A stretch of 64,000 nucleotides of DNA from an uncultured Methanosarcinales archaeon (GTDB taxonomy: Archaea > Nanobdellota > Nanobdellia > Woesearchaeales > UBA583), in contig CAZULG010000002.1 of assembly GCA_964621065.1 (NCBI GenBank), positions 61,878 through 125,877 on the forward strand, in the 5' to 3' direction. Both the position numbers and the translations under genes were made by a program. The notes beneath the pieces are model-generated. The model had not been told where the DNA came from. It saw nothing but the letters and a program-made list of their open reading frames with translations, and did no database searches. Positions 1 to 64,000 of this stretch are shown in pieces. Each line of letters opens with the position of its first letter. Positions within the stretch are counted from its first letter, which is position 1.

Positions 1-949
1 GCAAAAAATCTCTTAAATCGCCTTTATGAGGTATTAATGTATATCTCCCTTCACTTGCTCTGTGAGATTCTTTTTTACCGTAAAATTCTTTCATCGCTTT
101 ATTAGATGATGAACCAAAATATTCTTTAAATTTTTTTCCATCACGCTCAATGGTGTTTCCTGCTGATTGTTCAAAACCTGAGAAAAATGTTCCTGACATA
201 ATAAAATCTGCACCTCCGCAAAATGCCTTAGCTGCACAAGAAGGATACACTAAACCACCATCTGCAATAATTAATCCAACACCTTTTTTTTGAGTTCCAC
301 TCTCATATTTACACAATCCATGAGCTGCATCTGAACACTCAATTACAGCTGAGAGTTGTGGGTAGCCAACTCCTGTCATTCTTCTAGTTGTACACGCAGA
401 ACCGGGTCCAATTCCTACTTTTACAATATCTGCTCCTGCTAAAATAATCTCTTCACTCAACTCATTTGATACAACATTTCCAGCAATTATGATATGCTTA
501 GGACATAATTTTCTAATATGTGAAATTGTTGTTAAAAATTTTTGAATATATCCATTTGGAACATCAAGACAAATAAATGAAAAATTATCAATTAATTTTA
601 ATTTAATCATCTCCTCTAAATCTTGAATATCTTCATCTCTAATACCAAGTGTATATGCAATATAGTCAGGATTATCAAATTCTTTAAAAAATTCTCTATA
701 TTGTTCAACTGTGTAATATTTGTGAAATGTAGTAATTATTTTATAAGATGCTAACAATTTTGCCATTTCAAATGTTCCACAAGTTGCCATATTAGCAGTG
801 AAGATTGGTACTCCAGTCCAAGTTTTTGGAGAATTATAAAATTTAAATGTTCTCTCTAATTGGACTTCTTTTCGCGATTCAAGCGTACTTCGTTTAGGTT
901 TTAGTAATACATCAGAATAATCAAGTTTAATATCTTCTTCAATTCTCAT
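1..949 (-). CDS. guaC: GMP reductase (IMPDH/GMPR family); C-terminal end lies outside the window
   Basis: Absent from the ORF track (no stop inside the window). My translation from ATG 949-947: MRIEEDIKLDYSDVLLKPKRSTLESRKEV..ANMATCGTFEMAK..VKVGIGPGSACTTRRMTGVGYPQLSAVIECSDAAHG..LIIADGG..GGADFIM. It is collinear with bacterial GuaC as I remember it. Confidence 0.8.
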   Translation of the reverse strand, partial: MRIEEDIKLDYSDVLLKPKRSTLESRKEVQLERTFKFYNSPKTWTGVPIFTANMATCGTFEMAKLLASYKIITTFHKYYTVEQYREFFKEFDNPDYIAYTLGIRDEDIQDLEEMIKLKLIDNFSFICLDVPNGYIQKFLTTISHIRKLCPKHIIIAGNVVSNELSEEIILAGADIVKVGIGPGSACTTRRMTGVGYPQLSAVIECSDAAHGLCKYESGTQKKGVGLIIADGGLVYPSCAAKAFCGGADFIMSGTFFSGFEQSAGNTIERDGKKFKEYFGSSSNKAMKEFYGKKESHRASEGRYTLIPHKGDLRDFL

Positions 950-1126
950 CTTCTATTTTTCACCAATGAATATTTTATGTTAAAACTTTAAATAATTTTG
1001 TTTTTTAAAATTCTTCATCATTGTAAAAGATTATTTCATAATAGAATTAAATTTTTTGTTCTTTTGTAAGTTTTTGAAATTCCTTGAGATGAACTCTTTG
1101 ACTGATTTCATATATTAAATATGATT

Positions 1127-1714
1127 CTAAATATGCCTATTTTGATTCTTTAATCTCAACTTCTTCTTTAACTCTTTGAATTCATCAGGTGTGTGAAGAA
1201 TTCGAAAGAGCATATTTCTAAAATATTGATTTCTAAAATGTTCATGTTCAACAATATTGCAAAATTCTTGAAAATCTACAACTTCTATTTCAATTTGCTC
1301 GCCTGAATCTAGTTGTTGCTCTTGGATTTTTTGGCAATTATGAGCTATGAAATAATAGCAAGGCCAATCAATTTTTCCTCCTGGATGAGATACTTGTAAT
1401 AATTCTAACTCTTCACATTTCATCCCCGTTTCTTCAAGTAGTTCTCTCTTAGCTGCATCTTTTGGATCTTCATCTTCAAAGTCACATCCTCCTCCAATTA
1501 AAGAATATCCAACTTCTTCATCTTGAGGTTGGCGTTCTTTGAGAATAATTAATTTATTTTGAAAAGTCGTTGCAATAACTTGAACAGATGGTAATCGCTT
1601 AAGTCCTTCAAATGTTTTATAAGTTCCATCAAATTGTAGTTGCTGCCATTGATATACATCAAATAAAATTCCTTGAAATACTTTTTTAGCTTTGTTTGGA
1701 ATTGGTGAACCCAT
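1127..1714 (-). CDS. NUDIX hydrolase
   Basis: Nudix box GGGCDFEDEDPKDAAKRELLEETGM (GX5EX7REUXEEXGU pattern). Confidence 0.8.
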   Translation of the reverse strand: MGSPIPNKAKKVFQGILFDVYQWQQLQFDGTYKTFEGLKRLPSVQVIATTFQNKLIILKERQPQDEEVGYSLIGGGCDFEDEDPKDAAKRELLEETGMKCEELELLQVSHPGGKIDWPCYYFIAHNCQKIQEQQLDSGEQIEIEVVDFQEFCNIVEHEHFRNQYFRNMLFRILHTPDEFKELKKKLRLKNQNRHI

Positions 1715-1830
1715 ATTAATACAAATTATATTTTTTATATAAGTATTACTACTAAACTCAGTACATATTTCTATTTGAAAAAATAATGATAAAATTTTAG
1801 TTCGGTAAAAGTTAAGAAAATAAGAGATTT

Positions 1831-2316
1831 CTATACTCTATTTTTCTCTTTAAATTTGTCACTCTCTTCTTTTAAGTGAGCAGCTGCTTTGAACTCTTTA
1901 GTTATTTTTGAAGTTCGTGCAATCCTTGACAATTGTCCAGCTCTTGAGAGTCTTGTCACTCTAATCCATTTTAAAATTGCAAACTGTGATGCTTGCTCTG
2001 GTGCCATTGCAAATGCAAACGCTATAAGTTCAAATGGTATTGTTGCTAATATATCTAACCAACAATCATGGAAAAATTCTTTCCATGTATCATGTCTTGC
2101 TCTTAAACGAATTAAGTCTAATAAGAACACAACTAATACAACTACACTTATCCATAAATATGGTACACTCATATCATTAGTTATTTGAAATACATCCATT
2201 ATTAAAAAAATGGTTACAACAAATACTGATAAGAATACTGCAATATCTAGTACTTTATCATATACTGTTTTTTCTTCTATGAAATATTCTTCCATATTTG
2301 TGTTTAAAAAAAACAA
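1831..2316 (-). CDS. Stand-alone voltage-sensor-domain (S1-S4) membrane protein, no pore module
   Basis: Four hydrophobic helices. S2-like FLLDLIRLRA, S3-like WLDILATIPFEL, and S4-like IRVTRLSRAGQLSRIARTSK with a basic residue every third position. The ORF ends about 25 aa after S4. The start may be the internal Met (MEEYF). Confidence 0.6.
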   Translation of the reverse strand: MFFLNTNMEEYFIEEKTVYDKVLDIAVFLSVFVVTIFLIMDVFQITNDMSVPYLWISVVVLVVFLLDLIRLRARHDTWKEFFHDCWLDILATIPFELIAFAFAMAPEQASQFAILKWIRVTRLSRAGQLSRIARTSKITKEFKAAAHLKEESDKFKEKNRV

Positions 2317-2348
2317 ATATAAAATAATTGGTAACCACTATAAAGAGA

Positions 2349-4247
2349 TTATTTGTTTAATTTATAAAAATTAGAGAGCATCTCGATATAACAGGCAAGT
2401 GACCACATTTGAGCACTACACCCTTTAGTCTCTAATTTTTTTGCTGAACTCACTTCTGCAATATGTCCAAGTGTTCCTTGAAATAATAATTGATGTGTTG
2501 TATTTTGAATAATTGTGTTAATTTCATCTTTAAACTTATTTGAATTACAATGACTTAGTGAAATTGCTGCAATAGCGTTCATAAAATACCAACTATCTCC
2601 TTGATGATAACTCTCATCATCACTTCCTGAGTATGTATCACAAAATCTTGAATCATATTTTGAGAGTGATGTAATTCCTCCCCAACTCATGTATGTATGA
2701 TTGAGTGTATTTTTAAAAATTGTAATCCACTCATTCTCACTGCATAAATCTGGATAAGTGTAATATGCTAAAAATACATCACTTGTTACAACTTCACTCT
2801 CAGGTTCATCAAATAAATGATTTTTTCTCATATAAATTTCTCGAATGTGATTTTTAAAATATTGTTCAAAGTCAAGACATTCTTCACATCGAATAGAATC
2901 TTCAACAAGGCGCGAGAGAATTGCAAGTGCTGAAATTGTATTAAGCATTGCAACTTGCATGCCTAAAGGGTATTGAACCCAATTGAGTGTATCTCTCCAC
3001 CATTCTCCTTGCTCAACTCGAACAAGTTCTCTCTTAGAGTTCCATTTGTTTTGTAAAATTCCATTAAATATTGAGTATAATGTGTTGTAAAATAGATGAA
3101 TTGTTCCATCATCATAATGAATTTGATATCTACCCATTTTATCTTCATGAAAAATGAAATCTTCAATTCGTTTTGCAAGCAAAAGTGAGGAATCAGGACT
3201 TTTTAATGAACCTTCTACTTCTAATCGCTTTAATTCACCTTGTTCATCAACACAATTACAAATCTCAATTAATTTTTGTTTTACAAATTCTTCTTCTCCT
3301 ATTTCTAAAAATGCTCGAAGAGATAATATTTCATCTCGTCTCCATTCTTGATAAAACCAAGGATATCCTGCGATTAATTTAGAATTTTGCTCACTAGGAT
3401 GCATAAAATCAAATAATTTTCTCTGTCCTACTTTATATGCTAGTTGAGTTTGAACACTCATTGGAACAGTTGAGCTAGTTGTGTTTGAAAAAGGTTTAAT
3501 GTCTTCATTCATTAACTCACTTGCACTATCTAAATTGTTCATAACTTTTAATTGTTTGAGTACTTCTTCTTTTGAACTCGCATACGCTACGTGAATTTCT
3601 TTATCAATTCCTGCAGTATCAATTTCTAAAGCATTATAGATAAATTCGTGCGCTCCTGTTTGTCTCTCATCATCATATTTATAATATTGTTCAACAAATT
3701 GTTCCACTTTTGTGTATACAATATTTGGTGTTGAAATTGCAATAATTTCTTGATATTGGATTAAATCATTATTTTTTTTTGTGAATTCAATAAATACAAT
3801 TCCTTCTTCTTCGTATAAATTGTAGAATTTTCCAAATTTTGAAAAATCATCAAAATAGCGAACATCTAAATGAACTTGAATTGGGAGGTGAGAATTTGTT
3901 TTGTAGACAAATCCCCCTTTTGGACTTTTTGTGAATGATTCATACTCTAACACATTCTCTGTTGAGTGTTCAATATATGGAGATTTAAAGTATTTTTCAA
4001 CTCTATACTCACTTATATTAATTTTTTCAACTTGTGTGTTTTTAACTCCAAACCAATCAAGTACTTTTAAAGGTGTTTGCATTGATTGATCAAATCTGAA
4101 AAAACCAAATGATTTGCACGTTGGCTCATAAACTGATTGAATGATATAATCTCCTTGTGGATTTTTTAATAAGAATGAACCTAATTCATTGAGTGTTTTT
4201 TTTGAAAATGTCGATGTTTTTCCACCAATTGTATATGATATATCCAT
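2349..4247 (-). CDS. Amylo-alpha-1,6-glucosidase / archaeal-type glycogen debranching enzyme family protein
   Basis: GYPWFYQEWRRDEILSLRAF and YHQGDSWYFMN resemble the conserved GDE C-terminal (alpha/alpha)6 barrel motifs. 632 aa. Confidence 0.65.
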   Translation of the reverse strand: MDISYTIGGKTSTFSKKTLNELGSFLLKNPQGDYIIQSVYEPTCKSFGFFRFDQSMQTPLKVLDWFGVKNTQVEKINISEYRVEKYFKSPYIEHSTENVLEYESFTKSPKGGFVYKTNSHLPIQVHLDVRYFDDFSKFGKFYNLYEEEGIVFIEFTKKNNDLIQYQEIIAISTPNIVYTKVEQFVEQYYKYDDERQTGAHEFIYNALEIDTAGIDKEIHVAYASSKEEVLKQLKVMNNLDSASELMNEDIKPFSNTTSSTVPMSVQTQLAYKVGQRKLFDFMHPSEQNSKLIAGYPWFYQEWRRDEILSLRAFLEIGEEEFVKQKLIEICNCVDEQGELKRLEVEGSLKSPDSSLLLAKRIEDFIFHEDKMGRYQIHYDDGTIHLFYNTLYSIFNGILQNKWNSKRELVRVEQGEWWRDTLNWVQYPLGMQVAMLNTISALAILSRLVEDSIRCEECLDFEQYFKNHIREIYMRKNHLFDEPESEVVTSDVFLAYYTYPDLCSENEWITIFKNTLNHTYMSWGGITSLSKYDSRFCDTYSGSDDESYHQGDSWYFMNAIAAISLSHCNSNKFKDEINTIIQNTTHQLLFQGTLGHIAEVSSAKKLETKGCSAQMWSLACYIEMLSNFYKLNK

Positions 4248-4345
4248 ATTTTATTTTAAGTTTAAGTCTATAAAATATTGAGTGACTATTAAAAAGGGAG
4301 AAAAGATTGTTCATATGAATTTTTGAGTGAAGTTAAATAATTCAA

Positions 4346-5107
4346 CTATTCTTTTAATAATCTATCATACATAATTTTATCAACTGCTTGTACAAATCCA
4401 ACAGCACTCTCACCTGAGTTAATCTCTAAACAGTGTGGATATTGATTGTGTATTTGAACTGAAGGTTCTTGAGTTGTGTTGTAATTAAAAATAATGAGTG
4501 GACTACTTGCAGATGTGAACTCACACCTTGTTGTATTATCAATTGTTTTAAAGCTATTTTCATTAAAACGAACTCCTTCTACAAAACGTAAATATTGTGC
4601 AAATTTTCCACTGGATTTAATGAGCAATCTATTATAAGTTACATCTTCCAATACATTAGGCGTTGCTTGTGTTAAATTAACTCTGTTTTGAGCAATCCAT
4701 TCTTGAGTGAATTCTTGTTCAAAATTAAAGTTTTCAAGTGATTGTAAATCATACACAAATTCAATATTTGCACGCTCCCCTCTAAATCCTCTTGCTTGAT
4801 ACGTAAATCCTTCATCTTCAATTCCTGCTCGTTGATATACATTTAGCACAATTTCTTCTTCTTTTTGTGATTCATAAATTTCAAAGCCAATGTAGAGACT
4901 TGCAATTATAACTATAAATATACCTAAAATAATTGCATACTCTTTAAATCCAGGTTCTTCGTCATTATCTACTTGAGATGATTTTGAAGGAATGTTTTTG
5001 TTTTGCTTTTTTTGTGAATAAGTGGTATGGTTCTCATTATTAGTTGAATGTTTAGACGCATTTGTGTGAGATGTTTTCTCATTAGCTTGATATGTTTTTT
5101 TTGTCAT
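4346..5107 (-). CDS. Hypothetical membrane-anchored protein (low-complexity N-terminus, one TM, extracytoplasmic domain)
   Basis: Long ORF with polar N/S/T/K-rich first ~60 aa, then the hydrophobic helix YAIILGIFIVIIASLYIGF. No recognisable motif. Confidence 0.5.
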   Translation of the reverse strand: MTKKTYQANEKTSHTNASKHSTNNENHTTYSQKKQNKNIPSKSSQVDNDEEPGFKEYAIILGIFIVIIASLYIGFEIYESQKEEEIVLNVYQRAGIEDEGFTYQARGFRGERANIEFVYDLQSLENFNFEQEFTQEWIAQNRVNLTQATPNVLEDVTYNRLLIKSSGKFAQYLRFVEGVRFNENSFKTIDNTTRCEFTSASSPLIIFNYNTTQEPSVQIHNQYPHCLEINSGESAVGFVQAVDKIMYDRLLKE

Positions 5108-5210
5108 TTTTGAACTGTTTAGTTTAAATAAAAGAAGAAGTGTATATTTTTAAATAATTGTATTCATAAGAGAGCAAAGTAAATTTTTGTATTGAATTAT
5201 ATATTAAAAA

Positions 5211-5570
5211 CTATTTAGAGAGTAATATATCAATTTGTTCTGGATTCATTTTCAACTCTTTAACTTTTTTTGATGGTCCAACAACGGTAATTCCAATTTC
5301 ATATCTGAGCAAATACGCAGCAAGTTTATAGCGTAATTTTTCAAACAAATTATTTTCTTTTGACTTATTTAAAAATGCAATATCAATTCCACTAAATGAT
5401 TCATTCACATGTTTTAAACTCTTTGAAGTGAGTGCAAGTTCTTCATCATTATTCAATCTCCCCTCAATTACTACTAAACTACCATCTTTAACTAATCTGT
5501 AAATTTTATCTACTTTTTTAGAAGATTCCAACCCCTTAAGCACCGAATTTGATATAATTTTAACTTCCAT
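5211..5570 (-). CDS. Small conserved hypothetical protein, probable operon partner of the upstream GTPase
   Basis: 119-aa ORF on the same strand, 17 nt downstream of the GTPase gene. From unverified memory it resembles the small proteins that follow this GTPase in archaea. Confidence 0.45.
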   Translation of the reverse strand: MEVKIISNSVLKGLESSKKVDKIYRLVKDGSLVVIEGRLNNDEELALTSKSLKHVNESFSGIDIAFLNKSKENNLFEKLRYKLAAYLLRYEIGITVVGPSKKVKELKMNPEQIDILLSK

Positions 5571-5587
5571 TTTTCATCTTTTTATAA

Positions 5588-6211
5588 CTATATTTGCTTA
5601 AAAATTGAATCATACAACTCTTCTAAATTTTTTCCTTCTTTTGCACTCACTCCAACAATTGGATAATCTGGGAAGACAAGTTTCACCTTATCTACACTTG
5701 CTCCTTTCAAATCAATTTTATTTGCAACAACTACAATTTTTTTATTTTTAGCAACTAGATTCCCAATAAGTGTGATATTAACTTGAGTGTATGGATTTGC
5801 AGTTGAATCCAATACAACTAATACAACATCAACTTTCTCAACCCATTTTATACTCTCAATAACACCTTGAGTGGCTTCTCGAGCCCGTTCTTTAGCATCA
5901 TTTTTTTTCATTCCTTTTTTAACAAAATCTTCAAAATCTATCTTTGTTGCAATTCCTGGAGTGTCAACTAATGAAAAATTCAATTTTTTTGAACCTCTTT
6001 GTAAATGTAGTTCTTTTACTTCTTCAATTTTTCGTGTTTCATGCTCAATCTCTGATGTAGAAAATATTGTTTTCGTATCTTCTCCTAAAATATCTTTAAT
6101 AATAGCATTTGCAAGTGTTGATTTTCCTGCATTTGGAGGACCATATAAACCCAGTGAGATTTCTTTTTTTTTCTGAAAGAAATTCATTAAGGATTTGAAA
6201 AAGCGTTTCAT
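5588..6211 (-). CDS. Small P-loop GTPase (Era/EngB-like, archaeal type)
   Basis: G1 GPPNAGKS, G3 DTPG, G4 NKID, G5 SAK, in canonical order. Confidence 0.8.
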   Translation of the reverse strand: MKRFFKSLMNFFQKKKEISLGLYGPPNAGKSTLANAIIKDILGEDTKTIFSTSEIEHETRKIEEVKELHLQRGSKKLNFSLVDTPGIATKIDFEDFVKKGMKKNDAKERAREATQGVIESIKWVEKVDVVLVVLDSTANPYTQVNITLIGNLVAKNKKIVVVANKIDLKGASVDKVKLVFPDYPIVGVSAKEGKNLEELYDSIFKQI

Positions 6212-6316
6212 AATTAGTTATGACAATTCGTATTTATAAAATTAATTCACTATAACTATTTAATTGGAAATATCACAAAAGAAGGATTTATAAACTTCTC
6301 TATCTATGTAAATAGT

Positions 6317-7330
6317 ATGAATAAACAAATATTGTCTTCTAAATTATTTGCTCTAGGTCTTATTGTAATTTTAACAATTATGATCTCAATGATGCTTCAA
6401 GATTTTATCACACCAATACTTCTAGCAATTATTTCAGCGTATGTTCTCTATCCATTATTTAGTAAACTTTGTGAAAAAACTAAGAAAAAGCAATTATCTG
6501 CACTAATTATAACAATTTTGATGTTTGTCATCTTTCTTGTTCCAGTTGTATTTATGGGAGGATCAATCTATTCTCAAGTTCAATCGTTTGATTTTAATTT
6601 GAGCGCAGTTTCTCAAATTGAACAAACAATTGAAGATATTACAGGAGTTGAATTTTCAATAACTCAATCGATTAACAGTGTTAAGGAAAATATTTTAGAA
6701 AATTTAAGGTCATATTCTCAAAACTTAATTTCTTATACAACATCGTTTCTTATTGGTTTATTCTTATATGCATTTTTACTCTATTATTTATTTATAGAAA
6801 AAGATACAATTTTAACATTTATTTATGAAATCTTGCCTTTTTCCCATTCAAATACTGAGCACATTATGACTCAAAGCGGATTTATTGTTAAAGCATTATT
6901 AATTGGTCAAGTGCTAACTGCAATTATTCAAGGAACTCTAGGTATGATTTCATTTATTATTGCAGGAATTGAAGGTGCAATATTTTGGGGAATTATTATG
7001 ATTATTCTCTCACTCATTCCAATGGTGGGTGCGTTTTTAGTGTGGTTTCCAGCTGGATTAATATTATTATTTCAAGGAAATATTGCAATGGGAATTTTTG
7101 TGCTAGTGTGGGGAAGTATAGTTGTGAGTCAAATTGATAATATTATACGACCAATTCTGGTTAATAGATATTTCAAAGTTCATCCTCTCTTTATTATTGT
7201 AGGAGTGTTTGCTGGTTTGAGTATGTTTGGAGTTTTAGGAATTATAATTGGACCATTAATATTTGAATTATTTGTTCTTATTTATACTACTTACAAGAAA
7301 GAATATGGGATTCATCCGTCTAAATCTTAA
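6317..7330 (+). CDS. AI-2E family transporter (PerM/UPF0118)
   Basis: About 8 TM helices and the family-typical SQIDNIIRPILV motif near the C-terminus. Confidence 0.7.
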   Translation: MNKQILSSKLFALGLIVILTIMISMMLQDFITPILLAIISAYVLYPLFSKLCEKTKKKQLSALIITILMFVIFLVPVVFMGGSIYSQVQSFDFNLSAVSQIEQTIEDITGVEFSITQSINSVKENILENLRSYSQNLISYTTSFLIGLFLYAFLLYYLFIEKDTILTFIYEILPFSHSNTEHIMTQSGFIVKALLIGQVLTAIIQGTLGMISFIIAGIEGAIFWGIIMIILSLIPMVGAFLVWFPAGLILLFQGNIAMGIFVLVWGSIVVSQIDNIIRPILVNRYFKVHPLFIIVGVFAGLSMFGVLGIIIGPLIFELFVLIYTTYKKEYGIHPSKS

Positions 7331-7633
7331 AAAGGTGTTTAATTGTTTGATACATTTTCTCATGTCCTTTATCATTTGCAAAAGAAATCATTGAAATTCG
7401 CTATATGTCGTATGTGTTTTTGTCATTTTTTATTAGTAAAAATATTACTTATCATTAGTAGATTTATTCTATTAAGAAGTTATAATTCATAACATTTTTC
7501 TGATTTGAGTGCGTTGAATAAGAAAAAATATGGAGGTTTGATAATAAGTGAAAAATTAAAAATTACTTCTTCTTATTTTTTGAGGATTCTTCTTTTGCTT
7601 TATCTTTATTTTTTGAGGACAAGGAGTTTGTAT

Positions 7634-7690
7634 TTATTTTAAAAATTTGAAATATGTATGATGGTAGTGTTTAATTGTTGGTTGGAGTAG
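7634..7690. repeat. Direct repeat A: diverged duplicate of the last ~57 bp of the flippase gene
   Basis: ttattttaaaaatttgaaatatgtatgatggtagtgtttaattgttggttggagtag aligns with 8231-8287 with about 6 mismatches. Confidence 0.75.
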
Positions 7691-8001
7691 TTATTTGAAT
7701 TCAAATTCTTTTTTAGAAATTATTTCTTTGAGTTTATTAACAATTTCTTGTTGATCATTTTTCTTTGAAACATCTAAAAAAGTAATAATTTCATTTTCAT
7801 CAAATACAATTATCTTATCATTTTTTTAACAAAGTAAAACCAAATGATTTATACTTTGGTTCTTTTAACTGGTATTTTTTTGAAGAGAAAAGAATTTTAC
7901 CTTTTTGAGGGTTATTTTCTAATGTTTTTAGGGGTTGATTCTTTTTTTAAGATTCTATAAATTTTTTTAATTAATTTTGAATCAATCTCAACTACTGCCA
8001 T
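7691..8001 (-). pseudogene. RelE/ParE-type toxin pseudogene (at least 2 frameshifts)
   Basis: The ATG overlaps the last codons of the upstream 66-aa ORF (AAATGGCAGTAG). Three frames give MAVVEIDSKLIKKIYRILKKESTPKNIRK* / NNPQKGKILFSSKKYQLKEPKYKSFGFTLLKK* / DKIIVFDENEIITFLDVSKKNDQQEIV. Together they have the length and layout of a RelE-like toxin. Confidence 0.45.
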
Positions 8002-8192
8002 TTTTGTTTAGCATTTGAAATAGCATCATCAATAGAGATGGTCTCTAAGTTTTCAAGATATGTCTCAATTTTTGAATCCATATAATCTAAAATAATTGTA
8101 TCTAGTAAAGATGAAATATCTGTGTTCTCTTTTGCAATCATTTTCAATGCAGTATACGATGAAGATGAAATATCAACAGTAGTAGATGCCAT
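7992..8192 (-). CDS. Putative antitoxin (66 aa) of the decayed toxin-antitoxin cassette
   Basis: Small acidic ORF immediately upstream of, and overlapping, the toxin-like pseudogene. No motif was recognised; the call rests on context only. Confidence 0.4.
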   Translation of the reverse strand: MASTTVDISSSSYTALKMIAKENTDISSLLDTIILDYMDSKIETYLENLETISIDDAISNAKQKWQ

Positions 8193-8230
8193 ATTAAATA
8201 TAGTATTTAGAAATATTTAAACGTTTGTAT

Positions 8231-8287
8231 TCATTTTAAAAATTTGAGATATGTTTGGTGGTAGTGTTTGATAGTTGGTTGGAGTTT
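8231..8287. repeat. Direct repeat B: the authentic 3' end of the flippase gene
   Basis: ttcattttaaaaatttgagatatgtttggtggtagtgtttgatagttggttggagtt matches 7634-7690. Confidence 0.75.
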
Positions 8288-9763
8288 TGTTGGGATGAAG
8301 ATGTATAACTCTTTAATTGTAAATATTTTGAGAAGATATCCCAAGACGATATATGTTGCGTATGAGATTGTTAGTATGATGATTCCTGTAATGTAGATGT
8401 TGAATATGAAGAAGGATTGTTTGAGAATATGTGTTAATACAATAAATATTGAAATTGATGCAATTATTTTCAATAAGTTGATGTATGGAATTTTGAGTTG
8501 AAGTTCTTCATGAACTGCTTTATATGTAAACGCTAATATGAGTGTCCAAGAAATTCCAGTGATTAAAGCAACTCCTTCTATTCCCATATAATTAACTATG
8601 AGAACATTTCCTATTAAATTAAATAGTGCAATTGGAAGAATTATTTTTGAGAGATACAGAGCTCTTCCAAGTCCGTTTAAAAACGCGATGTTGAATGTCA
8701 TTAAAATTCGAATCATTAAAAATAGAGATAATATAGAGAGTGTTATTGCTGCATTTTTATATTCTTCTCCAAAGATGAGGGATAATATGATATCAGAAAA
8801 GAGATAAAATATTAATGAGATAGGGATGAGAAAAAATAGCACTTGTTTATAGAGTGTTATAATCATTGTTTGCAATGTGTTTATTTTTCCTTCTTCTCTA
8901 TATTGGGCAAAGAGAGGCATGAGTGGCCTTGATAAAATAGTAACTAGGCTTGCAAACGTTGCAATAAGAGATAGTGCATTTGTATAATATGCAACTGATG
9001 AGAGTGAGAGAAAAAATGTAATTATAAAGACATCTGTTTTTCCAATAATTTGTCTGCTAATTCCTGTTGCAAACATTGCCATTGCGTATTTTATATATTG
9101 ATTAAATAAAGATTTGTTAAATGGTTGGTATTTGAAGAGATATGGGAATTTGTAAATTGTAAGAACTATGTAAATGCACAGTGAAATTGCAGTTCCAATC
9201 CCCCAAGCAAGTGCGTAGTAGAAAAATAGTTGTTGTTCTACACTTAGAAAAAATATAGCTGAGAGTGTAAGAACTGAGAACATTTCAATAAATCTTGCAC
9301 CTTGAAAATAGAGATTTAATTGATGAGCTACAAATACTGATTTTAATGTGTCGTAGAGTTTTAAGAAGATGAAGTAAAATAGAAAAATTAAGAGTATTGT
9401 TTGTGCATTTTCATTTTGAAAGTAATATGTTGCAATTATATCTGAGGTGAGATATACAAGAGAGCTCATAATTACAATTAAAATAATTTTTATTGAGAGA
9501 TTATATTGAAACAGTGATGCTACTGCATTTTTATTGTTTGTTGCTCTATATTTTCCCATGAAATATTCAAAGCTTGCATTAATACCTCCTGTTGTGAAAA
9601 ATGAGATTAATGTGAAAAACGCAATTGCTGAATAGAGTAATCCAAACATCTCTGAGGAGATAGTGTTTGAATACAACATTTTAATGAGAAATCCAAGAGG
9701 AACAATGAATACTTTCATAATGTAGAAGGAATATACGGTATTAATTGTAAAATCTTTAGACAT
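8231..9763 (-). CDS. Polysaccharide/oligosaccharide flippase (MOP superfamily, Wzx-like)
   Basis: 510 aa with about 12-14 TM helices. It sits at the edge of a glycosyltransferase cluster. Confidence 0.7.
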   Translation of the reverse strand: MSKDFTINTVYSFYIMKVFIVPLGFLIKMLYSNTISSEMFGLLYSAIAFFTLISFFTTGGINASFEYFMGKYRATNNKNAVASLFQYNLSIKIILIVIMSSLVYLTSDIIATYYFQNENAQTILLIFLFYFIFLKLYDTLKSVFVAHQLNLYFQGARFIEMFSVLTLSAIFFLSVEQQLFFYYALAWGIGTAISLCIYIVLTIYKFPYLFKYQPFNKSLFNQYIKYAMAMFATGISRQIIGKTDVFIITFFLSLSSVAYYTNALSLIATFASLVTILSRPLMPLFAQYREEGKINTLQTMIITLYKQVLFFLIPISLIFYLFSDIILSLIFGEEYKNAAITLSILSLFLMIRILMTFNIAFLNGLGRALYLSKIILPIALFNLIGNVLIVNYMGIEGVALITGISWTLILAFTYKAVHEELQLKIPYINLLKIIASISIFIVLTHILKQSFFIFNIYITGIIILTISYATYIVLGYLLKIFTIKELYIFIPTKLQPTIKHYHQTYLKFLK

Positions 9764-9849
9764 ATTATATGTGTTATGTTGTAATTTATAAAAGTTGATT
9801 ATTTAGTATTTCCATAAACTTTTAAAAACAATATTACATTTTATATAAT

Positions 9850-10641
9850 ATGATTAAGTCCATTCTTAAACAAATTCTACCCGTATCTTGGATATTTCAT
9901 TCAAATCATTGTTATGGAAGAATTAGATATTTTTTGAGAAAAGATAAAAAGTCTCAAGATATTTTAGTTCTCTCCTTTCCTAAATGTGGTAGAACTTGGA
10001 TTAGAGTATTACTTGCTAAATATTTTAGTGAAAAAAATAATGTTTCATTTGAATTAAATATTACTAAAATGGGAGGACCAAGTATTTTATTTTCTCACGA
10101 TCAAAAAGTTATTAATCGATTTAAAAATAAAAAAATAATTTTTTTGTTTAGAGATCCAAGAGATACTATTGTTTCTTTTTATCATCATTGTTTTCATAGA
10201 GAGGAAACATTTTCAGGTTCAATAGATGATTTTGTTTTATCTCCTTTATCTGGGACAGATTTTATACTTCATTATTATAATTCTTTATGGAGCAAATATA
10301 AAAATTATCCTAAACATTTGAAATTGGGTTTTTTTTATGAAAATCTTAGAAAAAATACATTTAATGAAATGAAACAATTTTTAGAATTTATAGGAGAGGA
10401 AATTGATGAAAAAGCTCTTTTAAAAGCAATTGAGTATAGTTCTTTTGATAAGCTAAAAAAATCTGAAAGAGATGGAAGTATTAAAGCAAAAACTATACTT
10501 GGTTCTAAAAAAAAAGAAGAAAATGCTTATAAGGTAAGAAAGGGAAAAGTAGGGGGGTATAGAGAAGAGTTATCTGCCAAAAGTATTGCTCATGTTGAGA
10601 AGAAGATAAAAAAAATTCTTAGAATTAAATACTATAAATGA
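9850..10641 (+). CDS. Sulfotransferase
   Basis: PAPS 5'-phosphosulfate loop SFPKCGRTWIRVLL and 3'-phosphate motif FRDPRDTIVSFYHH. Confidence 0.75.
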   Translation: MIKSILKQILPVSWIFHSNHCYGRIRYFLRKDKKSQDILVLSFPKCGRTWIRVLLAKYFSEKNNVSFELNITKMGGPSILFSHDQKVINRFKNKKIIFLFRDPRDTIVSFYHHCFHREETFSGSIDDFVLSPLSGTDFILHYYNSLWSKYKNYPKHLKLGFFYENLRKNTFNEMKQFLEFIGEEIDEKALLKAIEYSSFDKLKKSERDGSIKAKTILGSKKKEENAYKVRKGKVGGYREELSAKSIAHVEKKIKKILRIKYYK

Positions 10642-11774
10642 TTTTTCTCTTTTACCAAATCTTCAAAGAGTCTTTTGAGTTCTTTTTCATTTTGTTTCAA
10701 CATATTTTGATATGATTCTCTTGTTTTTTTCTTTCTTTTTTCCCATTGCTTAGGATTGTTAAGTACATCTTCAATTGCATTTTTCAGAGTTTCAACAGAA
10801 TTTCCTTTGACTATCATACCAGTATCATCATCTTTAATAAAATCTTCTCCTGATCCTGTTGCAGTAGTCACTATGGCAGGTGTTCCAAAAGCCATCGTTT
10901 CATATAAAACATTTCCTGTCATCTCCACTGGCTCAAAGTTTTTTGGACAATATTTGTTAGGTAATACAAATACATCTGCATTTAAGTAGAAATATTTCAC
11001 ATCATCTTTCGGGATATGACCTAAAAAGAGTATATTAATGTTATATTTGTTTGCTATTTTTTTACAGTATTTACCGTAATTTGTTTCATCATTACCAATT
11101 GCAATAATATTTATTTGATCTTTAAATTGTTTTGCAGCTTTTAGAAAAATATCAACACCTTTAAATGGTATAAACCTTCCTACAAATAGAAAATTTACTT
11201 TTTTTTTAGAAAAATAGTTGTCTTTAATTTCTTTTTGTTTATGTTTATCTATTTTTATGTTTAAATGATTTTTTTTAGGGGAGTAGGCATTATAAATTTT
11301 TGAATTGGGCACATTTAAATCTTTTTCAAGGAAATTTTTAGCATTTTCGCTGTATGAAATAAAATAATCTCCTTGTTTTGCAACTATATATTTCACGGTT
11401 ATATTTGAAATTCTACTATATATTGAATCTTTTTTAAATACCCAGTCTTTCACACCTATAATTATTTTCTTTTTTTTAATCTTACCAATTAAACAAAATA
11501 ATAAAGTTTCAATAGAGTGTATATTAACTGTAAATATTGCGTCATTTTTTTTATTGTTTATTTCCTGAAATATTACTCTTATTCTTGGTGCTTTAGAAAT
11601 AACTTTCAATTGAGATAAATTTTTTTTCTCCAGTTTTGTTATGTATGGTATAAAACCAAATTTTAATACTATTAATTTATAGGGTTTATTAAGTTTAGTG
11701 AAGTTAATATTATTATTAATTTCTTTTATAGAATCTTTAGTAGTCCTAAATTCTTGAAAGCCTACGATGTTCAT
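10632..11774 (-). CDS. Glycosyltransferase family 4 (GT-B)
   Basis: C-terminal GT4 signature region FEPVEMTGNVLYETMAFGTPAIVT..GSGEDFI. Confidence 0.75.
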   Translation of the reverse strand: MNIVGFQEFRTTKDSIKEINNNINFTKLNKPYKLIVLKFGFIPYITKLEKKNLSQLKVISKAPRIRVIFQEINNKKNDAIFTVNIHSIETLLFCLIGKIKKKKIIIGVKDWVFKKDSIYSRISNITVKYIVAKQGDYFISYSENAKNFLEKDLNVPNSKIYNAYSPKKNHLNIKIDKHKQKEIKDNYFSKKKVNFLFVGRFIPFKGVDIFLKAAKQFKDQINIIAIGNDETNYGKYCKKIANKYNINILFLGHIPKDDVKYFYLNADVFVLPNKYCPKNFEPVEMTGNVLYETMAFGTPAIVTTATGSGEDFIKDDDTGMIVKGNSVETLKNAIEDVLNNPKQWEKRKKKTRESYQNMLKQNEKELKRLFEDLVKEKNHL

Positions 11775-11813
11775 ACTAATTTATTACTATAAGTTTTCTT
11801 AAATCTTTCTGTT

Positions 11814-12653
11814 TTATTTTTTAATGAGTAAATAATTACTTCCTTTTTGTTCTTTAATTTTAAAGTTATTTTCTTCAAGGAGTTTTAATACTTCTTCTTT
11901 GTGTTTATTTCTTTGCCAAATTTCAATAAATATTTTAGTAGTTGGTTTTAATTGTTTAAGTGTATTCTTCATTCCTTTCAATACTTCATATTCAAATCCT
12001 TCTACATCAATTTTGATAAAATTAATATTTTCTACTTTTAATTTATTATTTTTACTATATTCATCAAATGTTATTTGTTTAACAGATATTAATTCTTCAT
12101 TTTCTTGTTTCTTGTAATGTTTTTTGTCTTGAATAACTCTACTCCCACCTGTGTGAGTTTTATTTTTTGCAAAAATTAATTCAGATGTTTTAGAACCTAG
12201 CGCAATATTGTTTGGAATTATTTTTTTCTTTAAATTATTTAAATTAATATTTTTGTTCAAAATTTTGAATGTATCAGGATTTGCTTCAAATGTGTGGATT
12301 TCTTTGAAATTATTTTCATTCGCTAAAAAAGAATAAAAACCAATGTTTCCTCCAATATCTATAAAGGTATTGTTATTTTTTGTATTTGGAATGTAGTGTT
12401 GCAAATAATATTCAAAATATGGAGAACTTTTACCAATTGTATCATTATTAGGATATACTGAAAATTTTCCTAATTTATTTTGAATTATCATTTCTTTCTT
12501 TTTGTTTTTAAGAAATCTTTGAGTGGGTTGTTTTAGAAATGGAATAAATGATGAGACTAATGTTAAATGTTTAATAATTAAGAAGTTGAGTTTTGATCCT
12601 TTGAGCACTTTTGTTTTAAAAGTTGTGTCTAAATACATTTTTATTTGTTTCAT
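11814..12653 (-). CDS. FkbM-family methyltransferase
   Basis: FIDIGGNIGFYS (SAM motif I) and FIKIDVEGFEYEVLKG. The true start may be an internal Met. Confidence 0.7.
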   Translation of the reverse strand: MKQIKMYLDTTFKTKVLKGSKLNFLIIKHLTLVSSFIPFLKQPTQRFLKNKKKEMIIQNKLGKFSVYPNNDTIGKSSPYFEYYLQHYIPNTKNNNTFIDIGGNIGFYSFLANENNFKEIHTFEANPDTFKILNKNINLNNLKKKIIPNNIALGSKTSELIFAKNKTHTGGSRVIQDKKHYKKQENEELISVKQITFDEYSKNNKLKVENINFIKIDVEGFEYEVLKGMKNTLKQLKPTTKIFIEIWQRNKHKEEVLKLLEENNFKIKEQKGSNYLLIKK

Positions 12654-12655
12654 AT

Positions 12656-13603
12656 TTATTTATACTTCCATTTCTTTAATAAATCTTCTCTAATTAAGCC
12701 TTTCTTATTTAGTAATTCATTTACTTTTTTAGCTTCAATTTGTGTTAAATTTCTTAAATATTTTTTATCTTTCTCACTGACTTCTATTTTTTCATCCTTA
12801 GAATTTAATTTCATAAAAAAAGAATATATCTTTTTCTTTTGATTCTGACTAATAATTTTACTTATAATTTTTTTAATTCTTAAATTGGGATTTCTAATGA
12901 ATTGTTGTAAAAACAAATTTCTAGGAGATTTACCAGGATTTTTATTTTCAAATTTATAATTTTTGAAAAAATCATCATCTACTTCTAGAAAGCTTAAAAT
13001 ATTTTGCACTTCTTTCTTGGTATTTTTTACAAAATCTTCAAATATAACAACTTTAATATTTTTTACAGGAAACAATTTTACATATCTTTTAATTTGTTCT
13101 TCAAATTTAATCATTTCACTATAATACAAAAAAGAAGGTTGTTTACATGCTTTGGGGATTTTTTTTAATTTTTTTCTCTTTTTTTCTAGTCTAATACTTT
13201 TTATTATATTTTTTTGATTTTCATGTCCCATTTTAATTGCATGATTATGCCATGAAGTAAGAAAATTTAAGGGATCTCTTATCATAATTATTATTTTAGC
13301 GTTAGGATTATGGTTATATATTTGTTCTGCTGCAACTCTTGAATATAAATAATTTGGAGATTTATCTCCTAGTAAAACATTAGAATCAATATCTTTGAAT
13401 AAATTGAAGTAATCTGTTTCATTTCTAATATTATAGAACTTATTATGTTTATGATATTTACTTGATTCTTTATGAAAATCTTTACAGAAATAGTTAGGTT
13501 CTTGTAAAACTTTAATTTTATCTGATTCATTCAAATAATTAGCTAATGAGGAAGTGCCTGTTTTTTGAAAACCTACTATAAAAAAGTCCACTTTTTTTTC
13601 CAT
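12656..13603 (-). CDS. Sulfotransferase (second copy, different subfamily)
   Basis: GFQKTGTSSLANYL (PSB loop) and MIRDPLNFLTSWHNH. Confidence 0.7.
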   Translation of the reverse strand: MEKKVDFFIVGFQKTGTSSLANYLNESDKIKVLQEPNYFCKDFHKESSKYHKHNKFYNIRNETDYFNLFKDIDSNVLLGDKSPNYLYSRVAAEQIYNHNPNAKIIIMIRDPLNFLTSWHNHAIKMGHENQKNIIKSIRLEKKRKKLKKIPKACKQPSFLYYSEMIKFEEQIKRYVKLFPVKNIKVVIFEDFVKNTKKEVQNILSFLEVDDDFFKNYKFENKNPGKSPRNLFLQQFIRNPNLRIKKIISKIISQNQKKKIYSFFMKLNSKDEKIEVSEKDKKYLRNLTQIEAKKVNELLNKKGLIREDLLKKWKYK

Positions 13604-13605
13604 TT

Positions 13606-14679
13606 TTATTTATAATAATTATTTATAATTTTAGCCATCTTCTCAACTTGTTTTTCAACTGAGAGAGTCTTAATATATTCAAGTCCATTTTCTTTTAAAT
13701 CTTTGTATAATTCTTTATCTTTATAGAGTAAATTTATTTGTTTTTGTAATTCTCTCCAATTACCTTCTTTAAATAATAATCCATTGTAGTAATTATCAAT
13801 TGTTCTATATGTCCCCCCTGAATCTGCACAAATAGGAACTGCTCCAACAGACATTGCTTCTAATTGAACTTTTCCTTGTTTTTCTCCAAAAGATGGCATC
13901 ACTACAATATCTGCTCGAGAGAGTTTTTCAAAAAATAATTTTCTATTGTATATTTTACCATGAAATTTAATAGTAACATGTTTTGCTAATTTTTGATGTT
14001 GTTTTCTTTGTAATTTATCAAGCCCTATAATGTTTAATTCTTTATTTGAATGCTGAAGTGCTTTTAGTAATAATAATAATCCTTTTCTATTTTCTTCTCC
14101 TCCAACGAAGAATATTTTATTTGTTAATGTATTTTTAATTAATTTTTTGTCTCTATTAAATTCTGAGCAAGAAATAATTTCATATTGATTCAAATGATTT
14201 TTTTGATTTGTGGTTATATTTGAAGTGTAGAATATTAAATTATTCTTGAAAATAAATTTTGAAATTGAATCATAAAATAATTTAAATATTGGATACGTTA
14301 AAAATCTAATTGGTTTTGTGAAGAAGTTTCCATTATGAATATATTGTCCTAAAACATCTCCCTTTACCCAAAAAATACATTTATTATTTCGCAATTTTAA
14401 TCCCCAATAAAGTGCTTTAAAACCCATAGGATAATGCATAAAATATAATGAATTATTTTTGTCTCTAGAAGTATTAAATTCAGAAATTTGTTTTAAATAA
14501 ATGCTACTTTCAATAATTTGAAATTTATTTAAATCCAGTTTATTTTTTTTAAATAAATATCCATAATAATTAATATTAAAATGTTTTGATAATTCATTTA
14601 CAAAATGAGCTCTTTGAATATAATGTTTATTATCATACTTGTAGATTTTATCATTAGTTATATATTTCAACTCTTTCAT
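13606..14679 (-). CDS. Glycosyltransferase family 4
   Basis: VVMPSFGEKQGKVQLEAMSVGAVPICADSGG. Confidence 0.7.
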   Translation of the reverse strand: MKELKYITNDKIYKYDNKHYIQRAHFVNELSKHFNINYYGYLFKKNKLDLNKFQIIESSIYLKQISEFNTSRDKNNSLYFMHYPMGFKALYWGLKLRNNKCIFWVKGDVLGQYIHNGNFFTKPIRFLTYPIFKLFYDSISKFIFKNNLIFYTSNITTNQKNHLNQYEIISCSEFNRDKKLIKNTLTNKIFFVGGEENRKGLLLLLKALQHSNKELNIIGLDKLQRKQHQKLAKHVTIKFHGKIYNRKLFFEKLSRADIVVMPSFGEKQGKVQLEAMSVGAVPICADSGGTYRTIDNYYNGLLFKEGNWRELQKQINLLYKDKELYKDLKENGLEYIKTLSVEKQVEKMAKIINNYYK

Positions 14680-15344
14680 TTTTTTCTACATATATAAAAA
14701 ATATGACTTCCTTGATATTTATTTATGAATCTATCTTTTATTAAAAAATGCTTTTCAAGTAATTTTTCAAATTCTCTTTTTTTCATATTCTTTCTTCCGA
14801 TTTCCCAAAAGTGTTCTTCATGATTAATCTTATTATAAATTGGAATCTTGAATAAAAAATTAAATTTATTCAAGTAAGGAAATTTAATAAAACCATTGAA
14901 AGTTATACCAACATAAGGTATACTTATAATAATATCTTTTTTTGTTACCTTTGATAATTTTTGTAATAATTTATTTAAATCTTTTTTAGGAAAGTGTTCA
15001 AGAACCTCAAATAAACATAAACAATCAAAATCATTACTATCTATTATTTTATCAATTTCATATATATCTCCAACAATATCTGGATTTAATTCTGAATCAA
15101 CATCAAAAGAACTAATATTTACTTTTTTTTTATCAGGAAGCATATTATTATATTTTTTTACCATACTTGGAACAATATCATCTCCAACACCAATATACAA
15201 TACTTTTTTTCCTTCATATTTCATCATTAATTTTACTTGATAAAAATAATCTGTAAACCTTTCAATACTTGAATATTTCTCAAATCTATAATGCTCTTTT
15301 TCAACTTGTTTCTCATTAACAATTCTCATATCACTCTTTCCCAT
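14676..15344 (-). CDS. Class I SAM-dependent methyltransferase
   Basis: VLYIGVGDD (motif I) and CLFEVLEHFP (post-II/III). The likely start is MRIVNEK, a few codons in. Confidence 0.6.
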   Translation of the reverse strand: MGKSDMRIVNEKQVEKEHYRFEKYSSIERFTDYFYQVKLMMKYEGKKVLYIGVGDDIVPSMVKKYNNMLPDKKKVNISSFDVDSELNPDIVGDIYEIDKIIDSNDFDCLCLFEVLEHFPKKDLNKLLQKLSKVTKKDIIISIPYVGITFNGFIKFPYLNKFNFLFKIPIYNKINHEEHFWEIGRKNMKKREFEKLLEKHFLIKDRFINKYQGSHIFYICRKK

Positions 15345-16507
15345 TCTTTAATTATATTTTGTGTTGAAAAGTTTTTAACTCTTTCTAATCCTTTTAGAGA
15401 GTATTGTTCTTTTAAAGTTTTGTTTTCTACTATTTCTTTCATCAATTCAAATAATTGCTTTTCTTCAACATGAGATTTATCTGAAAAAGGCTTAAACAAA
15501 ATACCATACTCTCCATAGTAAGGATATTTAATCTTCTCATCAATTTTTAATTGAGGAGCAAGAATTTCTCGAGGACCATAATTACAATCAGCACTTATAA
15601 CCGGTTTATTTAAATATAATGCTTCAAGCAACACATTTCCAAATCCTTCATATATAGATGAAAATACAAAACAATCGCTTTTTTGAATAAATGAAAAAAC
15701 ATTGTTTTGATTCCCAAGCAAATAAATATTATCTTGTAAATTTAAAGAATTAATTAAATGTTGGAGTTCTTTTCTTAATTTTCCCTCGCCTAAAATAATA
15801 AGCTTACAGTTTTTATTGTAATTTACTAATTTTTTAAAAGCTCTTATTAAATATTTATGAGCTTTTTGTTGTTCTAATCTACCAATTGTAATAAATATTT
15901 TATCATTTTTAGCAAAAAAATTTTTATATTTTGAAGGCAACTTTTCTTTTTTTAAAGAATTTATTTTTTCTAAGTTAACAGTATTATAAATAGTAGTAGT
16001 TTTCTTTGAATTTACACCAACAAATTTTTGTAAGTAATTCTCAACTCCTCTTGATAAAGAAACAACTTTATCAGCTCTATTATATAAAAATTGAGTTAAT
16101 TTTTTGTAAATAATTCTCTGTCTTGAAGGATCATTTCTTTGAGAAACAACAATCCTACTCCTATTTCTAAATAAAATTCTACTCAAAACGAGTGGAAAAT
16201 TTGCTTCTTCCATAAATCCAATAGAAGTATCAATGTTGTGTTTTTTGCAATATTTAGCAATCGCTCTTGCTCTTGTAAACAACTTAGAAGATTGAATCAA
16301 CATATTAGAAGAATCCTTCTCTTTTAACGAAGTATATTTTCCACTAAATTCATATTTTTGTTTCCTATCAAAAAATGTCAAAAAATGAACTTCATACTCT
16401 CTATTATTCAGCTCAGTTCCAATAATTGAAGCAACCCTCTCAGCTCCTCCTCCAAGTTTTAAAGATGAAATAACAATTAAAACTCTCTTCTTCATACTCC
16501 TACACAA
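15326..16507 (-). CDS. Glycosyltransferase family 4
   Basis: GGAERV N-terminal motif and FVFSSIYEGFGNVLLEALYLNKPVISAD. The probable start is MKKRVLIV. Confidence 0.75.
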   Translation of the reverse strand: MCRSMKKRVLIVISSLKLGGGAERVASIIGTELNNREYEVHFLTFFDRKQKYEFSGKYTSLKEKDSSNMLIQSSKLFTRARAIAKYCKKHNIDTSIGFMEEANFPLVLSRILFRNRSRIVVSQRNDPSRQRIIYKKLTQFLYNRADKVVSLSRGVENYLQKFVGVNSKKTTTIYNTVNLEKINSLKKEKLPSKYKNFFAKNDKIFITIGRLEQQKAHKYLIRAFKKLVNYNKNCKLIILGEGKLRKELQHLINSLNLQDNIYLLGNQNNVFSFIQKSDCFVFSSIYEGFGNVLLEALYLNKPVISADCNYGPREILAPQLKIDEKIKYPYYGEYGILFKPFSDKSHVEEKQLFELMKEIVENKTLKEQYSLKGLERVKNFSTQNIIKEWERVI

Positions 16508-16620
16508 ACAACTTTATTTAATAAATCTATGGTGTTATAGCAAAAGAGAACAAAACAATCACAAAATTGTAAGAACACATTTGAAATTAAAATAACAAGT
16601 TAAGTTTATGAATTAACATT

Positions 16621-16800
16621 ATGACACAGACTATTACAATTAATAAAGATGATTTGTATAATTTAATTAGAAAAGCTCTAAGAGCAGAATTAGATGATAT
16701 TCAATATGTATCAAATAAAGAACAAGAAGAAATAGATGCATTATACAAAGATTCTCTACAAGATGAGAAGTATGATTCAAAACATTGTGTTAGACTATAA
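16621..16800 (+). CDS. Small ORF (59 aa), putative antitoxin of a decayed module
   Basis: MTQTITINKDDLYNLIRKALRAELDDIQYVSNKEQEEIDALYKDSLQDEKYDSKHCVRL*. It falls below the ORF-track size cut-off and is followed at once by a toxin-like remnant. Confidence 0.35.
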   Translation: MTQTITINKDDLYNLIRKALRAELDDIQYVSNKEQEEIDALYKDSLQDEKYDSKHCVRL

Positions 16801-16916
16801 AATCGTATGATGTTGATATTCACAATAAAGCGTATACATTCATCACCTCTTTAAATAATTTTGAGAATATTCTATATAAAATGAAAATTTTAAATCTGGA
16901 GAAAAATTGGACTTAG
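16794..16916 (+). pseudogene. Truncated RelE/ParE-like toxin remnant (N-terminal ~40 codons, no ATG)
   Basis: The frame overlapping the stop of the 59-aa ORF reads TIKSYDVDIHNKAYTFITSLNNFENILYKMKILNLEKNWT*. This has the layout of a toxin N-terminus and then is cut off. Confidence 0.3.
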
Positions 16917-16945
16917 ACATAAGAAAATACAAATCCCTAAAAATA

Positions 16946-17262
16946 TTATTTTAAATCATAAGCATAGTAATGATGTTTGTAGTCTTCAAAAAAAATAACT
17001 TCACCTTCAATTCGAAATAATAATACAAAGTGAGAATTAACATGAACTCGTTTAAATTTTTGATGTGGTTTTTTGAGATTTTGCTTTAGCAAAATACAAG
17101 AACGAGTATAATGAGTGTCTCGTATTTTTATAATGTTCAAGATCTTGAGAAGTACAAATCTCTTAAATTTTTCTATCTACATTTTCAAAACTTGATTTAT
17201 CTTTTTTAGACAATTTTCGAAGAGTTTTTAATAATGTTTCACTTAAATAATATTTATGCATT
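16946..17262 (-). pseudogene. RelE/ParE-like toxin pseudogene (in-frame TAA plus frameshift)
   Basis: MHKYYLSETLLKTLRKLSKKDKSSFENVDRKI*EICTSQDLEHYKN in one frame. After a frameshift, the ORF-track frame reads ..KFKRVHVNSHFVLLFRIEGEVIFFEDYKHHYYAYDLK, a typical toxin C-terminal beta-strand region. Confidence 0.45.
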
Positions 17263-17344
17263 TTTAATTAGCAAATCTAACTCTTCTATTGAATTAAACC
17301 CAACATGCTCTTCATTTTCAATTCTTATCAATTCATCTCAATAA

Positions 17345-18397
17345 TTATTTCAATATTTTTCTCAACTGCTTCGCTATAACTTGAATATCAAACTCATTTT
17401 CTATAATTTTACGATTTTCACGACCTACTTTTTCACGAAGAGAAGGATGTTCATATAATTTCAATAATTTTTCTCTAAGCTCATGAGAAGTTTTAAAGCG
17501 CATATTCTCATCTTTAATGAGTACATTATTTTGTTCAATATCACTTACAACACAAGGTAAACTCATAGCCATTGCCTCAAGTAGTGCATTACTCATCCCT
17601 TCAGTAAATGAAGCCAATACAAACACATCACTCTCTTGTAATATTGAAATAACATCATCTCTTTTCCCGAGCACATGAACTCTCTTACTCAAGTTCAATT
17701 CATCAATTTTCATCTCAATTTCTCTACGATACGCACCATCATTGAGCAGAATCAAATGACCCTCAACATTACAAAATGCTTCAAGTAAAGCAAAATGATT
17801 TTTTTGTTTCTCAAGACGCGCATTACAACACACAACAAACTCTTGAGAAGAAATATTCAACTCCTCTCGAATAGAGTAGTGAGTAGCTGATTTTTTATCA
17901 ATTTCTTTTAAATTTACTCCATTTGGAAGAATTAAATACTCAAAAACTCTAATTTTCTCCATATACTCTCTTAGACCTTTTGAGTTAGGAATATAGCGAG
18001 TCACTAGCCATCGTGAGTACTTATCAATTAGCCAGAGCTTTGAAATTTTTGAATAATCATTGCGAATTGAACAATAAATAGTATGCACTCCAAATAATCG
18101 ACCCACAATTCGTCCAAAAATATCAGCGTGAATGAGAAGTGTAAATAATACATCGGGTTTAAATTTCTTTACAATTTTATAAAATCTATATATAGAACGA
18201 AGAGGATTAAACTTCTTACCAGTATTTAAATATTTAACACGAATTCCATGACTCTCCAACTCAGGACCTCTATCATCAACTCCAGTAATACTCACAACAA
18301 GTATTTTATTTGTATCTAAATGAGGTAACACATTGGTTAAAAATTTCTCAGCTCCTCCCTGCCCAAGACCTGTAATTAAAAACAGAGTTTTTCTCAT
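17345..18397 (-). CDS. Glycosyltransferase family 4
   Basis: GGAEKF N-terminal motif and FVLASFTEGMSNALLEAMAMSLPCVVSD. Confidence 0.75.
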   Translation of the reverse strand: MRKTLFLITGLGQGGAEKFLTNVLPHLDTNKILVVSITGVDDRGPELESHGIRVKYLNTGKKFNPLRSIYRFYKIVKKFKPDVLFTLLIHADIFGRIVGRLFGVHTIYCSIRNDYSKISKLWLIDKYSRWLVTRYIPNSKGLREYMEKIRVFEYLILPNGVNLKEIDKKSATHYSIREELNISSQEFVVCCNARLEKQKNHFALLEAFCNVEGHLILLNDGAYRREIEMKIDELNLSKRVHVLGKRDDVISILQESDVFVLASFTEGMSNALLEAMAMSLPCVVSDIEQNNVLIKDENMRFKTSHELREKLLKLYEHPSLREKVGRENRKIIENEFDIQVIAKQLRKILK

Positions 18398-19560
18398 TTA
18401 AACACCTCTTTTTCGTATTTATCAATTACTCTCTTCCATGAAAAATTATCGCGAATATATTCATGAGCATTTTTGGTAAGTTTTTTACGCAATGAAGAAT
18501 CTTGTATCATTTTCTCAATACCTCGCTTAATATTATATACAGAATTATCTTTAAGAAGTAAGCCTGTTTTGTTATTAAATACAACATCTCTAGCACCCTC
18601 ATTTGGAGAGGCAATTACACTACACTCACAATACATCGCTTGAAGTAGAGAATTAGAAAGTGCTCCCCCTGGACTTGCACTATGTACATATACATCAGCT
18701 GATTTGAGCATTGAAATAGCAACAGAAAAATCTTGTTTACCCATAAATACAATATGCTTTTCATCTTTAGCAAGTTGTTTTAAACGCACTTCATCTTCAC
18801 CATATCCAATAATTATGAACACACACTTTTCTCTCATCTCGTATGGTAACTCTTTAAATGCTTGAATTGAGTGTTCTACTCCCTTCCACTTTACTAAACG
18901 ACCTAGCCACGCAAATATGATTTTATCACTAAACTCAGAAAACTTATACTCATCAATTTCTTCATACGCTTCAAAATCAACTCCTCTTCTAATTAACTTC
19001 ACATCTTTGTAAGGTACAAATTCTCGCTTTACGAAATCGTAACTTACTTGAGAAATTGCCACAATTGAATTACTCATCACAAACACTAATTTTCCAAATG
19101 TTTTATCATATAATTTAGAACAAACTGTGACCAATTTACTCTCTACTTCAACAAATTCGCTCCCATGTTCCACATGAATCAAAACTCTAGAAGAAAAGCG
19201 AAATTTAGAAAATATAACTCCCAAAAATGAATTAAAGAAAAATCGAGTCCGTGTCATCACAAAATCAATATCTAAATAATACAGTGATTTCCACATCTTC
19301 CAAAATGTGAGTGTCCAAAATTTAGGAATAGGAAATCCATCAACGATTTCAATAGCAGGATAGCGAATAACTCTAACATTTTTATGGATAATTTCATATT
19401 GAGAGGTTTTTGGAATATTGGGAGCAAAAATAGTAACTGAATAATCTCTCAAAGATAAGTATTTTGCAAATTCATCAACATGAGTCTCAAGCCCTCCAAT
19501 GTGTGGAAGAAAATATCCTGGAAATATGATGATATTTATTTTATTTCTTTCTCTTCTCAT
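18394..19560 (-). CDS. Glycosyltransferase family 4
   Basis: GGLETHV N-terminal motif and YVHSASPGGALSNSLLQAMYCECSVIASPNEG. Confidence 0.75.
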   Translation of the reverse strand: MRRERNKINIIIFPGYFLPHIGGLETHVDEFAKYLSLRDYSVTIFAPNIPKTSQYEIIHKNVRVIRYPAIEIVDGFPIPKFWTLTFWKMWKSLYYLDIDFVMTRTRFFFNSFLGVIFSKFRFSSRVLIHVEHGSEFVEVESKLVTVCSKLYDKTFGKLVFVMSNSIVAISQVSYDFVKREFVPYKDVKLIRRGVDFEAYEEIDEYKFSEFSDKIIFAWLGRLVKWKGVEHSIQAFKELPYEMREKCVFIIIGYGEDEVRLKQLAKDEKHIVFMGKQDFSVAISMLKSADVYVHSASPGGALSNSLLQAMYCECSVIASPNEGARDVVFNNKTGLLLKDNSVYNIKRGIEKMIQDSSLRKKLTKNAHEYIRDNFSWKRVIDKYEKEVFK

Positions 19561-19885
19561 TCTCCAATTTCATAAACGCAATTTCTTGCGAGAGCTTTGT
19601 AATCTCTCTTCGCTGCTGCTCACCTATATGATATAATTCAAAGACAATCACAAATAAGACAATAAATAAAAGAGCAAAGAATATTACGACAATTTCTACA
19701 ATTCCAATAGTTGATTCAACAAACGATAAAATTTGAGGGAATGCACTCAAAATTACAATTAAAAAACCAATTTTGAAAAACGCAATTTCATAGACTAAAT
19801 GAATTCGCTTAAAGAGTGTAGCATAGACAATATAGAGTAGTGAGAATAAACAGGCAATAATAATGAGCAGTGTTGAAATCTCCAT
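19541..19885 (-). CDS. Small 3-4 TM membrane protein with coiled C-terminus (DUF2304-like GT2 companion)
   Basis: 114 aa, hydrophobic, directly downstream of a GT2 gene. The family assignment is from memory of the GT2+DUF2304 pairing and is unverified. Confidence 0.45.
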   Translation of the reverse strand: MEISTLLIIIACLFSLLYIVYATLFKRIHLVYEIAFFKIGFLIVILSAFPQILSFVESTIGIVEIVVIFFALLFIVLFVIVFELYHIGEQQRREITKLSQEIAFMKLENEKRKK

Positions 19886-19917
19886 ACTACAAAATAAAAA
19901 TAGTAACTTTATAAATA

Positions 19918-20589
19918 TTACTTCAATAAGAAACGAACAAACATTGTAAATCCATTTAACACACTTTGCCCATGTCCTTTTTCAAGAGAGTGTTTTGAAT
20001 AATGTACTCCTATTGGAACTTCTTTGACACTCAAATTATGTTTGTAACACTCTCCAATTAATTCAGAACAAAACTCGTATCTATCAAATGTTAATTGAAT
20101 ATGCTCAATTGCTCGTCTATTGAGCACTTTAAATCCACTTTGTGAATCATAGACAAATTTTCCAAAAAATGTCCACGTTAAATATGAACCAATTGTATTA
20201 GCAATTCTTCTACTCATTGGCATCTCACTTAAATGTCCAACCATTCGTGAACCAATAATGACATCATACTTCTCCTTATATTTTAATAATTTAGAAATCT
20301 CTTTGGGATTATGTTGCAAGTCAGCGTCAATGAGTACAAGATAATCATAATTTTGTTTAAGTGCATATTTTATAATTGTAGAAGTTGCGCCACCTGCTCC
20401 ACGATTTATTGGAAGAGATATTACATGAGCCCCACTATTTTGAGCAATTTTTGCAGTATTATCTTTAGAACAATCATCAACAATTACAATGTCTTTGTAG
20501 CCAAATTGTTGAATTGTAGAGATTGTTTGAGCAATGGCAGGTTCTTCATTATATGCAGGAATACCAACAATAATTTGTGACATAATCAA
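19918..20589 (-). CDS. Glycosyltransferase family 2 (dolichyl-phosphate sugar synthase-like)
   Basis: VGIPAYNEE, IVIVDDCSKDNT, LIDADLQH (DxD region). The likely start is MSQIIV at 20583. Confidence 0.8.
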   Translation of the reverse strand: MIMSQIIVGIPAYNEEPAIAQTISTIQQFGYKDIVIVDDCSKDNTAKIAQNSGAHVISLPINRGAGGATSTIIKYALKQNYDYLVLIDADLQHNPKEISKLLKYKEKYDVIIGSRMVGHLSEMPMSRRIANTIGSYLTWTFFGKFVYDSQSGFKVLNRRAIEHIQLTFDRYEFCSELIGECYKHNLSVKEVPIGVHYSKHSLEKGHGQSVLNGFTMFVRFLLK

Positions 20590-20604
20590 ATAACAATGAT
20601 AATA

Positions 20605-20612
20605 TTTATAAA
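20605..20612. promoter_or_regulatory. Palindromic TATA box TTTATAAA between the GT2 gene and tRNA-Tyr
   Basis: The centre lies about 33 nt upstream of the tRNA-Tyr 5' end and about 26 nt upstream of the GT2 start on the other strand. Confidence 0.5.
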
Positions 20613-20641
20613 CTCTTCGTAATTTATTTTCATATTGTGGA

Positions 20642-20784
20642 CCCCGCTTAGCTCAGTGGTAGAGCATTCGGCTGTAAAATGTTATGGTGATAGGTTAATT
20701 AGTAACTTGGATGAAACCAAACCAGTCAATGTTTATAATCATGCAGTACCCGAAGTGTCCCTGGTTCAAGTCCGGGAGCGGGGA
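20642..20784 (+). tRNA. tRNA-Tyr (GUA) with a 71-nt intron at the canonical 37/38 position (intron 20678-20748)
   Basis: Acceptor CCCCGCT/AGCGGGG plus A73, with a C1-G72 pair. D arm GCTC-AGTGGTA-GAGC. Anticodon stem TTCGG/CCGAA, loop CT-GTA-A..C. T arm CCTGG-TTCAAGT-CCGGG. BHB: CTGT(32-35) pairs with GCAG before the 3' site, with 3-nt bulges AA|A and TA|C. Confidence 0.85.
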
Positions 20785-20824
20785 TTTTCAATGAGGACAC
20801 AACAAATAATTGTTGAAATTACTT

Positions 20825-20899
20825 GCCCAAGTAGTGTAGTCCGGCCTATCATGCGGCCCTGTCGAGGCCGCGACCCGGGTTCGAATCCCGGCTTGGGCG
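20825..20899 (+). tRNA. tRNA-Asp (GUC)
   Basis: Acceptor GCCCAAG/CTTGGGC plus G73. Anticodon stem CGGCC/GGCCG, loop CTGTCGA. T arm CCGGG-TTCGAAT-CCCGG. 75 nt, no encoded CCA. Confidence 0.85.
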
Positions 20900-20913
20900 T
20901 ATTATTATTCAAT

Positions 20914-20988
20914 GAGCTGTTAGCTCAGTCTGGTTAGAGCACTGGACTTTTAATCCAGGTGTCGCGGGTTCGAATCCCGTACGGCTCA
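20914..20988 (+). tRNA. tRNA-Lys (UUU)
   Basis: Acceptor GAGCTGT/ACGGCTC plus A73. D arm GCTC-AGTCTGGTTA-GAGC. Anticodon stem CTGGA/TCCAG, loop CTTTTAA. T arm GCGGG-TTCGAAT-CCCGT. Confidence 0.85.
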
Positions 20989-21075
20989 TTAATATTTACT
21001 CTCAATATGAGAGTTGTTGAAATGTGCGCACATTTCACCATAATTATTTATAACATATATGCATATAAAAACAAA

Positions 21076-21306
21076 ATGAATACACCGACTAATTTTCTAA
21101 TACCTCCTCATCGTAAACTAGAGCCTAGTGAAGTAGATGATTTATTAAAACAATATGGAATCTCTAAGGAGAATCTTCCAAAAATGAATATTAAAGATCC
21201 AGCTCTTGCAATGTTTGATATTGCAGTTGAGAGCGGAGATGTAATTGAGATTACACGTACAAGTTTTGTTGGGAAAAGGCCCTATTATCGCCTGGTGGTA
21301 TCATAA
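21076..21306 (+). CDS. rpoH: DNA-directed RNA polymerase subunit H (Rpo5)
   Basis: MNTPTNFLIPPHRKLEPSEVDDLLKQYGISKENLPKMNIKDPALAMFD..GDVIEITRTSFVGKRPYYRLVV. The longer ORF-track start (20959) runs through tRNA-Lys and is spurious. Confidence 0.85.
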   Translation: MNTPTNFLIPPHRKLEPSEVDDLLKQYGISKENLPKMNIKDPALAMFDIAVESGDVIEITRTSFVGKRPYYRLVVS

Positions 21307-21308
21307 AA

Positions 21309-22802
21309 ATGAATAAACATAAATCAAAAACACGAGTATTACTACAGTCTTATTTTGAAAATAACTCTGTAGTAGAGAGTCAATTAAAATCATATAATTA
21401 TTTTATTGAAGAAGGGCTTCAAGAAATTATTATGGGATTTGATAGAACAAGTGTTCCAGAATACTTACATGAAGTGTATGATGAAGTGAATTTAAAAATA
21501 GAAGGAGTAGAACTTGGAGAACCTGAACATATTGAAGTTGATGGTTCAAAAACAAAACTCACGCCACAAATTGCACGTATGAGAGGACTTTCTTACTCAG
21601 CACCATTAAATTTGAAAATCTCAACAACAATTGGATCTCAAAATGACACATTTGATGTGCAAATTGCACGAATGCCAATTATGCTCAAATCTAAATATTG
21701 TGTGTTAACAGATAAATCATTTGATGAACTCATTGAACTTGGAGAAGACCCTTATGAACCTGGAGGATATTTTGTTGTGAATGGAACTGAGAAAGTAGTT
21801 GTATTAATGGAAGATTTGGCATTGAATAAATTTTTCGTTGAAGAGATTACAAGTGATGAGCCTGTTGGAAAAATGTTCTCAGAGCGTGGTGTGTATAAGA
21901 GTTTGCAAGAGATTAAACTCTTAAAAGATGGATCTTACATATACACATTTGGAAATTTCAAAAATATTCCTATTTTTTTACTCATTAAAGCATTGAGTTT
22001 GATGAGTGATAAAGAGATAGTAGAACTACTGCAAGTGACAGATTCAGACGTGTTATTTCAACTCTCAGAATATTCAAAATATACGACTCATGAAGAGCTA
22101 TATGACATATTAGGAAAAAGATTTGGGCTAGTTGGGAATATAAAAGAAAAAGATGATAGAATAAATTTTTATCTTGATAATTTTGTTTTGCCTCATGTTG
22201 GAACTCAAGAGCATAATCGACGAGAAAAAGCGGAGTTGATTTGTAAATTATTTAAAAAATATTATCAAACACTAAATGAGACAAATGAAATAGATGATAA
22301 AGATAGTTCAAGAAATAAACGTGTCAAACTTGTTGGTCAATTATTTGAGCAAATGTTTGTTGGAAATTTTCAAGAATTAATTGTTGATATTTTAACAAAC
22401 TTTCAGCGAATGATTAAAAGAAATCGATTTTCTTCAATGAAAATTATTATTCGTGAACAATTATTGACTCAAAAAATCAACTCAGCTCTTGCAGTTGGAA
22501 CATGGTCTGATGGAAGAAAAGGGGTTGTTCAATATTTAAAGAGAGGAAATTATTTTGATATGCTCTCACACGTGACAAGAGTAGTATCACCACTCTCAAC
22601 TTCACAAGAGAACTTTTTAGCAAGAGAATTACATCCAACTCAGTATGGAAGATTGTGTCCAGTTGAGACGCCTGAAGGGCACAGTATTGGTTTGAGAAAA
22701 AATTTAGCAATAATGACTGATGTCACATTTAAACAAAGCTTAAGCCAAGATGAAGAGTTCATTGAGCAGCTTAAAGAATTAGGAATGGAGGGATTAAATT
22801 AA
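21309..22802 (+). CDS. rpoB2: RNA polymerase subunit B'' (N-terminal half of Rpo2)
   Basis: Unmistakable Rpo2 N-terminal sequence (..GGYFVVNGTEKVVV..RLCPVETPEGHSIGL..). It sits between rpoH and B'. Confidence 0.95.
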   Translation: MNKHKSKTRVLLQSYFENNSVVESQLKSYNYFIEEGLQEIIMGFDRTSVPEYLHEVYDEVNLKIEGVELGEPEHIEVDGSKTKLTPQIARMRGLSYSAPLNLKISTTIGSQNDTFDVQIARMPIMLKSKYCVLTDKSFDELIELGEDPYEPGGYFVVNGTEKVVVLMEDLALNKFFVEEITSDEPVGKMFSERGVYKSLQEIKLLKDGSYIYTFGNFKNIPIFLLIKALSLMSDKEIVELLQVTDSDVLFQLSEYSKYTTHEELYDILGKRFGLVGNIKEKDDRINFYLDNFVLPHVGTQEHNRREKAELICKLFKKYYQTLNETNEIDDKDSSRNKRVKLVGQLFEQMFVGNFQELIVDILTNFQRMIKRNRFSSMKIIIREQLLTQKINSALAVGTWSDGRKGVVQYLKRGNYFDMLSHVTRVVSPLSTSQENFLARELHPTQYGRLCPVETPEGHSIGLRKNLAIMTDVTFKQSLSQDEEFIEQLKELGMEGLN

Positions 22803-22803
22803 A

Positions 22804-24660
22804 ATGGCAGCAGATATTTTTGTAAACGATGTATATAAGGGTTCATGTAAAGATGGGCGAGCATATACTGAGAATTTTAAGGAGAAAAGAAGAGAAGGTG
22901 TCATTTCACATCACTACAATATTTACTATGAAAAAAATCTAGATTTTATCTATATTGAAGGAACTCCAGGAAGAATTCGAAGAGCACTCATTATTGTGAA
23001 AAATGGAAAATCAACACTCACACCTGAGATTATTGCTCAAATTGAGTCAAAAGAATTAGCGTTTAATGATTTATTGACCATGGGAGTTGTTGAGTATGTT
23101 GATGCAATGGAAGAGAATGATTGTTATGTTGCAACAAGTGAAGATACGATAACTGATGAACATACTCACTTAGAAATTTCTCCAACAATGATGTTTGGAA
23201 TTAATACTGCAACAATGCCATTTTCTGAGCATGATGAACCATCTCGTTTAATGCGTGGTCAAAAAACAGTAAAACAAGCTGTTGGTATGTATGCGTTGAA
23301 TTATTTGAAGAGAAAAGAGACAGATAGACATCTTCTCTTAGAACCTCAACGACCGCTCACTCAAACTCACATTTATGATTTGTTAAAATTTGACACGCAT
23401 CCAGCTGGGCAAAATTTAGTAGTTGCAGTGATGAGTTATGAAGGATATAACATGGATGATGGATTAATTTTAAATGAATCCTCAGTTGAGAGAGGACTTC
23501 AAAGATCAGTATATTATAAATTACACTCTGCTTCAGAGTTAAAATATCCAGGAGGTATGGAGGATAAAATTACACTACCAAATCCTGATATTAAAGGATA
23601 TCGATTAGAAGAAGATTATCGAATGCTTGAAGGAGATGGTATTGTGTCATTAGGTTCATATGTAAAAACAGGAGATGTAATTATTGGAAAAGTATCACCG
23701 CCTCGATTTGTTGAAGAAATTGAAGGATTTAATCAAATGGTGAATTTAAATGTTGACTCATCACTTGCTCTTCGAGAAGATGAACACGGAGTAGTCTCTG
23801 CAATTTATATTGTTGAAAATCAAGCAGGAGAGCGAGAAGTAAATATTATGCTTAGAGATAATAGACATCCTATTGTTGGAGACAAGTTTGCTTCAAGACA
23901 CGGTCAAAAAGGAATTGTTGGAGGAATGTTTAAGCAAAGTGATATGCCATTTTCTGAAAATGGAATTGTACCTGACGCAATTTTCTCACCACACTCAATC
24001 CCATCTCGTAAAACAGTATCACACGTAATGGAAGTATTATCAGGAAAAGTGGCAGCGCTCAGAGGAGAGTTAGTTGATGCTAATCCATTTGATGGAGAAA
24101 AAGAAGCTGATTTGAGAAAAGAGCTTGAAGAGTTCGGGTTTAATCCAACTGGTACAGAAGTAATGTTTGATCCTAAAACTGGAAAGAAAATGAAGGCTGA
24201 AATTTATGTTGGTTCATTGTATTATTTAAGACTCAATCACCAAGTAAGTTCAAAACTTCAAGCAAGAGGAACAGGACCTGTTCAACTACTCACAAGACAA
24301 CCTGCTGAGGGAAGAATGAGAGGAGGAGGATTGAAACTTGGGGAGATGGAAAAAGATGCTCTATTATCACACGGGGCGTCATTAATCTTAAAAGAGCGAT
24401 TCAGCTCAGATCAAACAACTGCTTTAGTGTGTCAAGAATGTGGATATTTTGCAGACCCATTCTTGTTTAATTACCGTTCAAAGTGTCCAATGTGTAATAG
24501 TACTAAATTTGATGAAGTAGAAGTAGCATATGCGTTTAAACTCTTCATGAATGAGTTGAGATCAATTGGTGTAAATCCTACATTTGGTGTTCGAGATAAA
24601 TTCTTTGAATCACTCAATGCAAACAGAGGAGTACATTCAACAGAGGAGGAAGAAGAATAA
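22804..24660 (+). CDS. rpoB1: RNA polymerase subunit B' (C-terminal half of Rpo2)
   Basis: ..GDKFASRHGQKGIVG..GGLKLGEMEKDAL.. plus a C-terminal Zn ribbon CQECG..CPMC. Confidence 0.95.
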   Translation: MAADIFVNDVYKGSCKDGRAYTENFKEKRREGVISHHYNIYYEKNLDFIYIEGTPGRIRRALIIVKNGKSTLTPEIIAQIESKELAFNDLLTMGVVEYVDAMEENDCYVATSEDTITDEHTHLEISPTMMFGINTATMPFSEHDEPSRLMRGQKTVKQAVGMYALNYLKRKETDRHLLLEPQRPLTQTHIYDLLKFDTHPAGQNLVVAVMSYEGYNMDDGLILNESSVERGLQRSVYYKLHSASELKYPGGMEDKITLPNPDIKGYRLEEDYRMLEGDGIVSLGSYVKTGDVIIGKVSPPRFVEEIEGFNQMVNLNVDSSLALREDEHGVVSAIYIVENQAGEREVNIMLRDNRHPIVGDKFASRHGQKGIVGGMFKQSDMPFSENGIVPDAIFSPHSIPSRKTVSHVMEVLSGKVAALRGELVDANPFDGEKEADLRKELEEFGFNPTGTEVMFDPKTGKKMKAEIYVGSLYYLRLNHQVSSKLQARGTGPVQLLTRQPAEGRMRGGGLKLGEMEKDALLSHGASLILKERFSSDQTTALVCQECGYFADPFLFNYRSKCPMCNSTKFDEVEVAYAFKLFMNELRSIGVNPTFGVRDKFFESLNANRGVHSTEEEEE

Positions 24661-24662
24661 AA

Positions 24663-27308
24663 ATGATGAATAGATTAGATAGAGTTAAAATCACAAAGAG
24701 AATTGATTGGATTGAATATGGAGTGATGTCTCCAAAACAAATTACAAAACAAAGTGTTGTAAAAGTAATTACTCCTGAAATTTATGACAAGTATGGATTT
24801 CCCGTAGAAGGAGGTCTTATGGATTTGAGAATGGGAGTTTTAGAGCCAGGACTTGTGTGTAAGACTGATAATATGGGATATAAAGATTCAGAAGGACACT
24901 TTGGTCATTTAGAACTTGCTCGCCCTATTTTAAATGTTAACTTTATTGATGAAATTGCAAATACTCTGCAGTGTACGTGTCAAGAGTGCTCACGTATTAT
25001 GATTCCAGATGAACAAATTCAACCAAAGGTTGAAGAATTTAGGCAATATCGTAAACTACATGGGATTGATAAGTTTGTGAAGCATTATGCAAAATTCAAA
25101 TCACAAGTAAAAAAAATCAAAACATGCCCTCATTGTGGAGCAAAACAAGAGGAGATTAAACTTGATAAATCCTCAGTATTTGTATTTACGCAAGGAGAGA
25201 AAAAACGATTATTGACTACTGAAATTCGATTTAGATTTGAAAATATTATTGAAGAAGATTTAGAAGTGTTAAATTTACACAATATGAGACCTGAGTGGAT
25301 GCTTATGACTGTGATGCCAATTCCTCCAGTCTCAATGCGATCAACAATTACTCTTCAAACAGGTCAGAGATCAGAAGATGATTTAACACACAAATTAACA
25401 GATATTGTAAGAACTAATCAACGATTGCACGAACACTTGCTTGTTGGAGTTCCTGAAGCAATTATTGAAGATGTTTGGGATTTACTACAATATCACATTT
25501 CAACATATATGGATAATACAATCACAGGCCTTCCTCCTGCTCGGCATAGAAATGGTGATACATTAAAATCTATTGCTGAGAGAATTAAAGGAAAGAAAGG
25601 AATTATTAGAAACAATTTAATGGGAAAGCGTGTGAATTATTCAGCAAGAACTGTAATCTCACCAGATCCTCGGCTTCGATTAAACCAAATTGGAGTGCCT
25701 GTTCAAATTGCTCAAAAATTAACAATTCCAGAGCCTGTTACTGAAGAGAATATTGAATATTTGAAAGGGTTTGTAAAAAATGGCTCAGAAGGGTATCCTG
25801 GTGCTAATTATTTAATCACAAAAACTGGAGCAAGAAAAAGTATTTCAAAAGAGATTATGGAAGTATTACTTGAAGAAATTGAGCCAGGATATATTGTTGA
25901 GCGACATATGATTGATGGAGACAATGTTGTATTTAACAGACAACCATCACTTCATAAGTTATCAATGATGGGTCATGTTGCAAAAATATTGCCTATTAAA
26001 ACATTTGCAATTAATCCAGGTGTGTGTATGCCATATAATGCTGATTTTGACGGTGATGAGATGAATATGCACATGCCTCAAACTCTTGAAGCAAGACATG
26101 AAATTGAGCAATTAATGGATGTAAAGCACCAACTTATTTCACCAGCTTCAGGAGAAGCAGTTATTGGTTGTGTTCAAGATAGTATTGCGGGATTGTATGT
26201 ACTCACACAAGATGATTTTAAACTCTCAAAACAAGACGCAGTAGAATTGTTGTTTGCAAGTGGATTTAAAGATTATGAAAAAATTAAATTTTCAAAAGAA
26301 GTGAGTGGAAAAGAAATTTTTTCAACAATTTTACCAACTACAATGAGCTTTATTGGTTCAAGTAAAAGAGGAGATGTAATTATTGAAGAGGGTCAATTAG
26401 TTGAAGGAGTAATTGATAAAAAAACAATTGGAGATGGAGGAGGAACTCTGCTTCGTCACTTACACAACAATTATGGACCTGATGAGACATTAAAAGCTGT
26501 TGGATATATGTTTAATTTAGGAATTCAAACACTTAAAAAACAAGGATTAACTGTTTCAATGGGTGATTTTGATATTCCTCAAGAAATTCCTCAAGAAGTT
26601 GAAAAAATTAATAATAGAGTGTATGCTGAAATTAATGAGATTATTACACAGTATAATGAGGGAACACTTGAGAGACTTACAGGAATGGATTTGAAAAAAT
26701 CTCGTGAAATTTATATTTTGCAAAAATTAAACTCAATTCGTGATGAGAGTATGAGAGTAGTAGAACAACATTTACCAAGAGATAGTGGAATTGCAATTAT
26801 GGCTGATTCAGGAGCAAAAGGAAATGCACTCTCAACAATTCAAATGCACGCAGGAGTTGGACAACAATCCTTAAGAGGTCAGAGAATCTCAAGAGGATTT
26901 AATAATAGAACACTCTCAACATTCAAACCATTTGACGCCTCACCTGCTGCAAGAGGATATATTTCATCTCCTCTGAGAAAAGGATTATTACCTCACGAAG
27001 TATTCTTTGGAAATATCACAGGAAGAGATGGTTTAATGGATACAGCTTTGAGGACTCCAAAGACAGGATATTTGTATAGAAGAATGGCATCAGCAATGCA
27101 AGATTTGGTTGTTGGAAAAGATTTATCTGTACATGATGAAAATGGAACAATTGTCCAATTTAAATATGGAGATGATGCAATTGATGTATCAAAAACAACA
27201 GCTGGACACTTTGATGTTGGAGCAATTGTGAAAAACACACTCTATTCGTATAAAAAAACACCTGTGAGCAAGAATAAGACTACAAAAGCAAAAGAGGTTC
27301 AAGCATAA
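24663..27308 (+). CDS. rpoA1: RNA polymerase subunit A' (Rpo1N)
   Basis: Catalytic NADFDGDEMNMH motif and N-terminal Zn-binding cysteines. 881 aa. Confidence 0.95.
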   Translation: MMNRLDRVKITKRIDWIEYGVMSPKQITKQSVVKVITPEIYDKYGFPVEGGLMDLRMGVLEPGLVCKTDNMGYKDSEGHFGHLELARPILNVNFIDEIANTLQCTCQECSRIMIPDEQIQPKVEEFRQYRKLHGIDKFVKHYAKFKSQVKKIKTCPHCGAKQEEIKLDKSSVFVFTQGEKKRLLTTEIRFRFENIIEEDLEVLNLHNMRPEWMLMTVMPIPPVSMRSTITLQTGQRSEDDLTHKLTDIVRTNQRLHEHLLVGVPEAIIEDVWDLLQYHISTYMDNTITGLPPARHRNGDTLKSIAERIKGKKGIIRNNLMGKRVNYSARTVISPDPRLRLNQIGVPVQIAQKLTIPEPVTEENIEYLKGFVKNGSEGYPGANYLITKTGARKSISKEIMEVLLEEIEPGYIVERHMIDGDNVVFNRQPSLHKLSMMGHVAKILPIKTFAINPGVCMPYNADFDGDEMNMHMPQTLEARHEIEQLMDVKHQLISPASGEAVIGCVQDSIAGLYVLTQDDFKLSKQDAVELLFASGFKDYEKIKFSKEVSGKEIFSTILPTTMSFIGSSKRGDVIIEEGQLVEGVIDKKTIGDGGGTLLRHLHNNYGPDETLKAVGYMFNLGIQTLKKQGLTVSMGDFDIPQEIPQEVEKINNRVYAEINEIITQYNEGTLERLTGMDLKKSREIYILQKLNSIRDESMRVVEQHLPRDSGIAIMADSGAKGNALSTIQMHAGVGQQSLRGQRISRGFNNRTLSTFKPFDASPAARGYISSPLRKGLLPHEVFFGNITGRDGLMDTALRTPKTGYLYRRMASAMQDLVVGKDLSVHDENGTIVQFKYGDDAIDVSKTTAGHFDVGAIVKNTLYSYKKTPVSKNKTTKAKEVQA

Positions 27309-27310
27309 AA

Positions 27311-28498
27311 ATGGCAAAAAATCAATCAACACAACCAACAACAAAACTCTCAAAAGAGCTTCAAACAACATTTAATGAATTAAAAGAAGAATATAACTCA
27401 ATTCCTGAGTATATTTTCAATGATCTAGAAAAGCACCTTACAAGTGAGATTACAAAAGACCAGCTCCAATTAATTGTACAAAATGTATATGAGGAGTATA
27501 CAAAATCGTTAATCTCACCATATGAGGCAATTGGAGTGATTACTGCTCAAAGTGTGGGAGAGAGAGCTACACAGATGACATTAAACACATTTCACTATGC
27601 AGGTGTTGCAACTGAGAGTGTAGAAGGACTTCCAAGAATTATTGAGATTTTAGACGCTAAGAAAAATTTAGAGATGCCTTTGATGAGATTATATTTAAAA
27701 AAAGGAAATGAAGCGACTGAAGATGATGTAAAACAAGTTGCAATGAAAATTAAAGAGACAAAACTTGAAGAGTATGCTCTAAAAACTAATATTGATATTG
27801 CAAATACAACTGTTTATATTGAATTAGACGTGAAGATGCTTAAGAAATTAGAGTTTGCACCTGAAGATTTAATTTCATTTTTAGATAAAAAGATTAGAAA
27901 ATCGACAAAGTGTGATGAAAAGTCTTTGAGTATTGAACTCTCACCAACTTCTGGGTTAAAAGATTTAATGAGTGCAAAATCATTAGCGCTTAACTCAGTT
28001 GTTCATGGAATTAAAGGAATTCAAGATGTGACAATTGTAAAAGAAAATGAAGAATTTGTGATTGTAACAAAAGGTTCTGCAATCAAACAAGTAATGGCAA
28101 TACCTGAGTTAGATTCTTCTAGAATGTATTCAAATGATATTGATGTGGTTAATTCAATGTTTGGAGTTGAAGCGTCAAGAAATGTTATTATTAAAGAATT
28201 AATGGATGTTGTTGAATCACAAGGATTGTCAGTAAATGAGAGACACATTTTATTAATTGCTGATGTAATGACATATACAGGTGAGCCAAGAGGAATGACT
28301 CGATACGGTATTGTTGCTGATAAGGCAAATGTGTTGACTAAAGCAAGTTTTGAGACAGCAATTAAACATATTGGAAAAGGAGCACTTATGAATGAGAGAA
28401 ATTATTTATCATCAATTACAGAGAATGTATTAACTAATCAGCAAGTGTATGTAGGAACTGGGTTTCCTAAAATTGCAGTTGAAAAAAAGAATGAATAA
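27311..28498 (+). CDS. rpoA2: RNA polymerase subunit A'' (Rpo1C)
   Basis: ..GVITAQSVGERATQMTLNTFHYAGVA.. (trigger-loop region). 395 aa. Confidence 0.95.
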   Translation: MAKNQSTQPTTKLSKELQTTFNELKEEYNSIPEYIFNDLEKHLTSEITKDQLQLIVQNVYEEYTKSLISPYEAIGVITAQSVGERATQMTLNTFHYAGVATESVEGLPRIIEILDAKKNLEMPLMRLYLKKGNEATEDDVKQVAMKIKETKLEEYALKTNIDIANTTVYIELDVKMLKKLEFAPEDLISFLDKKIRKSTKCDEKSLSIELSPTSGLKDLMSAKSLALNSVVHGIKGIQDVTIVKENEEFVIVTKGSAIKQVMAIPELDSSRMYSNDIDVVNSMFGVEASRNVIIKELMDVVESQGLSVNERHILLIADVMTYTGEPRGMTRYGIVADKANVLTKASFETAIKHIGKGALMNERNYLSSITENVLTNQQVYVGTGFPKIAVEKKNE

Positions 28499-28606
28499 AT
28501 ATAATAATCACATTTTCTTTAAATTATCTAATTTTTTATTACTATTATTTGATACATTAGAAATAAAAAGAATAAATAAAAAAAATATTTAATTGGTGTT
28601 TACTAA

Positions 28607-29851
28607 ATGATTGAACTTGTAATTATTTTTGTAGTTGTAATACTCATTATTATTTTAAGTGCAATAATGTCTGGAACAGAAGCTGCTCTCTTGTCATTGA
28701 GTGTTGCAAGGATTAAAGAGTATGAAAAAGTAAATCAATCTTCTAAGAAAAAGCTCTCTAAAATTTATGCTCTTGAGATGATAAAACAACATTTACAATA
28801 TTATATTTCAGTTTTAGTTGTTCTCAATAATGTTGTTAATATTATGGGTTCAATTCTAGTTGGATATTTAGTGACACAGTTTTTTGGAGAAGTATTTTTA
28901 GGAGCTGTGACTGCAGTTTTAACATTTGGAATTATAATTTTCTCAGAAGTTATTCCAAAAGTAGTAGGAGAGAGGCGCTCACTTAAAGTTTCATTATTAA
29001 TGACTCCATTTTTACGTTTATCAGGGTTTATTCTACGACCAATTATTTTTATTATTGAGTATATTGTAAAAAAAATTGTGCGAAATAATTCAAATGAAAA
29101 TATTTCAAAAGGAGAAATTCGTGAAATGGCGATACTGGGAACTCAAGAAGGAAGTTTGGATAATTATGAAGGAGAGTTGATTGATAATATATTTGATTTA
29201 AATGAGACGTATGTATATGATATTATGGTTCCAAGACACAAAATTTTATGTATTTCTCTAGATTCATCGTTTCAAGAAATTATAAGTCTTGTTAAAAAGT
29301 ACGGATATACTCGATTTCCTGTTGAAAAAGAGTTTGAGATTATTGGATATATTCATATTAAAGATTTACTTGGTTATGTTGACTCTCAAGATTCATTTAA
29401 TGTAAAATCAATTATGAGACAATTAATTTTTGTACCTGAGGTGATGAGAATTGTAAATGTTGAGAAAAAGTTAAAATCATCAAGACAACATATGTGTGGA
29501 ATTGTAAATGAGCATGGAGAAGTAATTGGAATTGTGACATTTGAAGATATTGTTGAAGAAATTTTTGGAGAAATATCAGATGAACATGATTTAGAAGTTG
29601 AGAATGAAATTGTAAAAGTAAAAGATGGAGTATATCAAATTGTTGGAGATTGTGATATTGTTAAATTAAATGAGGAATTGGATTTAAATATTGATGAGCA
29701 AGGAGATTACTCAACACTCAATGGATTTATTATTGATACACTTGAGAGACTTCCACTACTTAAAGAAGAAATTAAAATTGAAGAAGGAGTTTTTAGAATT
29801 CTCTCTAAAAATAAAAAGAAGATACTCAAAGTAGAATTTGAAAGACAATAG
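28607..29851 (+). CDS. CNNM/CorC-HlyC family transporter (DUF21 TM domain, CBS pair, CorC_HlyC domain)
   Basis: N-terminal 4-TM domain with the SGTEAALLS motif, a CBS-pair region, and the C-terminal ..LNGFIIDTLERLP.. motif. Confidence 0.8.
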   Translation: MIELVIIFVVVILIIILSAIMSGTEAALLSLSVARIKEYEKVNQSSKKKLSKIYALEMIKQHLQYYISVLVVLNNVVNIMGSILVGYLVTQFFGEVFLGAVTAVLTFGIIIFSEVIPKVVGERRSLKVSLLMTPFLRLSGFILRPIIFIIEYIVKKIVRNNSNENISKGEIREMAILGTQEGSLDNYEGELIDNIFDLNETYVYDIMVPRHKILCISLDSSFQEIISLVKKYGYTRFPVEKEFEIIGYIHIKDLLGYVDSQDSFNVKSIMRQLIFVPEVMRIVNVEKKLKSSRQHMCGIVNEHGEVIGIVTFEDIVEEIFGEISDEHDLEVENEIVKVKDGVYQIVGDCDIVKLNEELDLNIDEQGDYSTLNGFIIDTLERLPLLKEEIKIEEGVFRILSKNKKKILKVEFERQ

Positions 29852-29913
29852 AGTGTGGTGTGTTATTTGTTAATTATACATATATTTTTATACTCAATAA
29901 TTTTAGTAGGAGT

Positions 29914-30573
29914 ATGAGAGTTGTACTATTAGATTGTGGGATAATAAAAGATCCACTTCGAAGTAGGAGTTTGAAAATTATTGAAGTTATTAATGATTTG
30001 GGGTATGAAATTCAAAGAGTTGAAGTTCTTGAAGGAGAAAAAATTGATGATGATTTAGAGAATATTACTCACATCATTATTTCAGGTTCAGGCCTTAATT
30101 ATGATTCAAATCATTTAGGAATTTGCTATGTGCGAGATGTAGTGAAACAAGTATATAATTCTCACATTAATGTATTAGGAGTGTGTTTTGGAGCACAAGT
30201 TTTAGCAGATGTTTTAGGTGGTAGTGTTGAGAAACAGAAAAATACAGAGTTTGGATTTGAAACAATTTCAATTATTAAAGAAGATACATTGATGAGTGAA
30301 TTTCCTCAAGAATTTGACGCATTTGAATACCATTTTGACTCAATCACCTCTTTGCCTTCATATTCTATATTAATTGCTCAAAGTGAGAATTGTATTCAAG
30401 TGTATAAAACTCATAATTGTTATGGAGTCCAGTTTCATCCAGAAATTGATTCAGTATTTGCAAAGCGAGAAATTGAAATTATTGAAGAGAATAATTTGCA
30501 GGAGAGTGTAAAGTCAAAAGAGATATTTTATACACTTCCACGTAAAATTTTTGAGAATTTTTTAAAATTGTAG
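29914..30573 (+). CDS. Class I glutamine amidotransferase (GuaA-GATase-like)
   Basis: Nucleophile elbow VLGVCFGAQVLA and GVQFHPE (His-Glu). I prefer ATG 29914 (MRVVLLDCG) over the upstream GTG used by the track. Confidence 0.7.
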   Translation: MRVVLLDCGIIKDPLRSRSLKIIEVINDLGYEIQRVEVLEGEKIDDDLENITHIIISGSGLNYDSNHLGICYVRDVVKQVYNSHINVLGVCFGAQVLADVLGGSVEKQKNTEFGFETISIIKEDTLMSEFPQEFDAFEYHFDSITSLPSYSILIAQSENCIQVYKTHNCYGVQFHPEIDSVFAKREIEIIEENNLQESVKSKEIFYTLPRKIFENFLKL

Positions 30574-30584
30574 AATAAAAAAAA

Positions 30585-30947
30585 ATGATGTCAAACACAC
30601 AACCTACTAACATATCATTTAATGAGCGCGTATATGAAATAGTTGCAACAATTCCTCAAGGAAAAGTTATGACATATAAAGAAGTTGCACATTTGCTCAA
30701 TTGTAGAGCATATAGAGCTGTAGGAAATGCTCTTAACAAAAATCCCTACAGCACTTCTAAAGTTCCTTGTCATAGAGTTATTAAAACAAATAATGAAGTT
30801 GGAGGATATGGTTGGGATGTTGAGAGAAAAATAGAATTATTAGAAGCAGAAGGAGTTGAATTTGAACTTTTTGATGATACAACTCCTATTGAGAAGCGAA
30901 GAGTTAAACGAGAACATATAATTAACAAAAACAAAGATGAAAACTAA
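30585..30947 (+). CDS. MGMT-family protein (methylated-DNA-protein-cysteine methyltransferase DNA-binding/active-site domain only)
   Basis: Active-site VPCHRVI motif. 120 aa, with no N-terminal Ada/Ogt domain. Confidence 0.7.
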   Translation: MMSNTQPTNISFNERVYEIVATIPQGKVMTYKEVAHLLNCRAYRAVGNALNKNPYSTSKVPCHRVIKTNNEVGGYGWDVERKIELLEAEGVEFELFDDTTPIEKRRVKREHIINKNKDEN

Positions 30948-31030
30948 AGTTAAAATATATATGAAACACATATAAAATAAAAGTAAAGATATAACATTAA
31001 AAATATACATGAATTAACATATTTTTCAAA

Positions 31031-31648
31031 TTATCCTCTTGGTTCGTAAAAACTCATCTCAAGTTCAAATCGTCCTTGATTTGTTGGAATGTTTTGAAAA
31101 TCTGCACTAATTCTTGAATAACCTCTTCTTAAATAATAATTTTCATCGCTTGAGTTGAGTGATAAATTGTATTCATTCAAATTAGAAATTGTTTTGTTCA
31201 GATGTGTGTAGCGAACATCATTGCTTGGAATAATACGAAGTGTGTATACTTTTGAACTATGCAGTGGCTCATTATCACCATAACTTGTTGAGTTGAATAG
31301 TTGAAGTAATGTTGAGTTGAGTGTATTTAAAAATGCTGAGCAGACTTCTATTTCATAACCCTGATCAGCGCACGTTAAATTATACTTAGAGTATGATAGT
31401 CCAGTATTATCAACGCAACGATTGAGTAAATCAACTCCGCTAAGTTGAGAGTTTTCAAAACACTGAATTTGTGTTGATTTGAGATGCTGAACTACACTCT
31501 CAACAATAATTTGAGTTTCAGTTTCTAAAATTGAGTCTTGTTCTTCTTGAGAATATACAACTTGAAATTGGGAGTAGAGTAAAAATCCAATTGTGAGAAC
31601 TACAAAAAAAATCATGATTCCAAAAATTTCACCTTGAGATTGTTTCAT
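31031..31648 (-). CDS. Hypothetical exported/anchored protein with possible class III (pilin-like) signal peptide
   Basis: N-terminus MKQSQGEIFGIMIFFVVLTIGFLLYS: a short charged head, a Gly, then about 20 hydrophobic residues. The rest is Ser/Asn/Cys-containing and unrecognised. Confidence 0.4.
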   Translation of the reverse strand: MKQSQGEIFGIMIFFVVLTIGFLLYSQFQVVYSQEEQDSILETETQIIVESVVQHLKSTQIQCFENSQLSGVDLLNRCVDNTGLSYSKYNLTCADQGYEIEVCSAFLNTLNSTLLQLFNSTSYGDNEPLHSSKVYTLRIIPSNDVRYTHLNKTISNLNEYNLSLNSSDENYYLRRGYSRISADFQNIPTNQGRFELEMSFYEPRG

Positions 31649-31673
31649 ATATAAAACATAATGACAATAAAAA

Positions 31674-31681
31674 TTTATAAA
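31674..31681. promoter_or_regulatory. Palindromic TATA box TTTATAAA shared by a divergent gene pair
   Basis: It is central in the 56-bp gap between start codons 31648 (-) and 31705 (+): about 30 and 28 nt from the box centre. Confidence 0.5.
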
Positions 31682-31704
31682 TATATGGTATCATAGTAGA
31701 GTAT

Positions 31705-33798
31705 ATGTTTATTAATATTAATATGTTTAATGTAAAATATTCTCGCTCTTCAATATATGTGCTCTTAATACTATTATTCAAAGTTATTATTATTCAATCT
31801 TCTTATGGAGTAGATAATCCTTCTGCACTGTATCAAGCACCACAAGATTTAGAAGTCTCGATGCAACATAACATTTCTCTTGAGATTAATCCAACAGGTC
31901 AAAGAAGCTCAATTGAATTTTTAAATATTAACTCATTTTATATTCCTGAAGATTTAGGAGAATATCAACGAATTTTGAGTTCATCTTCTGATTATGAAGA
32001 ATTAATTAGTCAAAAAAAACAAAAGTCAGTTATATATAATCAATATCAATTTAGAGAAGAGGATTTGACATCTAATGTTGTTGAAATATCAACTAATTAT
32101 GAAATTCAATCTCAACCTCATTTTCCAAAAATTTATACAAAACAAGAATATCCTATCGTTGAGCGAAGTGATGAGCAATTTGTTCCGTATTTAGAATTTG
32201 CAGATAAAATCAATACAAATGATAAATTACAGCAAAAAGCATTTGAACTTGCACGAGGAGAAGATGATGTATATGTGATTGCTAGTAAAGTTGCAAACTG
32301 GGTACAACAAGAAATTGAATATGATTTATCAACAATTTTTGAAAATCCTGAGCAACGTGCAACTGAAGTGTTTGAATCAAGACAAGGAGTGTGTACAGAA
32401 TTATCTGTTATTTTTGCATCAATGATGAGAACTCTTGGAATTCCGACAAAAATTACAACAGGGTACGCGTATACAACTTCAGAAGAAATCATTGATTTGG
32501 TAGGAAGTAATTGGGGTGGCCATGCGTGGACAGAAGTATATATTAATGGTAAGTGGGTTCCTTTTGATTTAACATACCAACAATATGGATTTGTTGATTC
32601 TAGTCATTTAATTTTACAACGAAATAGTAAAATTGAAGAGTTGGGAGTCCAAGTTGAGATGAGTGCGTTTAATTATGAAATTGTTCCTAATTCATTGCAA
32701 TCAGATTTTGATTTCACAATTCTATCAATGGAGGAGATGTCATCTTCATTTGAAAATGTTGAAGCAACGATGAGTATTAATGAAAATGTTCTCTCTAGTG
32801 GATCACACGTGCTCATTGAAGCAACAATTGAAAATACTCAAGATTATTATCAAACAGTACCTTTTGATATTATATTTCCTCAAGAGATGAGTGCAAAGAC
32901 TCCAACTAAATATGTATTACCGCTTGAACCTAATGAGCAAAGAGATATTCACTTTATTTTGCAACTTCCTGAAGATATGGACGGGTTTTCATTTCCAATA
33001 GCATTGTATACGCGATTTAATAATGTTGAACAAGTCATTGTTAGTACTTCTTCTAATGCTCAATCATTTACTTATGAGGAATTGGCCGAATTATTACCTG
33101 AAGAAGAACCTAGTGGAGCGCAGGAGAGTGATGATGAGCTTGATAATGTTGTTGAAAATTCCAATATTACTCGAGAAGTAGAAGATACAACAAATGATGA
33201 GGAAGAGAGTAGCGAGTTAAATACATCATATTTAGAAGATGTTGATTTCAGCTCAGTTTGTAATTTAATTCAAGAAGATTTTGATTTTTTTTTGAGTTGT
33301 AATATTTCGCAATTTTCAAATAATGAAGATATTTTATCAACAGAACTATGTTCTTTAGAGGATTGTAGTTCAGTTGTATTTAGCTCTGAATCAAATTCTC
33401 AAAACATTACTGTGAAAACTGGTTATAGTCCAACATTTACAATGAAAGCAAATGTGAGAGGTAGTTATGAAGAAGAGGAGTTCACTATTGACCTGCCTGA
33501 GCCAAAATCTTTGAAAATGACATATGAAGCAGGAGATGGGTTTTTAGAAGTGAGGTCTCAAATGGATGAGAGTGATATTTTTCATTTAATTGAAGTTGAA
33601 GTTGCAAATGCAGTATTAAGACTTGATAATACAAAACAGCGACAAATCATTAATTTAGAGCCTGGTGTATATACTATGCAAATTACTTATGATTATTTTA
33701 ATCAAGAAGTTGATTCTCAAGAAATTGAAATAGAAATAACTCAATCTCAATCATTACTTGATAAAATAAAGAAGTTCTTTACTTCACTATTTTCATAA
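31705..33798 (+). CDS. Secreted transglutaminase-like cysteine protease-fold protein
   Basis: Signal-like N-terminus. Transglutaminase core RQGVCTELSVIFASMMRTLGIP (Cys) .. GGHAWTEVYINGKWVPFDLT (His, Asp). Acidic Ser/Glu/Asp linker and C-terminal beta-rich region. Confidence 0.75.
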   Translation: MFININMFNVKYSRSSIYVLLILLFKVIIIQSSYGVDNPSALYQAPQDLEVSMQHNISLEINPTGQRSSIEFLNINSFYIPEDLGEYQRILSSSSDYEELISQKKQKSVIYNQYQFREEDLTSNVVEISTNYEIQSQPHFPKIYTKQEYPIVERSDEQFVPYLEFADKINTNDKLQQKAFELARGEDDVYVIASKVANWVQQEIEYDLSTIFENPEQRATEVFESRQGVCTELSVIFASMMRTLGIPTKITTGYAYTTSEEIIDLVGSNWGGHAWTEVYINGKWVPFDLTYQQYGFVDSSHLILQRNSKIEELGVQVEMSAFNYEIVPNSLQSDFDFTILSMEEMSSSFENVEATMSINENVLSSGSHVLIEATIENTQDYYQTVPFDIIFPQEMSAKTPTKYVLPLEPNEQRDIHFILQLPEDMDGFSFPIALYTRFNNVEQVIVSTSSNAQSFTYEELAELLPEEEPSGAQESDDELDNVVENSNITREVEDTTNDEEESSELNTSYLEDVDFSSVCNLIQEDFDFFLSCNISQFSNNEDILSTELCSLEDCSSVVFSSESNSQNITVKTGYSPTFTMKANVRGSYEEEEFTIDLPEPKSLKMTYEAGDGFLEVRSQMDESDIFHLIEVEVANAVLRLDNTKQRQIINLEPGVYTMQITYDYFNQEVDSQEIEIEITQSQSLLDKIKKFFTSLFS

Positions 33799-33840
33799 AT
33801 ACATAGATTTAAATGTGTTCTACACTTACTAATTTATACA

Positions 33841-34371
33841 ATGGTAGTGTGCGAATTTTCTGGAGAACAAGTCGATAAAACGATTAAAGTTGAAATTGCA
33901 GGAGCTGTAATGAATGTGGCTCCCAAATATTCACATTTAGGAAATGTTATTGAAGAGAAGAACAATTCTCAACATAAAGCTAGTTCGCACAACTCTTCTC
34001 ATTTTTTGAAAAAAACAATCACAAAAAGAAGAGTTAAGGAGCCTGAGTTAGAAGTAGTTGAGAATGTATCATCTATTTTGCAATCATTTATGGCTAAGAA
34101 AAATTTGACAACAAAACATCTTGCCCATAATGCGAGTTTAAAAGAGGGAATGCTTCAAAAAATGATTCAAGGAAAAATTCATTTTGATATAAAAACTGCG
34201 CAAATTCTTGAGAAAACGTTTGATTTGCAATTAACACAAGAAAGAGATGAGCAAAGTGTTGAAGATGCTTCATCATACTTAATTGATAATACGAGTGATT
34301 CAACAAAGAATGAGAGTAGTTCATCAATGGAAGATTTGATGAGAGAGGTATTACCTTATTTGAAGAAATAA
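33841..34371 (+). CDS. MBF1-like HTH (XRE-type) protein with degenerate N-terminal zinc ribbon
   Basis: The N-terminus CEFSGEQVDKTIKVEIAGAVMNVAPKYSHLG parallels the archaeal MBF1 Zn-ribbon layout but keeps only one Cys. HTH region: KKNLTTKHLAHNASLKEGMLQKMIQGKIHFDIKTAQILEKTFDL. Confidence 0.5.
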   Translation: MVVCEFSGEQVDKTIKVEIAGAVMNVAPKYSHLGNVIEEKNNSQHKASSHNSSHFLKKTITKRRVKEPELEVVENVSSILQSFMAKKNLTTKHLAHNASLKEGMLQKMIQGKIHFDIKTAQILEKTFDLQLTQERDEQSVEDASSYLIDNTSDSTKNESSSSMEDLMREVLPYLKK

Positions 34372-34406
34372 TTAAATATATAAATTATAAGGATTTTTTT
34401 TCTGAT

Positions 34407-35516
34407 ATGATAGATTATGTAACGCAATTGCTCTCTTATACAATTTATGGAAATACTACGCTCCAAATACTCATTGCTCTATCTTTGTTTTTATTATATC
34501 CAATTTTTAAAAAAATAATTTATTATATTATTGATAATTATGCAAGAAAATTAACAAGCAAATCAAAAAGTAACTTGGATGATATCATTATTAGCTCACT
34601 CCTTCCGCCCTTGAATATGTTTATTATTGCAGGATTATTTTATATAGGAGTGCTTCAGTTGAATTTAGGAAGTTTTGATGAATTTGCACATCAAGTATTT
34701 AATTTTTTACTCATAGTTCCATTTGTTTATTTTATGATTAAGTTTTCAACTCAATCAATAAAATATTACTTACGAGGAAACTCAAATAAAACAAAACTTA
34801 ATGAAGCTGCAATTGATATTATTATGCAACTTGTTCAAATTGTGTTATTTTTAATTGGAATTTTACTCATTCTTGCAAACATGGGATATGATGTATCAGC
34901 GTTAATTGCAGGTCTTGGAGTTGGAGGTTTGGCATTTGCTTTGGCTGCTCAAGATCTATTGAAAAATTTATTTGCAGGAATCTCACTCATTTTTGATAAG
35001 ACATTTAACAAAGGAGAGCGTGTTCAATTTCAAGGAAATTCTGGAATTATTGAAGAGTTGAAACTTCGCTCAACTAAACTCAGAACATATGATGGAACGT
35101 TACTTACAATTCCAAATTCTCAGCTTGCTGATAACATTGTTGAAAATGTAACACAAGTTCCTCGTGTAAAAGTTGTAATGACAATTGGTCTTGTGTATTC
35201 AACTACAGCTAAGCAAATGAAACAGGCAAAGAAGATTATTCAAGATGCAATTGATAATCAAAAAAATGCTGATGGTGAGAGTACTACAATTTATTTTGAT
35301 AATTTTGGTGCATATTCATTAAATATTATGGTATATTATTATGCAAAGGAGTTGACTATGGATGATTGGACAAAGAGAACTCAGATGAAAGAAGATGTAA
35401 ATATGTATATTTTAGAAGAATTTGAAAAGGCAGGACTCTCAATGGCGTTCCCAACACAAACGTTAGAAATTAAATCAGATGATGCTCAGAAGAAGACTAA
35501 AAAATCCAAAACATAA
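34407..35516 (+). CDS. Mechanosensitive ion channel, MscS family
   Basis: Pore-helix region GLGVGGLAFALAAQDLLKNLFAGISLIFDKTFNKGERV followed by the beta domain. Confidence 0.85.
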   Translation: MIDYVTQLLSYTIYGNTTLQILIALSLFLLYPIFKKIIYYIIDNYARKLTSKSKSNLDDIIISSLLPPLNMFIIAGLFYIGVLQLNLGSFDEFAHQVFNFLLIVPFVYFMIKFSTQSIKYYLRGNSNKTKLNEAAIDIIMQLVQIVLFLIGILLILANMGYDVSALIAGLGVGGLAFALAAQDLLKNLFAGISLIFDKTFNKGERVQFQGNSGIIEELKLRSTKLRTYDGTLLTIPNSQLADNIVENVTQVPRVKVVMTIGLVYSTTAKQMKQAKKIIQDAIDNQKNADGESTTIYFDNFGAYSLNIMVYYYAKELTMDDWTKRTQMKEDVNMYILEEFEKAGLSMAFPTQTLEIKSDDAQKKTKKSKT

Positions 35517-35649
35517 TTAATAAATTTTTTTCTTCGAAAAGTTTTTAAATATCAAAACTCACAATATTGAGTAATGATTCGAAATAATGAGAATTGCAAT
35601 CAATTAATGTCTTTGTTGGTTTTAATTCTCATTATGCTACGATTATAAT

Positions 35650-35684
35650 GTTTGAACTATCAAATAAGAATTGATTGTTCAAAC
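35650..35684. promoter_or_regulatory. 35-nt perfect-armed palindrome (operator or hairpin) upstream of the Tat-signal ORF
   Basis: GTTTGAAC-T-ATCAA-ATAAGAA-TTGAT-T-GTTCAAAC: 13 paired positions with one T.T mismatch. Confidence 0.3.
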
Positions 35685-35763
35685 TACCTTTGTTGATATT
35701 TTTTCTTATTTGATAATTTTTCGTTATAGCAAGAATCAGAACAGATAAATAAACGGTGAAAAA

Positions 35764-36090
35764 ATGGGAGAAGAAAAAATAACTAGGAGAACGGTTTTGA
35801 GAGGAATTATTGCAACAGGAGCAGTATTTCCTTCTGCTTTGGCTGCAGGAACTCCTGAACAAAGACTTGAAGATATAATCCAAGTTAAAGGAGTTTATAG
35901 TAAACCTGAAGTATTTGATTATGATAAATCTCCAGAAGATCAGTTACAATATTTAGGAAGCACAGTACCAAGTACTCAAGGTAATTACGTTGTAAAAACT
36001 TCAAAAGGATTTTTTGACGTAGATGTAAAAGAGGGAAGTTTTGAATTTACACATCCTAAGAAAGTTAGAAGTGTATATGAATTGACTTAA
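35764..36090 (+). CDS. Small exported protein with twin-arginine (Tat) signal peptide
   Basis: MGEEKITRRTVLRGIIATGAVFPSALAAG: T-R-R-x-V-L-R, a hydrophobic stretch, then A-x-A. A GGTGA Shine-Dalgarno-like motif lies 8 nt upstream. Confidence 0.5.
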   Translation: MGEEKITRRTVLRGIIATGAVFPSALAAGTPEQRLEDIIQVKGVYSKPEVFDYDKSPEDQLQYLGSTVPSTQGNYVVKTSKGFFDVDVKEGSFEFTHPKKVRSVYELT

Positions 36091-36136
36091 AGAAAATATA
36101 CAAAATCTTTTTAAATATTTTTCATATAGTATTAGT

Positions 36137-37027
36137 ATGTTACAACAAGATACTCAAGTGTGGCTAGATGGGAGTCTAGTTGAATTCAAGGATGCAAATG
36201 TTAGTATTTTAACACATTCCCTGCATTATGGAAGTTCGGTATTTGAAGGGATTCGGGCGTATGAGACTAAAGATGGGAAGTCGAGTATTTTTCGACTCAA
36301 AGAACATATTGATAGATTGTTTTATTCAGCTGGAATTTTGTCTCAACAGATTCCTTATTCAAAAGAAGATATTATGCAAGCGTGTCATGAAGTGTTGAGA
36401 ACAAATAATTTAACATCTGCATATCTCAGACCTCTTGTGTTTTATGATGACTCTTCAATGGGACTTGATTATACAAATAATAAAGTAAGAGTTGCAATAA
36501 TAGCGTGGTCGTGGGGGAAATATCTCAAGGAGACTGTTCGAGCGCGAATTGTGAGTGTGAGGAGAATTTCTGATAAATCACTTATTCCTGACGCTAAAGT
36601 TGGAGGACATTATATCAACTCAACGCTTGCAACACTTGAGGCGAAGCAGTTTGGATATGATGAAGCAATCCTATTGGATCATGATGGTTTTATCGCAGAA
36701 GGACCTGGAGAGAATTTATTTTTTGTCAATAACAACATTCTCTACACTCCAAAACTTGGAAAAATTCTTGCAGGAATTACTCGAAATAGTATTATTGAAA
36801 TTGCTCAAAACCTTGGCTATCAAATTATTGAGAGAAATATTGACCCAAATGAGTTAACAAGCTTTGAGGGAGCATTTATGTGTGGAACAGCAGCTGAGTT
36901 TACACCACTTGAGTGTATTGGTGAGATTAAATATGATACAAAAGTAGGAGTAGATATCAAAGAGGAATTTGAAAGAGTATTGAGAGGGGATAATTTGAAG
37001 TATAGAAGTTGGAATTCAATTGAGTAA
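36137..37027 (+). CDS. ilvE: Branched-chain amino acid aminotransferase (class IV PLP enzyme)
   Basis: ..HSLHYGSSVFEGIRAY..; ..EGPGENLFFV..; ..GITRNSII..; 296 aa. Confidence 0.85.
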   Translation: MLQQDTQVWLDGSLVEFKDANVSILTHSLHYGSSVFEGIRAYETKDGKSSIFRLKEHIDRLFYSAGILSQQIPYSKEDIMQACHEVLRTNNLTSAYLRPLVFYDDSSMGLDYTNNKVRVAIIAWSWGKYLKETVRARIVSVRRISDKSLIPDAKVGGHYINSTLATLEAKQFGYDEAILLDHDGFIAEGPGENLFFVNNNILYTPKLGKILAGITRNSIIEIAQNLGYQIIERNIDPNELTSFEGAFMCGTAAEFTPLECIGEIKYDTKVGVDIKEEFERVLRGDNLKYRSWNSIE

Positions 37028-37036
37028 ATTTGTAAA

Positions 37037-37321
37037 TTAATATGCTCTTGTGAAATACATAGAGCATAATCTTGAAAATTCTTCTAATTCTTTTTTTACT
37101 TTTGAATCTTCAATAATAGGAATTTTATAAGTAGTAATATCGAGTATTTGTCTTATAATTGCATCATTGCATTGAGTATTATTATCAGTATCAAATGGCT
37201 TGAGCACTTTTATTAGTTCTTGTGCTTTTTGAGGTAATGAATTTTTAATTATATCAGTTTTTGATTTTCTTATTACTTCACTAATTAATTTTTTTTTAGG
37301 TAGCTCTTTTGTATTATTCAT
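37037..37321 (-). CDS. Hypothetical protein (94 aa)
   Basis: ORF only; no motif recognised. Confidence 0.35.
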   Translation of the reverse strand: MNNTKELPKKKLISEVIRKSKTDIIKNSLPQKAQELIKVLKPFDTDNNTQCNDAIIRQILDITTYKIPIIEDSKVKKELEEFSRLCSMYFTRAY

Positions 37322-37396
37322 ATAATGTCTTAAACTTGAAACTTTATAAAAATCACTATTATTAGTATTGTATTAAAAATAAAAAAATAATTTTAT

Positions 37397-37561
37397 TTAG
37401 ATTTGTTCTAAAATCTCAGCTCGAATTGCTGCTTTTCCACCTGTAGGAGTTGCAATTTCAACACCACAGTTAATACATTTAACATGAGATGCTGCTCGGC
37501 CAAAAATAATTTGCTCATGAGCGCATTCATGACATTTAACTTTAATAAATTTTTTTTCCAT
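37397..37561 (-). CDS. rps27e: Ribosomal protein eS27 (S27e)
   Basis: Missed by the ORF track (54 aa). My translation: MEKKFIKVKCHECAHEQIIFGRAASHVKCINCGVEIATPTGGKAAIRAEILEQI*. It has the C4 zinc ribbon and PTGGKA motif typical of eS27. Confidence 0.85.
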   Translation of the reverse strand: MEKKFIKVKCHECAHEQIIFGRAASHVKCINCGVEIATPTGGKAAIRAEILEQI

Positions 37562-37585
37562 TTTTCTTTTGTTCTAGTTTTTAAC

Positions 37586-38002
37586 TTAACGATAGGATTT
37601 TTGTCTTTTAGCTCTTGCATGTGAGTTGTTTGGTTTTTTAGTTTCTTTGAATCTTGTATCTGCTACTATGAGTGTTCTATCATATTCAGCAAATGTTTTT
37701 TTCATATCTTCTCCATACATTTCAACAAGACCTCTTGCAATAGCTTGTCTTATAGCATCGACTTGTGAGTTAACTCCTCCACCATTAACTTTAAGGTAAA
37801 AATCAACTTTACCTTCAACTTGTGCAAGAATTAATGGCTCAACTACTCTCATTTGTAAAATGTGATTTGGAACAACTTCCTTTAAATCATTTCCATTCAC
37901 TCGCAAAATACCTGTTCCTCTCATTAGTGTACTTCTTGCAATACTTGTTTTTCTTCTTCCAATTGTTTGAATTTGTTCAACTTTTGATTTCTTCTTTACC
38001 AT
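37586..38002 (-). CDS. rps9: Ribosomal protein uS9
   Basis: GRRKTSIARSTL..GGGVNSQVDAIRQAIARGL..AKRQKSYR. Confidence 0.9.
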   Translation of the reverse strand: MVKKKSKVEQIQTIGRRKTSIARSTLMRGTGILRVNGNDLKEVVPNHILQMRVVEPLILAQVEGKVDFYLKVNGGGVNSQVDAIRQAIARGLVEMYGEDMKKTFAEYDRTLIVADTRFKETKKPNNSHARAKRQKSYR

Positions 38003-38008
38003 CTTTCA

Positions 38009-38458
38009 TTAATTCTCCTTAGTATAACCCAATATTTTACAAATATCTCCCATATATGAATAATAGAATACACTCTCCTCATTAATCTTTGCTTTTTCAA
38101 TCACTTCTTTTTGTGAATTTAATAAAATTGAAGGAGTACTATTATAGCACTTTAGTCGTTTATACGCTTCAATTCCTCTTTGATTTTTATATGGAAGCAT
38201 ATTTCTAAATGCTCTTTTTACCATATCTGCAGGACTTCTTGAATAGTATGGACCTTGCTTTACAACTTTATTTGAGAGTTTTGTTTTATACCTCTCAACA
38301 AGATATTTTTTCTTACCAAGAACTACAATATCTCTACAATTTACAATTTTTATTTCTTCACCAAGTAACAATCGTTTTGCAACAACACTTCCAAGTCTTC
38401 CAAGTACTAAATCTTTTGCATCAATAATTGTTGCCTCTTCTTTTTTTTGATTCGTCAT
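38009..38458 (-). CDS. rpl13: Ribosomal protein uL13
   Basis: IIDAKDLVLGRLGSVVAKRLLLGEEIKIVN. Start taken at MTNQKKEE; the longer track ORF overlaps rpoD. Confidence 0.9.
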   Translation of the reverse strand: MTNQKKEEATIIDAKDLVLGRLGSVVAKRLLLGEEIKIVNCRDIVVLGKKKYLVERYKTKLSNKVVKQGPYYSRSPADMVKRAFRNMLPYKNQRGIEAYKRLKCYNSTPSILLNSQKEVIEKAKINEESVFYYSYMGDICKILGYTKEN

Positions 38459-38459
38459 T

Positions 38460-39062
38460 TTATAATTCTCCCTCCAGTTCTTCAACTTTTGAAACCAAAA
38501 TGTCAATTGCTGAATTAAATGTTTCTTTTGCACTTAATTGTTTATGAAGTTCTAATACAAGATCTAATGAGGAACCATTTTCTTTTAAATATGCATGTGC
38601 AGGTGCCCATTTTGCGTGTTCTCGTCCTGTACCTAATATTGCTTTTGCTTTAATTTGAACTCCTTTTTTACCAAATATTTTTGTAATTGGTATATTTTTA
38701 TCAACAGGTGTTACTTGTGGATCATCACTTTTTAACTCAGATGAATACACATACCCATCTTCATCAGTCTCTAAATTAAATGTTACTTCACATAAAGCAC
38801 ATCCAACTCCTCCACATTTACACTCATCTCTTCTGTTGTAATCCTTAGTATTTGTTGTAAGAGGAATTAATCCTAATCGATGAGCAAGTGTTTCATCATA
38901 CAAAGGAGTTTCATTTTTGATAACTTCAACATCTTCAATTGCAAATGTTTTCACATCATCAATAACAACTCTTCGAATAGCGTTAACTACTTCATTTTTT
39001 GTATTTGTAAATGTGAAAATTGCTTCATTATCAATTTCATTCATCTCAGGTTTAGTTGACAT
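38460..39062 (-). CDS. rpoD: RNA polymerase subunit D (Rpo3)
   Basis: ..NAIRRVVIDDVKTFAIEDVEVIKNETPLYDETLAHRLGLIPL.. Start taken at MSTKPEM. Confidence 0.8.
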   Translation of the reverse strand: MSTKPEMNEIDNEAIFTFTNTKNEVVNAIRRVVIDDVKTFAIEDVEVIKNETPLYDETLAHRLGLIPLTTNTKDYNRRDECKCGGVGCALCEVTFNLETDEDGYVYSSELKSDDPQVTPVDKNIPITKIFGKKGVQIKAKAILGTGREHAKWAPAHAYLKENGSSLDLVLELHKQLSAKETFNSAIDILVSKVEELEGEL

Positions 39063-39063
39063 T

Positions 39064-39546
39064 TTATACTCTCCTCCCTCTTCTTCCACCTTTTGCTCTA
39101 CATTTATCGTGAGGCACAGGTGTTACATCTTCAATTCTTCCAAGTTTCATTCCATATCGAGTTAGAATACGAATTGCTGCTTGTGCTCCAGGACCTGAAG
39201 TCATTGGTCCATTGTGTCCTCCAACTGCTCGAAGTTTAACATACAAAGCTGTAACTCCTTTTGCTTGACATTGCTCAGCTACTAATTTCGCAGCTGCCAT
39301 TGCAATATTGGGAGTTGCTTTTAATCGATCTGATTTTGTAACCATTCCTCCAGTTACTTTACAAATTGTCTCAGTACCAGTTACATCAGTCACGTGAAGG
39401 TGTGTATTGTTATATGATGAATAAATATATAGTACTCCCCAATTTTCTTGTTTTTGCTCTTTTTTAGGAGCAGTTTTAGTCTCAACTTTTACTTCTTGTG
39501 TTTGAGCTGACTGAGCGTCTTGTGGTTGTTGTTCTTTTTGAGCCAT
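39064..39546 (-). CDS. rps11: Ribosomal protein uS11 with ~35-aa Gln/Lys/Glu-rich N-terminal extension
   Basis: ..[42 protein letters not shown].. Confidence 0.9.
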
Positions 39547-39548
39547 TT

Positions 39549-40202
39549 TTATTTGTCCTCCTCCTCTTCTTGAATTTCATCAGGATTCATATCTTGTTCT
39601 TTATCAACTAATTTTGTAGATTCTTCTACATTTTCAATTGTATTTTCTTCAACAAGTACTACTTCTTCTTCATAGACTTGAGTTTTTTCAAGCACTCTCT
39701 CTGGATGTTCAGTATCAAAAAGACTTGATGTTTCTTTAAATTTAATTTGCTCAACTTCTGCTACAGATGTCATATAACTAGGTGAGTTAATTACTTTATC
39801 TCCAATCATGATGTGTTTGTGTACAACAAATTGTCTTGCTTGCTCTGGAGTTTTTGCAAGTTTTAATTTGTATACAATATTACTTAATCTTCTCTCTAAA
39901 AAGTCAATTACAGTAATATCTAATACACTATCAATTGAATCTACTTCTGGCTGTAATATTCCTTGTTCTTTTAATCTGTTTAAAAATGCAATTCCTTGTT
40001 CACTCTCATTTGGATTATCAAGCCTATTGAGTTGTTTTGCAATATTTTTATATTTTTTAACTAGTAACTCTAACTTTCTAATTTCTTTTTTGTTTTTAAG
40101 AGCATAATTTTTAACCAATTCCTTCTCTTCAACAATAGTTGTTTTATCCCATTTTTTTTTGTGAGATAAAAATTTTTTTCTTCTCTTAGATGGTAATCCC
40201 AT
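39549..40202 (-). CDS. rps4: Ribosomal protein uS4 with ~45-aa acidic C-terminal tail
   Basis: S4 RNA-binding domain [40 protein letters not shown]. The tail ends ..[14 protein letters not shown]. Confidence 0.9.
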
Positions 40203-40204
40203 TT

Positions 40205-40675
40205 TTAGTTATTTCCTCTTGTTTTAGATTTTTTTGAATTAAGCATACGTTGTCTTCTGAAATTTGATGCTGTTCTTTGTCCACGAACTGTGAGTTTAAG
40301 TTTTGAACGTAATACTTTGTATGATCGAATTTTTGAATTTCTTCGTTGAAGTTGTAGATTTTGAAAATCTAAATCTTTTCCAACAAAATGTCTATTTTCA
40401 CCTGTAAGTGTGTCTTTTTGTTGATTCTTCATCCAAGTTGGAATACCTGTGAATTCACCTTTACTTAAGTAATCTTCAATTGCTTCAATTTCAGATTCAC
40501 TTAACGTTCCAATTTTTCTATTTTTATCTAATCCTAATGTAACACAAACTGCGTTTGAAAACATGACGCTCATTCCTTTGATATTAGCAAGTCCAAATAG
40601 TATGGAATTGTTTGCTAAAATATCTTTTGACATGATACGAATCAATTCAGCAGATTTTTTTTCTTGTTTAGCCAT
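40205..40675 (-). CDS. rps13: Ribosomal protein uS13
   Basis: Position at the head of the S13-S4-S11 cluster, and ..LFGLANIKGMSVMFSNAVC.. ..LQRRNSKIRSYKVLRSKLKLTVRGQRT.. Confidence 0.9.
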   Translation of the reverse strand: MAKQEKKSAELIRIMSKDILANNSILFGLANIKGMSVMFSNAVCVTLGLDKNRKIGTLSESEIEAIEDYLSKGEFTGIPTWMKNQQKDTLTGENRHFVGKDLDFQNLQLQRRNSKIRSYKVLRSKLKLTVRGQRTASNFRRQRMLNSKKSKTRGNN

Positions 40676-40791
40676 GTTATGACTAAAATAAACCTTGTTT
40701 TCTTTATAAATATTTGCTAGTGTAATGTTTTATATATAAATTGTTGTCATTAATGATGACACAAATTAAACTCAACTCAGTAATATTTTTT

Positions 40792-41301
40792 TCAAAGGAT
40801 ATATGTTTCTAATAAAAATTTACATTCTGGATGAAATGGCTCACGGTTTTGAATCATTTGTTTAATTTCTTCTATTGAGAGCCATTTAACTTGTTCAACT
40901 TCAGTATTATCAATGTTGAGAGTATTATCATCATTGATTTTTGCAACAAATGAGCAGGAGAATCGTTTTCTATTATTATCAAGTACAAAGAAATGTTTCC
41001 CAAGCAATTGAAGGGAGTTAGCTTTAATACCTACTTCTTCAAATAATTCTCTTTTTGCACATTCTTCATAACTCTCATTATAGTTCACATGCCCACCTCC
41101 ACTAATGTCCCAATGAAGCGGATATTTTTTAGAGTGTTTTGAGCGTTGTTGTAAAAGAATGTTATTGTTACTTATATTTTGAACAAAAACTGATGCAGAG
41201 CGAAGTATATGTTTTCCAAATACTTCATCTTTTCGATTAATTGAGCCTAAAAGATTATCTTGAGAATCAACACTACATGCAACTTCTTCATGAAAATTCA
41301 T
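40792..41301 (-). CDS. NUDIX hydrolase (second copy)
   Basis: Nudix box GGGHVNYNESYEECAKRELFEEVGI. Confidence 0.75.
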   Translation of the reverse strand: MNFHEEVACSVDSQDNLLGSINRKDEVFGKHILRSASVFVQNISNNNILLQQRSKHSKKYPLHWDISGGGHVNYNESYEECAKRELFEEVGIKANSLQLLGKHFFVLDNNRKRFSCSFVAKINDDNTLNIDNTEVEQVKWLSIEEIKQMIQNREPFHPECKFLLETYIL

Positions 41302-41375
41302 AATTAACTCTCAATTTGAAAATATATAAAGATTTGTATATTTAATTATTTAAATTAATTTTTAAAAATAAAAAA

Positions 41376-41918
41376 TTATTCTTCTTCAGATGCTTCAAAT
41401 TCATTTGAATTAACTAATCCTTCCACTTTTCCACCAGCTTCTTCAACACATGCTTTTGCACCTTGAGAAATTTCATTTACAATAATTGTAAGTTTTCTTG
41501 AAAGTTTAGCACTTCCAAGCACTTTTTCAACTCCGAGTGTTTTACAATTAATAATATAGGAATCTTTTTCCTTGCTCACTGCTCCACTTTCTTCAAGTGA
41601 TGAGAATTGAGTCTCAATATAGCTTAATGAGAGTGTTTTTTGTGATTTTTTATAAATTGATGTAAATCCTTTTTTACCAAAATAATCTCTACCTAGTTTA
41701 ATTTTAGAAGATTTAACTCCTCTTTGAGCACCAATTAAATTTTTCAATTTTTTAGACTCAGTTAATACTGATAATTTTTTTGAATCTCCTCTTGCACCTG
41801 TTCCAGCAAGTCCAAATCCTCCTCTATTTCCAGAACCTCTATGTTTTTTCTTGTGACCCCATCCATGAGAATTTGTTCCTCTCATTGTTTGAGATTTTTT
41901 TCTCTGTTTTTTAAGCAT
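41376..41918 (-). CDS. rpl15: Ribosomal protein uL15 with acidic C-terminal tail
   Basis: GWGHKKKHRGSGNRGGFGLAGTG... It stands alone, not next to L30, secY or adk. Confidence 0.85.
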   Translation of the reverse strand: MLKKQRKKSQTMRGTNSHGWGHKKKHRGSGNRGGFGLAGTGARGDSKKLSVLTESKKLKNLIGAQRGVKSSKIKLGRDYFGKKGFTSIYKKSQKTLSLSYIETQFSSLEESGAVSKEKDSYIINCKTLGVEKVLGSAKLSRKLTIIVNEISQGAKACVEEAGGKVEGLVNSNEFEASEEE

Positions 41919-41940
41919 ACTTTCAATAAATAAGAAATTA

Positions 41941-41948
41941 TTTATAAA
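41941..41948. promoter_or_regulatory. Palindromic TATA box TTTATAAA centred in a 51-bp divergent intergenic region
   Basis: The centre is about 26.5 nt from the uL15 ATG (41918, -) and about 25.5 nt from the ATG at 41970 (+). Confidence 0.55.
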
Positions 41949-41969
41949 TATTTAGTAATTATTCTAGAT

Positions 41970-42698
41970 ATGGTTGTAAAAACACAAGCATATTTGTTAG
42001 AAAAAAGAGAACTCTCACCTACGACAATGCACTTTATATTTAAATGTGAAGATGATTTTATGTATAAAGCGGGTCAATTTATAAATTTTATAATTGATAA
42101 ACAAGATTCCACAAGACCGATGAGAAGAGCATATTCAATTTGTAGTGCGTATAATTCAACTCATCCACGAGAGTTTGAGTTATGTGTTAAACTTGAAGGA
42201 GAAGGAGAATTCACACCTCTTTTATTCAATTCTTCAATTAATGATTCGTTTAATGTAATGGGTCCTTTAGGTTTGTTTAAACTACACTCCAATACTCAAG
42301 AAGACGAGATTATTAGAGATCAAGTATTTATTGGAGCAGGTTCAGGAATTGCACCTTTAAGATCTTTTATTAGAGAACTTCTTATCAATCAAAACTTTAC
42401 TCGCAATGTGACGTTACTTTTTGGAGCTAGAAGTGAGGAGGAAATATTATTCAAAGATGAGCTTGATAAATTGGAGCAAGAGTATTCAAATTTCAATTAC
42501 ATAATTACACTCTCGCGCCCAAGTGCTAATTGGGATGGTTTAACAGGCTATGTGCAAGATCATTTAACTGAAATAGGAAATATTTCTTCTTCTCAAATAT
42601 ATATATGTGGAAGAACGAAGATGGTTGATGGTGTTCATCACAAATTAGATGAGCTAGATATAGCAAAAGAACAACGACACCATGAAAAATTTGGTTAA
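41970..42698 (+). CDS. Ferredoxin-NADP reductase-like FAD/NAD(P)-binding oxidoreductase
   Basis: FAD motif RAYSICS (RxYS) and NAD motif GAGSGIAPLRS. No Fe-S cysteine cluster. Confidence 0.7.
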   Translation: MVVKTQAYLLEKRELSPTTMHFIFKCEDDFMYKAGQFINFIIDKQDSTRPMRRAYSICSAYNSTHPREFELCVKLEGEGEFTPLLFNSSINDSFNVMGPLGLFKLHSNTQEDEIIRDQVFIGAGSGIAPLRSFIRELLINQNFTRNVTLLFGARSEEEILFKDELDKLEQEYSNFNYIITLSRPSANWDGLTGYVQDHLTEIGNISSSQIYICGRTKMVDGVHHKLDELDIAKEQRHHEKFG

Positions 42699-42789
42699 TT
42701 CTATTAATTGTTAAAACTACAATTAGTTAAAGCAATTAAAAAAATATTATTTATGTGTATATATTAAAAATAATTTCTAATATTAAAAT

Positions 42790-43956
42790 TTATTCTCCAA
42801 TAATTTCAAGTACTGCTTTTGTTAATTTCTCATCAAGTGATTTTTCATTTAATTTTGATATGAAGTATAATGATACTATGTGATCTTTAACATTAGTTTT
42901 ATGACGAAGTGGTTTGTGTGTGTCACTCATTCCTCTTAAGTATTTATCTAAATCGAAAAATACTTCAGGCGTCATCCATCGAAGTGTCTCAGTATAATAT
43001 CGAAGTGTATTTCTAGTCTCTTCAATCCCAACTCTTTTAATTAGATATTCTAGCCAACTCAAAATAATTACAAGTGCATTTGTATTATTTTTCAAAACAG
43101 TAAGTGGAACTGCATCAGCAGCTGCCTCTTCAATATTGAGTGTATCTAATTCAAGTAAACTTGAGGATATTTTCTTCTCTTCTTTTTGCTCAGGCGCAAT
43201 AGCTATAATCTCAGGATTTGCTTCTCTTTGAGGGATTCTCATTTCTGAAGACTTAGTATTTTCCACGTTATCCTTGAGTTTAAATTCATCATCATCTCTT
43301 TGTAGTACAGTTCCATTTGAATTTGAATCTTCTTGAGGAATTTCAATTTCTAGTGGTTCATTATTATTTTCTTCAATAAGTTCTTCTTTTTTTTGTTCTT
43401 GTGAAACTTCAACTGAACCCACTTTTTTTGGCAAATCTTCTTGTGAGACAAATGGGTTGTATTGATTATTGATTAATTCATAAAGTGATAAAAATTGAGA
43501 CATGTTGTTATCAAACTCTTTAATTTTAGAGTCGTTCTCTTTTGATTTTTTATCAAGCTCTTCAACTCGTGTTGTTAATGAGTTCACTGAGTTTTCAATT
43601 TTTTTAATATCAGTTACAAGTCCTGTAATTCTCTCATTAGATTCTTTCATCTCTTTGTGCATCTTCATCAATACTTCACTCACAGACTTCTTGTTTCCTC
43701 CTCCCACAGGTTTTAGACTAGCCTGTTGCTGGTTTGAAAAATTATTTTGCTGGTTTTGTGATTGTTCTTGTTTAGTACTCTCTTGTAACTTTTGCTCAGA
43801 AGAGTTTGAATCTTGGTTTTGTTGCACTTGATTATTATTATTATTATTATTATTATTTTGTGTATTTGCAACAGGCACAGATGATGTCTGTGTTTCTTTA
43901 GACTTAGCTTTGTTATTTTTCCCACCTAATAAAAATTGAATTATTCCTAATGCCAT
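42790..43956 (-). CDS. Coiled-coil protein with C-terminal archaellum ArlD/ArlE (FlaD/E)-like domain
   Basis: N-terminal amphipathic MALGIIQFLLGG, a Gln/Asn-rich tract, and a coiled coil. The C-terminal ..LVIILSWLEYLIKRVGIEETRNTLRYYTETLRWMTPEVFFDLDKYLRG matches my memory of the FlaD/E family signature. No HMM check was run. Confidence 0.45.
   Translation of the reverse strand: MALGIIQFLLGGKNNKAKSKETQTSSVPVANTQNNNNNNNNNQVQQNQDSNSSEQKLQESTKQEQSQNQQNNFSNQQQASLKPVGGGNKKSVSEVLMKMHKEMKESNERITGLVTDIKKIENSVNSLTTRVEELDKKSKENDSKIKEFDNNMSQFLSLYELINNQYNPFVSQEDLPKKVGSVEVSQEQKKEELIEENNNEPLEIEIPQEDSNSNGTVLQRDDDEFKLKDNVENTKSSEMRIPQREANPEIIAIAPEQKEEKKISSSLLELDTLNIEEAAADAVPLTVLKNNTNALVIILSWLEYLIKRVGIEETRNTLRYYTETLRWMTPEVFFDLDKYLRGMSDTHKPLRHKTNVKDHIVSLYFISKLNEKSLDEKLTKAVLEIIGE
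43831..43857 (-). repeat. Perfect (AAT)9 trinucleotide run encoding poly-Asn
   Basis: attattattattattattattattatt on the + strand. It is in frame in the ArlD/E-like gene (codons 34-42). Confidence 0.9.
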
Positions 43957-44020
43957 TTGTTAATTTATTCATTATTATATTTTATTTATAACTGTGTCAC
44001 TACTTCATCATTTCTATTAC

Positions 44021-44701
44021 TTATTGTAATCTACTCAGAGCTGAGTTGATTCTATCAATTCTTGTTTTAATGATCTCTTCTTCAAAATTATCAGAATCTT
44101 CTCTTTCACTACTAAATGTTGTTATAAACTTTTGAGTGTTTTGTTGGGAATTTGACTGCACAGGTAAGTTGATATGATCAATTGAAGAATTTAGTGAATT
44201 TTCAACTTCTGAGATTTGTTTAAACATTTGGTACTGTGATGAATACACTTCTTCTTGCATATTATCTATTTTTTGATGTATTGATTTTATCTCAAGTGAT
44301 TGATTAGTGAGTTCGTGATTAATTGATTCAAGTTGTTCTAGAATTTGTCTAGATTGAGCATTTCGACTAGCAATCAAGTCTTGAGAAAGCCGCTCAAACG
44401 TTTGTCTTATTTTGGATAAAAATTCATCTTGTTGGGTGTGAAGTTTTTTAGTCACTAATGATTCAATATCATTAAATGCGTGCTTTCTCAGTAACGAGAG
44501 TTCATCACGAACATCTTGTAAAAATGTGAGAATCTCAATATTACTTGCTTGTGAATCATTGAGTTGGTTAAGTGATTTGAGATTTGAATAATTCAATGAT
44601 GCGTAAGGCACATACTTTTCAAGCTCAGAGTTTAATTTTGAGAGTTCTTTTTTTATTGAATTTAATTCTACCATTTTTATTTTAATTACTTTTAACTTCA
44701 C
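44021..44701 (-). CDS. Coiled-coil protein (FlaC/ArlC-like?)
   Basis: Heptad-rich and Gln/Ser/Glu/Leu-dominated, with no TM. The start is more likely MVELNSIKK at 44674, which removes the overlap with the upstream gene. Confidence 0.45.
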   Translation of the reverse strand: MKLKVIKIKMVELNSIKKELSKLNSELEKYVPYASLNYSNLKSLNQLNDSQASNIEILTFLQDVRDELSLLRKHAFNDIESLVTKKLHTQQDEFLSKIRQTFERLSQDLIASRNAQSRQILEQLESINHELTNQSLEIKSIHQKIDNMQEEVYSSQYQMFKQISEVENSLNSSIDHINLPVQSNSQQNTQKFITTFSSEREDSDNFEEEIIKTRIDRINSALSRLQ

Positions 44702-45212
44702 TAATCACTTTTGTCTGTGAAGATGAATCTTTAGGAGTACTTATATTCTCAGAGGTTTGAGGAGGAGTGGAAGGGATTTTAAGTTCTTCTTGATTTTTTT
44801 TCTCACCGCTCCAACTTGTAGGAATTGTTTTTTCATAATTTGTGATTGTTAAATTTTGAGAATTTTTCATTTCTTTACTTAGTTTTTTTAACTCATCTTG
44901 CAGAGAACTAACTTTAGTATTAATCTCACTAATCTCATCTGCAATTGCTAAGAGTTTATCTGTGCCCTCTTCTCCACCCTCAGTTTCAATAGACTCGTCT
45001 GTGTCTTTAGATTTTTCATATTCTTTTGCTTGCAAAAAAACATCAAGTAATCGTTGCATTGTTGTGTGAATTTCTTCTAAATATCTGGCTTGGTCTTCTT
45101 CTCTTTTTTTATTGTTGAGCGATTCAATAAGTATACTTTGTTTTAACTTCAATGATTCAAATTCTTTGATTAAATCAATGTCTTCACTTAAATGTTTTGA
45201 CGTACTAACCAT
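44682..45212 (-). CDS. Coiled-coil protein with Ser/Thr/Pro-rich tail
   Basis: 176 aa. Helical heptads (..LQDELKKLSKEMK..), then ..IPSTPPQTSENISTPKDSSSQTK. Confidence 0.45.
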   Translation of the reverse strand: MVSTSKHLSEDIDLIKEFESLKLKQSILIESLNNKKREEDQARYLEEIHTTMQRLLDVFLQAKEYEKSKDTDESIETEGGEEGTDKLLAIADEISEINTKVSSLQDELKKLSKEMKNSQNLTITNYEKTIPTSWSGEKKNQEELKIPSTPPQTSENISTPKDSSSQTKVISEVKSN

Positions 45213-45254
45213 ACTAGCACTTAAAAATTAAATTAAATAAATGTTAGTAACTCC

Positions 45255-45887
45255 TCACGAATTGAGAAAACCAGAGCATTGAGAATTTTGTGATTGTGTG
45301 AGAAGATGGAATGATATTTCAAACTTATTTTGAGAGTTTTCTTTTTCATGTTTGTGCTCAATTTTGAAAATAAGTCGTTGAACTTCATCATTATTATTAG
45401 AGTTTATAATTTCAAGCGATGAGTCTTGAATATTTCTATATTGATTTATATCTTCTATATTATCTTTTGTAGATATTCTTTGTTGAATTGAAGATGATGT
45501 AATAGAGTTACAAATAAAGCATGCTGATTGTGTGTTTAAACGTGATAAGAACGTATCTTGATTACTTAAAACTTGGGCTTTTGTGTTACATATTTCAATC
45601 TCTTTTAAGAGTTGTTCCTGGTTTTGAATAGAAATGTTGTTACTTTGACATTTTTGATTAATTAGACCTTGAATAGTTTGCTCATTTTGATTCACCCCAA
45701 ATTGATCGAGTCTAGACAATAGCGAAATACAATCTTGATTATCAAAATATTTATCACTTGATTGCATCGTCGTGAAGAAAAACATTAAAAATATGATAAT
45801 GATTATTGCTCCTAAGATCAATACTGCTAAAAAATCAAAACTTAGTGCTTTTTTTTCATTATATTTAAAATTAGTTTTTATGTTCAT
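45255..45887 (-). CDS. N-terminally anchored hypothetical protein (possible pilin/archaellin-like signal)
   Basis: MNIKTNFKYNEKKALSFDFLAVLILGAIIIIIFLMFFF, then a Cys/Gln/Asn-rich extracytoplasmic part. Confidence 0.4.
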   Translation of the reverse strand: MNIKTNFKYNEKKALSFDFLAVLILGAIIIIIFLMFFFTTMQSSDKYFDNQDCISLLSRLDQFGVNQNEQTIQGLINQKCQSNNISIQNQEQLLKEIEICNTKAQVLSNQDTFLSRLNTQSACFICNSITSSSIQQRISTKDNIEDINQYRNIQDSSLEIINSNNNDEVQRLIFKIEHKHEKENSQNKFEISFHLLTQSQNSQCSGFLNS

Positions 45888-45930
45888 TATTAATTTGTGA
45901 TAATTGTATTAATTTAATAAAAAAAATTAT

Positions 45931-46734
45931 TTATTCTTCGCTCATCTCTTTCCATGCAACTTCAAAAAGTTGCTGAAGTGCTTGAGCAAAAAATGGTGTG
46001 TTAACCCATACTCCTATATCATATGCTGGATAGATATCTTTGTCATGTAGTGTCATGAAGAGAACTTCTTCTCCATCAATTACACAAAATCGCGCTTCAA
46101 TTTCATCAGTAAAGCGAATCTGGGCAACATCTTTTAATTCTTCTTTAATTTTTACTGCTTTATCAGTTTTAGGAGTGGCCATTTTAATTGAAACTCCTCT
46201 CTCAACTAATACTTCAAATACTCCTCGAAGTGCTTCAACCTTTCGTAAAAAACCAGTTGATGTTGTCATTAAAATAACTTCATCTTCTGCATTTTTAACC
46301 ATTGCTTCCAAATGGTTGTATAAGTTATATCTACCTTTCAATGCTCCCGATAAATCACTAGGTTCAACAAGTTGAATTCCTTGCTCGTGAAGTTGCTCTA
46401 GATCTTGTAAAACTTCGCTATCTCTTAGTGATTCGAGTTTTCCAATTTTTTCTTCTGATTTTTCAGCAACTCTTTTCTTAACTCTATCAATAACATCTTT
46501 TGGAGAAATTGCAATATATTTGATAGGTTTTCCAAGTTTTACCATTACAAATCCTTTTTTTTCTAGTGATTCTAATACATCGTATGTTCTAGATCTAGGG
46601 ACAATTGCAAGGTCACTTAACTCGCCAGCAGTTGCAACTTTTCGTGATAATAAAGCAGTCCAAATTTTAACTTCATATAAATTTAAACTGAAATACTGTC
46701 GTAGCATGTTTAGGAATTCTTCTTTAACAATCAT
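45931..46734 (-). CDS. TrmB-family transcriptional regulator
   Basis: wHTH LNLYEVKIWTALLSRKVATAGELSDLAIVPRSRTYDVLESLEKKGFV plus a TrmB-type C-terminal domain. Confidence 0.8.
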   Translation of the reverse strand: MIVKEEFLNMLRQYFSLNLYEVKIWTALLSRKVATAGELSDLAIVPRSRTYDVLESLEKKGFVMVKLGKPIKYIAISPKDVIDRVKKRVAEKSEEKIGKLESLRDSEVLQDLEQLHEQGIQLVEPSDLSGALKGRYNLYNHLEAMVKNAEDEVILMTTSTGFLRKVEALRGVFEVLVERGVSIKMATPKTDKAVKIKEELKDVAQIRFTDEIEARFCVIDGEEVLFMTLHDKDIYPAYDIGVWVNTPFFAQALQQLFEVAWKEMSEE

Positions 46735-46895
46735 TTTTATTTATTTTAATACAACCATATTTATAAAGTTTCTTTGGTCAAGCCTAATTCAATTTAAATT
46801 ATCAACTCAACAACGAATACTTTATGTAACTTGGTTATGATAGTAATTTTATTATAGAACTCATTTATAAATATTTGTATTCTAAAATCCGAAAA

Positions 46896-47447
46896 TTATC
46901 CATAAAAAGAGAAATTACTTTTTTTCATCGTTATTTTATGATATGTTACGTTCAACTCAGCTTGCATTGCGGAGATAGTTAGAGCGAGAAATACTAAAAA
47001 AACAAGGAGAATATATGCACCCAGAAAATATGCAAACATACCAAAACTACCTAATAAAATTCCTGCAAACCACACAATTGGTCTGCTTTTAGTAACATAT
47101 GAAAAAGAAACACACAACTCCATAATATATTTGAGTGCGAGAATATAAATTAGAATATATACAGTCACTTCTATAAGTGTAAAAACAAAATTTTCATTAA
47201 TTATTTGCTTAGTGAATGTCATTAAAAAAAACCAAATGAATGGAAATACGACAAGTAGTATTGCTCCTCGTGTAGAATTAGGAGCATCATCATCTAATCG
47301 TTCTAAATCCTTGTTTAATGAGTATATCCACGCAAAAATGTATAATCCTAATGATACTATAATAAGACCTAAAATGAAGGCTGGGTTTTTTTCTTCAAAA
47401 TTATAAAAAAACTCATGCAGTTCTCTAGAATTGAATTTGGGATTCAT
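46896..47447 (-). CDS. Hypothetical integral membrane protein (about 5 TM)
   Basis: Hydrophobic 183-aa ORF; no motif recognised. Confidence 0.45.
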   Translation of the reverse strand: MNPKFNSRELHEFFYNFEEKNPAFILGLIIVSLGLYIFAWIYSLNKDLERLDDDAPNSTRGAILLVVFPFIWFFLMTFTKQIINENFVFTLIEVTVYILIYILALKYIMELCVSFSYVTKSRPIVWFAGILLGSFGMFAYFLGAYILLVFLVFLALTISAMQAELNVTYHKITMKKSNFSFYG

Positions 47448-47557
47448 GTATAAATATAATTCTAGGGAGTATTTTTAAGAATTTATGCTACTACTTATAA
47501 AAAAGAGTTTAACATTTAGATGAATTTGTTTTTGTTGTGCTAAACTATTATTAAGGG

Positions 47558-47734
47558 TTAATTGGATGTGTATTCAACATATGAACATTTTCCACAATGG
47601 TATCGACTAGGGTTATTATATTTACCAAGATATACACCTTTTCCGCATTTAGGGCATTCTTTTCTTCCTTCTTTAATCATATTCCATTTTTGAGATGGTT
47701 TTGATGATGCTTTTTTTTCTTTAGATTTTCCCAT
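47558..47734 (-). CDS. rps27ae: Ribosomal protein eS31 (S27ae)
   Basis: Missed by the ORF track (58 aa). My translation: MGKSKEKKASSKPSQKWNMIKEGRKECPKCGKGVYLGKYNNPSRYHCGKCSYVEYTSN*. It has the C4 zinc ribbon CPKCG..CGKC. Confidence 0.8.
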   Translation of the reverse strand: MGKSKEKKASSKPSQKWNMIKEGRKECPKCGKGVYLGKYNNPSRYHCGKCSYVEYTSN

Positions 47735-47736
47735 TT

Positions 47737-48228
47737 TTATTCAAGTTCCTCGCTCAATTCGTTACTATACTTACCAGCTTTTACATCTGCAATAAATACT
47801 TTTGGTTTTTTACCATCAATTTTAACACCAAGAGAGTAACACGTTCCTGCAATTTCTCTCACTGCTGCTGATTGTGTATTTGCAAGTAGAGAATCTTGTT
47901 TCATACGAGCAACTTTTTTGATTTGATCAACTGACATATCAGCCACGTATGTTTGAGATGGAGTTGCAGAACCTGATTTAATTCCAAGTTCTGATTTAAT
48001 TAGTTGTGATGCAGGAGGAGTTCCAATTTTAATTGTATACTCTTTTGTTTTTGTATCAACTGTTACTTTAACAGGAACTTTCATCCCTTTAAAGTCTGCT
48101 GTTTTGCTATTAATATCTGCAACAACTTGTCCAATATTTACTTTCATAGGTCCAAGGGCTGGACCTAGAGGAGGAGCTGCAGTTGCTTTTCCACCTTCTA
48201 TTAATACATCTATAGTTTCTTTTGTCAT
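47737..48228 (-). CDS. rpl11: Ribosomal protein uL11
   Basis: ..GGKATAAPPLGPALGPMKVNIGQVV..; not followed by L1, L10 or L12. Confidence 0.9.
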   Translation of the reverse strand: MTKETIDVLIEGGKATAAPPLGPALGPMKVNIGQVVADINSKTADFKGMKVPVKVTVDTKTKEYTIKIGTPPASQLIKSELGIKSGSATPSQTYVADMSVDQIKKVARMKQDSLLANTQSAAVREIAGTCYSLGVKIDGKKPKVFIADVKAGKYSNELSEELE

Positions 48229-48699
48229 TTTTCTTTTTACCCACTATTTTTCAGGGTAAGTTTGAGTTCACTCATATTCTTATAATAAAGCGACCTTTCA
48301 ATAATTGTTAACCAATTCTATTGATTAAAGGTTAATGAGTATAATTTTCTAATAGTATTAGAAATTACACTAACCTCACTAATCTAATTGAGTTTATAAA
48401 TGTTTATTTTCTAAATCTCTATTCAAAAAAATGAGTCATAAATAGAATTTTAAATGTAGTATCCTTTTAAGTATATACATTAGTTAATAATTTAACTAAG
48501 TTTGAAATGATACTTTGAAAGGGTTTAGATGCAAAATTTCTTTGTATGATGAAGATAAAAATAAAAATAAAAAAATGAGAGCACTCATGATTTTTAAGGA
48601 ACATTGAGACATTGTAAATCTAATTTAATTGAAAAATAAACTTAGAATGATTTTCTCCTAAAAATTTTATTAATTAAAAATTTTAATTCAATAAATTTG

Positions 48700-49155
48700 A
48701 GGAATAAAAAAATTGCATAAGCAATTTTCATTCTCAAATTATACCAAAATACACTCAACACCATTTCTTTTTTCTTCAAAAATTGATTCTTTAAATGTAA
48801 ATTTCGAAAAAAAAGAATTTGATTATTCTCTACATCTATTAAAATATTTAATTTATGAAATGGATTTTTAGGTTTTCAAATGATTTAGTTATTTTTAATG
48901 TTTTATATAATACGAAGATTTAGACTCAGAATTAATCCCTGATATATCAATTGCTACGATTTTAGAATTTAAATTTAAAAGAGTTTTTTCAATAAATTTT
49001 CTAAGAAAGTTAAGTGAGAAGTATTTGAACCAATGATGAAGAGTTGAACGAGTTGGATTCTTTTTGAGTTGTGACCAACTTTTCCATTTAGTCTCTCTAG
49101 ATTCACTGCAAAAATCTCGAAGAGATTTTTTAAAGCGAATGAAAAGGAGCACCAT
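48700..49155 (-). mobile_element. Fragmented DDE transposase gene (IS4/IS5-like), non-functional
   Basis: The 86-aa ORF ..SLRDFCSE..PTRSTLHHWFKYFSLNFLRKFIEKTLLNLNSKIVAIDISGINSESKSSYY resembles the HTH-to-first-Asp region. After the stop, a shifted frame reads ..KNPFHKLNILIDVENNQILFF (second-Asp-like). No intact ORF or terminal inverted repeats were found. Confidence 0.35.
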
Positions 49156-49446
49156 ATAAACTTGTTGATAATTGGTATATAATTTACAACCTCGCTTAAA
49201 ATTGTGGCTGTTTAACTTTAAAGAGAAGCAAATTCTTATAATTTACCTATGAAAATTATTATTAAACTGGTAGAAGTAGTTCATAAAAAATAACTAATTT
49301 ACCTATTTTTAAATTAATTTCACTCATAAAGTTTAGTTAAATAAATTTTCGAACAGAGCCTATTCTTTTAAAATTAACACTTTATATCTATAAACCTAAT
49401 TATAGCATTTAAAATAATAACTTGAAAATAATCAATATTAAATTGA

Positions 49447-49683
49447 TTATTCTGCTACTTTAGATTCTTTTTCTTCTAAGTCTAGAAATGTTACATCAAC
49501 AGCTTGTTTCCCCCTTTGAGTTTCTTGTGGCTCAAAATCAACTCTTTGCTCATCTGCTTCTTTAATATTTCCTTGATTTTCAGGGAGTTGTGTGTAGTGA
49601 ACGAAATATTCGTCTCCACTTTCTTCTTCTTTAATGAATCCATATCCCTTCTCTGTGTTGTACCATTTAAATGTTCCTTTCAT
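49447..49683 (-). CDS. Cold-shock domain protein (CspA-like) with acidic C-terminal tail
   Basis: MKGTFKWYNTEKGYGFIKEE..DEYFVHYTQL: RNP1 (KGYGFI) and RNP2 (FVHY) motifs. Confidence 0.85.
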   Translation of the reverse strand: MKGTFKWYNTEKGYGFIKEEESGDEYFVHYTQLPENQGNIKEADEQRVDFEPQETQRGKQAVDVTFLDLEEKESKVAE

Positions 49684-50460
49684 TTTTAATTAATATTTAA
49701 GAATAACAACTATGAATTTGATATTACTATTAAAACATACTATCTATAATCTTTATGTACTCTTAAATAATTAATATTAAGGCCTAGTGATTAATAAAGT
49801 TATGTGTTATTTGAGAAGTTATTATTATTAAATATAGTTACTTTTTTGAATAGGAGTTGGTAAATACGAATTGTCTAAGTCTTCCAGAGGAGGTATTAAA
49901 ATTCCTATCAGGTTAAGTACTCAACTATCTCTATTTGAGTTGGAGAAAAATAACATTGAGAAGGAACTTCTAGTTTGTAATATAAAAAAGTACCCACTTC
50001 CACCTATGCTCTTGAAAGATTTGTTCCATTGCCTCATTTGTATTTATTCCATTAATTCCAAATTTATTACTTGCAATGAAAAATTTCTCATCTTTAAAAT
50101 CAAATATTTAAGAGTAAATATCAATTTTTTAATCACTCTTATTTCTTTTAACAATTGAATAACAATAAGGAGAAGTTCTTAATTTTATAAAAAAATTAAA
50201 ACTTTTTATAAGTAATCTTGGTTTTTTGATCAATAAATAATGTAGTTTTGTTTTTGAATCTTTAATTAGTCTAAAATTATTTTTACTATTTTTATCAATT
50301 CTTTTAACTAAACTCATATTGTAATATAAATATTATTGTTTAGTAGTTTTTGTAGTCGGGTAGCATATGTAACTTGACTACACACTCACTTAATAAATTG
50401 AAAAAAACTCAATTGTAAAATATCTATCATAGTTTTATATATCTTTTATATTATATATAA

Positions 50461-50745
50461 TATGAAACAAACTAAATTTTATCAAAGTGAAAATGAGACT
50501 TCAACAAAAGAATTGAATTTGAAACTGTCTTCTTATTTATTTGAAGAACCTCAAAGTTATTCTAAATCATCTAAGTATACAAATATGCAAGAATTAATTT
50601 GAGAAGCTATAAGTGATAAATTGTTTAATTCAAAGTTCAAGAGGAGCATATTGAGAAGATTCTCTCAAGCACTGATTACCAAGAAACAATTGGACATAAA
50701 AAAAAGTCTAGAGCCACTCCATCAACTTCAACAGTATGCAAATGA
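50461..50745 (+). pseudogene. Ribbon-helix-helix (CopG-like) antitoxin-type gene with in-frame TGA
   Basis: MKQTKFYQSENETSTKELNLKLSSYLFEE..YTNMQELI*EAISDKL.. The RHH layout is interrupted where an Arg codon is expected. TGA is a genuine stop in this genome (trxB ends in TGA). Confidence 0.35.
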
Positions 50746-51029
50746 ATAAAAAAGAGTTTGAATTCACAAAAAACTTTGATTTAAAAAAATCAAAGGGAAA
50801 GAAGCACAAAATGTTATTATTAAAATTAATAAAATAATCAGTTGTGAGAATATTAATCATTATAAAACCTTTAACACAAAGTTAAATTTCTCAAGCGAAG
50901 TTCATGTTAATTCTTCTTATGTTATTTCATTTTAAGATAAAAATAAAAAAATTATTTTTGTAGGTTACGAACATTATGACAAAATATATAAGAAATAATT
51001 CAAGTTTGCAGAGCAAAATTATAAAAAAT

Positions 51030-54000
51030 TTATTTTCTTCCAAATGCAAACCAGGAGAAGAAATCATCTTCCTCTTTTTCATCTTCTAATTTTTTCTCTC
51101 GAATTTCTTTTGATCGCTCTTGTGCAACTTCTTTTCCTTTTGAAATTGGAACGCTCTTCCACGAATCTTTTAAATAATTACAATCACGAATAATTGAAGA
51201 ATTCAACTGTTTAAACGCAGGAGTTGTAAGTGTACTAGCGTATGTTTTTGAGAGTCTCTTTTCTTCATCACCAATGAACTTTTGAATTCTCTTTTTCACT
51301 TGCTTTAGTTCATCTTGAAACTCTGATTTTGTTGTTGCTTGTTGATTTGCACTGTAAAAGTGAGTAAGTAATTCAATATAAGATTTCTCATACACCTCTC
51401 TAAATTCTAAGATGAATTGTTTATATTCTTCAAATTCATCAACACTTAGTGTTGTATTTTTAATCTCTTGTACTTTTTGCTCAAACTCTCTAAATTCAAC
51501 ATACTTCTCTAGTTGTGTTCTAAGTTGCTCTAATTCTTCATGTACTTGGCTTTGTGTTTGCTCAATTACTTCTTGAGAAATTGTTTGAGTCGTTGTTGTC
51601 ATCTCTTCTTGAAGTGAGTTGAATGTTGAATCAACACGCTCTTCTAATTGAGTAATCTCTTCTTGAAGTGATTGAATGTTTGATAGATCTTCAATTTCTA
51701 TTTGTTGATTATCAACTCTTCCTCTCAACTCATCTACAGTTTTAATGACTTCTTCAAGTGCTGAGGAGTCAAACTCGACTGAATTTTGAATTGTCTCAAT
51801 ATGACTCTCAACTCGCTCTTCAACACTCTTCTCAATTGTATTTGTCACTTCTTCACGAATCTCCTCTCTAAACTCTGTATTTGACTGCTCTGATTGTTCA
51901 AGTGAATTATACTGCTCAGCTAACTCTTCTAATTGTTTTTGAACTGAGTTGAGTTGAGTTGTAATTTCATCTTTACTCATAATTTTTTGATCAAGTACTG
52001 AGACTTCGTGTTGCATTTCTTCTCTCATCTCACTTGAGACTTCTTCAACTGAGTGTGTAACACTCTCAATTCTCTCTTGTAGCTCTTGAATTGTTTGTGA
52101 TAATTCTTCAACCTCTTCTTTTTGTGCGTACTCCTCACTATCAAAGTTTTGAACTTCATCACTATCAACTTTTTTAGCGTCAAGTTCTTGCACTCTCTGC
52201 TCAATTGCTTCAAGTTGAGATGTCAATTCTTTGAGTTGTTTTTGCAAAGCTTCTTCATCAACTTCTTGAGGAATTTCAAGTGCGTTGAGTTGTTCTTGTA
52301 ACTCGCTCACTTGCTCTTGAAGAGGTTGAATACTCGCATTCACACTCTCTTGTTGCTCTTCAATTACTTCACTCACGTGAGTTTCAACTGTTGAGTCTAC
52401 TCGTTCTTGTATTGATGAGTCTACTTGTTCAATTTGTTCTTGTAATTGTGTAATTTGTTCATTAAAAGAGTTGATTTGTTCTTGAGTTTTTCTCACTTCT
52501 TCAACCATTTCATCATCTTGCTCTGATTCATTTTGTTCAATTTGTGTAGATAATTCCTCTGTTTTCTCTTGAATTGTATTAATAAGTTCTTGTAATTCTT
52601 CAATTTTCTCAGAGTACTCTTCAACTTCTTCACTGAGTTGAGACTGTGTGACAAATTCTTCAGTATCGAAATCTTGAACTTCATCACTATCAACTTTTCT
52701 CTCATCCATTGACTCAACATCTGTTGAAAGGGTTGTGATTTTCTCTTGGAGTTCTTCAATTGTGTCTTGAAGTGTTGTCACTGATTCTGCTGAAGCGAAT
52801 AATTCTTCATTAATGTAGGGAATTTCAATTGAGTTGAATTGCTCTTGAAGACCCCTGAATTCTTCTTTAAGTGATTGCATTTGCTCTTCAATATCTCCTT
52901 TTTGCTCTTCAATTGTCTCACTCACTTGAGTCTCAACAGTTGTTGTAATTTTCTCCTCAACACTCAAATCTAATTGTTCAAATTTCTCTTTAATCTCATC
53001 AAATTCAACTCGCTGCGCTTTATCTGCATCAAGTAAAGAGATATTTGTATCATTTTGCTCAACTCGCTCATATAATTCACTAATTTGTTCTTCATATGTT
53101 TGAATTTGTGTACGAAGTGCTTCAATTTGTTGGGTTATATCTTCTTGCGCTTTTTTCAATGTTTCAATTTCTTTATCATCTTGCTCTGATTCTTGAGAAG
53201 TATTCTCTTCAACTCGAGTTGATAATTGCTCAGTTGTTTGATGTAATGTATCAATGAGTTCTTGTAATTCTTCAATTTTCTCAGAGTACTCTTCAACTTC
53301 TTCACTGAGTTGAGATTGTGTTACATACTCATCAGTATCGAAATCTTGAACTTCATCATTATCAACTTTTCTCTCATCCATTGACTCAACATCTGTTGAG
53401 AGTGTTGTGATTTTCTCTTTGAGTGAATCAATTTCTTCTTGGAGCTCACTTAAAGATTGTGTTGATGCGAATAATTCTTCATTAATGTGGGGGATTTCAA
53501 TTGAGTTGAATTGCTCTTGAAGTGATTGTACATCTTCATGAGTTGCAAATTGTTCTTTTAATTCATCAAATTGTTTATTTGAATTTTCTTCACTTTGACT
53601 CATCTGCTCAACTCGCTCATCTAACTCACTAATTTGATTAATAATATCTTCAAGTTGGGTTTCAAGTGATTGAATGGACTCTTGCAATCTAGAGGTATCT
53701 TCTTGAGATTGTAGCTCTTCAATTTTCTCGCTCACTGTTTCAACTCGCTCATATAACTCTTCTCTACTTTCTTGAATTTGTTGTGTAACAATTTCTTGTG
53801 AAACAACAGGTTCTGTATGCTCTAACTCTTCAAGTTTCTCTTGCACTGAATTGAGAGATGTTTGAAGTGAAATAATTTGATCAGCCATTTCATCAACTGT
53901 TTCAATATTTGCTTTTGCAGAATCAACTGCTGAGAGGTCTGAATCAAGTGTTTCAATATCTGTGTCTAAACTCTCAACTTTTGAGCGTACTTCTTCAAAT

Positions 54001-55925
54001 TGTGAACTCAACTCATCCACTTGCTCATTGAGCTGAGAAACTACTTCTTGTGTTGCATATTCATCTCTATTTTCTTCTTGAGTTTGATTATTTAATTGTA
54101 CTTCTTTTAATTGTTCAATTTCGCTACGCAAATTCTCAATACTCTTTTCAAATTCTTGAAGCTGACTCATTTGAGATTGTATTTCTTGAGTTGTCTCATT
54201 ATTTGTCTTTGCAGAATCAACTGCTGAGAGGTCTGAATCAAGTGTTTCAATGTCTTTGTCTAAACTCTCAATTTTAGACTGGAGTTCTTCAATAATATTT
54301 TGAGTTGCATATGAGTTTTCAATTGCTTCAACACGCACAGATAACTCTGTAATGTCTTCATCAAGTCCTTCTTTGAGTGCAGATTTCTCAGTTGCATCTT
54401 GACTCAGTGTTGTTAGCTCATCTTTTAACTCGCTCAATGATTGCTCTACTTGAGAAATTGTAGTATTTACTTCTTCAACGCGTGAATTTAAATCATCTTT
54501 TGAAACAAAAGATTCTGTGTCAATATCTGAGACTGTGTTAATAACTTCTTCAAAAGAATCTTGAACTTGTTGAATTTTTTCTTCAACTTCTTCTTTTGTT
54601 GCTAAGCTTTGAGAATCAAATTCTTCTCGTAAATATTCAAAATCTTGAACAATCTCTTCCATTCGAGTTGTAAGTACTTCTACTTGGTTTTGAAGTGGCT
54701 CAATATCAATATCAGCTTGCTCTTGAATTTGTGGTATCTCAATTGCATTTACTTGTTCTTGTAACTCTTTGAGTTGAGTTGTAAATGCTTCAACATTTGG
54801 AATAAGTTTATCTTCAACTTCTTGTTCTAAAAATGAATCTAAGAGTTCAATTTTCTCACTGTTCTCATCAATTTTTGTCTCAATTGAGGTAACATCTGGA
54901 ATTTCAATTTCATTAAACTGTACTTGAAGTGTTTGAATTTGAGAATCTTGTGAATCAATACGCTCAACAATAGGTTCAATTTCATCACTCAAATCAGTTT
55001 TTGTAACAAATTCATCTCGCGTAGATAATTGTTGAGCAGAATCAACTAACTGATTAATTTGTTCTTCAATTCCTGATAATTGTTCTTCTCCAACTTTTTG
55101 CTGAATTTGAGCGTCCATAACTTCAATTTGTGATTGTATCTGCTCAATAATTGAGATAATTTTTTCATCAGATTGGCCTGTTGCCAAGTTTTCGTATGCT
55201 TCTTTGAGCATTTCAACTTGTTGTTGTACAATTCCAACTTGATTTGCACTATATTCGTGAACATACGTTTTGAACTCTTTGAGTTTTGAGAGAATTTGAG
55301 ATATTTTAGAACTATATTCATCAGTATGTACATATTGAACACTAAACTCTTCTTGAAGAGAGGATCTAAGTTCTTGCTCAACTTCATCTCTAATTTCTTG
55401 TTTTATCTCTTCTTTAATATTTTGAAGTATTGTTCCTTTAATTTCTTCAATTGCTAATTTTTCTTTTGATAAAAACTCATTTCGAATTGTGGTAAATTGA
55501 GACATAATCTCTCGAGCAACGTCTAATTTTTGAGAATCAATTTCATTTTGCACATTCGAAAGTTGTGTATAAATGTGTTGAGATTGAGAATGAATATATT
55601 CTTTAATTGAATCAAATGAGGGAGTGTTTGAAGAATAATTAGATAATAATTCAATTTTTTGTTTTAACTCTAACAATTCTTTTGAATGTTCAAATACATT
55701 TGCATCAACTGAGTCAAGTTGCTCTTGTAGTTGTAATAGCAACTCATCTTTACTCTTAGTACCTTCTTCTAGAGAATTTAGAGTTGCAAAAATATCGTTA
55801 ATATTTCTATTTTGAATAACTTGTTCTTGCTCTAACGATTCAACATCTGATTTAACTTTATCAAACGCTCGTTGTGCCCTATCTTCAATAGTATCTACAA
55901 ATTCAGGAGTTTTTAGTGTTTTCAT
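51030..55925 (-). CDS. Giant (1631 aa) acidic coiled-coil protein, no enzymatic motif, aromatic C-terminal peptide
   Basis: Uninterrupted ORF with a TTTATAAA box about 27 nt upstream. Glu/Gln/Ser/Ile/Leu-rich heptad-like sequence throughout. Five LQxQxNx(I/L)EIP punctuation motifs. It ends ..EDEKEEDDFFSWFAFGRK. No Walker, TM or signal motif seen. Confidence 0.85.
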   Translation of the reverse strand: MKTLKTPEFVDTIEDRAQRAFDKVKSDVESLEQEQVIQNRNINDIFATLNSLEEGTKSKDELLLQLQEQLDSVDANVFEHSKELLELKQKIELLSNYSSNTPSFDSIKEYIHSQSQHIYTQLSNVQNEIDSQKLDVAREIMSQFTTIRNEFLSKEKLAIEEIKGTILQNIKEEIKQEIRDEVEQELRSSLQEEFSVQYVHTDEYSSKISQILSKLKEFKTYVHEYSANQVGIVQQQVEMLKEAYENLATGQSDEKIISIIEQIQSQIEVMDAQIQQKVGEEQLSGIEEQINQLVDSAQQLSTRDEFVTKTDLSDEIEPIVERIDSQDSQIQTLQVQFNEIEIPDVTSIETKIDENSEKIELLDSFLEQEVEDKLIPNVEAFTTQLKELQEQVNAIEIPQIQEQADIDIEPLQNQVEVLTTRMEEIVQDFEYLREEFDSQSLATKEEVEEKIQQVQDSFEEVINTVSDIDTESFVSKDDLNSRVEEVNTTISQVEQSLSELKDELTTLSQDATEKSALKEGLDEDITELSVRVEAIENSYATQNIIEELQSKIESLDKDIETLDSDLSAVDSAKTNNETTQEIQSQMSQLQEFEKSIENLRSEIEQLKEVQLNNQTQEENRDEYATQEVVSQLNEQVDELSSQFEEVRSKVESLDTDIETLDSDLSAVDSAKANIETVDEMADQIISLQTSLNSVQEKLEELEHTEPVVSQEIVTQQIQESREELYERVETVSEKIEELQSQEDTSRLQESIQSLETQLEDIINQISELDERVEQMSQSEENSNKQFDELKEQFATHEDVQSLQEQFNSIEIPHINEELFASTQSLSELQEEIDSLKEKITTLSTDVESMDERKVDNDEVQDFDTDEYVTQSQLSEEVEEYSEKIEELQELIDTLHQTTEQLSTRVEENTSQESEQDDKEIETLKKAQEDITQQIEALRTQIQTYEEQISELYERVEQNDTNISLLDADKAQRVEFDEIKEKFEQLDLSVEEKITTTVETQVSETIEEQKGDIEEQMQSLKEEFRGLQEQFNSIEIPYINEELFASAESVTTLQDTIEELQEKITTLSTDVESMDERKVDSDEVQDFDTEEFVTQSQLSEEVEEYSEKIEELQELINTIQEKTEELSTQIEQNESEQDDEMVEEVRKTQEQINSFNEQITQLQEQIEQVDSSIQERVDSTVETHVSEVIEEQQESVNASIQPLQEQVSELQEQLNALEIPQEVDEEALQKQLKELTSQLEAIEQRVQELDAKKVDSDEVQNFDSEEYAQKEEVEELSQTIQELQERIESVTHSVEEVSSEMREEMQHEVSVLDQKIMSKDEITTQLNSVQKQLEELAEQYNSLEQSEQSNTEFREEIREEVTNTIEKSVEERVESHIETIQNSVEFDSSALEEVIKTVDELRGRVDNQQIEIEDLSNIQSLQEEITQLEERVDSTFNSLQEEMTTTTQTISQEVIEQTQSQVHEELEQLRTQLEKYVEFREFEQKVQEIKNTTLSVDEFEEYKQFILEFREVYEKSYIELLTHFYSANQQATTKSEFQDELKQVKKRIQKFIGDEEKRLSKTYASTLTTPAFKQLNSSIIRDCNYLKDSWKSVPISKGKEVAQERSKEIREKKLEDEKEEDDFFSWFAFGRK
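52585..52850. repeat. Intragenic long repeat, copy A (266 bp)
   Basis: Near-identical to 53257-53522 at an in-frame offset of 672 bp. Encodes ..LQEQFNSIEIPYINEELFAS..KITTLSTDVESMDERKVDSDEVQDFDTEEFVTQSQLSEEVEEYSEKIEELQEL. Confidence 0.9.
53257..53522. repeat. Intragenic long repeat, copy B (266 bp)
   Basis: Partner of 52585-52850. The flanks are long and nearly identical; the central ~60 bp is more diverged. Confidence 0.9.
53914..53977. repeat. Intragenic repeat, copy A (64 bp)
   Basis: tttgcagaatcaactgctgagaggtctgaatcaagtgtttcaatatctgtgtctaaactctcaa has 2 mismatches to 54208-54271, at an in-frame offset of 294 bp. Confidence 0.9.
54208..54271. repeat. Intragenic repeat, copy B (64 bp)
   Basis: Partner of 53914-53977. 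Encodes ESLD(K/T)DIETLDSDLSAVDSAK. Confidence 0.9.
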
Positions 55926-55947
55926 TATCTATATTAGTATCTCAATA

Positions 55948-55955
55948 TTTATAAA
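55948..55955 (-). promoter_or_regulatory. TATA box TTTATAAA of the giant coiled-coil gene
   Basis: The centre is 26.5 nt upstream of ATG 55925, which implies a leaderless or near-leaderless mRNA. Confidence 0.55.
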
Positions 55956-56081
55956 TATATTGTTTTTTATTACTCTAAAGTGACACGCTTGAATAAACTT
56001 TAATAAGCACATAGATATTAGGAGTGTATATCAATTTATATACAGGATTTATAAGTGTGTTTATGTTAACACTAATATACT

Positions 56082-57293
56082 ATGAAACACTACGCAATAC
56101 CTCCGTTTAAAGAATTATTAGAACATTACCCTCAAATTGTTGAGCAACTTGAATCTCAAGGATTTAAAAAACCAACTCCTATTCAACATAGAGCGTTTGA
56201 ATATGCACTACAAAAACAAGATTTACTCATTCAAGCTCCAACTGGGAGTGGAAAAACTCTTATTTATGCACTTAAAATACTCATTGAAATATTATTTAAT
56301 AATGAACTTATAAATCAATCAAATAATGATAAATCTGAGCATCATTCTCCAACTCATCTCATTATTGCACCAAATACAGTGCTCGTTGAGCAGATTTTTC
56401 AGATGATTATGCAAGTTATTCCTCCTCAATTTTCATTAAACATAATTACACTTAAGAAAAAAAAAGTGAATATTGATGAAGTTGATTGTTTAATTTCAAC
56501 TCCTAAAGTCCTCAAAGAACAACTTGAAACATTCCCTCAACTTCTTGATAATGTACAATGTTTGATTTTAGATGAAGCAGATATTTTACTCACTAAAGAT
56601 TTCTTAACACATCTTGAGAGTATTATTGAACACTTGCCCGAGAATAGACAAGATTTATTATTTTCAGCAACATATACAAAGGAGATGAATCAAGTTGCTA
56701 AAGAATATTTGCACGAGCCAAAAGTAATTGAATTGCCTTCATTAGTTGAAAAATCTCAAATCTCACAACTCATTTATATTGTTGAGAATAATGAAAAACT
56801 CTCACTACTATATCATACACTTCAACATTTAAAATTTGGATTATTACTTATCTTTGTCAATCGAAGAGAACATATTAAACAAGTTGAAGAAGTTGTAAAA
56901 TCATGTGGGTTTGAATTTAAATCAATTAGTTCTCAAAAAAGTGAGTTTGAGCGAACACGAATTTTACAAGAATTTAAAGAGCAAAAATTTGATATTTTAA
57001 TTGCAACAGATTTAATTTCACGAGGAATTGATGTTCCCCAAATCTCACACATAATTAATTATTCCATTCCACAAGATCATACAAAATATGTACACAGAAT
57101 TGGAAGAGCAACAAGACATACCAATAAAGGGGAAGTGATTAATTTTATTTCAAAAGAAGATGTAGAAAAATTTAAGCAAGTGTTACAGTCATATAAAATT
57201 GATTATAAAACAAAACAAACGCCCCAACTACAAGAACTTCCAAAATCAATACTTAAAAAGATTGAAGGAAAAGTGCAGCATAAGAAGAAATAA
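56082..57293 (+). CDS. DEAD-box ATP-dependent RNA helicase
   Basis: Q motif FKKPTPIQ, motif I APTGSGKT, II LDEAD, III SAT, VI HRIGRATR. Confidence 0.85.
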   Translation: MKHYAIPPFKELLEHYPQIVEQLESQGFKKPTPIQHRAFEYALQKQDLLIQAPTGSGKTLIYALKILIEILFNNELINQSNNDKSEHHSPTHLIIAPNTVLVEQIFQMIMQVIPPQFSLNIITLKKKKVNIDEVDCLISTPKVLKEQLETFPQLLDNVQCLILDEADILLTKDFLTHLESIIEHLPENRQDLLFSATYTKEMNQVAKEYLHEPKVIELPSLVEKSQISQLIYIVENNEKLSLLYHTLQHLKFGLLLIFVNRREHIKQVEEVVKSCGFEFKSISSQKSEFERTRILQEFKEQKFDILIATDLISRGIDVPQISHIINYSIPQDHTKYVHRIGRATRHTNKGEVINFISKEDVEKFKQVLQSYKIDYKTKQTPQLQELPKSILKKIEGKVQHKKK

Positions 57294-57439
57294 TTCTATT
57301 TGAATATATCCTCTATTTCTTTTGAATTTGCTGAATTATTTATTATTGGAATAATTCATTGTACGCTGTTTTTGATTTGTTGAGATTATTTCGTTTTTTT
57401 ATGAAAGATAACTCATTTATTGTAGTTTCTATAAGAAGA

Positions 57440-57673
57440 GCTACTTAGTTTTTTGAAGAATATGTTCCTCTATTTTTACAAAATACCTCATTTTTCAATT
57501 TATTGAGAATTATTCCTAATTTAATTTTTGCCTTTTTAGTAGTAGATGTGATGAGTGGAAAATATCAGTATTTGAATTTATTATTGGATTCATTAATATT
57601 GATACCAATTTTAAGTATTATTGACATACTGTTGTGGAAAATTGGGTTAAAGAGATATGAGGTATTTGCCTAA
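57440..57673 (+). pseudogene. C-terminal remnant of a membrane permease gene (ABC-2-like?)
   Basis: A start-less frame reads ..FFEEYVPLFLQNTSFFNLLRIIPNLIFAFLVVDVMSGKYQYLNLLLDSLILIPILSIIDILLWKIGLKRYEVFA*, preceded by stops. Confidence 0.3.
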
Positions 57674-57755
57674 AGAATGAATATAGAGAGTGCCTTTAGC
57701 TTTTAGCTAAATAATATACAAATTCTTTTAAACACCAATCTTCTTCTCATTAAGT

Positions 57756-59489
57756 ATGAATGAACAACTCAAAGATGCTATTTACCACGCTGCTCTAGAA
57801 AATGCAGTACTCTTTAAAGGTCAAGCGAATCCAAAAGCACTCATTGGAAAAATTGTCCCAAAATTTCCAGAGATGAAAAGTGATATGAAAACACTTATGC
57901 AAGAAATTAATCAAGGAGTTGAAGAAGTCAATGCACTCGGGTTTGAAAAGCAGCAAGAACTACTTCTAAACAATAATCCTAACTTTTTTGAACAAAAAGA
58001 GGAGAAAAACAAAAAAGTATCAAAGCTTCCAGATGTTCCACAAGTACTTCAAGGAAAACCATTAATTACAAGATTTCCTCCTGCCCCAAGTGGACATCTA
58101 CATTTAGGTCATTTATTTGGACTTGTCTATAATTACACGTATGCTAAAGAGAGTGGAGGAGAGATGATATTGCGAATTGAAGATACTAACCCTGAAAATA
58201 TTTCAATTGATAATTATAATGCGCTAATTGAAGATGCTCAGTGGCTCACAGATAATTCAATTAAAACTATATACTATCAATCAGATAGAGTTGAGTTATA
58301 CTATAAGTACTTAAAACAATTAATTGAACAAGGAGATGCGTATGTGTGTGAGCAAGATGCAGAAGTCTTTAGAGAATTAGTAAATTCAAAGCAGACAAAT
58401 ACGTGTCGAGAATTACCTATTCAAACTCATCTTCAAAGATTTGAGAAAATGAAGAATAGAGAATACGAGGAAGGAGGGGCAGTAATTCGAATAAAGACCA
58501 ATTTGGAGCATAAAAATCCTGCAATGAGAGATTTTGCACTTGCGCGAGTGAAATATGGGAACCATGCACGAGTTGGAGAAAAATACGCGCTGTGGCCAAT
58601 GTATAATTTATGCTGCGCAATTGATGATGCTCTAATGCAGGTTTCATATATAGTGAGAGGAAAGGATTTAGAAATTGGAGCGCAGAGACAAGATATTATT
58701 AAAGATAAACTACAGCTCAAAAAAGCTCCTTACTTCCACTATGGCCGAATGAAATTTACAGATTTAGAACTCTCAAAAACAAAAATATCTGAGCAAATAA
58801 AAACAGGTGTCTATGATAATTGGGAAGATGTAAGACTTCCTACAATTAATGCATTTAGAAAAAAAGGATTCAAAGCGCAAGCATTTCAAAAATTATTAAT
58901 TGAGATGGGAATGTCAAAGAGAGATTCAAGTATTGCAAGTAGTGAGTATATGAAATCACTTGAATTTTTCAATAAAGAATTAATTGAACCAACTGCAAAG
59001 CGAGCATTTTGTGTATTTGATCCAAAAAAAATTGATATTATCAATATTGATGAGATGGGTTTTACATCTATTCAAGTTCCTGTTCATCCTGCTAATGAGA
59101 GTATGGGAAAGCGAGAGATTCCTATTGAGAATTCACTTATTGTTGAGAAGAGAGATTGTACTCAATTACAACAAGGAGATCTTATTCGTTTAATGCATTG
59201 TGCAAATTTTGAAGTTATCTCAAACTCAAATGATGTGTTAGAATTAAAGTTCTTATCACAAGCATACTCAAAAGAGTTGAAATTAAAGACAAATATTCAC
59301 TTTGTTAATTCTAAGTATTGTGAGAATATTTTAATGATAAATCATCAAAATGAAAAAGAAAAGGGAGTGTGTGAAAAATTAGAATATGATTTAAAATTTG
59401 AAGATTACCTACAATTTGAGCGATTTGGATATGTTAAATTTGAAAAAGAAGAAGATGACAAGAAATTATTCTATTTCACACAAGAATAA
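57756..59489 (+). CDS. gltX: Glutamyl-tRNA synthetase, archaeal type
   Basis: HIGH region RFPPAPSGHLHLGH and KMSKS-like LELSKTK. 577 aa. Confidence 0.85.
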   Translation: MNEQLKDAIYHAALENAVLFKGQANPKALIGKIVPKFPEMKSDMKTLMQEINQGVEEVNALGFEKQQELLLNNNPNFFEQKEEKNKKVSKLPDVPQVLQGKPLITRFPPAPSGHLHLGHLFGLVYNYTYAKESGGEMILRIEDTNPENISIDNYNALIEDAQWLTDNSIKTIYYQSDRVELYYKYLKQLIEQGDAYVCEQDAEVFRELVNSKQTNTCRELPIQTHLQRFEKMKNREYEEGGAVIRIKTNLEHKNPAMRDFALARVKYGNHARVGEKYALWPMYNLCCAIDDALMQVSYIVRGKDLEIGAQRQDIIKDKLQLKKAPYFHYGRMKFTDLELSKTKISEQIKTGVYDNWEDVRLPTINAFRKKGFKAQAFQKLLIEMGMSKRDSSIASSEYMKSLEFFNKELIEPTAKRAFCVFDPKKIDIINIDEMGFTSIQVPVHPANESMGKREIPIENSLIVEKRDCTQLQQGDLIRLMHCANFEVISNSNDVLELKFLSQAYSKELKLKTNIHFVNSKYCENILMINHQNEKEKGVCEKLEYDLKFEDYLQFERFGYVKFEKEEDDKKLFYFTQE

Positions 59490-59554
59490 GTTTCCTTTAT
59501 TTTCCTACGTAAATTTTATAAATTGAATTCTTTATAGTATATATAAGATAAAAA

Positions 59555-60034
59555 ATGGTATTCTCTAGATTTACTCAGGCCCTTAATTCAAATGATGAAA
59601 AGTATGAAATTTTAATGCATAAATACTCAGCATTAAAATCTCAACATAAACAATTACAAAAAAATGTCGAGAGGGAGAAAGAAGAGCATGAATTTAAAAC
59701 AGGGAAAAAATTTGCAACTGAGTTAATGAATGTGTATGAGACATATGAGAGAGCAAAAGAGCAGAGTTTTAAGGTGAATGCTACAAGTAATGAGTTACAA
59801 CGATTTATGATTGAATTTAATGCAGTTGGGAAACAAATTGATAAAGCAATGAAGCAAAACGGAATTGAAGTGTATGACGCTCAGGAGAGATTTTATGATA
59901 CAGAGTTACATGAACTGGGAAGTTACCAAAGTGCTAATGGGATGCAAAAGGGAATCATATTAAAAACAACACGAAAGGGATGTAAATTTAGAAATCAACT
60001 GGTGAAAAAGCCCCGAGTTGTTGTCACAAATTAA
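59555..60034 (+). CDS. grpE: GrpE-like nucleotide exchange factor
   Basis: Coiled N-terminus. FATELMNVYETYERAKEQ parallels the GrpE LLxVxDNLERA region. The C-terminal ..RFYDTELHE..GIILKTTRKGCKFRNQLVKKPRVVV parallels FDPxxHEA..GYxLxDRVLRPAxV. Confidence 0.65.
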   Translation: MVFSRFTQALNSNDEKYEILMHKYSALKSQHKQLQKNVEREKEEHEFKTGKKFATELMNVYETYERAKEQSFKVNATSNELQRFMIEFNAVGKQIDKAMKQNGIEVYDAQERFYDTELHELGSYQSANGMQKGIILKTTRKGCKFRNQLVKKPRVVVTN

Positions 60035-60123
60035 CTTATTTTTATTAATACTTTAGAATTTTAAGCAATTTGTAACTAATAGTCACAACAATCTTTTTTA
60101 ATAAAGATACTCTGAAAAAGAGT

Positions 60124-60927
60124 ATGGTAAAATTCACTAAAGCATTTAAAGATACATTTAATCGCGTAAAAGAGCGAGTTACAAACTCATCAAAGAAAAA
60201 AGATACAAAATATGGAACTCAAGAAGTTCATCATTCAACAAAAGAAACTTCCTCTCATACACAAGAGCGAATGGCTACAATTTCACATGAGATAAAAACA
60301 CAAGTCGCTAAATCTAATCAATCAAAGAGTAATTCAAGACAATTAAATGAGTCTAAGAGCAAATTACCTTCTTCAACCAAACAAGAACTCACAGGGTCTA
60401 AAAGTAGCACAAAATCCAAATCTTCAGCACCATCCTCAACAACTAAGAAAACTACTCCTAAACAAACGTTGGCAAAATCTTCTTCAAAGAGCATAAAACC
60501 AAAACAAAGTGAAATCATAAATTATCCAAGTGGGAAAATAGTAAATTCTCAAGTACTTAGTGATGTAGAAAAAGGATATCTAGAACTCGCAGGCTTTAAA
60601 AATTATAAAGATGCATTTGTTGGATTGAGTACTTCAACAAAACGCTCATCAGTTGCAAAACAAGTTGCAGCTCAAACAACAATACTCTCAACAATTTTGA
60701 AAAAATTAGAATTATTACAAATAAAGGGAGTTGGAGAAAATGTAGCATACGCGCTTTCCCAAGTAGGAGCAGGTTCATTGCAAAAATTATCAAAAGCTGA
60801 TAGTACAAAACTTTCAAAAAAACTTCAATCATTTTCCAAAGCACATGATGATGTAGATTTGAAGGTTTCTGAAAAACAATTGAGTAAGTATATTAAAGAA
60901 GCAGAGTCAACTCCAAGTGTTTTTTAA
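60124..60927 (+). CDS. Lys/Ser-rich low-complexity protein with C-terminal helix-hairpin-helix-like motifs
   Basis: About 120 aa of K/S/T-rich sequence, then LELAGFKNYKD and LQIKGVGENVAYALSQVGAGSLQKLSKA (HhH GhG-type hairpin). Confidence 0.45.
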   Translation: MVKFTKAFKDTFNRVKERVTNSSKKKDTKYGTQEVHHSTKETSSHTQERMATISHEIKTQVAKSNQSKSNSRQLNESKSKLPSSTKQELTGSKSSTKSKSSAPSSTTKKTTPKQTLAKSSSKSIKPKQSEIINYPSGKIVNSQVLSDVEKGYLELAGFKNYKDAFVGLSTSTKRSSVAKQVAAQTTILSTILKKLELLQIKGVGENVAYALSQVGAGSLQKLSKADSTKLSKKLQSFSKAHDDVDLKVSEKQLSKYIKEAESTPSVF

Positions 60928-61042
60928 TTTTTTAAAACATATTTAATGTTACTGTATTAGATTTTTAATGTAATATCAATTCATTTTTCCCTTTAGAGGT
61001 ATAACAAATTTATAAATAAATGATTAGTGTGTGAATTATATC

Positions 61043-61309
61043 ATGGTAATGGTAGGAGATCAAAATTTTTTGTTTTTTGTAATGTTTTGGACAATTATAG
61101 CAATGATGCTTGTCTTAATATATTCATTGAAACAAATCATAGTTACTCAAAAGTATATGCAAAATATTGATAGAAACATCGAGAAAATGGTTCAAAAGAC
61201 TCTTGCAGAAGAGGATAGAATTCTACATGATTTAGAAGATATTGAAGATAGTATGAATAAAAAAAAGAAATCATCTAGTAAAAAATCAAGTAGTAATTCA
61301 AAAAAATAA
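61043..61309 (+). CDS. Small single-TM protein with Lys/Ser-rich tail
   Basis: ATG about 34 nt downstream of TTTATAAATA (61009-61018). Hydrophobic FLFFVMFWTIIAMMLVLIY. Tail KKKKSSSKKSSSNSKK. Confidence 0.4.
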   Translation: MVMVGDQNFLFFVMFWTIIAMMLVLIYSLKQIIVTQKYMQNIDRNIEKMVQKTLAEEDRILHDLEDIEDSMNKKKKSSSKKSSSNSKK

Positions 61310-61449
61310 TTCTAATTTTTTAATAATATAAATTTATATTTATTTAAACAAAAATAAATTCATTTTAATTGTAGTTATTTATTGTGCATTATTTTTCAAA
61401 TTTTTCATATTCTAGTTTTATTTATATACTCAAATAAATTATACAATAT

Positions 61450-62394
61450 ATGGATTCAAAAAACAAGACGTATGATTGTATTATTATCGGAGGAGGATGC
61501 GCTGGGTATCCAGCTGCAGTATATGCTGCTCGTTTTAATATGAATACCTTGCTCATTGCAAAAGAGCAAGGAGGGTTAATTACAACAACACATTTAGTTG
61601 AAAATTATCCTGGATTCATATCTCTGAGTGGACCTGAGCTTGCAGACAAATTAAAAGGGCACGTTGTTGCAAATAATGTACCTATGGTTGATGATATTGT
61701 CACATCAGTTGAAAAAGATGATGAGAGTAAACTATTTACAATAACAACTGGAATTAGTGAACAAGTATATACTGCTAAAACAGTTATTTTAGCCACAGGA
61801 ACTCAACATAAACACTTGGGAGTCGATGGAGAGTGGGAGTATCAATCAAAAGGGGTCTCATATTGTGCTACATGTGATGGTCCATTTTTTAAGAAAAAAA
61901 CAGTTGCAATTGTTGGAGGGGGAGATACTGCTGCAAAAGAAGCAATGGTTTTGGCTCAAACATGTGAGAGAGTGTATATGTTCGTAAGGTCAACTCTCAA
62001 AGCTGAACCAATTAATGCTGATAGAATTAAAAAAATTAATAATATTGAAATTATTGAAGGAGTGAATGTGACAAAAATTAATGGAGAGAAGAAGGTGACA
62101 AGTGTTGAATTAGACAAGGAAGTTAATGGCTCAAACATTGTAGAACTCTCAGGAGTATTTATCGCAATAGGAATGAATCCTCATAACGAACTTGCAAAAC
62201 AATTAGGAGTTGAATTGAATACTAAAGGAGAAGTCATTATTAATCGAGTCTCACAGACGAATGTTGAAGGTGTACTCGCAGCTGGCGATTTAACAAACGC
62301 TGAGTGGAAACAGGGAATAATTGCAGCAGCAGAAGGAAGCGTTGCAGCGTATTCAGCGTTTGAGTATTTGCAAAATTTAGAAGATAATTCATGA
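61450..62394 (+). CDS. trxB: Thioredoxin reductase
   Basis: FAD motif IIGGGCAGYPAAVYAAR, redox-active CATCDG, NADPH motif VGGGDTAAKEA. Stop codon is TGA. Confidence 0.9.
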   Translation: MDSKNKTYDCIIIGGGCAGYPAAVYAARFNMNTLLIAKEQGGLITTTHLVENYPGFISLSGPELADKLKGHVVANNVPMVDDIVTSVEKDDESKLFTITTGISEQVYTAKTVILATGTQHKHLGVDGEWEYQSKGVSYCATCDGPFFKKKTVAIVGGGDTAAKEAMVLAQTCERVYMFVRSTLKAEPINADRIKKINNIEIIEGVNVTKINGEKKVTSVELDKEVNGSNIVELSGVFIAIGMNPHNELAKQLGVELNTKGEVIINRVSQTNVEGVLAAGDLTNAEWKQGIIAAAEGSVAAYSAFEYLQNLEDNS

Positions 62395-62470
62395 GATAAT
62401 AAATAAAGAGCTTGAGCGCAGCGAAACTCTTTTCACAAGGCACCGGAAGTGAAACTTCTGGCTGTGGGAG
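62311..62470 (+). repeat. Tandem duplication unit 1 (last 82 nt of trxB plus 78 nt downstream)
   Basis: cagggaataattgcagcagcagaagg..gataattcatgagataataaataaagagcttgagcgcagcgaaactc.. recurs from 62471. The first ~120 nt differ at about 4 positions. Confidence 0.9.
62443..62461 (+). other. Hairpin element, short form (copy 1)
   Basis: CCGGAAGT-GAA-ACTTCTGG. It is preceded by GAGCGCAGCGAAACTCTTTTCACAAGG. The arms are homologous to the arms of copies 2 and 3. Confidence 0.6.
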
Positions 62471-62630
62471 CAAGGAATAATTGCAGCAGCAGAAGGAAGC
62501 GTTGCAGCGTATTCAGCGTTCGAGTATTTGCAAAATTTAGAAGATAATTCATGAGATAATAAATAAAGAGCTTGAGCATAGCGAAACTCTTCTCGCAGGT
62601 GTTAGGAATGAAATCATCAGCTTTGCAGAG
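62471..62630 (+). repeat. Tandem duplication unit 2 (start-less copy of the trxB C-terminal coding end plus downstream element)
   Basis: Same register as unit 1. It still encodes ..GIIAAAEGSVAAYSAFEYLQNLEDNS* and diverges in the last ~35 nt. Confidence 0.9.
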
Positions 62631-62668
62631 ATTCAAGACGAATGAAATGAGTGTCTTAAACTCCTTAT
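62566..62668 (+). ncRNA. Repeated structured element, long form (copy 2, partly degraded stem)
   Basis: GAGCATAGCGAAACTCTTCTCGCAGG, then arm GTTAGGAAT, core GAAATCATCAGCTTTGCAGAGATTCAAGACGAATGAAATGAGTGTCTTAA, and arm ACTCCTTAT. The ncRNA label is a hypothesis. Confidence 0.35.
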
Positions 62669-62731
62669 TTAGTGTGTTTTGCAGAAGCATGAAGATAAAT
62701 AATTTTTTTGTTCTTTATGTAGGAATTATGA

Positions 62732-63085
62732 TTATTTTTCTGTTCTTATCTTATTATAAGTAAAGTGACCTAAACTCAATAACAAGTAAATTATTATAGT
62801 TGGTAATATTATCTTTAATATTATACTCTTTGAGGATTCAATGTAATATTCATCTGAAGAGCAGACATAGTTACAAGACAGAAGAATAGAAGTTGAAGGC
62901 TTGTAATTATCAGAGTCAGATGTGTTTGAATTTGAATTGTTTACTTCACAAATAGGTGGAAGTATCTCAGGGCAAGGAATGGCTGACAAAAAAATATAAT
63001 AATATATAACCATGACTAAAATAGAAATAATGATTTTAAATTTAGTTGGTCCTAGACAATCTTTCAAACTCATATATGATTTCAC
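62732..63085 (-). CDS. Small two-TM Cys-rich hypothetical protein
   Basis: 117-aa ORF with hydrophobic segments at both ends and a Cys/Ser/Asn-rich middle. No motif recognised. Confidence 0.35.
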   Translation of the reverse strand: MKSYMSLKDCLGPTKFKIIISILVMVIYYYIFLSAIPCPEILPPICEVNNSNSNTSDSDNYKPSTSILLSCNYVCSSDEYYIESSKSIILKIILPTIIIYLLLSLGHFTYNKIRTEK

Positions 63086-63234
63086 AATTCAAACTATTTA
63101 AATCTTATTATTTAATTTTTCTATTTTTTCTAATTTGAATTTACTACTTTTTCTCAGTGCTATAATTTTATAACACATGGCTCAACACCTTTACTCATCA
63201 GTTGAAGTGAAAGAGCACTTCAACGTTGAAAAAA

Positions 63235-63444
63235 ATGGGAATTGAAAATTTAATATCACCCGAAAAAATAATTAGAGAGACATTAGGAGGGAGTCCTTTT
63301 GAACAGGGATATCAAGCTTCACCTAGCCAAAGAGTACCTGATGCTGCAAAGTTACATGATGGAGAAGGCAATTATGTCGCAAGAGTCAGGAGAAAAAGTA
63401 CTTCTAGTCCTGAACTTTTATATAAAGATCACGCAAGCATATAG
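63235..63444 (+). CDS. Hypothetical small protein
   Basis: ORF only. I prefer ATG at 63235 to the TTG at 63226 used by the track. Confidence 0.3.
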   Translation: MGIENLISPEKIIRETLGGSPFEQGYQASPSQRVPDAAKLHDGEGNYVARVRRKSTSSPELLYKDHASI

Positions 63445-63585
63445 ATTTAAAATTATATTTTTACAAATATAATGTTTTAATAGGAATATTATGTAGAAAC
63501 TAAACAAAAATATATTCTAGTGCAAAGCACTAATCAAACGATAAGCAAGATTTTATTTTAAATTTTTATGATTACTTTCTCAAGA

Positions 63586-63737
63586 GATTGAGCGCAAGCG
63601 AATGTCTAATATTTGCAAAATATTCAATGAACGAATGAAATGAGTGGCTTTTACTTTTCACAGGTCAGCAGGAGTGAAATCATCAGCTTTGCTAAGATTC
63701 AAGAACGAAATAAATTGAAGTGTCTCGAACTCCTGCT
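63586..63737 (+). ncRNA. Repeated structured element, long form (copy 3, perfect 9-bp stem)
   Basis: GAGCGCAAGCGAA..ACGAATGAAATGAGTGGCTTTTACTTTTCACAGG, then arm AGCAGGAGT (63667-63675), core GAAATCATCAGCTTTGCTAAGATTCAAGAACGAAATAAATTGAAGTGTCTCGA, and arm ACTCCTGCT (63729-63737). Confidence 0.4.
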
Positions 63738-63788
63738 AGTCGAATAATAAGCAAAAATGTATTCTACATTTTTTTACACTTTGATTTT

Positions 63789-64000
63789 TCAATCAAAGAG
63801 TTCCATTAAATCTTCCCACTCCAATCGTTTAATAAACCCATTATCCTCACTCACTAAATTCTCAAATAAATTTCCTTTTGCCTCTTGCAAATTTAATATT
63901 TTCTCTTCAATCGAGTTTCTCGTAATAAATTTGTATACATTCACACTACGTTTTTGACCAATTCTGTGTGCTCGATCAATTGCTTGCTTCTCAGCCATCG
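63789..64000 (-). CDS. SNF2-family helicase, C-terminal end only (gene continues beyond the window)
   Basis: Helicase motif VI region [30 protein letters not shown]. Confidence 0.75.

Follow-up and report, generated by a model that had tools for sequence, protein, structure and literature searches.

The window analysed here is a stretch of 64,000 nucleotides from a metagenome-assembled genome (MAG) of a DPANN archaeon (Woesearchaeota/Nanoarchaeia) with a genomic GC content of 30%. Between positions 42790 and 46734 it contains five co-directional genes separated by short gaps or an overlap, as the first-pass annotation of this DNA had described; the open reading frames of the window agree with that description, and all five lie on the minus strand. 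The block ends against a convergent oxidoreductase gene, which was also recovered at the expected place. From upstream to downstream, the genes are:

45931-46734, minus strand: TrmB-family gene (267 aa)
45255-45887, minus strand: gene designated F18 (210 aa)
44682-45212, minus strand: gene designated F32 (176 aa)
44021-44674 (ATG start, 217 aa) or 44021-44701 (GTG start, 226 aa), minus strand: gene designated F33
42790-43956, minus strand: arlCE (388 aa)
41970-42698, convergent: oxidoreductase gene (FAD_binding_6 and NAD_binding_1)

The intergenic gaps, read from the TrmB-family gene through F18, F32 and F33 to arlCE, are 43, 42, 7 and 64 nt; if the GTG start of F33 is chosen, a 20-nt overlap with F32 replaces the 7-nt gap. 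The stop codon of F32 lies 7 nt ahead of the F33 ATG, and these two genes are translationally coupled. A run of nine T residues directly follows the stop codon of the TrmB-family gene, between this gene and F18, and both F18 and arlCE have a TATA-like box ahead of them; at a GC content of 30%, such elements are weak evidence. The box ahead of arlCE (TTATAAATA, ~35 nt upstream of the start codon) suggests that this gene has a predicted promoter of its own. The setting of arlCE is a ribosomal-protein neighbourhood. Clade-specific HMMs for ArlG/F, ArlH, ArlI and ArlJ had no match in the window translated in all six frames, and arl, pil and che families were absent from the Pfam annotation of its gene-like open reading frames of at least 90 aa, in line with the earlier statement that the window is devoid of arlF/G/H/I/J, archaellin and che genes. 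The possibility that a complete archaellum operon lies just beyond the region was not borne out: the 9-kb flanks on either side of the window likewise lack arl, pil and che families (Pfam), and motor genes are missing from the window as well as from the 81 kb of its contig that were inspected.

The 388-aa protein matches PF04659 (Arch_fla_DE) with 68.8 bits (threshold 21; residues 283-370), which confirms the previous assignment of its C-terminal block to the FlaD/FlaE family, and PF05377 (FlaC_arch) with 34.2 bits (threshold 27.8; residues 117-170). Since both matches are above threshold, the protein is predicted to be a genuine archaellum scaffold component, namely a fusion of ArlC with ArlD/E (ArlCE). 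The poly-Gln/Asn tract noted before and the C-terminal block quoted along with it are both present. The following parts of the gene are referred to below:

43921..43956, minus strand: codons of the N-terminal motif M-x-L-G-x-I-x-F-L-x-G-G-K
43447..43683, minus strand: FlaC-type coiled coil (residues ~92-170)
42793..43110, minus strand: entirely helical ArlD/E domain at the C-terminus (residues 283-388)

In the N-terminal motif, all of the 35 sequences compared share M1, F8, L9 and G11 and nearly all share G12, and residues 3-9 are helical in the AlphaFold2 model. This motif corresponds to a short hydrophobic/amphipathic helix, putatively a membrane-targeting element. The model further contains a single long helix at residues 92-165 (pLDDT 77-90) and five helices predicted with low confidence at residues 291-387; the heptad periodicity of the coiled coil is higher than in a shuffled control. 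Most invariant columns of the ArlCE alignment (A1) fall in the ArlD/E domain. The protein looks functional, as predicted from its C-terminal block, which is nearly invariant between the window's subclade and the clade bearing arl gene clusters (see below). ArlCE homologues were represented by 133 matches, and both the FlaC and the FlaD/E domain are found in 118 of 120 among the matches listed. Those with a named source come from Woesearchaeota and Nanoarchaeota, and several already carry FlaD/FlaE names (NCBI or JGI).

F18 is anchored by an N-terminal transmembrane helix, and its extracytoplasmic domain contains six invariant cysteines (C53, C80, C100, C123, C126 and C204). It is clade-restricted (11 matches among 1.84 billion representative proteins) and has neither a Pfam nor an NCBIfam match. 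Its AlphaFold2 model (pLDDT 72.5) gave a best Foldseek match of E = 0.23 with TM < 0.3 against the PDB, and hhalign returned probabilities of 0.8% and 1.1% with the ArlG-like and ArlF-like profiles of the clade. F18 was considered as ArlF, ArlG or an archaellin (PF01917) and rejected as such: the N-terminal transmembrane topology is all they have in common, with no domain, profile or fold match. F32 has a coiled-coil segment at about residues 84-121, and F33 is a coiled-coil protein, too. For F33, all Pfam and NCBIfam matches are below threshold, and the FlaX model gave only a sub-threshold coiled-coil match (E = 0.3). An ArlC/D/E-like nature was rejected for both: neither F32 nor F33 matches PF05377 or PF04659 in Pfam at E ≤ 1, and hhalign against the ArlCE alignment gave a probability of 0.3% each. 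With no FlaC or FlaD/E match and probabilities below 1%, only one gene of the block is therefore ArlC/D/E-like. The designation of the block as an "ArlC/D/E-like coiled-coil operon" with three such coiled-coil proteins was thus overstated; the 388-aa protein matches both Pfam models, whereas F32 and F33 match neither.

In the window's subclade, F18 is located upstream of arlCE, either neighbouring it or two genes off, in all four loci. F33 is present in three of them (L001, L006 and L007; 27-30% identity among orthologues) and missing from L005, which likewise lacks F32 but keeps arlCE. Identity among subclade orthologues amounts to only 26-34% for F18, F32 and F33, in contrast to 53-58% for ArlCE. 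F18, F32 and F33 are seen as fast-evolving lineage-specific proteins with a conjectural link to the archaellum.

For comparison, 15 distinct arlCE loci of Woesearchaeota/Nanoarchaeota from a sister clade (42-50% identity) were used. In all of them, arlCE heads an arl gene run. Next comes an ArlG-like gene (PF01917, 63.7 bits; NF052591 ArlG, 67 bits), and 14 of the 15 loci continue with an ArlF-like gene, in most cases as a LamG fusion; the exception is a locus truncated by a contig end. Within 10 kb, arlH is found in eight of the 15 loci (NF052589, 228 bits, cut-off 215), seven of which also possess arlI (NF058587, 698 bits, cut-off 550) and six arlJ (NF004704, 369 bits). No che genes were seen in the loci examined. 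As to the conservation of the five-gene synteny in relatives, the order is kept in four of four subclade loci (one without F32 and F33) but in none of the 15 others. The Woesearchaeal layout arlCE-arlG-arlF::LamG-arlH-arlI-arlJ blends euryarchaeal and crenarchaeal hallmarks.

The motor genes were found elsewhere in the bin. ArlH of the window's MAG (MFP4402624.1; ArlH, 231 bits; FlaH, 234 bits; NCBIfam cut-off 215) is encoded on contig 14 of GCA_046542085.1. ArlI (MFP4402326.1; FlaI, 676 bits, cut-off 550) and ArlJ (MFP4402327.1; 402 bits, under the NCBIfam equivalog cut-off of 550) share one contig of 125,621 bp. This 125.6-kb contig was placed in GCA_046542085.1 by organism name and contiguous accessions rather than by the assembly record; the accessions of ArlH, ArlI and ArlJ lie in the same block as those of proteins from the window's contig (e.g., MFP4401610.1). 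For the arlI-arlJ locus, the DNA examined came from a Logan contig of SRR11308339; the products of arlI, arlJ and two adjacent genes on it are identical to the NCBI proteins. On a related contig of 1.09 Mb, arlCE is located at ~870 kb, arlI-arlJ at ~650 kb and arlH at ~429 kb, the four arl genes being 200-440 kb apart. In the subclade, arlH is followed by a gene for a ~110-aa protein with a transmembrane helix and arlI is preceded by one for a ~310-aa lipoprotein, both clade-specific. ArlG, ArlF, archaellin and the prepilin peptidase ArlK were not found in ~200 kb of subclade sequence. The identity to cluster-encoded orthologues is 63-72% for ArlH and 72% for ArlI, which points to retained partner interactions. 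In the window's subclade, the arl cluster is fragmented.

In non-crenarchaeal archaea, ArlC and ArlD/E surround the ArlH/ArlI/ArlJ motor as a cytoplasmic scaffold or ring. Furthermore, ArlCDE has been described as a scaffold that binds ArlH (PMC8978795). The locus very probably represents a dispersed arl locus, in which arlCE has been separated from motor genes kept elsewhere in the genome, and thus belongs to an ordinary, if scattered, motility set. The first-pass annotation had offered this reading as one of two, and it is upheld by the sister-clade orthologues heading arl gene runs and by the ArlH, ArlI and ArlJ of the same MAG. An ancestral arlCE-arlG-arlF-arlH-arlI-arlJ cluster would have been broken up in the subclade, with arlCE relocated among ribosomal-protein genes and arlH and arlI-arlJ residing elsewhere in the genome, on different contigs. 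By analogy with what is established for ArlCDE proteins, ArlCE would oligomerise via its FlaC coiled coil and dock on ArlH/ArlI with its C-terminal ArlD/E domain, and its invariant N-terminal amphipathic helix may serve for membrane attachment. The four upstream genes would be neighbours of arlCE through shared ancestry within the subclade.

The second reading of the annotation, in which an ArlCE-derived scaffold and the three proteins encoded upstream have been recruited to a motor-independent envelope or polar structure, found no support, and we regard it as highly improbable. The physical distance of arlCE from every motor gene would fit it, as would the clade-specific membrane and coiled-coil proteins preceding arlCE and the lack of ArlG/F in the ~200 kb of subclade sequence examined. 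However, the MAG still encodes ArlJ as well as ArlH and ArlI that reach full equivalog scores, the identity of ArlH and ArlI to their cluster-encoded orthologues is that given above, and the ArlD/E domain differs very little from that of cluster-encoded ArlCE. The adjacency of arlCE to the upstream genes is accounted for by the synteny of the whole ribosomal-protein neighbourhood, which was inherited as a unit. In another reading, F18, F32 and F33 would be new accessory proteins of the archaellum that are specific to the clade and expressed together with arlCE, e.g., F18 as a replacement of the ArlF/G stator and F32/F33 as extra ring components. The tight co-directional spacing, the coupling of F32 and F33, the position of F18 ahead of arlCE throughout the subclade and its ArlF/G-like topology (an N-terminal transmembrane helix with a ~150-aa outside domain) speak for this, and so do the clade-specific membrane partners of the other arl fragments (~110 and ~310 aa) and the missing ArlG/F. 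Nevertheless, we consider it unlikely, as these proteins resemble ArlF/G, pilins and ArlC neither in sequence nor in fold, L005 does without F32 and F33, their orthologues diverge much more than those of ArlCE, the TATA-like box hints at a separate arlCE promoter, and the search for ArlF/G covered just a fraction of each genome. A bolder conjecture, which we rate as rather improbable, is that the cluster exists in the subclade in at least three pieces, each with a clade-restricted partner, and that these partners make up a replacement stator/anchoring set. Its members would be F18 (and F32/F33) with arlCE, the ~110-aa transmembrane protein with arlH and the ~310-aa lipoprotein with arlI-arlJ. 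If true, an episymbiotic archaeon would possess either a re-engineered archaellum or a filament that is powered by ArlHIJ/ArlCE but does not serve for swimming.

The block had also been placed "under a TrmB regulator". TrmB-family proteins are transcription regulators, and the gene lies immediately upstream and co-directional in all four subclade loci; a dedicated regulator of the four downstream genes is nonetheless quite improbable. The protein contains the PF01978 winged helix (65 bits, threshold 25.6) and the PF11495 C-terminal domain (28.6 bits, threshold 22.2). It is ~95% identical across the subclade, whereas L11 and L15 of the same loci reach 69-84%, and the constraint is therefore far above expectation for a local regulator. 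On five JGI contigs with adequate flanks, its orthologues (78-89% identity) stand in unrelated contexts, with none of F18, F32, F33 and arlCE nearby, and none of the 15 cluster-type arlCE loci contains the gene. Because of this hyper-conservation, the unrelated contexts and the T run right after the stop codon, to which the TATA-like element before F18 may be added, the role of a dedicated regulator is unsupported. The gene is probably a separate transcription unit, and its product is predicted to be a hyper-conserved general DNA-binding protein. Its best NCBIfam match is TrmBL2 (NF041141). It resembles the chromatin-associated TrmBL2 of Thermococcales in size (267 vs 264 aa), in its full-length alignment (residues 3-262) and in the lack of a sugar-binding extension, and, given how extremely it is conserved, it may likewise have a global role. 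However, an assignment as TrmBL2 equivalog was rejected, the score of 80.6 bits being far below the cut-off of 530.

Natural fusions are known among euryarchaeal ArlC/D/E (FlaC/D/E) proteins, e.g., ArlCE of Haloferax volcanii and ArlDE of Pyrococcus. Like these, the 388-aa protein is a CE fusion in which FlaC_arch precedes Arch_fla_DE, and it is soluble, without a true transmembrane segment; the gene runs of most Woesearchaeal relatives include arlF/G-type stator genes, and about half of them continue into arlH, arlI and arlJ. In contrast to the euryarchaeal systems, arlCE of the window's subclade lies outside any arl cluster, and its family is distinguished by the invariant hydrophobic helix at the N-terminus and by long linkers of low complexity. 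Furthermore, the relatives have the gene order CE-G-F-H-I-J, where G comes before F in the crenarchaeal manner, and an ArlF that carries a fused LamG/DUF2341 domain. Crenarchaeal ArlX has a presumably analogous scaffold role around ArlH/ArlI and contains a coiled coil, but it has a genuine transmembrane anchor and no sequence relationship to ArlCE.

In itself, the finding that arl genes are scattered in some DPANN genomes is of small weight. Locus-based detectors of archaella and type IV filaments, as well as judgements made from a single contig, therefore miss motility, which is under-called in MAGs with scattered arl genes. For an "orphan" arlCE, a whole-genome search is due before a new function is claimed. 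The Woesearchaeal cluster layout, the invariant N-terminal helix of ArlCE and the hyper-conserved TrmB-like protein may be of interest to specialists of the archaellum. The last of these exceeds the neighbouring ribosomal proteins in conservation.

The window (~30% GC) corresponds to bases 19,339-83,338 of contig JBKHCA010000001.1 (199,353 bp) in the MAG GCA_046542085.1, labelled 'Candidatus Nanoarchaeia archaeon', and the five co-directional ORFs under study are found exactly where the first-pass annotation had placed them.

Genes of the block at 42790-46734, from first to last, with Pfam matches
45931-46734, minus strand: TrmB, TrmB-family protein, 267 aa (PF01978, 65 bits; PF11495, 28.6 bits)
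45255-45887, minus strand: F18, 210 aa
44682-45212, minus strand: F32, 176 aa
44021-44674/44701, minus strand: F33, 217/226 aa
42790-43956, minus strand: arlCE, 388 aa (FlaC_arch, 34.2 bits, threshold 27.8, residues 117-170; Arch_fla_DE, 68.8 bits, threshold 21, residues 283-370)

As both the FlaC_arch and the Arch_fla_DE model match above threshold, the 388-aa protein is, judged by its domains, an ArlC-ArlD/E fusion, and we named it ArlCE. For F18, F32 and F33, neither Pfam nor NCBIfam gave a match above threshold. The whole block had been described as ArlC/D/E-like; this holds for the 388-aa protein but not for the two short coiled-coil proteins, and ArlCE is thus its sole ArlC/D/E-like member. 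F32 and F33 do contain heptad-periodic segments exceeding a shuffled control, but profile comparison with the ArlCE family gave an hhalign probability of 0.3%, and they could be connected neither to FlaC as paralogues nor to a conserved ~430-aa protein encoded divergently from arlCE in most cluster-type loci (hhalign probability ≤0.5% in both cases). The HMM of this ~430-aa protein weakly matches (E = 5e-5, 16.8 bits) a 1631-aa coiled-coil protein of the window (51030-55925) that has no Pfam domain above threshold; the match probably reflects coiled-coil composition only.

Among 5.8 billion proteins searched, ArlCE had 133 matches, and 118 of the 120 listed out of these 133 possess both the FlaC and the FlaD/E domain. 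Those with a taxonomic name belong to Woesearchaeota and Nanoarchaeota. Several are already annotated as FlaD/FlaE at NCBI or JGI, so that such homologues are known, and archaellum (arl) genes, FlaD included, have been reported in Woesearchaeota (PMC8407392). What is new is modest: one subclade (the window and its relatives L005, L006 and L007) has scattered arl genes, each fragment being accompanied by a clade-specific membrane partner.

The ArlCE alignment comprises an invariant N-terminal motif (M1, F8, L9, G11, G12), a low-complexity linker, the FlaC coil terminating in FLSLYELINNQYNPF, and a nearly invariant C-terminal domain. The AlphaFold2 model (mean pLDDT 54) is confident solely for a long helix at residues 92-165, corresponding to the FlaC coil; with low confidence it also shows a short helix at the N-terminus and, at the C-terminus, a domain of five helices, whose pLDDT of 52-66 would not sustain a meaningful fold search. 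When the PDB was searched by sequence with the ArlCE profile, the matches were all generic coiled coils, and no solved ArlD/E domain was among them. Proteins of this type are usually described as having no membrane anchor. Residues 1-12 of ArlCE (43921-43956) carry the motif M-x-L-G-x-I-x-F-L-x-G-G-K, invariant over 35 homologues, which may form an amphipathic membrane-targeting helix; we infer that this helix would attach ArlCE to the membrane. By analogy, ArlCE most likely works as other ArlC/D/E proteins do, and would then serve as a cytoplasmic scaffold around ArlH/ArlI, as is thought for these proteins (PMC8978795).

Scanning one genome per GTDB species yielded 18 arlCE loci, whose ORFs were clustered jointly with the ORFs of five separately retrieved loci. 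Two types of gene order were found. In type B (15 distinct loci, ArlCE 42-50% identical to that of the window), downstream of arlCE come a gene for an archaellin-fold protein of 153-175 aa (PF01917, 63.7 bits; best NCBIfam match ArlG, 67 bits) and, except in one contig-truncated locus, a gene for a protein of 390-1284 aa. The N-terminus of the latter is homologous to the ArlG-like protein (hhalign 97.9%) and it usually carries LamG and DUF2341 domains, i.e., it is an ArlF-like fusion. ArlH is encoded within 10 kb downstream in 8 of the 15 loci (NF052589, 228 bits, cut-off 215), followed by ArlI in seven of these (NF058587, 698 bits, cut-off 550), and six contain ArlJ (NF004704, 369 bits); in the other type B loci the gene run is interrupted or the contig ends. 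One example is the complete genome of HK-STAS-Nano-1, in which a single chromosome carries both arlH and arlI, at non-adjacent positions.

The Woesearchaeal cluster arlCE-arlG-arlF-arlH-arlI-arlJ (L008, L010, L012-L015, L018, L020; e.g., L012 10001-18463) has the arlC/D/E hallmark of euryarchaeal systems together with the G-before-F order described for Crenarchaeota. Its ArlF-like protein (390-1284 aa) is usually fused to LamG_3/DUF2341, and no archaellin gene lies within these clusters.

Type A comprises the window and its three relatives, with ArlCE 53-58% identical. Here the genes run L11, a DUF4234-like membrane protein, TrmB, F18, F32, F33 and arlCE; past arlCE comes a convergent oxidoreductase gene, followed by L15 and the S13/S4/S11/RpoD operon. 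L005 is without F32 and F33, and its L11 and DUF4234-like genes are not at this position. Type A arlCE therefore sits among housekeeping genes, and synteny extends over this entire neighbourhood.

HMMs for ArlG/F-like proteins (stator) and for ArlH, ArlI and ArlJ (motor), built from the proteins of related loci, had no match in the six-frame translation of the window. Pfam likewise detected no arl, pil or che family among window ORFs of at least 90 aa that look like real genes, nor in roughly 9 kb of contig flanking the window on either side; what it did recognize in the window were ribosomal proteins, subunits of RNA polymerase, a glycosylation island and further housekeeping genes. The absence of motor genes from the window, noted in the first-pass annotation, is thus borne out by both approaches. 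When the same HMMs were run on all subclade loci (~200 kb), ArlG/F was found nowhere.

The motor genes of the subclade have been moved, not lost. A search with the type A ArlH of L006 retrieved an 83%-identical protein (P0124, MFP4402624.1) that passes the equivalog cut-offs (FlaH 234 and ArlH 231 bits versus 215) and is encoded by contig 14 of the assembly to which the window itself belongs. After its gene come those for a transmembrane-helix protein of 116 aa, a member of the MJ0538 family and the thermosome. In L006 and L007, the large ORF lying divergently upstream of arlH proved not to be the LamG-ArlF protein. Type B ArlI retrieved a 72%-identical protein, with an adjoining ArlJ gene, on the 1.09-Mb contig that also bears the L005 arlCE; on this contig arlCE is at ~870 kb, arlI-arlJ at ~650 kb and arlH at ~429 kb.

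Cluster membership led to a further FlaI-type ATPase, MFP4402326.1, on a 125,621-bp contig of 'Candidatus Nanoarchaeia archaeon', with a lipoprotein (MFP4402325.1), ArlJ (MFP4402327.1, locus tag ACLFPL_03770) and a second T2SSE-type ATPase (MFP4402331.1) as neighbours. Because the accessions MFP4402325-331 are flanked numerically by that of a window-contig protein (EF-2, MFP4401610.1) on one side and by those of contig 14 (MFP4402621, MFP4402624) on the other, we read the three contigs as one assembly. The arlI-arlJ DNA was inspected on a Logan contig of SRR11308339, where arlI, arlJ and two neighbouring products exactly match the NCBI proteins. ArlI scores 676 bits (cut-off 550); for the other protein (402 bits) ArlJ is the best match, with a score below the cut-off. 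With ArlH on contig 14 and ArlI-ArlJ on the 125,621-bp contig, the alternative of an ordinary though rearranged arl set, which the first-pass annotation had named as refuting its proposal, therefore holds in substance. In L031 (17139-20526), within the same MAG, a second T2SSE-type ATPase of greater length (767 aa) is encoded together with a protein of 348 aa, 3.8 kb past arlJ; the two may represent a second type-IV-filament system.

Every arl fragment of the subclade has its own clade-specific membrane partner: F18, a ~110-aa transmembrane protein or a ~310-aa lipoprotein. The F18 family is tiny (11 matches among 1.84 billion representative proteins) and is characterized by a transmembrane helix at the N-terminus and by six cysteines that are invariant. 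It was considered as an ArlF/G or pilin homologue and rejected, since hhalign found no profile similarity to the clade ArlG/F proteins and the AlphaFold2 model (pLDDT 72.5) had no structural neighbour in the PDB (Foldseek). In the scattered-arl subclade, arlH is always followed by the gene for a conserved ~100-116-aa protein with a transmembrane helix, and arlI is always preceded by that for a conserved ~300-315-aa lipoprotein with a lipobox; in cluster-type loci, neither protein was detected.

Coordinates of arlH and arlI partners
L026 5767-6117
L031 8925-9872
L029 8601-9533
L030 1123-2028

TrmB had been proposed to control the four downstream genes, and nothing in its orthologue contexts, the sequence following it or its conservation supports such a dedicated role. 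Orthologues 78-89% identical occur in JGI metagenome contigs (L033-L040) among quite different neighbours: in the five contigs with enough flank, neither F18, F32, F33, arlCE nor any arl gene is near. There TrmB stands beside a ~150-aa protein that has a transmembrane helix at its N-terminus; wherever the contig continues downstream, a convergent ~140-aa protein lies on the other side of TrmB. Intergenic regions were read by eye, sigma-70 promoter scanning being inapplicable to archaeal promoters. This revealed a T9 run directly after the TrmB stop codon and TATA-like elements upstream of TrmB (TTTATAAATA) and ~35 nt upstream of the arlCE ATG (TTATAAATA), which are weak evidence in DNA of 30% GC. 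Among the four type A loci, TrmB is ~95% identical, as compared to 83-84% for L11, 69-79% for L15, 53-58% for ArlCE and 26-34% (over most of the length) for F18, F32 and F33. This DNA-binding protein is thus more conserved than the ribosomal proteins L11 and L15 (69-84%), which suggests a global or chromatin-like role, similar to that of TrmBL2.

Elsewhere in the window, a Pfam 'OapB' match was considered as an archaella-linked polar-cap organiser; the Pfam description reads 'origin-associated protein', and it is unrelated to arlCE. This OapB gene (PF09846, 5211-5570) adjoins a small GTPase gene (5588-6211), the GC skew changes sign at ~6-8 kb, and an ORF-poor stretch (7330-8230) contains a 38-nt direct repeat, whose copies are 89% identical and separated by 597 nt; the region 4346-8260 may be a replication origin. 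The glycosylation island (10000-16500), of very low GC (22-24%), codes for sulfotransferases, GT1/GT4 glycosyltransferases, an FkbM methyltransferase and a polysaccharide flippase. At 31031-33798, a 205-aa protein with a pilin-like hydrophobic N-terminus (KQSQGEIFGIMIFFVVL) is encoded divergently from a 697-aa secreted transglutaminase-core protein, a pair kept in L006 (16979-19997). Finally, a 143-nt Rfam tRNA match (20642-20784, 51 bits), uncalled by ARAGORN and located beside tRNA-Asp and tRNA-Lys, is probably an intron-containing tRNA.

Follow-up and report, generated by a model that had tools for sequence, protein, structure and literature searches.

The Giant Gene and Its Relatives

In the window, i.e., the whole stretch of 64,000 nucleotides analysed here, the largest gene lies on the reverse strand (51030..55925 (-)); it starts with ATG and has 1631 codons plus the stop, a TAA at 51030-51032, and it encodes a protein of 1631 aa, hereafter the giant. 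The runner-up has 881 aa, which confirms the rank assigned to the gene in an earlier note on this DNA. Regarding its composition, the giant is rich in E (18.8%), Q (11.4%), S (9.7%), L (8.3%) and I (7.8%); it carries 412 acidic versus 142 basic residues, for a net charge of -270, and has 14 Pro, 13 Gly and a single Cys (residue 1582) in total. A halophile-type acidic proteome was discarded as the cause of this acidity, the neighbouring proteins being charge-balanced.

Orthologues exist at the loci L001, L002, L004 and L005, and the lengths found in related archaea are, in ascending order, 863, about 1370, 1803 and 1861 aa; the architecture is shared throughout, and the synteny in most cases. 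The relatives come from independent Woesearchaeota/Nanoarchaeota MAGs and from a 1.09-Mb contig, as expected for the DPANN-type host that had been assumed from the DNA alone. The survey of related MAGs suggested at that stage thus has a clear outcome: the gene is not absent from its relatives, and it varies about two-fold in length among them.

Promoter and Neighbouring Genes

As for the signals around the gene, the TATA box TTTATAAATA (55946..55955 (-)) is invariant in six loci; its 8-mer occupies -30 to -23 and is centred 26 nt ahead of the ATG, the geometry of the leaderless-type promoter previously ascribed to the giant. The promoter block as a whole is near-invariant in the six loci, although the adjacent helicases are just 64-70% identical. 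Upstream of the TATA box, the near-palindrome GTCACTTTAGAGTAA (55970..55984 (-)) is also conserved and represents a candidate operator; it is retained at L002 too, a locus without the helicase next to the giant gene. A regulon based on this promoter palindrome was considered and rejected, as the window holds no more copies even at 3 mismatches. At the other end of the gene, directly after the stop, a T-rich stretch (51014..51029 (-)) is a putative archaeal terminator on sequence grounds.

The neighbours in the window are housekeeping genes (L11, TrmB, CSD, DEAD-box helicase, Glu/Gln-tRNA synthetase and GrpE), which point to no functional link with the giant. Among them, the DEAD-box RNA helicase (56082..57293 (+)), correctly described before as divergent from the giant, is its conserved partner in four of the five informative loci. 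The same divergent pair faces a 112-156 bp intergenic region in the window, L001, L004 and L005, with the conserved palindrome between both promoters, and a cold-shock-domain gene follows downstream in the window; these features would suit a giant that acts as a scaffold for the helicase, in a degradosome-like or RNA-granule platform co-regulated via the shared intergenic region. However, the pairing is lost in L002, yet the promoter and the palindrome remain with the giant gene; the genomes are fairly close, judging from the identity of their helicases, and the synteny is perhaps merely inherited; in addition, neither an RNA-binding nor an RNase domain is present in the giant, and direct RNA binding by its acidic rod is not expected. 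A helicase scaffold is accordingly judged highly improbable.

Architecture of the Protein

The giant is polar and has three parts: a conserved N-terminal region, a hyper-acidic rod, and a conserved, non-acidic C-terminal unit. The rod and its proline motifs were already recognised in the earlier note, which overlooked the conservation of both terminal regions, the non-acidic bundle, the aromatic tail and the length variation driven by the modules, all described below. AlphaFold models were made for the two conserved ends, and both are predicted to be all-helical.

The N-terminal region (aa 1-377; 54795..55925 (-)) was delimited with alignment A1, and it has 41-47% identity with the orthologues; its invariant blocks include YVHEY..QVGIVQQQVEMLK and ENSEKIE.LD.FL..EVE.KLI. 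Its model consists only of helices, with a pTM of 0.20, and protein self-comparison found no internal paralogues of this region.

The rod (aa 378-1474; 51504..54794 (-)) was defined by its periodicity, its charge profile and the duplicated modules, and it is less conserved, with 27-37% identity to the orthologues. Its net charge ranges from -16 to -25 per 100 aa (about -20), while the last 200 aa of the protein are neutral to basic.

The C-terminal unit (aa 1475-1631; 51033..51503 (-)) stands out in alignment A3, with a mean column identity of 68%, and in the charge profile, with a net charge that is neutral to basic. Its layout is a three-helix bundle, followed by a charged linker and an aromatic tail. 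The bundle (aa about 1495-1586; 51168..51443 (-)) is predicted with a pLDDT of 85-96 and contains the invariant block RD.NYL..SW. The tail, FFSWFAFGRK (aa 1622-1631; 51033..51062 (-)), is kept in all six C-termini seen, and its family consensus, FF[ST]WF[AV]F-x-[RK]K, is invariant. In five of five orthologues, FFSWFAF is the most interface-seeking 7-mer (-6.1 kcal/mol versus -2.0 for the next best) on the Wimley-White interfacial scale, which was derived for bacterial/eukaryotic-type lipids; an aromatic patch of seven residues might just as well serve to dock a protein. The aromatic tail is found in no other ORF of the DNA examined, and its identification as a shared targeting peptide was rejected.

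The Coiled-Coil Rod

The windowed hydrophobic periodicity of the giant peaks at 3.5 residues (z = 21.5 versus shuffles), and the 28-residue windows with a heptad pattern take in 67% of its residues, compared with 4% in shuffles; the windowed analysis was used instead of a global Fourier analysis, in which long-range heptad coherence was absent. The heptad-like character claimed previously therefore holds at the local level. The claim of an almost uninterrupted sequence is right in part: Pro/Gly-free stretches reach 197 aa, and the AlphaFold helices of the conserved ends, 90-100 residues long, run through register shifts, but the heptad register itself is split into 27 segments with a median of 41 aa, the longest having 60. 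If fully helical, the whole protein would measure 242 nm and the rod alone 163 nm; the continuous rod of 200-240 nm proposed earlier is an overstatement and has to be taken as an upper bound, because the register shifts about every 41 residues. The chain may also be folded back into helical bundles.

Regarding the core, position a prefers I>V>L and position d L>>V,I; the hydrophobic fraction, 0.286, equals 2/7 and corresponds to a narrow a/d stripe. According to the Harbury rules, I or V at a with L at d favours parallel dimers. Stable homodimeric coiled coils seldom have so large a net charge (-270) and so few basic residues, and the giant may depend on counter-ions or on a partner that is basic.

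The sequence is punctuated by exactly five copies of a proline-containing motif, LQxQxNx[IL]EIP, with the very sequences quoted before: LQVQFNEIEIP (aa 333-343; 54897..54929 (-)), LQEQVNAIEIP (aa 388-398; 54732..54764 (-)), LQEQFNSIEIP twice (aa 802-812; 53490..53522 (-) and aa 1026-1036; 52818..52850 (-)) and LQEQLNALEIP (aa 1209-1219; 52269..52301 (-)). The full motif was absent from all of 20,000 shuffles, in which [IL]EIP had a mean of 0.03 versus the 5 observed, with the proviso that three of the five copies belong to paralogous modules and are not independent. The motif search was extended to the orthologues: [IL]-E-[IV]-P is present 1-9 times in every one of them, and the form common to the family is L-x-x-x-hydrophobic-x-x-I-E-I-P. 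The punctuation of the rod is genuine, and these sites are candidate hinges.

Module Duplication and Reality of the Gene

DNA and protein self-comparison disclosed that part of the rod is duplicated: copy A (aa 784-960; 53046..53576 (-)) has 63-80% amino acid identity to copy B (aa 1014-1170; 52416..52886 (-)), and a third, weaker copy follows copy B at about aa 1204-1350. The true repeats, about 180-225 aa long, are modules that have diverged, and the TRF tandem-repeat search retrieved trivial short arrays and nothing else. By sequence comparison, the modules duplicate independently in each lineage, since paralogous modules resemble each other more than orthologous ones (80% versus 47% in the giant; 93% versus 68% in L004), so that the length of the rod is evolvable.

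Internal repeats of this kind (A and B share 85% DNA identity across 300 nt) and the frameshifts in the relative L001, with its 2x coverage, might point to an artefact, namely a chimeric or collapsed assembly, as the earlier note feared, or a spurious long ORF in AT-rich low-complexity DNA. Against this, the longest exact internal repeat has just 59 nt, the dN/dS of modules A and B is 0.40, the promoter is conserved, and the N-rod-C architecture recurs as long ORFs in five independent assemblies. The chance of an artefact is negligible, and this explanation is effectively refuted already. Because of the orthologues in independent assemblies, the conserved promoter and the dN/dS of the modules, the gene is real and under selection; its product is non-enzymatic and fibrous. 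A head-less rod of 1,600-1,900 residues, as found in this family, costs about 0.4% of a DPANN genome of roughly 1 Mb, and such purifying selection, with a promoter so well conserved, implies that the protein does important structural work, in cells that are barely known.

Database Searches and Localisation

A full-length homology query was swamped by coiled-coil words (1 match), and the conserved ends were used instead. An exhaustive profile search of 1.84 billion representatives retrieved only family members at E < 1e-10, and with the N-terminal profile it gave no further relatives at E < 1e-7; the N- and C-terminal alignments found no relatives in the JGI metagenome_contigs, and the scan of viral_contigs gave none either. 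In Pfam, NCBIfam and PHROGs there were only sub-threshold coiled-coil matches; those to SMC, Rad50, ASRP, EzrA, Apolipoprotein, Baculo_PEP_C, SbcC and tape measure proteins were rejected as compositional. The PDB sequence-profile searches with both ends returned nothing significant; Foldseek gave generic three-helix bundles only (E > 0.6) for the C-terminal model, and no match for the low-confidence N-terminal one. Neither a known family nor a terminal ATPase, the other discoveries that were to overturn the earlier account, came out of these profile and fold searches. By these results the giant belongs to a small orphan family, which occurs only in DPANN archaea of the Woesearchaeota type; even if it were merely a lineage-specific scaffold, it would be a useful marker.

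As announced from the sequence, the giant has no Walker A motif, TM segment or signal peptide: the pattern G....GK[ST] is absent, and the top 19-residue Kyte-Doolittle window scores 0.70, with neither a TM segment nor a signal-peptide core. The protein is most likely cytoplasmic, as was presumed, because it has no signal peptide or TM segment.

Alternatively, the giant would leave the cell by non-classical export and form an extracellular fibre or a filament for attachment to a host, by analogy with the coiled-coil proteins (CCPs) of DPANN archaea or the trimeric fibres of viruses and bacteria. The best, weak PDB profile matches are indeed to trimeric proteins: the top ones of the N-terminal region are to reovirus sigma-1 (6GAJ/6GAO, E = 0.0025-0.0026), along with trimeric autotransporter adhesins and the phage tail needle, and among the weak matches of the exhaustive search, secreted or tail-fibre-like proteins prevail; however, these fibre matches are non-significant and confined to profile positions about 20-125, a stretch of generic coiled coil, and the a/d core looks dimer-like, not trimer-like. 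Substrates secreted via C-terminal signals share an acidic, Cys-poor, repeat-rich profile with a conserved C-terminus, and the giant, acidic, nearly Cys-free and repeat-rich, with its conserved C-terminus, has this profile as well; in addition, its fast-evolving rod of variable copy number is typical for surface proteins, and sigma-1-like CCPs in cluster-2 DPANN, including Woesearchaeota, offer a precedent (PMC11291902). On the other side, the archaeal signals of secreted proteins (Sec/Tat, PGF-CTERM/archaeosortase) are all missing from the giant, the hydrophobic run of its tail has 7 residues, the SlaB model NF040788 scores 33 versus 700 bits, and the window, L001 and L002 have no type-IV-pilus or secretion genes in the vicinity of the giant. 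On balance, an extracellular location is a real but minor possibility.

Proposed Role

The reading favoured here, plausible although short of probable, makes the giant a dimeric coiled coil of the cytoplasm that works as a tether or scaffold, with its C-terminal tail docked to a partner protein or the membrane. Two chains would pair in parallel into a two-stranded coiled coil in the cytoplasm; the aromatic tail and the neutral-to-basic bundle would hold the C-terminus against the membrane from its inner side, or against a partner located there. In this proposal the conserved N-terminal region would be projected outward, away from the anchor, because the polyanionic rod is repelled by membrane and nucleic acid. 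The IEIP/Pro linkers would serve as hinges, and module duplication would tune the reach, up to about 160-240 nm when fully extended; the protein would act as a tether, spacer or scaffold, as golgins or Mycoplasma HMW2 do.

A long rod between conserved non-rod ends is also the general plan of intermediate filaments (IF), and the frequent register shifts recall the stutters of IF-like proteins; in line with this, the C-terminal part of the rod has a sub-threshold match to Pfam Filament. A self-assembling cytoskeletal filament of the IF/crescentin/FilP/Scy kind, with cables or a lattice that shape or stiffen the small cell in place of a single anchored tether, is nevertheless unlikely: the scores stay below the thresholds (Filament PF00038, 18 versus 40 bits, aa 1255-1631; arcadin-4 NF053563, 27 versus 860 bits), the net charge disfavours lateral self-association without counter-ions, the length varies two-fold among close relatives whereas lattice rods are normally conserved in length, and the aromatic tail is left unexplained.

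A further option considers the tail as a non-canonical PCNA-interacting peptide and the rod as a head-less, SMC-arm-like spacer, so that the giant would tether the nucleoid or the replisome. The sequence [QETAK]-x-x-F-F-[ST]-W-F is placed at the extreme C-terminus, is followed by R/K, and has the PIP-like form x-x-x-F-x-x-W-F, reminiscent of the PIP boxes found at the C-terminus of archaeal proteins (Q-x-x-L-x-x-W-F-K-R); moreover, the top-scoring family matches are the arms of ASRP, SMC and Rad50. Yet Q is not fixed at position 1 of the putative PIP box, and position 4 holds F in place of L/I/M; ATPase heads, hinge and zinc hook are absent, the polyanionic rod is repelled by DNA, and replication genes are not adjacent. 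This function is very unlikely.

The small conserved C-terminal bundle with its tail, the conserved N-terminal region and the natural length variants of 863-1861 aa are experimental handles, and given a Woesearchaeota co-culture or a heterologous system, the cytoskeleton, tether and ruler hypotheses become testable.

Comparison with Known Systems

The longest prokaryotic coiled coils in 22 surveyed proteomes are those of the SMC/MukB/Rad50/SbcC ATPases (Rose et al. 2005, PMC1322226). The arms of SMC, Rad50, SbcC and ASRP are comparable in length to the giant and have the highest raw scores among curated families; however, these scores are 3- to 15-fold under the cut-offs, and they involve arms only: NCBIfam SMC has 96 bits versus 567 (positions 199-505 of 1181), NCBIfam Rad50 67 versus 700 (positions 164-488 of 878), and ASRP, the archaea-specific SMC-related protein (NF045487), 108 versus 300 (profile positions 158-459 of 593). 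Unlike those proteins, the giant has no Walker A, heads or hinge, with no SMC hinge matched in Pfam/NCBIfam, and a CxxC zinc hook is impossible with one Cys. The initial statement that it is not SMC/Rad50-like is upheld, and caution is advised against an "SMC-like" annotation of such proteins.

The bacterial IF-like proteins crescentin, FilP and Scy and the archaeal arcadin-4 are likewise long non-enzymatic coiled-coil rods with register irregularities and a cytoskeletal role, proposed or shown; the giant differs in its extreme acidity, its aromatic C-terminal tail and its strongly variable rod length. EzrA (PF06160, 19.5 versus 39.6 bits) combines spectrin-like repeats with an N-terminal TM anchor, and the latter is absent from the giant.

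Among archaea, the CCPs of cluster-2 DPANN, to which Woesearchaeota and Nanoarchaeota belong, are specific to their lineages and uncharacterised; they were reported to resemble reovirus sigma-1 (6GAO) and proposed to mediate cell-cell interactions, and their loci were chosen for the adjacent type-IV-pilus-like genes CpaF, TadC and pilins (Hamm et al. 2024, PMC11291902). 6GAO is also the giant's top, weak PDB profile match, but the absence of CpaF, TadC and pilins nearby (window, L001, L002) sets the giant apart by genomic context. The earlier remark that nothing comparable is characterised in archaea has to be qualified by these CCPs, uncharacterised and already described from a different genomic context.

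HMW2 of Mycoplasma pneumoniae is a coiled-coil protein of the cytadherence organelle with about 1800 aa; it is non-enzymatic and cytoplasmic, has Pro-containing breaks, and belongs to a minimal-genome cell. The giant is also mostly coiled coil, non-enzymatic and structural, and its rod has breaks of the same type; but it comes from another domain of life, is far more acidic, and has no sequence relationship to HMW2 (the helix-rich mycoplasma model TIGR04523 gives 59 bits versus a cut-off of 270). HMW2 is not known to carry a conserved three-helix bundle and an aromatic tail, as the giant does. HMW2 is listed among the prokaryotic long coiled-coil proteins (PMC1322226).

In eukaryotes, golgins and other long coiled-coil tethers have a short conserved N-terminal region and a reach defined by their length. 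The giant follows a similar plan by analogy: its long coiled coil is segmented by breaks that resemble hinges, its N-terminal region is conserved, and its C-terminus holds a putative attachment device. It has the long coiled coil with hinge breaks that characterises the golgin class, as a functional class and not by homology; the two are non-homologous, the giant has no GRIP or GRAB domain or tail-anchor TM segment, and an endomembrane system is not expected in a DPANN cell.

In conclusion, the giant appears to be a new protein family of a known broad kind. The more specific notion of a membrane-docked, hinge-jointed, polyanionic dimer, analogous to golgin/HMW2-type tethers, in ultra-small DPANN archaea is distinctly doubtful; if true, its reach of roughly 100-240 nm, set by module duplication, would be comparable to the cell diameter, a partner bound to the N-terminal region would be positioned, e.g., at a host-contact or division site, and the length of the rod would be an evolvable ruler for the geometry of the cell or of its contact zone.

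The giant gene and its relatives

The largest ORF of the window is a single ATG-initiated frame (51030..55925, minus strand) encoding a 1631-aa protein, here called the giant, while the runner-up has 881 aa; the size and position given in the earlier note agree with these values. Regarding its composition, the giant has 18.8% E, 11.4% Q, 9.7% S, 8.3% L and 7.8% I, with 412 acidic against 142 basic residues, 14 Pro, 13 Gly, one Cys and two Trp; its acidity is a peculiarity of this protein, given that the charge of the neighbouring proteins is balanced. A pattern search of the sequence found no Walker A motif, and the Kyte-Doolittle maximum over 19-residue windows is only 0.70, so that the protein has neither a TM segment nor the core of a signal peptide, as the first reading had it.

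With the whole giant as query, a search of 5.8 billion proteins returned one relative, P0001, whose contig (L001, 2x coverage) has the family gene divergent from a DEAD-box helicase, an arrangement like that of the window. Two frameshifts divide this orthologue into three overlapping ORFs of ∼1370 aa in total (L001 6498-6707 and 6679-7929), which the gene caller took for distinct proteins (901, 64 and 416 aa), and its C-terminus matches that of the giant; the frameshifts are likely sequencing errors rather than pseudogenisation, since the contig coverage is only 2x. Searching with the conserved ends alone added P0002, a 380-aa N-terminal fragment, and P0004, a full-length protein of 863 aa encoded on a 1.09-Mb contig (L002), and the profile of the C-terminal unit added one fragment, P0024. 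A scan of GTDB species genomes revealed two intact orthologues, of 1861 aa in the MAG Nanoarchaeota archaeon PBR18_bin24 (L004) and 1803 aa in a MAG of Candidatus Woesearchaeota archaeon (L005), in each of which this helicase is again the divergent neighbour. Thus, the survey of relatives proposed in the earlier note yielded orthologues of 863, ∼1370, 1803 and 1861 aa.

As for the reach of these searches, the word-indexed search with the alignment of the C-terminal unit (A3) did not return P0003 and P0004, although both C-termini are rows of this alignment and a local hmmsearch gives them 253 and 225 bits; such a search is therefore not exhaustive, and its negative results carry little weight. 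Scans of JGI metagenomes and IMG/VR gave no relatives of the giant; the large libraries evidently lacked the window's protein and both GTDB orthologues, so that absence of the family elsewhere is not proven. On present data the family is an orphan of very narrow known distribution, with seven loci. The idea that the gene is an artefact has a practically negligible probability: apart from the orthologues, the longest exact repeat within the gene is 59 nt and dN/dS between its duplicated modules is 0.40, and the giant is a real family member.

Periodicity and reach of the coiled coil

A global Fourier transform of the giant detected no long-range heptad coherence, while a spectrum computed over 35-residue windows had a sharp peak at 3.5 residues (z = 21.5 versus shuffles), which is present in every family member. 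A register scan placed 67% of its residues within heptad-patterned 28-residue windows, versus 4% in shuffles, and resolved 27 continuous segments of 20-60 residues each (median 41). Hence, the "heptad-like" character first ascribed to the protein is confirmed, and the description "almost uninterrupted" holds for helicity and not for register: helix breakers are rare, with Pro/Gly-free stretches of up to 197 residues, and AlphaFold predicts helices of 90-100 residues that run through the register shifts at both ends of the giant. Hydrophobic residues account for a fraction of 0.286, exactly 2/7, a value that points to a narrow a/d stripe and not to a globular core. Position a of the heptad has I>V>L and position d has L>>V,I, the pattern of a parallel dimer under the Harbury rules. 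If fully helical, the rod would extend for 163 nm and the whole giant for 242 nm, both values being upper bounds.

Architecture and proposed mode of action

The alignments split the giant into three parts. The N-terminal region (aa 1-377) has 41-47% identity to its orthologues and no internal paralogues; Y-x-H-x-Y...QVGIVQQQ.EMLK and E.SEKI..LD.FL..EVE.KLI are among its invariant blocks, and AlphaFold predicts it as all-helical with a pTM of 0.20.

The rod (aa 378-1474) has lower identity to orthologues, 27-37%, and a net charge of -16 to -25 per 100 residues. Its modules were duplicated independently in each lineage: residues 801-900 and 1026-1124 of the giant share 80% identity with each other, against 47% with the best orthologue, and for residues 1351-1450 and 1487-1585 of L004 the corresponding figures are 93% and 68%. 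The proline-containing motif LQ.Q.N.[IL]EIP matches the giant five times (aa 333, 388, 802, 1026 and 1209), with the very strings quoted in the earlier note; it does not occur in 20,000 shuffles, in which the shorter [IL]EIP, also found five times, has a mean of 0.03. Every orthologue carries one to nine copies of the wider form, ...L-x-x-x-hydrophobic-x-x-[IL]-E-[IV]-P, usually followed in the relatives by an acidic Pro-rich linker and then by a helix start, D-[TL]-S-x-[FY]-A.

The C-terminal unit (aa 1475-1631) is neutral to basic, with 35-58% identity to orthologues and a mean column identity of 68%. AlphaFold confidently predicts a three-helix bundle at aa ∼1495-1586 (pLDDT 85-96), followed by a charged helix and a disordered tail, [DN]-F-F-[ST]-W-F-[AV]-F-[GN]-[RK]-K, whose aromatic positions are invariant in all six C-termini and which no other ORF of the DNA examined possesses. 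On the Wimley-White scale this tail supplies the 7-mer with by far the strongest interfacial preference in each protein (-6.1 kcal/mol; the runner-up scores -2.0). It could also be read as PIP-like, which would make the giant a PCNA- or nucleoid-linked tether; we consider this quite improbable.

Taken together, the giant is a selected, non-enzymatic, polar and helical protein with a heptad pattern, whose ends are conserved and whose rod is evolvable. As for its function, we tentatively favour a cytoplasmic coiled-coil tether or scaffold docked by its C-terminus, working much as golgins or Mycoplasma HMW2 do. The protein would form a parallel two-stranded coiled coil in the cytoplasm; its C-terminal end would be docked, by way of the non-acidic bundle and the aromatic tail, at the cytoplasmic side of the membrane or at a partner located on that side, and the polyanionic, hinge-jointed rod would set the distance at which the conserved N-terminal region is held.

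Promoter and genomic neighbourhood

Across six loci, the 40 nt from ∼-62 to -22 relative to the ATG hardly vary, although identity between the neighbouring helicases is no more than 64-70%. This block includes a TATA box, TTTATAAATA, with its 8-mer centred 26 nt before the ATG, a position that corresponds to leaderless geometry, in line with the promoter type suggested at first reading. Directly upstream of the TATA box lies the near-palindrome GTCACTTTAGAGTAA(T)AAAAAACAA (55970-55984, minus strand), almost invariant at the same position in the window and in L001, L002, L003, L004 and L005, and with no further copy in the window up to 3 mismatches. In L002 the helicase is not adjacent, yet the promoter block and the GTCACTTTAGAGTAA element stay with the giant's orthologue; because of this retention and its near-invariance, the near-palindrome is a candidate transcription-factor operator.

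The gene is monocistronic, with its own promoter at one end and a T-rich stretch after the stop codon. As reported before, it is divergent from a DEAD-box helicase, and so are its counterparts in L001, L004 and L005; a scaffold for a helicase partner is nevertheless a very improbable role, the two genes being apart in L002. The neighbours are housekeeping genes (L11, a TrmB-family regulator, a cold-shock-domain protein, the helicase, Glu/Gln-tRNA synthetase and GrpE), a DHH/DHHA2 gene is convergent after the orthologue in L001, L002 and L004, and the giant has no linked genes for pili, secretion, division or chromosome segregation.

The 2.8 kb downstream of the giant (48230-51029) are gene-poor, with a G+C of ∼26%. 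They contain the cold-shock-domain gene (49447-49683, minus strand; PF00313, E = 1.4e-16), from a family uncommon in archaea, an ORF of 86 aa that matches nothing in Pfam (48895-49155, minus strand), and apparent gene remnants. Convergent with the giant is a short ORF of 46 aa (50462-50602, plus strand), 32 residues of which align at 69% identity with the central part of a longer ORF in L005; the latter (L005 15487-15831, minus strand; 114 aa, without a Pfam match) occupies the corresponding place downstream of the orthologue. The ORF of the window stops early and is thus either truncated or a pseudogene.

The window as a whole is archaeal in character, with a G+C of ∼30%. A cluster of glycosyltransferase, sulfotransferase, FkbM-methyltransferase and polysaccharide-flippase genes (10000-16000), ∼35 kb from the giant, has the lowest G+C of the window (22-24%) and may be a horizontally acquired surface-glycan island. 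Beside tRNA-Asp and tRNA-Lys, Rfam places a third tRNA (20642-20784, plus strand) that ARAGORN missed in bacterial mode; its 143 nt imply a long intron, consistent with an archaeal genome. Two genes downstream of the orthologue, L002 encodes a 1241-aa protein (13705-17430, plus strand) in which chitinase domains of both GH19 and GH18 type are joined to ChitinaseA_N domains, a notable protein for a DPANN genome; close to it are a SWEET (MtN3_slv) gene and 2OG-Fe(II) oxygenase/Ofd1-like genes.

Comparison with known families

The earlier note had proposed profile and Foldseek searches for a known family; these gave no significant match in Pfam, NCBIfam, PHROGs, the PDB or fold space. All scores were below threshold and came from coiled-coil stretches of the models: ASRP 108 bits (cut-off 300), SMC 96 (567), Rad50 67 (700), arcadin-4 27 (860), EzrA 19.5 (39.6) and Filament 18 (40), and likewise for the SbcC and tape-measure PHROGs. 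The exclusion of an SMC/Rad50-like protein thus stands. PDB profiles gave reovirus sigma-1 as best match (E = 0.0025, not significant); with Foldseek, the C-terminal model found only generic three-helix bundles (E > 0.6) and the N-terminal model no matches. The giant fails every defining feature tested of the SMC/Rad50, ASRP, arcadin-4, EzrA, IF-like and secreted surface-protein families, and a self-assembling filament of the IF type is accordingly unlikely.

An exhaustive hmmsearch of the N-terminal profile against 1.84 billion cluster representatives recovered only P0001, P0002 and P0004 at E < 1e-10; 19 weaker matches (E > 1e-7) aligned to a generic coiled-coil stretch and lacked the C-terminal domain, tail and hinge motif of the family. 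Many of the 19 are secreted, fibre-like proteins. That the giant is itself a fibre exported to the cell surface or for contact with a host, and akin in type to the DPANN coiled-coil proteins (CCPs; PMC11291902), is doubtful.

The gene is robust, unusual for a ∼1-Mb genome, and offers clear experimental handles, within a narrow known distribution. In the survey of 22 proteomes by Rose et al. (2005), SMC/MukB/Rad50/SbcC ATPases had the longest coiled coils of prokaryotes (PMC1322226). Hamm et al. (2024) described uncharacterised sigma-1-like CCPs in cluster-2 DPANN, located in type-IV-pilus loci (PMC11291902), whereas the locus of the giant does not have that context. Golgins and Mycoplasma HMW2, as tethers or scaffolds, are the model for the mode of action proposed here. 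In conclusion, because it fails the tested features of the known families compared, the giant represents a new family within a known broad kind, the long structural coiled-coil proteins, and is not categorically new.
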